Virus record (IMG/VR): IMGVR_UViG_3300020044_004491 | Span: 1-31,965 of that record | Source of the DNA: a virus | Taxonomy: Duplodnaviria > Caudoviricetes | Direction: 5' to 3' (one strand) | DNA: 31,965 nucleotides | Shown: one piece after another, positions 1-31,965 of the stretch | Position numbering within the stretch: the first letter of the stretch is position 1 | Layout: every line of letters starts with the position of its first letter | Notes under the pieces: model-generated | Database searches by the model: none | Seen by the model: the letters and a program-made list of their open reading frames with translations, nothing else | What the model was told of the DNA's origin: nothing | Made by a program: the position numbers and the translations under genes

Positions 1-1
1 T

Positions 2-2662
2 GCTCTTGTAAATAACGAACGCAAAGTTGCTGCTGGAGCATTGGCTCAAAGTGGTTTGGGTAAAACTTTTGACAAAGAGACATTGAATGAAGTGATTCGT
101 TTGCGTCAAACTGCGGCCATGACAGGAACCCCTGTTGCATTAAATCCAACACAACAAGCCGCCGCTGATGCAATTGACAGAATATTTGATTACTTCTACG
201 ACTATGCAGCTAAAGCATCTGGTGGAACTGGATATGTCCCTCCACGTAGAACAAACTATTTCCCACAAATGCAATCTGACAAAGCAATTCGCTGGGCGCA
301 AAGGTTTCCTAAGAAAGCAGAGGAGCTTGCAAAGAAACTGAAGGTAGACCGTACTTGGTTTGTTGGAAACTTCCGTGCTCGTGACCTTTCTGTTGGCGAT
401 GAGTTCTTTGGCAAAGTACTTACACAGGCCGACATTGACGGTGGAGTTACTGCACTCAACAACATCGCCCGCAAATGGGGATTGGACTTTGATTACTTCG
501 ACACAGATGCATTAAGTGTTATTGGCAAGTATGCACAAAAGCACGCACAGTTTTCTGCATTACAGAAGACAATTGGTTCATTGCCTGAAACAATTCCAAG
601 CATGGCAGCGCGTAAAGCCGGAACGGAATTTCAGACTCCATTAGTAACATCACCTTTACCAAAGGGAACTGCACCCGGGTTCAGTCTTACTGACCCAGCA
701 ACTGGAATACAACTTGACCCAAGTGTAATCCTTGAACAGTTAAGCAAAGGTGAACTTAGTTCCCTCTTGGATGAAATCAAAACAATTACATCAAAAGTTG
801 ATGCAAGGTCTGTAAATAAAAAAGAAATTGAAACTCTTACTTCTCAATTAGATGCACGAATTGCAAAAATTGAAGATGATTTTATTAATGGTGTAATAAC
901 TCCAGCAACTGCAGCAGTAGCCACGGATGAAATTGTTAAACTTGCATCAACTATCCAAGGCGAACTTCAGGGTCTTGCCTTAGATATTGCTACTGTTCCA
1001 AAAACGAGATGGACAGAATATGCAGATATTGTTAAAAAAGGTTTTGAAATTCTTAACGATGACATCATTGACCCAACAACAGGAAATGTGCTGTATAAAG
1101 GCACAGCACCAGATATTGCTGTTCGTGAAGAGTTGGCAGACCTCCTTCGCAATGCAGAACGAGTCAAAGACCCAGAGTTTGCAGCACGAGCAAGACAGGT
1201 GGCACTTGACTACACACGATTCTCAAAGGCTTGGTTGACTGCTCGTCCCGGATTCCATACACGCAACGCATTAAGCAATACCTATCAACTTATTGCTGCA
1301 GGTGCTGACCCACGAAATCTTATTAGAGGAAACAAAATTCTTAATAAAATTAATGAAGGATTAAAAGCCGGTCTTACACCACGACAAATTGCTAAACGAT
1401 TGGTCGACAGTGGTTTTATCAAAGCAGTAGAAGTTGACCCGTTTAATCTACGTTTGGCAGACCCGATTGTAAACAGAGGTGAATTAATTGACGCAATTGA
1501 AGATTCAATTAACTACTCAGGCGCTACTGGATTTGGTCAGTATGGTGAAATTGCTGCTGAAGTTGGTACCGGAAACCGTGGACTACTTCTCAAAGGTGGT
1601 CCAGCAAACAAAGTTTCACGAGCAATTGGTTACATACCTCAAGGAAGCCGTTGGTTTGGAGAACAGATTGAAAGCTATTCACGTTTTGGTTTGATGTGGG
1701 ACGGTATTTCAAAGGGTCTTAGCCCACAAGAAGCAGCAGCGCGCGCAAATAAATACCTGATTGACTACGCAGACCTCAGCAATGTTGACAGAGTCGCTAA
1801 ACAAATCATTCCGTTCTGGACCTTTATGAGTCGCAACACACCATTGCAACTTGAATTGATGTGGACAAACCCACGTGCCTATGCGTTCTACAGCAACTTG
1901 AAGCGCAACATTGAAGGACCTTCAGAAGAAGAAGGTGGTCCAGTTATTCCAGGTTATGAAAAAGACCGTGGAGTGTTCTCTCTTGAGACTCCAATCAATA
2001 TTCCAGGGATGCCAGAATCTGTTAAGAATGCTGGACGATTTGCTGGTGCAGTTCCTGGTGTGGGTCCTGCTCTTGGTCTACTTTCACAATTCCCTGGTTT
2101 GCAGGGTGATGTAATTCGTCCAGGTCTTCCATTCCCAGGTGGTGGTGAAAACGTTCTTAAAGGACTAATCGAGAATCCAAAAGGATTCCTTGCAAGCACA
2201 AACCCTGTATTCCGTGTTCCGCTTGAAGCAGCATTTGGTGTCAAATTATTTACTGGTGCACCTATAGCTCCAAAGGGTGAAAAAACAACACAAACAAAAT
2301 CTCGTTTGATTTATCTTGGGCGAGAGTTGTTTTCACCAAGTTCACCACTTGTTGCTGTATTGAAATCAATAGAACCAGCAAGACAAAACAAATTCATTCA
2401 AGAGTATTTCGGTATTACTGAGGATGATGCAGAACCAGTTGTTCAAACTGTTAACTCAGTATTGTCGTTACTTGGATTGCCACTTGGGACACAACGCACA
2501 AAGTCTTCAGTCAATGAATTGCAAAGCAGATGGTTTGACCTTGAAGCGTATATCAAAGATGCTCAAGACCGTGCAAAAATTCAGATTGAAGAACAACAAA
2601 AGTCTGGACAAACACCAAGCACTGTCAATCCAGATGACCCATTGGGAATTTTAGGACCATGA
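2..2662 (+). CDS. Large internal virion/ejection protein (large polyvalent protein-like), 5'-truncated
   Basis: Frame is open from base 2 (the TTG at 41 is internal). Helical protein with C-terminal motifs (ARPGFHTRN, KYLIDYADLS..D....IIPFWTF) typical of the large injected proteins of podoviruses; last gene before the lysis-like cassette. Confidence 0.65.
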   Translation, partial: ALVNNERKVAAGALAQSGLGKTFDKETLNEVIRLRQTAAMTGTPVALNPTQQAAADAIDRIFDYFYDYAAKASGGTGYVPPRRTNYFPQMQSDKAIRWAQRFPKKAEELAKKLKVDRTWFVGNFRARDLSVGDEFFGKVLTQADIDGGVTALNNIARKWGLDFDYFDTDALSVIGKYAQKHAQFSALQKTIGSLPETIPSMAARKAGTEFQTPLVTSPLPKGTAPGFSLTDPATGIQLDPSVILEQLSKGELSSLLDEIKTITSKVDARSVNKKEIETLTSQLDARIAKIEDDFINGVITPATAAVATDEIVKLASTIQGELQGLALDIATVPKTRWTEYADIVKKGFEILNDDIIDPTTGNVLYKGTAPDIAVREELADLLRNAERVKDPEFAARARQVALDYTRFSKAWLTARPGFHTRNALSNTYQLIAAGADPRNLIRGNKILNKINEGLKAGLTPRQIAKRLVDSGFIKAVEVDPFNLRLADPIVNRGELIDAIEDSINYSGATGFGQYGEIAAEVGTGNRGLLLKGGPANKVSRAIGYIPQGSRWFGEQIESYSRFGLMWDGISKGLSPQEAAARANKYLIDYADLSNVDRVAKQIIPFWTFMSRNTPLQLELMWTNPRAYAFYSNLKRNIEGPSEEEGGPVIPGYEKDRGVFSLETPINIPGMPESVKNAGRFAGAVPGVGPALGLLSQFPGLQGDVIRPGLPFPGGGENVLKGLIENPKGFLASTNPVFRVPLEAAFGVKLFTGAPIAPKGEKTTQTKSRLIYLGRELFSPSSPLVAVLKSIEPARQNKFIQEYFGITEDDAEPVVQTVNSVLSLLGLPLGTQRTKSSVNELQSRWFDLEAYIKDAQDRAKIQIEEQQKSGQTPSTVNPDDPLGILGP

Positions 2663-2823
2663 GGAAGTTGATATGCGTTGGAATATTGCTACTAAGTGGT
2701 TGCGGCTTTCAAGGAAGCTACCGGTACGAGTGTCAAGACCCAAGCAATTGGGAAAAGCCAGAGTGCAACCCACCGCTATGCGTAGCAAGCGACACCTGCA
2801 CAAAAGATTTAATTGGAGAATAA
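2659..2823 (+). CDS. Small Cys-rich lipoprotein (54 aa), missed by ORF track
   Basis: ATGA overlap with upstream stop; MRKLICVGILLLSGCGFQGSYRYECQDPSNWEKPECNPPLCVASDTCTKDLIGE with lipobox LSG-C and four more Cys. Confidence 0.8.
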   Translation: MRKLICVGILLLSGCGFQGSYRYECQDPSNWEKPECNPPLCVASDTCTKDLIGE

Positions 2824-2825
2824 AC

Positions 2826-3113
2826 ATGGCCAGACCAAAGCGTTACTCAGGTGAAGAACTACACGCAAGACTTATCTTCACAGTTGGTCTTGTGCTGGCG
2901 TTTGTATTTGCAATATCTGTTATTGGATTTGTATACGCACTCATGTTTGTTACACAGCCGATTAGTTCGCAAGCGCCAAACGACGCTGCGTTCATCGATT
3001 TACTAAAAACCTTAACCGTGTTTCTCACGGGTTCGTTAGGAGGGCTCGTCATGTCTAACGGCATGAAGGGTAAGAAAAAAGAGACAGAAGACTCGGACTC
3101 GTCCGACAAGTAA
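2826..3113 (+). CDS. Two-TM membrane protein, holin-like (95 aa)
   Basis: GGAGA RBS before ATG 2826 (MARPKRYS...); two hydrophobic helices and charged C-terminus. The track's longer start overlaps the lipoprotein gene. Confidence 0.7.
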   Translation: MARPKRYSGEELHARLIFTVGLVLAFVFAISVIGFVYALMFVTQPISSQAPNDAAFIDLLKTLTVFLTGSLGGLVMSNGMKGKKKETEDSDSSDK

Positions 3114-3142
3114 TCTCTTCCACCACTACAAAAGGAAAACTA

Positions 3143-3607
3143 TTGCGAGCATTCGTCTTGGCTATAGCTATATCCGTATTCGCTCTTGTAACTCCGGCTA
3201 ACGCTGGTGGCAGTTGCCCTCAATGGGAAGCTGTTATACGAAAGGCTGGCCTTCCAGTCAAAGAGTTCAGTTACATCGCTCACAGAGAGTCTAGATGCCG
3301 TATTAAGGCAATCAACGCTCGCTATGACAAAAACGGAAAGGTTATTTGGACACTCAACAAGAACGGCTCGATTGACAGAGGATTGTTTCAGATAAATTCA
3401 GTCCACAAACAAACCGTCAGAACTGTTTGTAAAGGTGATTTAGATGAGCTTTTAACTTTACCTTGTAATTTAAAAGTAGCTAAATATCTATATGACAGAT
3501 ACGGAATGACTCCATGGAAAGGACATTCGGTTATTCCTCAATCCCATACCGACGTTCCTCCCATCCAGAATGTTCGTCCTCTAGATAGTTTTGTAAGAAA
3601 TAAATAA
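3143..3607 (+). CDS. Secreted lysozyme-like / lytic transglycosylase (SLT-like)
   Basis: AAGGA RBS, TTG start, signal peptide (ANA), catalytic motif IAHRESRC, then DRGLFQIN and NLKVAKYLY..G..PW. Confidence 0.85.
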   Translation: MRAFVLAIAISVFALVTPANAGGSCPQWEAVIRKAGLPVKEFSYIAHRESRCRIKAINARYDKNGKVIWTLNKNGSIDRGLFQINSVHKQTVRTVCKGDLDELLTLPCNLKVAKYLYDRYGMTPWKGHSVIPQSHTDVPPIQNVRPLDSFVRNK

Positions 3608-3842
3608 AGTTTGCTAAAAAACCTTCAATATAATCAAACGAATCAATAACATCTTGGTCAGGGTCTTCGCTCTGTGAGTGGTACCAATGTTCAACCAAGT
3701 CCATGCACTGTTCATTGGTTAACGCAATGTTGACTATGAAGCCATTCTCATTGTCATAGATGATTCTGTCTGTTCTGTCGGCAAGGTCGTAGAGGTCATC
3801 CTCGGTGAATATCCTTTTTGCCCAACTCCACGAATCAATCAT
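3531..3842 (-). CDS. Acidic hypothetical protein (103 aa)
   Basis: Probable start MIDSWSWAK overlapping the stop of the upstream sigma-like gene; 3' end overlaps the transglycosylase convergently. Confidence 0.6.
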   Translation of the reverse strand: MIDSWSWAKRIFTEDDLYDLADRTDRIIYDNENGFIVNIALTNEQCMDLVEHWYHSQSEDPDQDVIDSFDYIEGFLANFIYFLQNYLEDEHSGWEERRYGIEE

Positions 3843-4200
3843 ACCTGAGTATCTTACTAATACGCCCATCAATGATAAGTACTTCTCCTAGATGGCGGTA
3901 GGCAATCTGTTTCAGTCTCCATGCATGTGTTGCAGATATGCCCATTCTTTGCCCTAACTCTTCATAGGTTATGCGCTCATAGTTGATGGAGTGTATTACA
4001 AATCTGTCTTGTTCCAATAGGACTTCGAGACAGTCAAGAACAATGTCTTGGACTTCACTAAATAAACATTTGTGTTTACGGGGCTCTTCAAATGGAGCCG
4101 CTTCCATTAGTGCTTGGTATTCGTTTTCTGGTTCGTAATTGGATAGCAAGTTCATGAGGTCGTCAACATCAATAGGGATTTCCCTCTTGCTGTAACTCAT
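3835..4200 (-). CDS. Sigma-70 region 4-like HTH protein
   Basis: L.EQDRFVI...YERITYEELGQRMGISATHAWRLKQIAYRHL matches the sigma region 4 pattern. Start placed at ATG 4200 (MSYSKREIP), just after the upstream peptide's stop. Confidence 0.75.
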   Translation of the reverse strand: MSYSKREIPIDVDDLMNLLSNYEPENEYQALMEAAPFEEPRKHKCLFSEVQDIVLDCLEVLLEQDRFVIHSINYERITYEELGQRMGISATHAWRLKQIAYRHLGEVLIIDGRISKILRYD

Positions 4201-4204
4201 TGAA

Positions 4205-4288
4205 CTAGAAAATTCCCAAGACATGGCCAATCACCAGAATAGCCAAACAAATAACAGAAAATTGCAATGCTCTATAAATGGAATTCAT
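4205..4288 (-). CDS. 27-aa single-TM peptide
   Basis: Strong AAGGAGG RBS; MNSIYRALQFSVICLAILVIGHVLGIF. Confidence 0.55.
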   Translation of the reverse strand: MNSIYRALQFSVICLAILVIGHVLGIF

Positions 4289-4352
4289 AGCACCTCCTTC
4301 AAGATAACGGCGCTATAAAAATAATACCATTAAGTACTTTTTTGTAGTGTAA

Positions 4353-4712
4353 CTATCTCTTGAACGCTTTGAGATTCACCACTTGTTTGTCATCGTCGTA
4401 TGCAACACCGTTAAGTCCATCAAGAAGACTCTTGACGTAGTTGTCAAGGTCTCCACGAAGTTTTGATTCTTCTTTGACAGTTATCAAAGTGACATTGATG
4501 TGTGTGCTTTGGAATGTGCAAGCAACCTGGATGCTTCCCTCAAGCTTTGGCAAACCAAGGTCAAGGTATGTCTGACGGATTGCATCCTCGTATTCACGGG
4601 TTGCTTTGTCTGTGTACATGCCATGCTTGCCAGCACGAGGACGGCCCTTAGCCTTTGGTTTCAATGGGATGTTGAATGTAATTACACGCTTGCTACGTGA
4701 TTCTTCACTCAT
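4353..4712 (-). CDS. rusA: RusA-family Holliday junction resolvase
   Basis: PKAKGRPR, DLDNYVKSLLDGLNGVAYDDDKQVV motifs. Confidence 0.93.
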   Translation of the reverse strand: MSEESRSKRVITFNIPLKPKAKGRPRAGKHGMYTDKATREYEDAIRQTYLDLGLPKLEGSIQVACTFQSTHINVTLITVKEESKLRGDLDNYVKSLLDGLNGVAYDDDKQVVNLKAFKR

Positions 4713-4869
4713 TGGGTTCTTTGAATACAAGCCAATAGTGGGCAATCAAAGCAAGAAGAGTGGCTACAAGGGCAACCTTTTGCGTAAAGCCAGACAAGGT
4801 GAAGTACATAACAACAGCACCAGACAAAGTAAAACCAAGTCCAAGTGTTGAGTCAAAGAACTTCTTCAT
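4705..4869 (-). CDS. Small two-TM membrane protein (54 aa), missed by ORF track
   Basis: TAATG overlap with upstream gene; MKKFFDSTLGLGFTLSGAVVMYFTLSGFTQKVALVATLLALIAHYWLVFKEPNE fills the gap exactly. Confidence 0.7.
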   Translation of the reverse strand: MKKFFDSTLGLGFTLSGAVVMYFTLSGFTQKVALVATLLALIAHYWLVFKEPNE

Positions 4870-5411
4870 TAGAACTTAAGACCAATGTCCTGTGCGCTCA
4901 GGTCTTTCGGTGGCCAGAACGGAGTCTTGTTGCCATCGGCACTAACAAAATGCGGACGACGATTTTCAGGAGTTGCACTATCACGGTTGTCAAACACCTT
5001 CTCTACTCCGGCCTTAGCTGCAGCACGACCAAGCCATGCTGGGATTGGGCCGTGAGTCTGGCCAGCAATCTGCACATCCTTCATCTTCTTCACAGGTGTC
5101 GCTGATGCTTTCATACCTGCTGACACTGCAGTACTTGAACGAGCGTTATCAAGTTCGGATTTGATTTCATCTTGTGACTTACGGACAGGGATGTTGCGCC
5201 CTCCGGTCAAAGGCGCATCATCCCACGGTGACCCTTCAGGCACCGCTCGTCCATAAAGTCTCCCGAGAACAACATCAAGTACACCAGAGAAAGCTTCCCC
5301 GAAGCCTTTCAGTGCATCATCAATTGTCTCGGGCTTAGTAGATACCGTTAGCTCAGCAGCAATCTTTGCACATGCTTGGATTTCTATTGAGCGTGAAACT
5401 TCGTTAGCCAT
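4869..5411 (-). CDS. Hypothetical protein, possible ssDNA-binding/recombination protein
   Basis: 180 aa, coupled TAATG starts; C-terminal VFDNR....NRRPHF.....FWPP motif. Confidence 0.6.
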   Translation of the reverse strand: MANEVSRSIEIQACAKIAAELTVSTKPETIDDALKGFGEAFSGVLDVVLGRLYGRAVPEGSPWDDAPLTGGRNIPVRKSQDEIKSELDNARSSTAVSAGMKASATPVKKMKDVQIAGQTHGPIPAWLGRAAAKAGVEKVFDNRDSATPENRRPHFVSADGNKTPFWPPKDLSAQDIGLKF

Positions 5412-5797
5412 TACTTAGCCTTCTTGGCAGGAGCTTTCTTTGCTGCCTTCTTGACTGGAGCAGCTTCAACTGCTTGTACTGCAAGCTTCAACAAAAGAGT
5501 TGTGTTCTTGTCGCCAATCTTGCTGGACACAAATGACAAGACTAAAGAAGCAACAGGAACCAATGCAGCAATAACTTCTGCTGACCAGCCCTGCTGAACG
5601 CCAACGTAAGTCAAAAGACCAACGGCGGCACCTTTCATCGTTGTATCAAGATGTGCAATCTTTTTGTTCTTTTCCATGGTTATTACCTGTTTCCTGTGTT
5701 GTTCGTATAGTTCGTCAAACCCTAGTTTATCCATGAACTCAGCTGAGCTGATGAACAATCCGGCTTTACGAATCTCCTTATTAGTAGGCCGATTCAT
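5411..5797 (-). CDS. Holin-like two-TM protein with Lys/Ala-rich tail (alternative start 5677)
   Basis: ATG 5797 overlaps the methyltransferase stop (ATGA); internal ATG 5677 has an AGGA-type RBS; two hydrophobic segments; ends KKAAKKAPAKKAK. Confidence 0.6.
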   Translation of the reverse strand: MNRPTNKEIRKAGLFISSAEFMDKLGFDELYEQHRKQVITMEKNKKIAHLDTTMKGAAVGLLTYVGVQQGWSAEVIAALVPVASLVLSFVSSKIGDKNTTLLLKLAVQAVEAAPVKKAAKKAPAKKAK

Positions 5798-6306
5798 TTC
5801 GTGCCCCAACAGCGAATGTCGTTGCCGAGCTTGTCTACAGCAGAGTGCTCAAAGTAGCCCTCCATGATTTGGTTCAGCTCCCATTCACCAATGTTGCGGT
5901 AATGCTCCCAGGGGCGAATAGGGTTCTCGTCAATGGCTGAGTGAGGTGCGCGACCTTCACCCGCCATGGTGGCAATAAAGATTCCACCCTCACGCAATGA
6001 TGTCATGGCGTTGAAGATGATTTGTGAGTATTCAGGTGTGTGTTCAAAGACTTCGTTGCACACAACAACATCAAACGAGTCATATTTCCAGTAATCAACA
6101 GCATCAACGACTAGGTCAACGCCTGGTCCTTCTTGCATGTCAATGCCCAAATACATTTCGGCGTGTGGTTCTAATAGCTCACGAATACCGCCATTGATGT
6201 TCAATGAACCAATCTCAAGAATGTCGAACTTCTTGTAGTCAAAGAACTCACGGTTACGCCAAGTCATGAACTCGTTGTACGTGTAATCCAAAGCCGCTTT
6301 ATGCAT
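5794..6306 (-). CDS. Class I SAM-dependent methyltransferase
   Basis: ILEIGS motif I, YLGID..GPGVD, FDVVVCNEVFEH, LREGG. Confidence 0.92.
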   Translation of the reverse strand: MHKAALDYTYNEFMTWRNREFFDYKKFDILEIGSLNINGGIRELLEPHAEMYLGIDMQEGPGVDLVVDAVDYWKYDSFDVVVCNEVFEHTPEYSQIIFNAMTSLREGGIFIATMAGEGRAPHSAIDENPIRPWEHYRNIGEWELNQIMEGYFEHSAVDKLGNDIRCWGTK

Positions 6307-8062
6307 GTCGTGCTCCTTCGTAAAACTCTCTATCTGAGTTTACTACACCTGCTAGCACATCCGGCGCAACTTTATTGATTGTAACTGAATGCTCATGGAC
6401 ACAACGAGCCTTAGATGTAATCAGACACTTACGACCAGCATCAGTTACATGGTCAACCAGATGGTCGTCACCGTACCAAAGCTTGAGTTGTTCTGGGAAT
6501 CGGTAGCCAGTTAGGTCAGACGCCAGCATCATGGCAAAGCCACCCATTCCACCTGTGCCGTCATAGCGACCACGACAGGTATCTGTTACCACTCTGTCTT
6601 GTGCAAGAGGTGAGTACTGCGGGCAAATCAAACCAATTGAGTCGTCTCGGTCCAGTTCTGCCACCAAGTTGGTCACACAGTTCTCGTTCAGATACACATC
6701 GTCATTCAAGAACAACACATGATTACCAGTTTTGGATAAATTAAACCCAAAGTTCCATGCTTTGTGGATATTGAACTCACCAGAAGTCATCACTTTTTTT
6801 ACTTTTTTATCGTTTAAAGCATCGAGCCGGTCAAAAGCTTCCTGGCCATCACAAATAATGAAAATATTGTCAACTTTTGCATCATCGAGCAGCTGCGCAA
6901 CAACACGATACAAACCTGCGGTGTTGTCCCTCGTTGGAATGACCACATCAGCCATGCTCAAAGCGTTTTTATAAAAAAAGATGTTGTCCTTCAGCCGTTT
7001 ATCATCTGGCGCGTGTCCTAGGGCCTTATAGCCGTGTTCTAGGGCAATCTGGTGCCTACCTGTACGATGCGCCGCAATAGCCATGAGGTCATGAGGCAAC
7101 CAACCCCACGCTGCGGCTTCCGTTAAATACAAATCACCACGATTAGTCAGTGACAAGGCACGAGAAGCGGCGAAATAACAACCTTCCCAATGCCCAATGT
7201 CGTAGTAATGCTGTGCAAGGTCAACCCAGAGCTCTCGACCCCATGGATATTCACCACAACCACGAAGAAGCCACTTTTCACGCTCTTCAGGGACCTGTTT
7301 AGCAATAAAACGCATCGAGAAGGCACGTTCAGGTGCCCAAGTAGATGAAGGCATCAACAAATGACGCTTAAACATCTCCACGGATTCTTCTACACGGCCA
7401 TAGAACATCAGCTCACGGGCACAATAATAAACATTGCGGTCATTATCCGGGTTCTCTTCAACATCAAGCAACAAAAGAGGCAAATAAGAACTACGAGACT
7501 TCGTATTGTCAGCAAAATGGTAGATACGAAGCCCACAAAAACCTTGTAACTCTTGGTTTCCAGGCTGAGTGACGTTTACTTCATGGACTGCGTTCATCCA
7601 ACGATGAGAAAAGCGCCGCGTAATCTTGTCACCTTGATAAGTAAGACCAGGCTTACCGCGCGCAATAGTTCCCTGAATATCAATGGAACCATCATCCATA
7701 GGAATCATTGACTCCCAGTTCCATGTATAGACATACCGAGGACGGTTTACAGAACCATCGTTAGGCACAGCTTCAAGATGAGCGCGCCAACCATCACCAA
7801 GAACCTCGTCCACATCAAGGTTAATAATCCAATCAATGTCATCAGGTAGCATGTCAAGCAAGTGATTGCGCGCATTACCAAAATGCCATGGAACAATAGA
7901 AGCCTCAAGAACCGTCACACCACACTCTTGAGCTATGGCTATCGAGTCATCAGTAGACCCAGTATCAAGCAAATAGCGGTAATCAGCATCTTTAGCTGAA
8001 TCAGCCCATCTACGGATATGAGCAGACTCGTTTTTCATTATAGAAACTATTGCAACCTTCAT
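6299..8062 (-). CDS. Glycosyltransferase, GT2-TPR-GT2 architecture
   Basis: Start MKVAIVSIMKNE (ATGA overlap); DTGSTD, LDVDE, VHE; helical TPR-like middle; second GT-A domain (VVIPT, LFLNDDV, LWYGDD). Confidence 0.92.
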   Translation of the reverse strand: MKVAIVSIMKNESAHIRRWADSAKDADYRYLLDTGSTDDSIAIAQECGVTVLEASIVPWHFGNARNHLLDMLPDDIDWIINLDVDEVLGDGWRAHLEAVPNDGSVNRPRYVYTWNWESMIPMDDGSIDIQGTIARGKPGLTYQGDKITRRFSHRWMNAVHEVNVTQPGNQELQGFCGLRIYHFADNTKSRSSYLPLLLLDVEENPDNDRNVYYCARELMFYGRVEESVEMFKRHLLMPSSTWAPERAFSMRFIAKQVPEEREKWLLRGCGEYPWGRELWVDLAQHYYDIGHWEGCYFAASRALSLTNRGDLYLTEAAAWGWLPHDLMAIAAHRTGRHQIALEHGYKALGHAPDDKRLKDNIFFYKNALSMADVVIPTRDNTAGLYRVVAQLLDDAKVDNIFIICDGQEAFDRLDALNDKKVKKVMTSGEFNIHKAWNFGFNLSKTGNHVLFLNDDVYLNENCVTNLVAELDRDDSIGLICPQYSPLAQDRVVTDTCRGRYDGTGGMGGFAMMLASDLTGYRFPEQLKLWYGDDHLVDHVTDAGRKCLITSKARCVHEHSVTINKVAPDVLAGVVNSDREFYEGARHA

Positions 8063-8415
8063 TGTCGTGCCTTCCAGTCCTTCATTCGTGCCTTTTGACA
8101 TAGACGACAACGCCGCGAAAGATTGCCCTTGTTATCTACGTACGAATATACATTATCACCAATTAGCTCATGACCAAGCTTACAATGGGTAGCAACAGTG
8201 TCTTTCTTACGCCGTCCAGCCTTCTTTGGACCATCAGGCTTTACATACCCATCACACAAAGGATGAGTGCCCGCAAAAACCTTCTTCACTGTTCCAAGAG
8301 AAACCTCAAACACATGAGCAATGTCAGCATGAGTCATAGGACAATGAGTATCCTGATAAAACTCGTAGCATTCGAGCATTTCAATGACATCTTCTTTAGT
8401 AAGTTTCTGCACCAC
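8059..8415 (-). CDS. HTH DNA-binding protein with C-terminal zinc-finger-like domain
   Basis: THADIAHVFEVSLGTVKKV HTH; THCKLGH...N......RRCRLC motif. GTG start at 8415 or 8412. Confidence 0.75.
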   Translation of the reverse strand: MVQKLTKEDVIEMLECYEFYQDTHCPMTHADIAHVFEVSLGTVKKVFAGTHPLCDGYVKPDGPKKAGRRKKDTVATHCKLGHELIGDNVYSYVDNKGNLSRRCRLCQKARMKDWKARQ

Positions 8416-8418
8416 GAA

Positions 8419-8427
8419 AGAGTACCA
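8419..8427 (-). promoter_or_regulatory. Extended -10 promoter (TGgTACTCT), likely leaderless
   Basis: TG-n-TAnnnT 6 nt before GTG 8412; no SD present. Confidence 0.4.
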
Positions 8428-8931
8428 ATAAATGTCGCTCCACAGGGGAACTACAGCAAGGACGAGTCATACAACTAGACAGTGTCAAGTTCTGGCAAGG
8501 GAACAAGAAAACACTAAAAATAGAGCGAAATCTAGTACTAAACGCTTGCAAAAGGAAGCAGAAAGTATACAAGTGAAATACAAGTGAGAATAAGGGCATA
8601 ACTACTGCCCGTAATTGACCGCTGAGTTAATTAATTGCTGTCATTCTTGCTGTCTTCATGCAGCTGTTGCGTGCTTGTTGGTGTGTAATAGCTGGTTATC
8701 AACCTACGAGCAAGCTATCAAGTTAGTGATGACTTGCTTACTCGACTGTTCGGTGCACGACTACCTGGGACTGCCAGCTACTACACGTGTCTAGGCTACC
8801 ACACATTGATGCATAAAGGACTAAATACATGCGTGGAAGAAGTGATGATGTACTTGCTGTGTTGTTAGCTACATGCATATAGGCATATACACATACAGTC
8901 AGTCAGTTAGCTAGGTATGCAGTACACCTGA

Positions 8932-8986
8932 CCCCAGCCACCCCATACCCACCCCCCCCGGGTACCGTCAATTTGTATATATATAA
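8932..8986. other. C-rich tract with CCCGGGTACC and TA run; candidate pac site/genome terminus
   Basis: CCCC-AGCCA-CCCC-ATA-CCC-A-C8-GGGTACC followed by GTATATATATA, at the end of a long ORF-poor segment. Confidence 0.35.
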
Positions 8987-9009
8987 AGGGTAGGGAGCCG
9001 TGGTTACTT

Positions 9010-9120
9010 CTAAATACTTTGTATGCTACGAGTTTCTAGTTTGTAGTGTTGATGGCAGACACATTCTTTGTTTGGGCAGTAGTAGTAGGCGTCTTCGTTG
9101 TAGTCGTGGATGTTTTCCAT
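9010..9120 (-). CDS. 36-aa Cys/His peptide
   Basis: MENIHDYNEDAYYYCPNKECVCHQHYKLETRSIQSI with GGGG-type RBS. Confidence 0.45.
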   Translation of the reverse strand: MENIHDYNEDAYYYCPNKECVCHQHYKLETRSIQSI

Positions 9121-9169
9121 TTGTTTACCCCGTACCCTTGTTTTGTTAAGTACTAGTACTTTTTTTCTA

Positions 9170-9301
9170 CTACTTTTCTTCTGTTACTTCTGTGCTACCT
9201 GTTGTGAAGGCTGCTTCATAACCTGGGTAGTCTTGTAGTTTGTCGTTCTCGTCGAGTATGTAGGCGTGGTCACCGATGATTACTAACATTGAGTTGGTCA
9301 T
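9170..9301 (-). CDS. 43-aa acidic peptide, probably leaderless
   Basis: MTNSMLVIIGDHAYILDENDKLQDYPGYEAAFTTGSTEVTEEK; TATACT at 9308-9313, 6 nt before ATG. Confidence 0.55.
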   Translation of the reverse strand: MTNSMLVIIGDHAYILDENDKLQDYPGYEAAFTTGSTEVTEEK

Positions 9302-9429
9302 ATGTGCAGTATATACGCTCTAGTTGCTAACGCGGCCTAGTGGCGGCCCGTCGGCTTCGCCTCCTCCTCGCCTAGTGCCTTTGCTTCGCTTCGCTCGCAC
9401 AGCACGTGTTTTTATTTTCCTGTTAAAAG

Positions 9430-9458
9430 AAGAGAGAGAAGTTGCCAAGAGAGAGAAG
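9430..9458. repeat. Direct repeat AAGAGAGAGAAG x2
   Basis: Exact 12-mers at 9430-9441 and 9447-9458. Confidence 0.85.
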
Positions 9459-9725
9459 AAAAAACCCCCCCGCTGAACATCAACTTAAAAAGTTGGGGGA
9501 AGTCGTCAGCTAACTTGCCTGGCTAGGTTGCGCAACAGGGCTTGAATATTTTCTTCTCTTAAAAAAGCGGCAAGGCGACCCCGTTTGACGGTCTACATCC
9601 TCGGTTATATTTCCTGGCTACCCCGACTTTGTCGGCACCAGGGTTTCCCCGATAGAGCAGGATTCCCACCTGACACCACTGTTCACGCCGTGGTGGGCGA
9701 CACTTTCGTGCTAAGTGAAGTTGTG
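9455..9725 (-). ncRNA. Putative structured non-coding RNA (~270 nt)
   Basis: Directly downstream of a copy of the phage promoter motif; no credible ORF. Hairpins GCAC-GAAA-GUGU, CACCAC/GUGGUG, CAGG-UGGGAAU-CCUG, GGG-GAAA-CCC, CCGAC-AAA-GUCGG, CCGU-CAA-ACGG, CAACUU/AAGUUG; ends in G7-U6. Confidence 0.6.
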
Positions 9726-9726
9726 T

Positions 9727-9751
9727 TCTATAGTACAGCTTGTTTCATTAC
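9727..9751 (-). promoter_or_regulatory. Phage promoter motif copy driving putative ncRNA
   Basis: Minus strand reads GTAATG-AAACAAGCTGTACTA-TAGA. Confidence 0.65.
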
Positions 9752-9785
9752 ATGCGGCGCTAGTACTTGATATACCTGTGATATA

Positions 9786-9992
9786 TCACCGCTTACTATT
9801 TGAACGCTCCTTTGCGTACGAAATCAAGCTTGAGCAATCGTTGCGGCTCATGCCTTCAGTGTATGGAATACCAAGCTTTTTCATATATGCTAACTGCTTA
9901 GGCGTTGGCGCAATAAAAGGCTTTGGTTTCTTCTGCGTGTACGTGATGTATCGGTTTGATGGAAGACTGCGCTCCCAGTTCATTCGTGTCAT
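9786..9992 (-). CDS. Small basic hypothetical protein (68 aa)
   Basis: AAGGAG RBS; PTPKQLAYMKKLG...SRNDCSSLIS small helical motif. Confidence 0.75.
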   Translation of the reverse strand: MTRMNWERSLPSNRYITYTQKKPKPFIAPTPKQLAYMKKLGIPYTEGMSRNDCSSLISYAKERSNSKR

Positions 9993-10007
9993 GTCGTGCT
10001 CCTTGAA

Positions 10008-10490
10008 TTAAATCTTAGCTTGGTTCTTTCGCTTTTGGTAAGCCTTCTTGTTGTTTTCTTTAATTTTTTTTGGGTCTACATTCTTTTTGTATTGGCGCGA
10101 TACGGCACAAACAGAGCAGTCCTTGGCAATTCGATATTTGCCTTCATAAGAAAACGGCATTCCATGCCGACAATGGAGCTTCTTGTGGTTGTACTGGCGC
10201 TTCTTGGCGTTCCGGTCAGCCATGTTGTCTTCAACGGTTCCAAGAACTAGATGGTCTGGGCGGACACAAGCTGGGTTGTCACAGGTGTGTGTGACGTGTT
10301 TTCCCGTTGGCCACTCTCCGTGTTCAAGAAACCACGATACGCGGTGTGAGTATTCGGTCTTCAGGTTGATGCTGAATCGGCCATATCCGTTGTACAGCAG
10401 GTGTGCTTTCCACACCCAGCAGCCGTCGGTCTTATCTACTTTTTCCCAGAAACGTTCTTCTACTGGTCTAAGTGGTCGTTTACTTTTCAT
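10008..10490 (-). CDS. HNH endonuclease
   Basis: AGGAG RBS before MKSKRP; RFWEKVDK..GCWVW, HRVSW, HTCDNPACVRPDHL..GT..DN; C-terminal HCRHG...CSVC. Confidence 0.93.
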   Translation of the reverse strand: MKSKRPLRPVEERFWEKVDKTDGCWVWKAHLLYNGYGRFSINLKTEYSHRVSWFLEHGEWPTGKHVTHTCDNPACVRPDHLVLGTVEDNMADRNAKKRQYNHKKLHCRHGMPFSYEGKYRIAKDCSVCAVSRQYKKNVDPKKIKENNKKAYQKRKNQAKI

Positions 10491-10626
10491 TGTATTTCTC
10501 CTGTTCGTCGTGCCAATATTGTGCTTCTTCTTCTTCTGACCAGTTTGGTGGCCATGGTTCTCGTTCGATGCCTTCAAACGCATCTAGTGGAAATCCGTTA
10601 TTGATATACTCTTCGTGCTTACTCAT
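10480..10626 (-). CDS. 48-aa acidic peptide, probably leaderless
   Basis: MSKHEEYINNGFPLDAF...; TATGCT at 10634-10639, 7 nt before ATG. Confidence 0.55.
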   Translation of the reverse strand: MSKHEEYINNGFPLDAFEGIEREPWPPNWSEEEEAQYWHDEQEKYNEK

Positions 10627-10665
10627 ACCTGTTAGCATACACCATGTTGACGGTTTGTAGTGTAT

Positions 10666-10690
10666 GTAACGAAACAAACTTCTATATAGG
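10666..10690 (+). promoter_or_regulatory. Phage promoter motif upstream of terS
   Basis: GTAACG-AAACAAACTTCTATA-TAGG. Confidence 0.7.
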
Positions 10691-10718
10691 AACATTTTTA
10701 ATTTTCGGAGGGTAATAC

Positions 10719-11165
10719 ATGGCTGCAGCTTTATTGCTTACACAAGAGCAGGAAGCTTATTTGGCGTGGTTACTCACTCCTGAAGACCAACGTGAACCGG
10801 CAACTAAGCGTGCCTATGCAGATTCAAAGGAAATGCACGAGAACACGCTGCGCAGTTGGGAAAAGAAAAAGAACTTTATAGAACGGTGGAAGTTGGGTGT
10901 TGAAGGACTCAATCAATCACCAGAACGGACACAGAAGCTCTTGGATGCGCTTTATATAAAGGGAATCTCTGGCGATACAAAGTCGGCGGAGCTTTACCTG
11001 AAAGCTACTGGCAATATGCCTAATGCATCCACGTTGAATATCAAGACCGAAACTTCACTCCGTGATATATCAGACGAAGAACTGGAAAAGATGATTTTGG
11101 AACTTGGCGCTAAGCAAGTAAAGAAAGCTCCAGTCTTTCCAATGTCAATTACAGAGGCAAATTAA
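10719..11165 (+). CDS. Terminase small subunit (HTH type)
   Basis: GGAGG RBS; N-terminal HTH (KRAYAD..EMHENTLRSWEK), GDTKSAELYLKATG, DISDEELE; first gene of the structural arm. Confidence 0.7.
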   Translation: MAAALLLTQEQEAYLAWLLTPEDQREPATKRAYADSKEMHENTLRSWEKKKNFIERWKLGVEGLNQSPERTQKLLDALYIKGISGDTKSAELYLKATGNMPNASTLNIKTETSLRDISDEELEKMILELGAKQVKKAPVFPMSITEAN

Positions 11166-11518
11166 TGCGAGCACAATGGTCCGCGCCAGGCGGAAACACA
11201 CTTCAAGGGCGTAGTAATGCGCTCCAAGTACAAATCAACAACACGATTAAGCGCGCACTCAAAGAACAAAGCGACGCTCTATTAAACGACCACCAACAAG
11301 AAGACCTAATCAATGGTGGCGATGCTTCAACAACTCAGTTTCATTATCTTTTAGTTCCTAACACGACAGCAATGGGCGCATCTACTACAGCCGCTGGTGC
11401 ATTTGACGCAAACACAGGTGCAGCTGGTTCATTGACTCCTGCAGCAACAGCGTTTGGTACAGCACAATATGTATTTAAGACACGCAGAGATTTCCGTAAT
11501 TCAGGAAGAGGTTACTAA
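11165..11518 (+). CDS. Hypothetical virion protein
   Basis: 117 aa, TAATG coupled, Ala/Thr/Gly-rich. Confidence 0.65.
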   Translation: MRAQWSAPGGNTLQGRSNALQVQINNTIKRALKEQSDALLNDHQQEDLINGGDASTTQFHYLLVPNTTAMGASTTAAGAFDANTGAAGSLTPAATAFGTAQYVFKTRRDFRNSGRGY

Positions 11519-14128
<2,610 letters not shown>

Positions 14129-14137
14129 GGAGTAATC

Positions 14138-14491
14138 ATGGCTACATTTACGAAAGAAAAACTTTCAGCATCAACGAATGGTCGAGGAATAAAAGTTGCT
14201 GCCACTGCAAGCACTGGAACAACAATCCATCAGACTGGAACTGGCAACAAAGATGAAGTTTGGCTATACGCCTACAACTCTGCATCCACGCCACAATTAC
14301 TTACGATTCAATTTGGTGGAACAACAACAGTTGATGATGACATTAAATTGAACATTCCTGCACAAAGCGGATTAACACTTGTTGTTCCCGGATTGACTCT
14401 TGTTCCATCTGGTTCTGCTCTGACTGTTGCTGCATATGCTGCTACTACAAACGTGGTGACAATTCAGGGCTATGTGAACAGGATTAGTTAA
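14138..14491 (+). CDS. Small beta-rich virion/fibre-associated protein
   Basis: AAGGAG RBS; 117 aa inside fibre island. Confidence 0.7.
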   Translation: MATFTKEKLSASTNGRGIKVAATASTGTTIHQTGTGNKDEVWLYAYNSASTPQLLTIQFGGTTTVDDDIKLNIPAQSGLTLVVPGLTLVPSGSALTVAAYAATTNVVTIQGYVNRIS

Positions 14492-15378
14492 TGGCTAATC
14501 CAGTTAGAAGGAATCTTTCGTCAAGCCAAGTAGAAGAGTGGTTTGGTGCAAAATATATTTATATACCATCGCGTTCTGGTGCTGCTGTTGGTGTTGAATT
14601 TCTTATAGTTGCAGGTGGTGGAGGCGGTGGATACTCAACTGGTGGAGGTGGCGGAGCCGGTGGATACGTAGAAGGATATGCATACTTGCCAACAACCATC
14701 TCAATAACTGTTGGTGCTGGTGGAGCTGGTGCAACATCAACGGCAGTTGGAAGCAACGGTGGTAACTCTGTTCTTGCAGACATTGTCGCTTTTGGTGGAG
14801 GTGGAGGACCAACTGGTTCTGGAAACGGAAGAAACGGTGGTTCGGGTGGTGGTGGACCATGGCCCGGTTCAGATTTTCCTGGAAGAGCAACTCAATTAAA
14901 CCCATATGTTGGTTATGGATATGGAAATGATGGTGGTCAACCAACAGGTATTAACTATCGAGGAACTGGGGGCGGAGGAGCAGGAGCAGTAGGCCAAGAC
15001 GGTGGAACAAACGGTGGGGTTGGTGGAACTGGTGGAACTGGAAAATCATCAACAATTACTGGTTCAGCTGTAGATAGAGCTGGTGGCGGAGGAGCAGGAG
15101 CAATCTTCCAAACAGCTGGACCTGGCGGTACTGGTGGTGGAGGAGCTGGTTCAGCAACAACAACAGGTTCAAACGGAACAACAAACACAGGCGGTGGCGG
15201 TGGTGGAGGGACAAACGTTGCAAACGGTGGAACCGGTGGCTCAGGAATAGTTATTATTAAATTTAGAGACACGTTGACAGCAACGGTATCTCCTGGTTTG
15301 ACACAAACAAACTCATCTTCTGGTGGATTTAGAATCTATTCATTTACTGCTGGCACAGGGACGGTGGCATTCGCATAA
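14491..15378 (+). CDS. Glycine-rich (polyglycine) fibre/adhesin protein
   Basis: VEFLIVAGGGGGG...GGGGAGG, many Gly runs, GGSGIVIIK ending. Confidence 0.8.
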   Translation: MANPVRRNLSSSQVEEWFGAKYIYIPSRSGAAVGVEFLIVAGGGGGGYSTGGGGGAGGYVEGYAYLPTTISITVGAGGAGATSTAVGSNGGNSVLADIVAFGGGGGPTGSGNGRNGGSGGGGPWPGSDFPGRATQLNPYVGYGYGNDGGQPTGINYRGTGGGGAGAVGQDGGTNGGVGGTGGTGKSSTITGSAVDRAGGGGAGAIFQTAGPGGTGGGGAGSATTTGSNGTTNTGGGGGGGTNVANGGTGGSGIVIIKFRDTLTATVSPGLTQTNSSSGGFRIYSFTAGTGTVAFA

Positions 15379-15716
15379 TGGCACATTACGCATTTTTAGA
15401 CGAAAGCAATATTGTCACCGAGGTGATTGTCGGTCGCAACGAAGATGAAGTTGTAGATGGAATTGACAATTGGGAGGCTTACTATGCTTCCATGCGTGGA
15501 CAACGTTGTGTAAGAACTTCATATAATGGAAATATCCGAAAACAATTTGCTGGTATTGGTTTTAAGTATGACGAAGTAGCAGATGTTTTTGTTTGTCCAT
15601 CTATTTATTCATCGTGGACTCTTGATGAAAACCACGATTGGCAACCACCAACACCGATGCCAGCAGAAGGTATTTGGCGTTGGAATGAAGAAACACTTTC
15701 TTGGATTGAGGTTTAA
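15378..15716 (+). CDS. Fibre-associated protein, possible assembly chaperone
   Basis: MAHYAFLDE.NIVTEVIVG...TSYNGNIRKQFAGIG...WQPPTPMP...W.WNEETLSW; follows the Gly-rich fibre gene. Confidence 0.65.
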   Translation: MAHYAFLDESNIVTEVIVGRNEDEVVDGIDNWEAYYASMRGQRCVRTSYNGNIRKQFAGIGFKYDEVADVFVCPSIYSSWTLDENHDWQPPTPMPAEGIWRWNEETLSWIEV

Positions 15717-15718
15717 CC

Positions 15719-16684
15719 ATGGCAACAATTAATTTCCCAACATCTCCAACAAACGGTCAGGTTTTTACCGACGGCGACCATACTTGGGTATTTAGTTCTG
15801 TCGGTGCAGGTGGACCTGGTGCGTGGAAATTAGAGGCACAAACAGTTACTGGTCCAACAGGTCCAGCAGGTCCAATTACCTCAAAAAACATGATGGTAAA
15901 TGGCAACTTTGATATATGGCAACGAAATACTTCAACATCAACCAATCTTGCATATTCTGCTGACCGTTGGTTTATTAACACCAATGGAACAGCAACAGCT
16001 ACATTTTCAAGAATTGATGTATCAGCACAAGGTGTTGGCTCTCGATATGGAGCACGAGTTGCCAGAAGTGCTGGTACAGATATTTTTGGAATCATTACTT
16101 GCCAAGAAGGCGCTTTAGGAACTGTTAATAAATCAGTAACTTTGAGTGGGTATATTCGCAAGGGTTCTGGATTGACTTCTGATGTTTCTATTGCTTTCGG
16201 AACTCGTGCATCAAAATTTGGCACTGTATACGATTCTGCGAACATCACAATTGCAAATGCAACAATGTCTACAAGCACTTGGTACAGATTCAGCACCACA
16301 ATGTCTGTAACTACTTCTACTTCAACGAATAGTGCAGACATTTTTGAAATTGAAGCTATTGCGTTATCGCAAGCAGGTGGGGCAAACGTTCATTTTGAAC
16401 TTGCTTCAGTACAGCTTGAAATTGGCACTACAGCTAGTGAATTTGAACAAGAAGACCAGAGTCTTACGCTTCTTCGTTGCAAGCGTTATTATCAAACAGC
16501 AGCTACATATGTGCAAACAAGCACGACTGCAGTTACGTGGATTTTTCCTGTTGAAATGAGAGTTAATCCAGTAGTTGCTGGTGGAGGAACTGGTTTCACT
16601 ATTGATGGTGCTTCTACAACTGTTGGAAACTGGTATCAAACTACTCGTGCTAAACAGACACTAACTTTGGAAGCTGATTTCTAA
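15719..16684 (+). CDS. Tail fibre with carbohydrate-binding-like domain
   Basis: FPTSPTNGQ N-terminus, short collagen, NMMVNGNFDIWQR...VQLEIG..ASEFE...LLRCKRYYQ...FPVEMR. Confidence 0.8.
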   Translation: MATINFPTSPTNGQVFTDGDHTWVFSSVGAGGPGAWKLEAQTVTGPTGPAGPITSKNMMVNGNFDIWQRNTSTSTNLAYSADRWFINTNGTATATFSRIDVSAQGVGSRYGARVARSAGTDIFGIITCQEGALGTVNKSVTLSGYIRKGSGLTSDVSIAFGTRASKFGTVYDSANITIANATMSTSTWYRFSTTMSVTTSTSTNSADIFEIEAIALSQAGGANVHFELASVQLEIGTTASEFEQEDQSLTLLRCKRYYQTAATYVQTSTTAVTWIFPVEMRVNPVVAGGGTGFTIDGASTTVGNWYQTTRAKQTLTLEADF

Positions 16685-16758
16685 TGTCAACATATTTGAA
16701 TACATACACTACGACCAGTATTCTTGGTCTACAATTAAATAACAATCAGGAGGAATAA
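16684..16758 (+). CDS. 24-aa bridging ORF
   Basis: TAATG overlaps at both ends; MSTYLNTYTTTSILGLQLNNNQEE. Confidence 0.4.
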   Translation: MSTYLNTYTTTSILGLQLNNNQEE

Positions 16759-17063
16759 TGCCATCAGCAGAACAGACAGCAGCACTTGAAGCTCGTAGAG
16801 CAGAAGTGGCTCAATACCAACAGAACATCAGCACCTTCCAGACAATTCTTGCAACCCTTCCAAACGAATTGCCAGAACGCCTTCAGGGTTTCCGTGCTCG
16901 CACTGACCGTCACGCAGCAGCAGGAGAAATCGAAAATCTCGATGACGTTGCTCTTGTTTCAGACGTATGGTTCTATGACGAACTTCAGGGTCGCGTGCGT
17001 TCAGAAACAGTTGAAATGCGCAAAGCAGCAGCAATTCTTGCTGTTCTTGAAGCACAAGCTTAA
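16758..17063 (+). CDS. Helical hypothetical protein (possible fibre chaperone)
   Basis: AGGAGG RBS; 101 aa, coiled-coil-like. Confidence 0.7.
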   Translation: MPSAEQTAALEARRAEVAQYQQNISTFQTILATLPNELPERLQGFRARTDRHAAAGEIENLDDVALVSDVWFYDELQGRVRSETVEMRKAAAILAVLEAQA

Positions 17064-17071
17064 GGAGAACC

Positions 17072-17593
17072 ATGATTGACTTTCCGTCGTCACCAGTTAA
17101 TGGGCAGACGTTTACATCAGGTGATTTCACATGGGTGTATTCTTCGTCTGTCGGCGGATGGAATCTTGTAACAACAACCGTTACTGGTCCAACTGGTCCA
17201 ACTGGTTTTACAGGACCTACTGGTCCAGCAGGTTCAGCTTCTAGCACAGGAGCTACTGGTCCTACAGGTGCTGATGGTTCAACGCTTGTTATTAATGCAC
17301 AATCTGGAACGACTTATTCATTTGTTCTTTCAGATTCTGCAAAAATGGTTTCATTTAATAACTCATCAGCGCAAACAGTAACTGTTCCGTTGAACTCATC
17401 ACAAGCATTTGCAATCGGAACTCAAATAAACATTATTCAACTCGGCACAGGACAAGTAACACTTGTTGGTGCAGGTGGAGTAACAGTCAACTCATCTCAA
17501 GGACTAAAGTTGCGTAGTCAATATTCAGTTGCATCTTTGTTTAAAGGCGCTACAGATACTTGGTATGTGAGTGGTGACACGGTAGTTTCGTAA
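17072..17593 (+). CDS. Short collagen-containing fibre adaptor protein
   Basis: FPSSPVNGQ N-terminus, GPT repeats, C-terminal domain homologous to that of 29950..30519. Confidence 0.8.
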   Translation: MIDFPSSPVNGQTFTSGDFTWVYSSSVGGWNLVTTTVTGPTGPTGFTGPTGPAGSASSTGATGPTGADGSTLVINAQSGTTYSFVLSDSAKMVSFNNSSAQTVTVPLNSSQAFAIGTQINIIQLGTGQVTLVGAGGVTVNSSQGLKLRSQYSVASLFKGATDTWYVSGDTVVS

Positions 17594-18702
17594 TGCGTGT
17601 TTTTGGCACTCCAGCATCAATAGATGTTCAAGCATCTGTGTGGAAAATGTTTTTAACATCCAATACAACGGATACTGGTTTTGTGCCAATCCAGTATTGG
17701 GGTTACAAGTGGAACCGAATGTATGAGGGTTATGGAACTTTACTTTCAGATGCTACTGGTTCTACGTGGAGTAGCGTTTCTGGACCAGGTCAACTAAATC
17801 AATCTTTTACAATTAGTCCACAAAATAATTATCTAGGCAATACGTCTGGTTCAGGTACAGCAACTATACGTGCAAGAGCAAGACCATTTATTAAATCTGG
17901 TTTATTTGAGGGACCGGGTACTACTTTTTTAAGTTTCCCACAACTTGGAACAACAACTCCAGTTCAAATATTATGGAACAATAATGAAGATGCTGTATTT
18001 TGGTCAAGGAATGTTTCTCCATATATTTATGCAGCAACATTTTCTCCATCTGGGTGGGGAACTCTTTATGCAAACCCAGTTACCGCATCACCAAGCAGTG
18101 GACCAATAGATGTAAACCTTGCAACAAATGATGTTGCCCTTCAAACTCCAACTGGTGGTGGAATATCAGCGATTAATGCTTGGACATTTTCAACATCAAC
18201 TGGATGGGGGACAAAACTTTCAGACCCTGCAGCTGGATTCCCAACAGCATCATCCAATAAACCAGCGTTTACTAAAAACGGTGATGCAATTGTGTGCCAT
18301 GGGACTAATAGTCCATATGTGTTTGTATATCCATGGATTGCTGGTCTTGGTTTTGGAACAAAATATGCAGACCCAGCAGCAACTCTCAACGGTGTTACTT
18401 ATTCAAATTGGAACCCAGCACAAACAGTACTTGGATTAGTAGCCAATACTACCGGAATTAATACAGCATTTTATAGGTGGTCTAACTCAACTGGTTGGGG
18501 TACACAATACTCACCACAATCATCAATTGCTTTAACTGCATCATGGTCTCCAGATGGCAAATCTGTTGGTGGTGGAAGTTTAGGAACGGATACATTAACC
18601 TATCGTTGGGATGATACAACAGGTTTTGGCACACAGTATTCAAACCCAGTACAACCTATAGGCTCAGATGTTTCTTATGCGTATGGATTTTTCTCAAATT
18701 AA
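17593..18702 (+). CDS. Beta-propeller-like repeat protein (putative receptor-binding)
   Basis: At least five ~45-aa repeats containing G(W/F)GTx(Y/L)xxP. Confidence 0.7.
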   Translation: MRVFGTPASIDVQASVWKMFLTSNTTDTGFVPIQYWGYKWNRMYEGYGTLLSDATGSTWSSVSGPGQLNQSFTISPQNNYLGNTSGSGTATIRARARPFIKSGLFEGPGTTFLSFPQLGTTTPVQILWNNNEDAVFWSRNVSPYIYAATFSPSGWGTLYANPVTASPSSGPIDVNLATNDVALQTPTGGGISAINAWTFSTSTGWGTKLSDPAAGFPTASSNKPAFTKNGDAIVCHGTNSPYVFVYPWIAGLGFGTKYADPAATLNGVTYSNWNPAQTVLGLVANTTGINTAFYRWSNSTGWGTQYSPQSSIALTASWSPDGKSVGGGSLGTDTLTYRWDDTTGFGTQYSNPVQPIGSDVSYAYGFFSN

Positions 18703-18717
18703 ATACCGAAGGAAAAA

Positions 18718-20310
18718 ATGGAATTCAATGACCTCGTAAACGAGTACAACTTTAGAAAATGCCGTGGTCCAGAAGAAGCAGATGTAGAACAACTTGTAGA
18801 AGCATTTGAGTTCTTCTGTGCTAACTACGTTTATATCAAGCATCCAAGTCGTGGACGAATTGAATTTGAGTTACGACCAGCACAGATAGCAACTGTTCGA
18901 GCATGGCTTGGACACAGAAACACAATTGTTCTTAAAGCACGTCAGATTGGCTTTTCTACTCTTGCTGCCGCTTTTGCATTTTGGCTAGCTTTTTTCTGGC
19001 CAGACCGCTTTGTCGTCATGCTTTCTAAGACCGAGCGTGAAGCCGCCAAGCTTCTGTCTAAAGCCAAGTACATCTATAAGTTCATGCCACGATGGATGCA
19101 ATTAGCTGGTCCTGAACTACTCCAGAACAACGTGCTTAAAATGGCGTTTGATAACGACTCTGTTATTGAGTCTTTGCCGTCAGCAAACGAACCTGCTCGT
19201 GGTGAATCCGTATACCTAGCCATCATTGACGAGATGGCGTTCTTGCCAAACCCAGAACAGGCTTGGGCATCTATTGAACCTATTGCTGACGTTGGTGGTC
19301 GTGTTATTTGTTTGTCCACGGCTAAAGGCGAAGGCAACATCTTCTACACCTTGTGGCACGGGTCACAGACAGGAACCAACCGATTCCATGGCATCTTCTT
19401 TCCGTGGTCAGCAAACGGAGACCGTGACCAATCTTGGTATGACGCGCAGGCTCTTGAACTTCCACCATGGCAGTTGCACCAAGAGTACCCTTCAAACCCA
19501 GAAGAAGCCTTTATCCGTTCTGGTCGCCCAGTATTTGACATTGATTCACTAAACCGTTTTGAGATAGAACGCCCAAAAACAGGGTTCAACAGGAAGTCTT
19601 CCGATGTGAGGAATGCATTCATGTTTGAGTCTTCTGGTGGACCCTTGTCCATCTGGCGTTTACCTGAATTTGGGGCAACGTACACGATTGGTGCTGACGT
19701 GGCAGAAGGACTTGCTCGTGGAGACTATTCCACAGCCCATGTGATTGACGCCAAGTCTGGACTTGTGGTTGCCCACTGGCACGGACACATTGACCCAGAC
19801 AAGTTTGGGGAAGACATCCTGTACTCCCTTGGATACTTCTATAACGAAGCCCTGATTGGTGTTGAATCAAACAACCACGGTTTAACTACCCTGACAGCCC
19901 TGAATCGCGCAAACTACAGCAACCTGTATCGCCAGCGCCGATTGAACCAGAGAAACCCAGAGCAAACGGAACAGCTTGGTTGGAGAACCACATCGCTGAC
20001 AAAGCCGTTAGCTATTGACGAACTGAGCGCCAATATTAGAGATGGGGTGTTGCAGATTATGTGCGAATACACCATTGCTGAACTCAAGACCTTCGTCCGA
20101 GACGACAACGGCTCCATGCATGGCTCACCCCATGACGACAGGGTTATGAGCCTTGCCATTGCCAACCAGATGCTGAAGTATGTCTGGCTTGCCGAGTACC
20201 GCCCAAAGACAGACGCTCCGTTTGGAACCCTGAACTACTTTGCGTCCAAGCTCAAGAAGCCGACCAAGGAACGAGAGCGCTACATGATTGGGGAGTTCAA
20301 TTCCTACTAG
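18718..20310 (+). CDS. terL: Terminase large subunit
   Basis: VLKARQIGFST Walker A, AIIDEMAF Walker B, LSTAKG, IGADVAEG..GDYS, VESN, HDDRVMS nuclease motifs. Confidence 0.97.
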   Translation: MEFNDLVNEYNFRKCRGPEEADVEQLVEAFEFFCANYVYIKHPSRGRIEFELRPAQIATVRAWLGHRNTIVLKARQIGFSTLAAAFAFWLAFFWPDRFVVMLSKTEREAAKLLSKAKYIYKFMPRWMQLAGPELLQNNVLKMAFDNDSVIESLPSANEPARGESVYLAIIDEMAFLPNPEQAWASIEPIADVGGRVICLSTAKGEGNIFYTLWHGSQTGTNRFHGIFFPWSANGDRDQSWYDAQALELPPWQLHQEYPSNPEEAFIRSGRPVFDIDSLNRFEIERPKTGFNRKSSDVRNAFMFESSGGPLSIWRLPEFGATYTIGADVAEGLARGDYSTAHVIDAKSGLVVAHWHGHIDPDKFGEDILYSLGYFYNEALIGVESNNHGLTTLTALNRANYSNLYRQRRLNQRNPEQTEQLGWRTTSLTKPLAIDELSANIRDGVLQIMCEYTIAELKTFVRDDNGSMHGSPHDDRVMSLAIANQMLKYVWLAEYRPKTDAPFGTLNYFASKLKKPTKERERYMIGEFNSY

Positions 20311-20315
20311 ACTAG

Positions 20316-20340
20316 GTAATGGTTTTGCCTTACTTATAGG
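20316..20340 (+). promoter_or_regulatory. Phage promoter motif downstream of terL
   Basis: GTAATG-GTTTTGCCTTACTTA-TAGG. Confidence 0.65.
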
Positions 20341-20346
20341 AGATTT

Positions 20347-20568
20347 ATGCATTGTTCGACATGTTCAAAGCCAATTGAGGCAGAAAATGACTTAAAACGT
20401 GGTCGTTGCTTCAAATGTCACGTAAAAAACGTGCGATTGGGTTTTACTCATGGAAAAGAAGAGTTTCATGGTCCAACAATTCGTGAGCGCCAAAGAGAGA
20501 TGGAAGATTCTCCTCGGTTTAAAGCCGGAGAAATAGAGAAGGTTCCGGCTCGCCGGGAATTAATCTGA
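20347..20568 (+). CDS. Small zinc-finger protein
   Basis: CSTC...CFKC; AGGAG RBS. Confidence 0.75.
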   Translation: MHCSTCSKPIEAENDLKRGRCFKCHVKNVRLGFTHGKEEFHGPTIRERQREMEDSPRFKAGEIEKVPARRELI

Positions 20569-20759
20569 TGGAGTGGATTGTCCCAATTGTTGTTGCCATT
20601 ATTGGCGGACCACTAGTTGTTGTAATCCAACTGTTGAGGAAAGAAAACACTGAACAACATGCAGAGGCAAGGGCGCTTTTGAACCAAGTTGCTGAAAAAG
20701 TAGACAAAGTTGATACAAAACTTGATGGCCATATCCAATGGCATTTGGAGTTGAAATGA
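20568..20759 (+). CDS. Single-TM plus coiled-coil protein (holin-like)
   Basis: WIVPIVVAIIGGPLVVVIQLL followed by heptads ending KLDGHIQWH. Confidence 0.7.
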   Translation: MEWIVPIVVAIIGGPLVVVIQLLRKENTEQHAEARALLNQVAEKVDKVDTKLDGHIQWHLELK

Positions 20760-20923
20760 AAAAAAGAATTAGAGAAGCAGCAAAACCTGTTGTTAAGTCT
20801 GCGAAGAGTGTCAAGAAAATAGATGTGCCTGCTGAGAAGCAAGCAAAGAAGGACGCCACAAAAGCGGCAAAGTATCAAAAGCCAAAAGAGAAGCCAAAGC
20901 CTAAGAGCAAGGACAAAAAGTAA
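20756..20923 (+). CDS. Small Lys-rich protein (55 aa)
   Basis: ATGA overlap, MKKRIREAAK... Confidence 0.65.
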   Translation: MKKRIREAAKPVVKSAKSVKKIDVPAEKQAKKDATKAAKYQKPKEKPKPKSKDKK

Positions 20924-21159
20924 TGAAGAAGCCAAAGTTTGGAATTGTCATAGCGGTTGGTAAGTCACCAATGGGTGAGGCTTACAAGAAAGCCGTTGGC
21001 AAGTACGCATCAGAGGAAAAAGGTGAAGGTCCAAAACCAAAAATGCCTGTCGCCCCAAAAGGCGAAAAGGACATGGGTCCTAAGAGCAGAACTCCTATTG
21101 CTCCAAAAGGTGAAAAAGACAAAGGACCAAAGCCTCGTCGTTCAGGAAAGCAGCTCTAA
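20923..21159 (+). CDS. Small Lys/Pro-rich protein with internal repeat
   Basis: GPK...P(V/I)APKGEKD twice. Confidence 0.7.
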   Translation: MKKPKFGIVIAVGKSPMGEAYKKAVGKYASEEKGEGPKPKMPVAPKGEKDMGPKSRTPIAPKGEKDKGPKPRRSGKQL

Positions 21160-21329
21160 TGAAAAAGCCAACCAAAGCTCAGAAAAAAGTTGAGAAAGTA
21201 ATGCGTGAGTACAAGAAGGGTGACCTTCGCTCAGGTTCAAAAAAGGGTCCAGTAGTAAAGAGTCGTGAGCAAGCAATTGCAATCGCTCTGTCAGAAGCCA
21301 ATCAATCAGTTAAAGGAAAGAAGAAATAA
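21159..21329 (+). CDS. DUF6496-like small basic protein (56 aa), missed by ORF track
   Basis: TAATG overlap; KVEKVMREYKKGDLRSGSKKGPVVKSREQAIAIALSEA. Confidence 0.85.
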   Translation: MKKPTKAQKKVEKVMREYKKGDLRSGSKKGPVVKSREQAIAIALSEANQSVKGKKK

Positions 21330-21331
21330 CC

Positions 21332-21700
21332 ATGATTACATTTCAAGTAGAAAATTTTACTACAGCAGAACAATGGCGAGCAGTTGATGTTACCGATTTT
21401 GAAAATGTTGTTGTCACTCTTGAAGGAACATACACTGGCAACATTACATTCTGGGGAACAAACGATGAACCAGAATTTACTGGCGATTACAACTGGGTGT
21501 TGTGGGGCCTAAATGACAGCACAAGCGTATCTATTGCTGGATTAACAAACACTGTTGCCGGAACAGGTCCAAGCGAACTAACTAAAGGGTTTAGGGGCAG
21601 TGTTGCTGGTCTTCGTTCGTTTGCTGTTTACACAGAAGAAAACTTTACTCCAACTGGAACAGTACGAGCTGTTATCTCATATCAGAGAAGCGCAAAATAA
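21332..21700 (+). CDS. Hypothetical beta-sandwich virion protein
   Basis: 122 aa, beta-rich composition, in structural operon. Confidence 0.65.
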   Translation: MITFQVENFTTAEQWRAVDVTDFENVVVTLEGTYTGNITFWGTNDEPEFTGDYNWVLWGLNDSTSVSIAGLTNTVAGTGPSELTKGFRGSVAGLRSFAVYTEENFTPTGTVRAVISYQRSAK

Positions 21701-21894
21701 TGCCGGGTAATCCAAAGTATCCAGCATCAAAGTCAACAACGAAGCCTGTTTGGGATACTAAGAATCCTAAAAAGAAATCAACTCCGTTGACTGCAGCGCA
21801 GAAAGCTAAAGCAAAAGCTTCAGCTAAAGCTGCTGGTCGTCCATATCCAAATCTTGTTGACAACATGAATGCAGCAAAGAAAAAGAAAAAATGA
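21700..21894 (+). CDS. Small basic protein
   Basis: LTAAQKAKAKASAKAAGRPYPNLVDNM; coupled start and stop. Confidence 0.75.
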   Translation: MPGNPKYPASKSTTKPVWDTKNPKKKSTPLTAAQKAKAKASAKAAGRPYPNLVDNMNAAKKKKK

Positions 21895-22286
21895 AACAGT
21901 CAAATACACCAATGGGCGAAGCCTTCAAGATTGCCATCATGATTGGCAAATCAGAAGAAGGAGAGTCGGAAGAAAAATCAGAAGATGAGGGTTTGCCTGA
22001 AGGCGTAACTAACCCCATCATCAAGCTTGCTCCGGCTGAGGCTGAATACGTTGAGTCAATGTTTGAAATCGTTGAAAAGTACGGCAAGTTAGCCGACAAT
22101 GATGGCAATGGCATTTGGGTTGGATATGAACCACCAGCACAAAATGAAAAGAAATCAATGGGTGTCAAATGTTCTAACTGTGCATTTTGGTGTCCAAAGA
22201 TGAAGGGTTGTCACATCATCGCTGCTAAGGCTGAAGCAAATGGTTATTGCAGACTGGCTGCAATTGGGGAAGGTCTGAAGAAATAA
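21891..22286 (+). CDS. Protein with HiPIP-like four-Cys C-terminal domain
   Basis: KCSNCAFW......CHII......NGYCRL. Confidence 0.65.
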   Translation: MKQSNTPMGEAFKIAIMIGKSEEGESEEKSEDEGLPEGVTNPIIKLAPAEAEYVESMFEIVEKYGKLADNDGNGIWVGYEPPAQNEKKSMGVKCSNCAFWCPKMKGCHIIAAKAEANGYCRLAAIGEGLKK

Positions 22287-22579
22287 TGGCTAAGAAGAAA
22301 CCAACTGTTGAAAGCGCATACAAAAGCGCGGCTTGGACTCGTAAAGAAGGCAAGAATCCTGAAGGCGGTTTAAACGCTAAAGGTCGTGCTTCTTACAAAG
22401 CAGAAACAGGCGGAACACTTAAGCCACCAGTATCATCAGCGCAAGCTAAGAAATCACCGAAAGATGCTGCTCGACGCAAATCTTTTTGTGCACGTATGGG
22501 TGGAATGCCCGGACCAATGAAGGACTCTAAAGGAAAGCCAACCCGTAAGGCTCTGGCTCTAAAGAAGTGGGATTGTTAA
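22286..22579 (+). CDS. DUF6321-like small basic phage protein
   Basis: TAATG start; AWTRKEGKNPEGGLNAKGRASY...RRKSFCARM...ALKKWDC. Confidence 0.8.
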   Translation: MAKKKPTVESAYKSAAWTRKEGKNPEGGLNAKGRASYKAETGGTLKPPVSSAQAKKSPKDAARRKSFCARMGGMPGPMKDSKGKPTRKALALKKWDC

Positions 22580-24457
22580 ATGGCTCGTCAATCAAATGCA
22601 GACAGACTCGCAAGTTACAGAAAGCGTGTTGATTACGCACGTAACTGGCGTAAGAATGAAAACTACGACAATCTCTGGCAACGGATGATTAACCTTTACC
22701 GTGGTCGTCAGTACCGTGGTCAGGCAGTAGGCGACAGGCTTCTTGTTAACATTGCTTTCTCCACGATTAACACTCTTGCTCCATCAGTTGCTATCGGTAG
22801 ACCAAAAATCAATGTGAATCCACGCCGTCCTGAAGATGGCGACAAAGCTGTTGTTACTGAATCAATTATTAACTATTGGTGGCAACATTACGAATGCCAG
22901 CCACAATTCCAACTTGCCGTTAAGGACTATTTGATTCTTGGTCATGGTTGGGTAAAGACTGGCTATCGTTTTGTTGAAGAAGCAAAGACCAAGGACATTC
23001 AGGACAGCGCAGACGAAGCCGCAGACCCAAACAAGCCAGCAGACGATGTTGAGTCAGAATTCATCATTAGAGAAGACCGCCCATTCCTAGAGCGTGTTGA
23101 CCCGTTTGACATGTTCGTTGACCCGGATGCAACATCAATGGATAATGCACGTTGGATTGCTCAGAGAACTCGTCGTCCAATCAAGGACATTAAGAATGAC
23201 CCAAGATATGACTTCTCTGCCCGTAAGGATGTAGGCCCATCGTCATACCAGCGTTATGGCGACATCAATACAACTCCAAACTTCTACACCACGAACTCAT
23301 ACGGTGAAGAAGATGCCTATGCAGACATCTTTGAGTACTACGACATTGACACAGGTGAAATGTCCGTCTTCTCTGACTCTGGAGACAAGTTCCTTATCAA
23401 GCCAGTCAAGATGCCATATGTGTTTGGTCATCCATTCTTCATGTTGCGCAACTACGACATTCCTGGTTTCTTCTACCCAATGGGTGAACTAGAAGCCATT
23501 GAGCCATTGCAGTACGAATTAAACGAAACTCGTACGCAGATGATGAACCACAGAAAGCGTTACTCACGTAAGTGGTTGGCCCTTGAGTCTGCCTTTGACG
23601 ACTTCGGTCGCCAGATGCTTGCTTCAGATGACGACAACGTAATCGTGCCTGTTAAGGGCTCCGAGAACCTGAACAATGTTGTTGTTCCAATGCCAGCACT
23701 CATCAACCCACCAGAGTTCTACAACCAGTCAGCTTTGATTCAGAACGACATTGACCGTGTGTCAGGTGTCTCTGAGTACCAGCGTGGAGCAATTCCTGAG
23801 ACCACGAGAACAGCCCGTGAAGCATCAATCATTGCTGAAGCCGGAAACGCTCGTGTTGCTGAAAAGCTTGTCAACATAGAGAATGCCATTGCCCGATGCG
23901 CGGCGAACCTCATCATGCTTGCCCAGCAGTACTTGACTGGCGAACAGACGGTTCGTATCGTTGGCACAGAGGCAGCCCCAGTTTGGTTGACCTTTGACCG
24001 TGACTACATTGCTGGAGAATTTGACTACAGCGTAGAAGCTGGCTCAACTGCTCCACGAAACGAAGCTTTCCGTCGAGACATGGCTTTGCAGGTTGTTTCA
24101 GCAATGGCACCGTTTGCTCAAGCTGGTCTTGTCAACATGGCAAAACTGGCCGAATATGTGCTTGGAACTGGATTCGGTATCAAGAATGCTTCAGCGTTCC
24201 TGACTCAACCACAGGCACCAGAAGGAATGAGTCCAGACCAGCAAGTTCTTGAAGGACAAGGGCTTCCACCTGGAATGACCCCTGACCAAATGGCTCTTGG
24301 ACAAGAACCACAACTCCCACCAGGGATGATTCCTGGAGCACCACTCCAAGGTCCTGGCGGAGAAGTAGGCGCGCCACCGATGGGCGCATTGGAAAGCTTG
24401 CCGCCTGAATTGCTACAGATTCTGTTAGCACAGGCGCAACAAGCTCCACCTATGTAA
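22580..24457 (+). CDS. Portal protein (P22-like)
   Basis: 625 aa between terL and scaffold; G.GWVK.GY, RVDPFDMFVDPDA, VSGV....RG......TAREASI; Q/P/G/M-rich tail. Confidence 0.9.
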   Translation: MARQSNADRLASYRKRVDYARNWRKNENYDNLWQRMINLYRGRQYRGQAVGDRLLVNIAFSTINTLAPSVAIGRPKINVNPRRPEDGDKAVVTESIINYWWQHYECQPQFQLAVKDYLILGHGWVKTGYRFVEEAKTKDIQDSADEAADPNKPADDVESEFIIREDRPFLERVDPFDMFVDPDATSMDNARWIAQRTRRPIKDIKNDPRYDFSARKDVGPSSYQRYGDINTTPNFYTTNSYGEEDAYADIFEYYDIDTGEMSVFSDSGDKFLIKPVKMPYVFGHPFFMLRNYDIPGFFYPMGELEAIEPLQYELNETRTQMMNHRKRYSRKWLALESAFDDFGRQMLASDDDNVIVPVKGSENLNNVVVPMPALINPPEFYNQSALIQNDIDRVSGVSEYQRGAIPETTRTAREASIIAEAGNARVAEKLVNIENAIARCAANLIMLAQQYLTGEQTVRIVGTEAAPVWLTFDRDYIAGEFDYSVEAGSTAPRNEAFRRDMALQVVSAMAPFAQAGLVNMAKLAEYVLGTGFGIKNASAFLTQPQAPEGMSPDQQVLEGQGLPPGMTPDQMALGQEPQLPPGMIPGAPLQGPGGEVGAPPMGALESLPPELLQILLAQAQQAPPM

Positions 24458-24478
24458 TGAAATGGATTACTATATAGG
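24454..24478 (+). promoter_or_regulatory. Phage promoter motif upstream of scaffold/capsid
   Basis: GTAATG-AAATGGATTACTATA-TAGG. Confidence 0.7.
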
Positions 24479-24524
24479 GAATTAAATATTCCCCACATGG
24501 AACAACCCAGAAGGACGGACTCCA

Positions 24525-25295
24525 ATGAGTGACATAGAAATTACTGACGCTACAGACGACCAGGTTTCCCCCGATGAGGGACAAGTTACCGAATCGGTTG
24601 ATGCTGAAGTAGAAACTCCAGAAGCAGAACCAGAACTCTTTGATTACACAGAGGTAAGCGACAAGTTCGTTAAACTCCAAGTGGACGGAGAAGAAGTTTT
24701 AGTTCCAGTTAAGGAGGCTCTTGCTGGATACCAGCGTCAAGCGGATTACACCCGTAAGACACAGGAACTCAGCGAACAGAGAAAGAGCATTGAGTACGCC
24801 GCCGCTTTGCAGGAAGCCCTGCAGAACGACCCAGCGAACACATTGCGCTTACTTCAAGAACAGTACGGAATAAACGCAGAGCCTGAAGAGGATTTGTGGA
24901 TAGACCCAACTGAGAAGTCGTTGAAGGAAATGGAAAAGCGTTTAGCGTCTTTTGAACAACAAAGGGCGATGGACGAACTGACCAAGACCATTGACACTCT
25001 GCAGAGCAAGTATGGTGACGATTTCAACGCAGATGAAGTTGTAGCCAAGGCCCTCGCTACGGGGACAACCGATTTAGAAGCAGTCTTTAAACAGGTTGCT
25101 TTTGACAAGGTGTATTCCAAGGCATCCGAAGCCAATAAGAAGTTGGCCAAGGAACAAGAGCGGCTGGAAGCGAAGCGTGGCGCAACAATTGTGTCAAGCG
25201 CATCTACATCTAAAGGAACAACGGCACCACCATCTGCTCCACCAAAAACCGTATTCGAAGCTTTTGAGCAGGCAAAACGCCAACTCGGAAGTTAA
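24525..25295 (+). CDS. Capsid scaffolding protein
   Basis: Acidic N-terminus, VDGEE..V...E...GYQRQADYTRKTQELSEQRK, coiled coil. Confidence 0.9.
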   Translation: MSDIEITDATDDQVSPDEGQVTESVDAEVETPEAEPELFDYTEVSDKFVKLQVDGEEVLVPVKEALAGYQRQADYTRKTQELSEQRKSIEYAAALQEALQNDPANTLRLLQEQYGINAEPEEDLWIDPTEKSLKEMEKRLASFEQQRAMDELTKTIDTLQSKYGDDFNADEVVAKALATGTTDLEAVFKQVAFDKVYSKASEANKKLAKEQERLEAKRGATIVSSASTSKGTTAPPSAPPKTVFEAFEQAKRQLGS

Positions 25296-25322
25296 AACCC
25301 AAAACTCAAACAGGAGAAAATC

Positions 25323-26276
25323 ATGGCCGGAAACCCGGACTTTAATGCAATTCTGTCAACTACGTTGCAGAACTATCAGCCAACGCTGGTAGACAACATC
25401 TTCAAGGACCTAGTCCTTTTGAACCACATGAACTCAAAAGGCAGAGTTCAGATGGAAGAAGGTGGCACCTCAATCGTCGAACCACTCATGTACGCAGTGA
25501 ACGGCACCGCCAGCTCGTACAGCGGTTATGACGCGATTGACCTCACCCCACAGGACGGCATCTCAGCTGCTAACTACCAGTGGAAGCAGATGGCTGCTTC
25601 TATTGCTATCAGCGGTATTGAAGAAGCACAGAACCGTGGAACCGAAGCAATCATCAAGTTGCTCAACGCAAAAATCATGCAAGCTGAAATGTCGGTTAAG
25701 TCTGACCTCAACTCCATGCTTTACAGCGATGGCACTGGCAATGGTGGCAAAGACTTTAACGGTCTTGGAAACATCGTTGCAACTGCTAACAACACTGTTG
25801 GTGGCATTGATGCTTCAACAAACACTTGGTGGAACCCATACCAGGACACTTCGGCAGCAACCTTGTCACTTCAGGACATGGGCAAGGTGTACAACAACGC
25901 TTCCAAGGGCAATGACGTTCCAGACATCATCGTGACCAACGAAGACTTGTTCTCAAAGTACGAGTCGCTGTTGACCCAAAACGTTCGTTACCAGGACGTT
26001 GCAAAGGCAAACGCAGGCTTCCAGAACTTGATGTTCAAGCAGACGCCAGTTGTGTTTGACCTTGCTTTGGCAGCAGACACCTCCGCAGCACCGATGTACT
26101 TCCTCAATACGAAGTACCTCAAGCTCGTTGGTATGAACGGTCACTGGTTCAACACCACCGACTTCCAGAGCGGCACCGTTGCAGGCATTGACGCCCGCTA
26201 CGCGCTGGTCTTGGCATTTGGTGAATTGACCTGTTCAAACCGTTCACGTCAGGGTTACTTGACCGCAAACGCATAA
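25323..26276 (+). CDS. Major capsid protein
   Basis: 317 aa after scaffold, AGGAG RBS; LVDNIF, YSGYD, YSDGTG..GK...GL, YFLNTKYL. Confidence 0.93.
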   Translation: MAGNPDFNAILSTTLQNYQPTLVDNIFKDLVLLNHMNSKGRVQMEEGGTSIVEPLMYAVNGTASSYSGYDAIDLTPQDGISAANYQWKQMAASIAISGIEEAQNRGTEAIIKLLNAKIMQAEMSVKSDLNSMLYSDGTGNGGKDFNGLGNIVATANNTVGGIDASTNTWWNPYQDTSAATLSLQDMGKVYNNASKGNDVPDIIVTNEDLFSKYESLLTQNVRYQDVAKANAGFQNLMFKQTPVVFDLALAADTSAAPMYFLNTKYLKLVGMNGHWFNTTDFQSGTVAGIDARYALVLAFGELTCSNRSRQGYLTANA

Positions 26277-26299
26277 TCAGCTTCTGCTGGTTCATTGAT

Positions 26300-26360
26300 G
26301 TAGTCAGTGTCGGTGGCTGTCTTCCTTCGGGCAGTCCACCGGCGCTGGCTATTTCCATTT
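26300..26360 (+). terminator. Long hairpin after capsid gene (terminator/stabiliser)
   Basis: GTAGTCAGTGTCGGTGG-CTGTC pairs with GGCAG-T-CCACCGGCGCTGGCTAT using several G-U pairs; followed by TTCCATTT. Confidence 0.7.
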
Positions 26361-26369
26361 ACCGCCTAG

Positions 26370-26393
26370 GTAATGGATTAGCTATATAGTAGG
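26370..26393 (+). promoter_or_regulatory. Phage promoter motif (14-nt spacer) after capsid terminator
   Basis: GTAATG-GATTAGCTATATAG-TAGG. Confidence 0.6.
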
Positions 26394-26450
26394 GAATCAA
26401 TCCGATTCCTCCCAAACATGGTTTGGTAATCTGGCGAAAGCCAAGGAGTA

Positions 26451-26939
26451 ATGACAATCATGGCAACTAATAACAAATTCATCGTGCAACGTACGAACGT
26501 ACTTGCCGCTGACGTAACACTGGGCGTTTCATACGCAGCGCTTGATGATGGCGATTTTGGTTGGTACGGAATCGCAGGTCAAACCTACGAATTCGATGCC
26601 CGCGTCGCTTATTCAGCAGCAAACGCAACTGATGGAGCAGCATTCTCAATCAGTGCTGGTGCAACCCCAACAGCCGTTGCATTCATTTCCGAATACAACA
26701 CTGATGCAACCACGGTCGTTCGTACGGCTTGTGTTGCAGTTAACACCCCAGACCACGGTTCTGCTTCGGTAGCAATCGGAACTGGCTTGAACCAAGCATT
26801 CCTCCATGGTGTAATCACGCCATCGGCAGACGGCTTCATTTCGGTCAGCGGTATTGCAGAAAACGCATCTTCAATCATTGCCAAGGGTGGTCTTTCAACC
26901 TTGTCATGGAAGCGCATTGACTGGCCAGCAGGCGTCTAA
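26451..26939 (+). CDS. Probable capsid decoration/minor virion protein
   Basis: AAGGAG RBS; beta-rich 162 aa with its own promoter motif and terminator, directly after MCP. Confidence 0.6.
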   Translation: MTIMATNNKFIVQRTNVLAADVTLGVSYAALDDGDFGWYGIAGQTYEFDARVAYSAANATDGAAFSISAGATPTAVAFISEYNTDATTVVRTACVAVNTPDHGSASVAIGTGLNQAFLHGVITPSADGFISVSGIAENASSIIAKGGLSTLSWKRIDWPAGV

Positions 26940-26953
26940 TTAAACCCGTTAAC

Positions 26954-26986
26954 TGTGTTGCCAGTTGAAGGGCTGGCAGCACATTT
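26954..26986 (+). terminator. Hairpin terminator
   Basis: TGTGTTGCCAGTT-GAAG-GGCTGGCAGCACA then TTT. Confidence 0.6.
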
Positions 26987-27011
26987 GACAATGTTCTAAC
27001 GAAGGAGAAAT

Positions 27012-27314
27012 ATGAACAGAGAACCAGTTATTTCAAACCAAACACCAGCAGGGTGTGAGCGTTATGGAAGTACTTCAGGCATTGAAGCATCAGGCATTTC
27101 GTCTGTTTATGCAATGCCAGGAACAGAACCAGCAATGCCTAGCGAAGTTTCTTATGGCCGAAATGTTTTAGACCATTGCACATATCATTACCCAGAAGGT
27201 CATGAGTGCAGGGCTCCAAAAGTAAGAGGCGATGCTTTCTGCATAGGTCACAAGAAGCAGAGAATCAATGCTGAGAAAAAAGCGAAAGCATTAGAGGAAC
27301 AAGTCCAGGAATAG
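27012..27314 (+). CDS. Hypothetical protein with CCCH-type motif
   Basis: CTYHYPEGHECRAPKVRGDAFCIGH; AAGGAG RBS. Confidence 0.7.
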   Translation: MNREPVISNQTPAGCERYGSTSGIEASGISSVYAMPGTEPAMPSEVSYGRNVLDHCTYHYPEGHECRAPKVRGDAFCIGHKKQRINAEKKAKALEEQVQE

Positions 27315-27322
27315 GAATATAA

Positions 27323-28192
27323 ATGCCAGCACCAGCAAGTACGCTAACGACGGGTCTCAACTCCTATTACCTCATCCAACTGATTGAGAATCTTTCCCAA
27401 TTGCAGATTGGTTACGACCCAGACGTTGACGACATTGACCAAGACTTGGTGCTTCAGTTCCTCAAAGAGGGCTATCAAAGAATCGTTTCACTAGACACAC
27501 GCTGGCCGTGGTTTCAAACCACCTACCAGTTTGAGACTCTTGACTCAGTTAGAGCGTATTCTGCTGGATTCAACGTAACTGCAAGTTGGTCTCCATATAT
27601 TCCTGTTTTTCCTGACGCAGCTGCATTAAATAAGACTCTTCAAAATGTTCGTGAAGTAATTAGCGTTATTAATAACACTGACGGTGGAAACGAACTGATT
27701 TACATTGACCAGTTCAAAGCTGAATCAATTTGGGTTGGAACAAATGACCAGCCAGACATTCCTGCATATTGGTCGCTTTGGGGCAACCAAATAAACCTGT
27801 GGCCAAAGCCAAACGACACTCAATACCAGATGACCATGCGTGGTTATCGTGAGCCAGACCTTACATGGCTTACAGACTCAGCTAACTCACAAAGCACAAA
27901 CTATGTAGACCTAGACCCAGAGTTCCACATGATGCTTGTTAACTTTGTTCTCGCTCGCACATTCCAATTCCAAGAAGACCCTGAGATGGCCAATGTGTAC
28001 ATGCAGCACTACAACTCTGGTGTCACCATTGCCAAGGCAAACTTAACTGCACCAAATAGCAACCAACCATTGATTATGAGCGGTGGTTTGCAACTCAACG
28101 GAGCAGCAAATACGGCTTATGGTTTTGGCTACGGACAAGGTGGAATTATGGTTCAGCCAGGTTCGCCATATCCACTTGGAAGAATGTTTTAA
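27323..28192 (+). CDS. Head-tail adaptor (tail tubular protein A-like)
   Basis: Position after capsid genes; RWPW, P..W......INLWPKP, LDPEFH.MLV motifs. Confidence 0.75.
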   Translation: MPAPASTLTTGLNSYYLIQLIENLSQLQIGYDPDVDDIDQDLVLQFLKEGYQRIVSLDTRWPWFQTTYQFETLDSVRAYSAGFNVTASWSPYIPVFPDAAALNKTLQNVREVISVINNTDGGNELIYIDQFKAESIWVGTNDQPDIPAYWSLWGNQINLWPKPNDTQYQMTMRGYREPDLTWLTDSANSQSTNYVDLDPEFHMMLVNFVLARTFQFQEDPEMANVYMQHYNSGVTIAKANLTAPNSNQPLIMSGGLQLNGAANTAYGFGYGQGGIMVQPGSPYPLGRMF

Positions 28193-28195
28193 TAA

Positions 28196-29950
28196 ATGGC
28201 GGCTATTGACTTTAAACAAGTCTTTGACTTTACTGGCGGTATCAACTTTCGTGCCGACCAGTTTCAGTTGGCTGACAATGAATCACCAGGGATGCTCAAT
28301 GTAGAAATTGACCCTCGTGGTGGTGTGTTCAGCCGCGCTGGTTATCAAACAAAGCACGCAACTCCAGTAGTGGCTTCTGGTGCCGTATGGAAACCAAAAG
28401 GTTTGTACGACTACAAATACAGTACTGCTCCAAAAATAATGCTTACAACCGGCTATGTAACAAGTTCGTCTACCAATGGGAAGATTTACCATTCAAGCGG
28501 TGGAAACTTTACAAAACTTGCGGCTGATGCATTTAACGATGTCAACGTAAAATCTACCAACGGTGCTTCAATGACCCAATGGGAAGACACCATGTACTTT
28601 GCTATTGGTGTTACTGCTCCATATATGTACAGTTGGGAAGCAAGCAACACATATGCAACACAGTTGACTGCTTCTGGGCCAACATGGCAACCATACGAGA
28701 TTCCTGCACTCACTCCATATATGCCACGAGCAGAACATGTATTAGCTCATGCCAATAAGCTGTTTGTTGCTAACACTTATGAAAACGGAGTTGCATATCC
28801 AAACCGTTTGCGTTGGTCGCATGAGAACCTTCCAGGCTCTTGGTATCAACAGGATTACATTGACATCATTGCTGGCGGTGAAGGCATCCGTGGAATCCAA
28901 GTAGTTGATGGCCAGTTACTCATCTTCAAGCCAAAAGCTATTTACCTTCTTATGGGTTACGACGCCGACTCATTTCAGTTGGTTGAACTAACCACGGTTC
29001 TTGGTATTGACTACCCACAACAAGCAGTAGCTGGTTCTGGTGGGGTTTACTTTTTTGACTATCCAGGCGGATTGTTCTTCTATGACCGCAATGGAATCCA
29101 AGATGTTTTTGAAAGAATTAAGCCAATCATTATTGACCGAGAAGTTAATTCTGAATATACGTTTGATATAACGCTTTCATTTGTTCGAGACAGACTATGG
29201 GTATCAATGCCATATGCGCCAGGTGAAATTGCTGCTCCTCCAGAGTACCCAAGCGTTAACTTTATTTTTGACCCAACGATTGGTCCACGTGGTGCATACA
29301 CGATGTTTCAAACTGCTGAATGGTTTGACCCAACTTCAATAAACCCAGACGAAGGTTTTATTGGTGGTTTTGGTCTCGTATGTGGCATGGATTGGCGTGA
29401 TGGTAATGACCAACCTTGGTATTTGATGGTTTCTCCGTACAACCAATACGCACATGTTATGTATGTAGATGACTACGCAAATATTCTTGATGACGCACCA
29501 ACAGGTTTTACTGGAAAGTTTGCAACAGCATACCGAACAGCATGGTTTGACGACAATCGTTATGTACAGTTGAAATCCTTTATTCGTCCATACTTTGTTC
29601 TTAAAGAAGTTGATTCCCCAACACAGATTCGTTTAGGGATATACAAAAACTACGACGAAACAAATCAAGCTGGCGGAACAAAAACCATTTCTTTAACTCC
29701 AATCTCAAGTGGAGGAACTTATTCAACTTCTGGCTCAGGTGGCGTATATGGAACTGCTCTTTACGGAATTAGCACGGTTGGAGCGGCAATTAAGAGAAAA
29801 GGCATCGCGCCGCTTGGTCGAGGATATGCGGTTCAGCTCCAATTCAGCGGACCAGATGATTCAACAGACGCAGCAGTTGCCCCAGGAAGAAAATGGGGAC
29901 TGAATAGTATTGGTTACAAATTCAAAAGACGGAAAATCCGAGGAACATAA
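28196..29950 (+). CDS. Tail nozzle / tail tubular protein B-like
   Basis: DFTGGIN, NVEID.RGGV..RAG, NKLFVA....NRLRWS, LLIFKPKAIY; 584 aa, propeller-like. Confidence 0.8.
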   Translation: MAAIDFKQVFDFTGGINFRADQFQLADNESPGMLNVEIDPRGGVFSRAGYQTKHATPVVASGAVWKPKGLYDYKYSTAPKIMLTTGYVTSSSTNGKIYHSSGGNFTKLAADAFNDVNVKSTNGASMTQWEDTMYFAIGVTAPYMYSWEASNTYATQLTASGPTWQPYEIPALTPYMPRAEHVLAHANKLFVANTYENGVAYPNRLRWSHENLPGSWYQQDYIDIIAGGEGIRGIQVVDGQLLIFKPKAIYLLMGYDADSFQLVELTTVLGIDYPQQAVAGSGGVYFFDYPGGLFFYDRNGIQDVFERIKPIIIDREVNSEYTFDITLSFVRDRLWVSMPYAPGEIAAPPEYPSVNFIFDPTIGPRGAYTMFQTAEWFDPTSINPDEGFIGGFGLVCGMDWRDGNDQPWYLMVSPYNQYAHVMYVDDYANILDDAPTGFTGKFATAYRTAWFDDNRYVQLKSFIRPYFVLKEVDSPTQIRLGIYKNYDETNQAGGTKTISLTPISSGGTYSTSGSGGVYGTALYGISTVGAAIKRKGIAPLGRGYAVQLQFSGPDDSTDAAVAPGRKWGLNSIGYKFKRRKIRGT

Positions 29951-30519
29951 TGGCAACAGTAAACATCCCATATACATTTACCAACGGAACACCGATTGTT
30001 GCTTCAGAGCACAACGCCAACTGGTCAAGCATTGAGAACTTTGTTAATGCTTTATCTGCTGGTAACAACTTCGATACAGGTGCTCTTGACACAGTAACTA
30101 TTGCTGACGGTGCTATTACATCGGCGAAGCTTGGAACATCTCTTACTTTGGTTACGCCAAATATTGGTGCAGCAACAGCAACGTCATTGACGGTTACTGG
30201 AAACATTGTTTACCACACTGGCACGACTGCACAAACAGCTTCCTACACATTGGCACTAACCGATGACTCAAAGATTATTGAAATTTCCAGTCCAACTGCA
30301 GTTAACTTGACTGTTCCTTTGAACTCTTCTGTTGCATTTCCAATTGGTACTTCAATCACAATTTTGCAAACTGGTGCTGGTCAAATAACTGTTGTTCCTG
30401 TTTCTGGAGTAATAATTAACTCAACTCCAGGATTAAAGATTCGTGCACAATGGGCTGCAGCAACATTGCTTAAACGAGCAGAAAACACTTGGGTACTCAT
30501 GGGAGACTTGACTGTCTAA
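29950..30519 (+). CDS. Tail fibre/adaptor protein
   Basis: IPYTFTNGT.I.ASEHNANW N-terminus, IADGAITSAKL, C-terminal domain shared with 17072..17593. Confidence 0.75.
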   Translation: MATVNIPYTFTNGTPIVASEHNANWSSIENFVNALSAGNNFDTGALDTVTIADGAITSAKLGTSLTLVTPNIGAATATSLTVTGNIVYHTGTTAQTASYTLALTDDSKIIEISSPTAVNLTVPLNSSVAFPIGTSITILQTGAGQITVVPVSGVIINSTPGLKIRAQWAAATLLKRAENTWVLMGDLTV

Positions 30520-31268
30520 TGCCATTATTCGTTGGAGCTATTGATGCTGGCGGAGACCAGCCAACACCACCTGGCACACCGACAGCCGTGGGTGGCAATA
30601 CTGTTGCTGTAGTTACATTTGGCCAACCAAGTTATCTTGGAAAAACTGGCACTGTCGTTTACACGGTTACATCAAGTCCTGGAAACATTACAGCAAGCGG
30701 CATTTCACCAGTAACTATTACTGGCCTTACAAACGGAACCGCCTACACATTTACTGTTACAGGAACGACTGACTACGGTGTTGTTTCTAATGCAAGCGCT
30801 GCATCTAATTCTGTGACTCCGGCTGCTCCTCCCGCTCCTCCGCCACCTCCGCCACCTCCTCCTGGTCCTCCGCCACCGCCTCCTTGTTCATGTGCCCCAC
30901 AGCCATGGCCAAATAATTGCACTCGCGTTTTCCCAAACACTTGTGACGGCACATACACATTTGAGTATTACGACTGTGGATGTAGCCAAACATGCCCAGG
31001 AACTGGTGGTTACAACCCACAACAGATTTCAGGTTCTTGTGGATATGTTGCACCTGCTCCAATACCTGGCTGTACTTCATGTAACTACACCGTTACTGGT
31101 CAATCACAATTCACTTGTGGTTGTGAAGAAGTGCGTTTTATATTGAAACAAAAGTTTTATGTAGTAACGTATTACTCAACAACATGCAGTCCAGACCCAT
31201 GTTCAGGTTGTTCTTGCCCACAATCAAGCACAGGGGCATGCACACTGTCTAGCTTTAACTGTTTCTAA
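30519..31268 (+). CDS. Fibronectin type III + polyproline + Cys-rich protein
   Basis: TAATG start MPLFVG; PGTPTAV.GN...YTVTSSPG...ITGLTNGTAYTFTV...SAASNSVTP; Pro run; 18 Cys in the C-terminal half. Confidence 0.85.
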   Translation: MPLFVGAIDAGGDQPTPPGTPTAVGGNTVAVVTFGQPSYLGKTGTVVYTVTSSPGNITASGISPVTITGLTNGTAYTFTVTGTTDYGVVSNASAASNSVTPAAPPAPPPPPPPPPGPPPPPPCSCAPQPWPNNCTRVFPNTCDGTYTFEYYDCGCSQTCPGTGGYNPQQISGSCGYVAPAPIPGCTSCNYTVTGQSQFTCGCEEVRFILKQKFYVVTYYSTTCSPDPCSGCSCPQSSTGACTLSSFNCF

Positions 31269-31288
31269 CAACAACACGAAGGATAAAA

Positions 31289-31516
31289 ATGAAAGACCCA
31301 ATTAATAATCCGGAAGAATTCGTCGATAGACATGCATATTTTGCTTTTGTTGTTGACGGCGAAGTAACCCATTTGCATACAGTAGATTTTTTGATGGAAC
31401 TTGTTATCGCATCAATGTCTTCTAACCCAACTGTGGTTCGTCTTTCCAAAGAAGATGCCATCAGGGTTAAAGGCGGATGGTATTTTGACGGTAACGAATT
31501 TAAAGAAAAGTTGTAA
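31289..31516 (+). CDS. Hypothetical protein (75 aa)
   Basis: AAGGA RBS; FAFVVDGEV...SNPTVV...GWYFDGNEF. Confidence 0.7.
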   Translation: MKDPINNPEEFVDRHAYFAFVVDGEVTHLHTVDFLMELVIASMSSNPTVVRLSKEDAIRVKGGWYFDGNEFKEKL

Positions 31517-31518
31517 AT

Positions 31519-31746
31519 ATGTCTGCTTGGAAGGATTACAAAGCAAAACTGGGTACGACACGTCCATGGGACCTTCTTAACCCAAACACAGAATTTGCTA
31601 GCGACGAACTAGAAAGCACTCGTTATTCGTTGTGCAACGACTGCCCAGAATTCATCAGAATGACCACCCAATGTAAGCAATGTGGCTGCATCATGAAAGC
31701 CAAGGTCAAATTGCTTCATGCGACATGTCCTTTGGGTAAGTGGTGA
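31519..31746 (+). CDS. Small Cys-rich protein (DUF6171-like)
   Basis: R...CNDC......QCKQCGCIMKAK......CPLGKW. Confidence 0.75.
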   Translation: MSAWKDYKAKLGTTRPWDLLNPNTEFASDELESTRYSLCNDCPEFIRMTTQCKQCGCIMKAKVKLLHATCPLGKW

Positions 31747-31965
31747 TGTTTGACTTTGCTGATGCAACTACCAGCGAGTATCAAGCATTTGCTCGGTTTG
31801 TGGATGTTGAAACAAACATTCCACGAAAGATTGCAGAGATAGACCCAGCAACATTCCCTTATGGGTTTAAGGCTGAAGTCGGCCCATTCCGTAGCTACCA
31901 AAAAGAAAACTTGCTTTCCAAGGACGAATGCGAGTATTTGATTTGGCTTGCTGAATCTACTGATG
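31746..31965 (+). CDS. Probable 2OG-Fe(II) oxygenase / prolyl-4-hydroxylase-like, 3'-truncated
   Basis: TGATG overlap; open to window end; ENLLSKDECEYLIWLAE resembles the N(F/L)LSxEECxxLI helix of P4H-like enzymes. Catalytic HxD is outside the window. Confidence 0.55.
   Translation, partial: MFDFADATTSEYQAFARFVDVETNIPRKIAEIDPATFPYGFKAEVGPFRSYQKENLLSKDECEYLIWLAESTD

Follow-up and report, generated by a model that had tools for sequence, protein, structure and literature searches.

A real, conserved and new phage RNA module lies upstream of the small terminase gene (terS) of a small tailed phage; its RNA gene, about 260 nt long and pseudoknotted, is encoded on the minus strand behind a promoter motif common to terS and the scaffold gene. 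As judged from the sequence, the region has about an even chance of being an RNA-primed (R-loop) replication origin module that is run by host enzymes. It can also be proposed, rather more tentatively, that a clade of small tailed actinophages has no protein initiator and draws on a family of primer RNAs, modular and recombining, with four or more folds that each end in a G-run. A phage sigma-like factor would switch these RNAs on, and they would be swapped with a module of inverted repeats plus an OB-like gene and with RNAs that precede the initiator-like and helicase-loader genes of a 169-kb phage. For the start of DNA synthesis in small tailed phages without replication genes, the module provides a short, clonable candidate origin with natural swap partners; whatever its role, the RNA family is new to Rfam.

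The window, i.e., the whole stretch of DNA that was analysed (31,965 nt), is the source record of a P22-like podovirus and contains about 32 of the approximately 38 kb of its genome. The sequencing runs that best match the phage are from lake water, and the gene of WhiB found in three relatives points to an actinobacterium as the likely host. The main features are as follows:

Plus strand, from 10719: terS, with terL, portal, scaffold and capsid also on the plus strand
Minus strand: glycosyltransferase, methyltransferase, RusA, HNH and sigma region-4 protein, from the PHROGs/Pfam scan of ORFs
3835-4230, minus strand: sigma70 region-4 protein (PF04545, E 9.6e-05, below cut-off)
9786-9992, minus strand: small gene of 68 aa directly upstream of the RNA (phrog_20233, E 0.018, a family without an assigned function)
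9728-9752, minus strand: predicted phage late-class promoter, with two conserved boxes 15 nt apart and a putative function
9575-9724, minus strand: variable 5′ domain of the RNA, a hairpin plus multi-way junction, with interchangeable types among homologues
9549-9559, minus strand: purine tract within the RNA, the complement of the pyrimidine tract that follows the G-run
9465-9545, minus strand: conserved 3′ domain, a short stem and then a pseudoknot-like helix pair around the inner hairpin 9495-9481
9478-9472, 9471-9465 and 9464-9459, minus strand: heptamer, G7 and U6, as read from the sequence
9424-9464, minus strand: U6 plus pyrimidine tract, which may serve as an unwinding element or form the 3′ tail of the RNA
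9336-9404, minus strand: DNA mini-hairpin cassette with C-GNA-G triloops around a conserved CTAG, a candidate lagging-strand initiation signal
9400-9383 and 9361-9353, minus strand: cassette motifs, with CACTAGG at 9377-9371 and 9342-9336

First of all, the gene inventory agrees with the initial annotation, which had seen no replication genes in this phage: none of the 49 window ORFs matched a polymerase, primase, helicase, Rep or integrase in PHROGs or Pfam. The part of the genome that is absent from the window was judged from G001 (38,004 nt), the closest relative that is complete, whose ORFs in this part also gave no replication family. The replication-gene scans of five complete relatives (G001, G003, G004, G008 and G009) were partial, and only selected non-structural ORFs were scanned in G003, G004, G008 and G009, which are terminally repeated genomes. 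No replication family was found among 53 selected ORFs of G001, G003 and G004 or among 23 selected ORFs of G008 and G009; family searches for DnaB_C in G001, G003 and G004 and for Pol A in G001, G003, G008 and G009 gave no match. Two conserved small proteins (window 4869-5411 and 3531-3872) have apparent counterparts in the complete relatives, and either of them could be an unrecognised initiator or hide a replication function; searches with the conserved protein of 180 aa gave no family assignment. In addition, small genes related to the one at 9786-9992 are the usual neighbours of the RNA (clusters C2 and C11), and its protein and the homologues in L042, L127, L269 and L274 have an arginine-rich N-terminal segment, which we take to be a possible RNA-binding arm. 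As for the GC-skew switch suggested earlier, the strand-skew profile of the window follows gene direction (four-fold-site skews were also computed, for 8 genomes).

The promoter element (9752-9728) repeats, in inverted orientation, the one preceding terS (inverted repeat I1). The motif has 7 matches in the whole window, and because it is found again at 10665 before terS, at 20315 behind terL and at 24453 ahead of the scaffold gene, the RNA promoter likely belongs to the late class. Its candidate reader would be the sigma70 region-4 protein, whose homologues in G003, G004 and G008 also have sigma-factor matches. A late-class promoter is an odd choice for a first origin, and this was counted against the origin reading. 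Short direct and inverted repeats resembling operators were observed just upstream of the RNA promoter in L003 (~5640-5700), L041, L081, L272, L273 and L277 and are absent from the window.

Homologues of the RNA were gathered from the neighbourhoods of terS and by pattern scans, and the metagenome matches have the expected layout in 14/14 cases and the same phage neighbours in 13/14. A profile scan then gave 23 distinct homologue sequences, which were aligned for covariation. In the 29 proposed pairs, 84.5% of the cells are paired and 11 pairs have changes on both sides, a level reached by 0/500 shuffles and compared with 39–57% pairing in slid controls; since the structure was drawn from the same, related 23 sequences, these values are strong support, not a probability. 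The single-sequence fold of the RNA is not above shuffles (z 0.26), that is to say, the structure is visible through covariation only. In the 3′ domain, the helix 9510-9506 : 9476-9472 has both-side changes in 4/5 pairs (82.6% paired), the helix between the C-run and the G-run (pyrimidine heptamer 9502-9496 : G7 9471-9465) is 90.7% paired, and the inner hairpin 9495-9481 is 92.8% paired. The two crossing helices of this domain may be alternatives, because their linker of 3 nt is short for both together. The 5′ domain has both-side changes in 8/24 predicted pairs (8 sequences), and close relatives combine different 5′ and 3′ RNA types. The purine and pyrimidine tracts (I10) are fully complementary over 11 nt, and their best helix was matched by at most 10 of 200 shuffles in 14/23 homologues, in a test where low-complexity tracts pair easily and some of the best helices drew on neighbouring bases.

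The metatranscriptomes give a weak hint of transcription of the RNA: in 5/6 runs the sole contig falls within 9507-9707, inside the RNA, and in the sixth run the contig covers the start of terS, while the DNA runs cover all bins; these RNA contigs are unstranded, with a depth of about 3 and runs possibly of one campaign, so that uncovered bins are uninformative. Evidence for the ends of the molecule was not obtained from the contigs. With regard to novelty, the Rfam covariance models gave 0 matches at gathering for the RNA and one weak match to U6atac (E 7.3), the Rfam 15 scan of the related loci gave tRNAs only, and annotated phages and plasmids (the latter searched to E 1) had no match. Resemblances to group II intron D5/D6, an HDV-like ribozyme and an FMN riboswitch were considered and dropped since they had no Rfam match. 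Short-pattern scans were prone to chance (5/11 loci in one scan, and 3/3 matches in cellular genomes). A further scan of this kind yielded two loci that were set aside, one already known and the other reaching only E 0.17. The 113 loci of the GCGAAGCGAGCGGGG scan stand mostly in unrelated contexts, and the RNA model had no match on the 28 of them to which it was applied. No description of the RNA or of the replication of the clade was found in the literature within reach, which leaves out most subscription papers and supplements.

Next to the RNA body, the heptamer, G7, U6, the pyrimidine tract (to ~9424), both cassette motifs and the twin CACTAGG all lie at the minus-strand positions given by the initial annotation. 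Runs of at least 7 G occur only twice in the window, namely this G7 and one at ~8959. The G-run has 6–7 G in 18/23 close homologues, a figure inflated by the 14 loci that were found by a G5 pattern, and 3–5 G in the other 5/23; in the diverged group it has 3–5 G in 9/9 distinct rows, and the partner strand changes along with it. The length of G7 is accounted for, because it pairs with the pyrimidine heptamer 9502-9496. Both the broken G-runs and this explanation by RNA pairing were counted against the origin reading. In mitochondrial CSB II, a G-run is followed by a U-tract. The window has the same succession, from which a CSB II-like primer site had been suggested; however, at least 5 U follow the G-run in only 4/23 homologues, and the G-run forms one side, the 3′ one, of a helix in the RNA, with a partner that covaries, so the suggestion does not hold. 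The pyrimidine tract is present in most close homologues and replaced by an AT-rich stretch in the diverged ones. Separately, the other long G-run (~8959) belongs to a minus-strand G-rich tract at window 8925-8970. Relatives with either type of module also carry this tract upstream of terS, and several contigs stop close to it; it is a candidate packaging site or genome-end signal.

The cassette downstream is characterised by strand-specific hairpins. Both copies of GCGAAGC on the minus strand of the window are in the cassette region, and in the 21 related loci, C-GNA-G triloop hairpins (in 13/21) number 22 on the RNA-like strand versus 0 on the opposite strand and 3.8 expected from shuffles. 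CTAG is located among predicted hairpins, 88–157 nt downstream of the G-run, in 16/21 homologues with enough sequence. According to PMC13037366, the GCGAAAGC mini-hairpin has a far lower stability in its RNA form than in its DNA form, and GNA-loop mini-hairpins are found at the G4/ssiA priming sites. In the ColE1-type scheme, as PMC5043065 and PMC3167613 present it, the R-loop displaces the RNA-like strand. Since the mini-hairpins are on this very strand, they were counted for the origin. The GCGAAGC motif had been taken for a PriA site; its downstream position and strand specificity stand, but it is better read as a DNA mini-hairpin and is missing in several homologues.

The distribution of the cassette is uneven. 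The RNA occurs without it in 5/21 homologues (L271, L026, L270, L128 and L008), and the cassette profile has no match in the diverged RNA group. The profile matches the complete genome G008 (E 0.004), which was not among the seeds, and its matches are confined to loci with an RNA upstream, G008 included. The exact 16-nt hairpin motif is present in 11/300 loci, all of the G001 type, L081/L276 or L127. Related hairpins also exist in intergenic stretches of unrelated phages, and similar ones were found in 2/2 near-complete Pol A-encoding phages tested, which was counted against the origin reading. So were the complete G003 and G004, which have neither RNA nor cassette. Because of these two genomes, the RNA module is not the clade's only solution.

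What replaces the RNA can be seen at the terS-linked slot. Among 46 roughly non-redundant terS loci chosen from 125, the 40 with at least 1 kb upstream were counted: 18 have the RNA alone, 16 an OB-like gene alone, 0 both and 6 neither. In three of the six, a promoter-like motif is followed by a different G-ended stretch that seems to be folded (as judged by eye and from single folds), one is G008, and two have nothing in 1.5–2.1 kb. The slot is occupied by an RNA or OB module in 38/40 loci. That the RNA and the OB-like gene never occur together was counted for the origin; such exclusion can also result from a single slot with room for one cassette, without a common function. On the terS tree, the RNA label requires five changes or more, and two terS proteins of identical sequence stand beside different modules. 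The small gene that replaces the RNA encodes an OB fold according to its structure model (pLDDT 82.5; best matches Teb1 OB-B, tRNA-synthetase anticodon domains and SSB), with a weak PF01336 match in 8/14 members of the family, and the protein may on that account bind DNA or RNA; sequence searches of solved structures with the family gave nothing useful. It is mostly located behind long inverted repeats.

Several side observations belong to these slots. In the OB loci L009, L011, L095, L104, L121, L124, L137, L141 and L149, the inverted repeats are long and imperfect and lie 100–300 nt upstream of the OB gene; a sigma70-type promoter precedes them, and they are built around an AT-rich centre from short units that differ between lineages. 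They are a possible alternative origin. Further G-ended RNA-like folds are located upstream of terS in L017/L020 (~280–480 nt) and L043/L045/L148 (~300–560 nt) and in equivalent slots of L282 (9585-9822) and L297 (10195-9922); for three such folds the sequences are too few for covariation. Another small RNA, about 150 nt in length, starts from a sigma70-type promoter, ends in an intrinsic terminator and is conserved in many relatives (minus strand; L015 ~2600-2750, L021 ~150-320, L029 ~9080-9250, L095, L104, L148-L151); it is absent from the window, and the loci scanned for it gave no match to Rfam.

The RNA is also found beside replication genes. In L271, it follows a sigma70-like promoter and precedes two genes, one similar to those of replication initiation proteins at E 5.6e-06 and the other to a helicase loader at E 3.4e-05; L282-L284 have a promoter and flank near-identical or similar to those of L271, enclosing a different RNA that is also G-run-ended. 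The genome that holds L282 (G006, the 169-kb phage) has its own Toprim-AAA primase-helicase, and the sister RNA there precedes the loader, which was counted against the origin reading; no polymerase match was found among its 104 long ORFs. A short initiator-like ORF and a helicase loader were noticed at 9944-10809 of L282. In G008, where the module is inverted, a late-class promoter is followed by an RNA with an L041/L272-like 5′ part and an L282-type 3′ domain, and then by G6, a pyrimidine tract and a window-type hairpin cassette, so that the G-run, the tract and the cassette are retained even where the preceding 3′ fold is unrelated. The order of promoter, folded RNA, G-run, tract and cassette that the initial annotation had pointed out is therefore found again in relatives, also in inverted orientation and with another 3′ domain in the RNA. 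Its idea of an origin gains from the RNA homologue placed directly before initiator-like and helicase-loader genes, but the G-run and cassette are not universal.

If the module is an origin, the following course can be envisaged. With the phage sigma-like protein available, transcription from the late promoter would yield the RNA, whose G-rich end would stay hybridised to the template. The RNA fold would decide whether the hybrid persists, in that the C-run and purine tract would pair either with the 3′ part of the RNA or with the displaced DNA strand, two kinds of pairing that covariation cannot separate. Host RNase H and Pol I would then extend the hybrid, and the displaced strand would expose the mini-hairpins, where host primase or a PriA-type primosome would start the lagging strand.

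Other explanations account for parts of the same evidence. The RNA may be expressed late and act freely as a regulator or decoy, for instance by binding a host factor or the small protein encoded upstream, with the cassette as an independent neighbour. This is unlikely, with the following in its favour: the fold is complex, the G-run helix followed by U6 resembles a terminator in the window, the RNA contigs are confined to the RNA body, the promoter is of the late class and five homologues, L271 among them, lack the cassette. On the other hand, termination at the G-run cannot be general because U6 is not conserved, the cassette profile matches only loci with an RNA upstream, including G008 with its other 3′ domain, and the RNA stands before initiator-like and loader genes. 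Improbable, but in keeping with a module that is always within ~2 kb of terS in the clade and uses the promoter class of terS, is a role in DNA packaging or genome-end processing, in which late transcription would open the DNA beside terS and the hairpins would mark a nicking or terminase-loading site. Similar intergenic hairpins in unrelated phages, some of them polymerase-encoding, would suit this role as well; against it speak L271 and L282-L284, whose RNAs precede replication genes instead of packaging genes, the inversion of the module in G008, and the G-rich tract 8930-8965, which recurs in both module types and is a better packaging-site candidate.

That neighbouring HNH endonucleases spread the RNA as a selfish or hitch-hiking element, without an essential role in the phage, is very improbable. 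HNH genes (cluster C0) do flank the slot in many loci, and the repeated module changes on the terS tree would fit such spreading; however, OB-type loci are HNH-flanked too, several RNA loci have no HNH gene in the stretch examined, and the slot is filled by an RNA or OB module in nearly all loci. There is scarcely any likelihood that the whole folded stretch acts as single-stranded DNA rather than RNA. Covariation cannot distinguish the two, as stated in PMC5737381, and the downstream hairpins are of the DNA type; a conserved promoter in front, RNA contigs over the stretch and the frequency of G-U pairs in the helices speak against it.

ColE1 and the MRB plasmids, whose hosts are Gram-negative, are described cases of RNA-primed replication by host enzymes. 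If the origin role is true, replication by RNA priming with host enzymes extends to tailed phages of freshwater Actinobacteria, a phage transcription switch replaces antisense control, and other orphan phage RNAs with mini-hairpins behind them acquire a testable function.

Compared with RNA II of ColE1/pMB1, as PMC5043065 and PMC3167613 describe it, the likeness lies in the lack of any recognised initiator gene, in a folded non-coding RNA that would point at the origin and in a candidate single-strand initiation signal downstream. The phage module differs in its RNA of about 260 nt versus 550 for RNA II, in having no match to plasmid sequences at E 1 or to Rfam (RNA II/RNA I), and in its late-class promoter, likely actinobacterial host and several interchangeable RNA folds. 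For an antisense (RNA I-like) transcript, a scan confined to sigma70-type promoters found none on the plus strand between 8400 and 10800. Compared with the ColE1 pas, the phage hairpins are on the expected strand, but they are variable and absent in 5/21 homologues. The G4/St-1/alpha3 and ssiA sites with d(GCGNAGC) mini-hairpins (PMC13037366) likewise have GNA-loop hairpins that are strand-specific (one strand only, 22 vs 0 here), whereas the phage hairpins vary around CTAG and are also present in polymerase-encoding phages; at G4-type signals, primase begins its primer beside the hairpins at a fixed trinucleotide, and here the conserved CTAG (16/21) is only a candidate for such a start site.

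The MRB (marine RNA-based) replicons and ARRPOF, PAGEV and GEBRO are, according to PMC3035462 and PMC5737381, structured RNAs of a few hundred bases in Rep-independent replication regions, which the phage RNA resembles; it differs in having no Rfam or plasmid match and in occurring in phage-like contexts only. As for T4, PMC3016281 describes origins that also start from phage-activated promoters, and the predicted reading of the module's promoter by a phage-coded factor, its candidate unwinding element downstream and its would-be primer RNA have counterparts at oriF/oriG. In contrast, T4 needs no specific downstream sequence and uses its own replisome, whereas here the RNA fold covaries and no phage replisome was recognised. 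In summary, by analogy it is plausible, though unproven, that the module works like ColE1, the MRB replicons and T4 oriF while belonging to none of them.

Follow-up and report, generated by a model that had tools for sequence, protein, structure and literature searches.

A covarying structured RNA beside a pyrimidine mirror repeat in small phages, a candidate RNA-primed replication origin

ColE1 and the T4 origin oriF both prime replication from persistent RNA-DNA hybrids (PMC5043065, PMC3016281). In ColE1, which has no encoded initiator, the hybrid formed by the 550-nt RNA II is trimmed by RNase H and primes Pol I (PMC5043065). At T4 oriF and oriG a phage promoter is followed by a downstream unwinding element, and the transcript serves as primer (PMC3016281). 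A different type of structure, the H-DNA triplex, requires a homopurine/homopyrimidine mirror repeat, and AT-rich repeats can form it near neutral pH (PMC11667243). H-DNA is known chiefly as an obstacle; in prokaryotes, few such motifs have come to light (PMC4666352). The raiA motif RNA (RF03072) resembles the RNA described here in its similar size and its two pseudoknots (PMC10861870) but is found in bacterial chromosomes rather than in a phage, and RF03072 gave no match to our locus at E <= 10.

The phage locus shares features with these systems. Like RNA II, it specifies a promoter-driven folded non-coding RNA that ends near a G-run, and no initiator was recognised by PHROGs or Pfam among genes that include many ORFs without a family. 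The phage RNA is shorter (about 270-400 nt) and has two pseudoknots, a T-loop and a mirror repeat, which ColE1 lacks. The absence of significant sequence similarity to RNA II and, by eye, of a conserved antisense RNA or RNA I-like promoter counts against a common mode of action. As at the T4 origins, there is a phage promoter motif, and the T-rich tract beyond it is a putative unwinding element. T4 R-loops, however, do not depend on a specific sequence and are served by a replisome of the phage, whereas in the present phages the fold of the RNA is conserved and genes for a replisome were not recognised. The likeness to H-DNA lies in an AT-rich homopyrimidine mirror repeat; the difference is that the repeat is short (13-17 nt arms), covaries between phages and is tied to an RNA with a matching purine tract. 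We propose, at a probability of about one half, that the RNA and the mirror repeat form a cis-acting, protein-free, RNA-primed origin working like ColE1 RNA II, in which a persistent hybrid is inferred by analogy.

The window, the 31,965-nt phage record analysed here at its full length, is 85% complete by CheckV. The plus strand encodes the large terminase, portal, scaffold, capsid and collagen-like tail fibres, and the minus strand encodes RusA, glycosyl- and methyltransferase, HNH and sigma region-4-like genes. The RNA site is the non-coding region separating these two gene arms. An HTH gene at 10719-11165 (plus strand; PF13022 at E 1e-4, below the cut-off) is probably small-terminase-like, judging from its position and domain. 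It is not part of the RNA and was used as a marker for locating the same slot in relatives. A sigma-70 region-4-like gene at 3835-4230 (minus strand; PF04545 at E 9.6e-5, below the cut-off), present in 9 of 10 related records, encodes a candidate reader of the GTAA promoters described below. Two relatives encode WhiB (PF02467, E about 1e-14), a marker of phages of Actinobacteria (PMC10914622), and the hosts are therefore likely to be Actinobacteria.

A preliminary description of the window had reported a repeated phage promoter pointing into a structured RNA on the minus strand. The motif, GTAA(Y)-N~15-ATAG at 9728-9752 (minus), is common to the small-terminase-like and capsid operons: besides the copy at -9752, copies were confirmed at +10665 before the small-terminase-like gene and at +24453 before scaffold and capsid, with a looser one near +26370. 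The position of the motif puts the estimated RNA start near 9724. No minus-strand ORF of at least 60 aa lies within 9455-9751, where frames of 24-36 aa exist. A search of 22 homologue 5' ends with loose patterns placed a GTAA-type motif upstream of 15 and TGn-TAnnnT upstream of 9 (either motif, 19). The palindrome GTGATATATCAC at 9778-9789, upstream of the promoter, has counterparts at a similar place in many relatives and is a possible operator. Another promoter-like motif, with a 15-nt spacer, lies on the plus strand at 9585-9611 and would direct transcription antisense into the first ~105 nt of the RNA, as RNA I would; it was seen in the window alone and by eye is not conserved.

Five river metatranscriptome runs (X1, X2, X5, X6 and X7) each yielded one contig within 9507-9707 that differed from the window by 0-2 letters (one also by a 1-nt gap) at a depth of 2.7-4. 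These runs had been picked for holding part of 8600-10800, and their five study codes possibly represent one campaign. Pieces of the capsid operon, which carries the same promoter motif, were also present in the 4 runs compared over a longer stretch, and run X3, which is probably DNA, covered only 8600-8781. No meaning attaches to those parts of 7001-27000 that no contig covered. Contigs carry no strand, ends or level of RNA; the assignment to the minus strand is suggested by the promoter and by the GNRA and T-loop motifs.

Homologues of the RNA were taken from loci around the marker gene with an iterated DNA profile. Profile matches at E < 1e-3 comprised 36 de-duplicated stretches (the window and 35 others), every one lying on the strand that does not carry the marker gene. 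A single-sequence search added four looser types (L047, L021, G010/L193 and L012), in which some of the motifs can be made out by eye. A sequence-only model found no new family member beyond a weak match to L197, while a first exact pattern and the 68-aa neighbouring protein used as queries returned near-identical copies only. A pattern for the second domain matched 46 loci, one of them a known homologue, and a 3' pattern gave 11 matches, 5 of them unrelated. No homologue of the RNA, of the marker or of the OB-fold protein introduced below was found in cultured phages, and none of the RNA in plasmids, where blastn gave only 36-nt chance matches; the 3 pattern matches in GTDB genomes were not real. 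The 68-aa protein (9786-9992, minus strand) has a T.KQ motif, and its relatives lie near the slot in loci of both the RNA and the OB type.

The RNA constitutes an uncatalogued structured family that is conserved and covarying. At the gathering threshold, Rfam 15 gave no match on the window (the lowest E on 8500-10100 was 4.8), none at the RNA in 10 homologue loci and 0 in 145 kb of relatives, and ARAGORN detected 0 tRNA or tmRNA genes. Together with the covariation and the RNA-library contigs, these negatives uphold the earlier view of a promoter-driven structured phage RNA outside known families. Resemblances to group I, RNase P and hammerhead RNAs had no Rfam support. Group I introns have the core order P3-P7 with an invariant G-binding pair, and here the candidate G-site pair takes G-C, G-U and A-U. 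Homology to RNA II was not significant: the profile run against NC_001371 placed its best match in the RNA II 3' region at E 2.5. Searches of the non-subscription literature turned up no description of the RNA or of a triplex-linked phage origin. In the searched part of the supplement of Fremin et al. (PMC10690425), one RNA motif and several identifiers are absent; an anonymous listing there is possible.

From 5' to 3', the predicted fold consists of pseudoknot 1, the T-loop hairpin, a long helix with an A-rich internal loop, a conserved small hairpin, a U-run, the purine tract R, another hairpin, pseudoknot 2 (or an alternative fold) and the G7 run, all on the minus strand. The 5' domain (9674-9719) has a closing stem (9719-9715/9686-9682), a GAAA hairpin (9711-9700) and a hairpin at 9698-9687. 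In pseudoknot 1 the loop 9695-9690 pairs with 9679-9674, with two-sided change at 3 of 4 pairs and 73% pairing in the raw MAFFT alignment. The hairpin at 9658-9672 (3 of 3 pairs with two-sided change, 86% paired) carries a 7-nt loop that we take to be T-loop-like. A core helix (9652-9649/9604-9601) with the conserved A-rich internal loop spans 9601-9652; its outer helix is misregistered by MAFFT (65% paired). The middle helix (9642-9638/9617-9613) is topped by a cap hairpin (9635-9623) and all 6 of its pairs change on both sides. Invariant or near-invariant columns mark 9561-9591, which holds the most conserved hairpin (CC-loop-GG, 9591-9581), a small CG hairpin (9577-9568) and the U-run; pairing in the two hairpins is 80% and 97%. 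Finally, the 3' domain (9465-9539) combines a hairpin at 9539-9518, an inner hairpin at 9495-9481 and pairing of 9502-9496 with the G7 run at 9471-9465. Pseudoknot 2, or an alternative fold, would join 9510-9506 to 9476-9472 within this domain. A GCCGA-containing loop recurs in the 5' domains of L046, L219, L217, L229, L160, L032 and L211; that of the window (9636-9628) is in a different helix than in most homologues.

Covariation was counted on raw MAFFT alignments for helices that we chose from the same sequences. For 48 named pairs in 17 sequences, 80.9% of cells were paired compared with 71.2 ± 0.8 after shuffling, and two-sided change affected 27 pairs (17.5 ± 2.4 shuffled) and 74 cells (28.8 shuffled); 0 of 500 shuffles reached either level, and the covariation exceeded all slid controls. 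The 3' domain, in 21 sequences, was 85.7% paired (73.1 ± 1.3 shuffled; 0 of 500) with two-sided change at 12 of 19 pairs. Since the helices were chosen from related sequences, these controls overstate significance, yet the margins are large and different pair types recur.

Every motif listed in the preliminary description is present in the sequence where it had been placed. Covariation supports its CACCAC/GUGGUG stem, as a pseudoknot, together with the T-loop hairpin and the CCUGG/CCAGG helix. Its GGG-GAAA-CCC hairpin is not conserved (28.9% paired), and its GCAC-GAAA-GUGU hairpin, while present, falls in a region that aligns poorly across homologues. The long-range CUUGCC/GGCAAG pair stays complementary (78-91% paired) but has few two-sided changes, and these last three helices combined did no better than shuffles (42 of 500). 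Missing from the description were the pseudoknot of the 3' domain, the tract R and the mirror repeat, which starts in the U-run, and it gave no function.

The RNA did not fold more stably than expected by chance. The MFE was -81.4 kcal/mol compared with -83.0 ± 5.0 for shuffled sequences (z 0.31), no 60-120-nt segment of the window had a z below -1.9, and z was below -2 on the minus strand for just 1 of 7 homologues, the window being among the 7. The preliminary description had staked its RNA, among other things, on folding energy and on conservation or covariation of the stems; the former failed it and the latter held (0 of 500). The weak folding energy is the argument for there being no functional RNA at all, only a single-stranded DNA structure or chance. 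We consider this barely credible in view of the covariation, the promoter motif at most 5' ends and the RNA-library contigs, and we let conservation and covariation overrule the energies. It is highly improbable that the RNA is a new ribozyme, self-cleaving or derived from group I, that makes a defined end. The compact pseudoknots would suit one, as would the core helix with its A-rich loop, which by eye resembles group I P4-P5. No Rfam ribozyme or intron matched, however, the candidate G-site pair varies, whole domains are missing in subfamilies, and 17 sequences share only 5 invariant columns.

Directly after G7, in a U-run, begins a perfect pyrimidine mirror repeat (9425-9462, minus strand; 16+6+16) made up of Y1 (9462-9447), a 6-nt centre and Y2 (9440-9425). 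It is the homopurine/homopyrimidine mirror repeat that H-DNA requires. No other mirror repeat in the window has arms of at least 8, and 30 local shuffles reached at most 9. Control loci of unrelated phages, 138 kb in all, contained 0 with arms of at least 10. Of 22 homologues examined, 18 have a mirror repeat, 1-98 nt past the G-run and with 13-17 matching positions. Y2 mirrors its own Y1 better than the Y1 of other phages (12.7 vs 8.7), which means that the arms covary, and the symmetry extends into the loop-proximal 6 nt (5.93 vs 4.95 of 6 among 14 distinct types; p 5e-5). As these positions are mostly outside the reach of R, their mirror partner is probably the purine strand of the template DNA. 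The arms are 79% T, and CC occurs in 0 of 14 left arms compared with 5.3 expected (two arms were mis-centred). Adjacent protonated cytosines destabilise pyrimidine triplexes. The repeat thus bears the signature of a triplex (H-DNA), whose formation is predicted. L030 and L214 have a second perfect 14-nt pyrimidine mirror repeat about 100 nt past the first. In L228 an imperfect purine mirror follows the G-run on the RNA strand instead of a pyrimidine one, and a hairpin takes the place of R.

The purine tract R (9549-9560, minus strand) is complementary to the first 11 nt of Y1, and across homologues to the first 8-12 nt of the first arm. The longest match of R was 9.6 nt to its own Y1 and 7.9 nt to the Y1 of other phages (18 loci, 0 of 100000 permutations). 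A matching R is likewise missing from those 4 of the 22 homologues that have no mirror. Whole subfamilies (the L016, L047 and L021 types) have the RNA with neither R nor mirror, which weakens the generality of the proposed origin; A+T-rich DNA follows the L016- and L047-type RNAs. ENE and MALAT1-type 3' triple helices offer a likeness in that their U-rich strands could clamp an A-rich tract, but here the purine tract lies inside the RNA and is shorter than the mirror.

Past the mirror repeat, a G+C-rich stretch (9320-9415, minus, the non-template strand) contains DNA mini-hairpins with GNA loops. In 16 loci, of which 8 had any, 14 such hairpins were on the RNA strand compared with 2 on the other strand and 4.1 expected. 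The stretch may be a primosome-loading site. In G010 the promoter, RNA, G-run, mirror and hairpins are all inverted as one.

The slot next to the marker gene holds either the RNA or a gene for an OB-fold protein. Among 58 de-duplicated loci with at least 1200 nt upstream of the marker gene (shorter ones were dropped), 29 had the RNA only (25 by profile and 4 by looser single-sequence match), 24 the OB-fold gene only, none both and 5 neither. The last group includes L167, which is G010 with its RNA further off, L187, which ends inside the 5' part of the RNA, and three others. On the marker tree the slot changed state at least 9 times, and identical marker proteins occur in both states. Of the 8 records at least 90% complete, 2 have the OB gene without the RNA and the other 6 carry the RNA. 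The two may exclude each other because they use one recombination slot, and not because they do the same job. The OB-fold family (L275:14851-15279, L273:16914-17372 and 28 more loci) has an aromatic C-terminal beta domain. Its genes are sometimes two in tandem, and the 6-mer repeats of the leader are clade-specific. G009, a 47.8-kb record with two marker genes and two OB genes, is duplicated or chimeric.

The OB protein (model pLDDT 86.7) folds like single-strand-binding OB domains. Among PDB structures its best matches were tRNA-synthetase anticodon-binding domains, followed by RPA/CST and SSBs, and named viral models matched were mostly SSBs; it had no PDB sequence match, and its Atlas feature scores were below 0.9. 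With anticodon-binding domains as best matches, RNA binding is equally open. Iterated 6-mers are frequent in the leader (as many as 15 copies; p <= 0.03 for 12 of 31 stretches tested), and the gene with its leader resembles, by analogy, an initiator beside iterons.

These matches bear on a reading in which the RNA acts in trans, as a stable decoy or tRNA mimic against host defence or as a protein scaffold, with the OB protein doing the same anti-host job and R, Y1 and Y2 forming an all-RNA triple helix that guards the 3' end. The T-loop and pseudoknots suit a free folded RNA, the RNA was recovered in RNA libraries, and the 8-12 nt of Y1 matched by R are where a terminated transcript would end. 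Even so, we regard this as unlikely: the mirror symmetry extends past the positions with a partner in R, the downstream DNA hairpins are strand-biased and were inverted along with the RNA, the RNA lacks a tRNA shape, and replication would be left unexplained.

Searches with PHROGs and Pfam recognised no polymerase, primase, helicase or initiator family in the 45 ORFs of the window. In five complete relatives, 62 of the 93 further ORFs without a window match were searched (the other 31 were short, duplicated or in the virion block) and contained no replication family, nor did 23 of 23 new ORFs of at least 100 aa in eight more records. A replicase could be hidden among the many ORFs to which no family was assigned. 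An 873-aa ORF without a family lies in the virion block (41-2662, plus strand) and is 1288-1625 aa in complete relatives. Of 12 normally oriented genomes, 11 had the higher keto skew at four-fold sites on the strand that carries the module; the two inverted genomes ranked lowest of 14. The skew carries little weight, because the shift is confined to small-arm genes and the genomes are related.

The origin reading is drawn from the lack of a recognised replication family, the RNA-or-OB slot and the covarying mirror and R. RNA polymerase would start at the 9752 promoter, the RNA would fold while being made, and transcription would pause at G7/Y1. The mirror repeat would then form a pyrimidine-purine-pyrimidine triplex on the template purine strand, its third strand being either the displaced DNA arm (H-DNA) or the transcript's folded-back copy of Y2. 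U-rich RNA-DNA hybrids are weak, and the triplex would keep the duplex open despite this. Pairing of R with Y1 on the displaced DNA strand could provide a second anchor; alternatively, R could pair with Y1 on the RNA's own tail, giving release or 3' protection. The 3' end, retained or trimmed by RNase H, would serve host Pol I as a primer. At the downstream hairpins, PriA-type proteins of the host would bring the replisome onto the displaced strand. In its most specific form, a protein-free phage origin at which a triple helix locks the folded RNA onto its own gene, the proposal is tentative and rather doubtful. There the mirror arms of the transcript, or the displaced DNA arm, would clamp the template purine strand, the internal purine tract would grip the other strand or release the RNA, and phages would exchange the RNA for a small module built on the OB-fold protein. 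Such an origin would be an instance of a triplex that evolution selected to start replication.

Further considerations count against the RNA-primed origin. The promoter also drives virion genes, which suggests late timing, and a triplex just ahead of the primer end would block polymerases (PMC11667243). The late-type promoter, this risk of blocking and the tRNA-synthetase-like matches of the OB protein keep weight on the trans-acting reading and on one in which the locus is a packaging or late-control element, either prohead-RNA-like or a triplex roadblock terminator that shields a genome-end site. The latter would fit the promoter shared with the terminase-like and capsid operons, the adjoining small-terminase-like gene, the stalling of RNA polymerase by H-DNA (PMC11667243, PMC4538819) and a short hairpin seen by eye before Y1 in many homologues. 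We think it quite unlikely, as the large terminase and the portal of the phage are normal, identical marker proteins are found whether or not the RNA is present, and some homologues have the TGn-TAnnnT motif instead. An origin that the RNA merely opens, where the duplex is unwound by transcription and H-DNA and the primer comes from host primase, would share the slot and gene-content evidence with an RNA-primed one. Weak U-rich hybrids and the A+T-rich tracts that replace the mirror in other subfamilies would suit it. It would leave the conserved two-pseudoknot fold and the R-Y1 match unexplained, and we consider it very unlikely.

If true, the RNA-primed origin would account for replication in a widespread group of small phages, likely of Actinobacteria, whose replication genes are not recognisable. 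With mirror arms that covary across phages, a useful role for H-DNA can be put to a direct test in a cloned fragment of 450 bp. Should the origin reading be wrong, the locus still offers an RNA family of several domains, so far uncatalogued, whose natural variants can serve structural work, and a slot in which a gene for an RNA and a gene for a protein can replace each other.

Further elements were seen in these genomes. A second RNA type, apparently promoter-driven and structured, with a terminator-like hairpin at its end, occurs at L270:12206-12375, L273:17731-17896 and in other relatives. It accompanies both RNA-type and OB-type slots, is absent from the window and has no Rfam match. A TTGCGGC-like motif is present in many copies on both strands of the control regions of G003, G004, G005 and G010. 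At 8930-8965 of the window, GGTACC is followed by a G-rich tract and purine-pyrimidine alternating DNA, an arrangement kept in relatives. Just before this stretch, which is a possible packaging or end site, falls the assembly break of G004, a terminal-repeat record.
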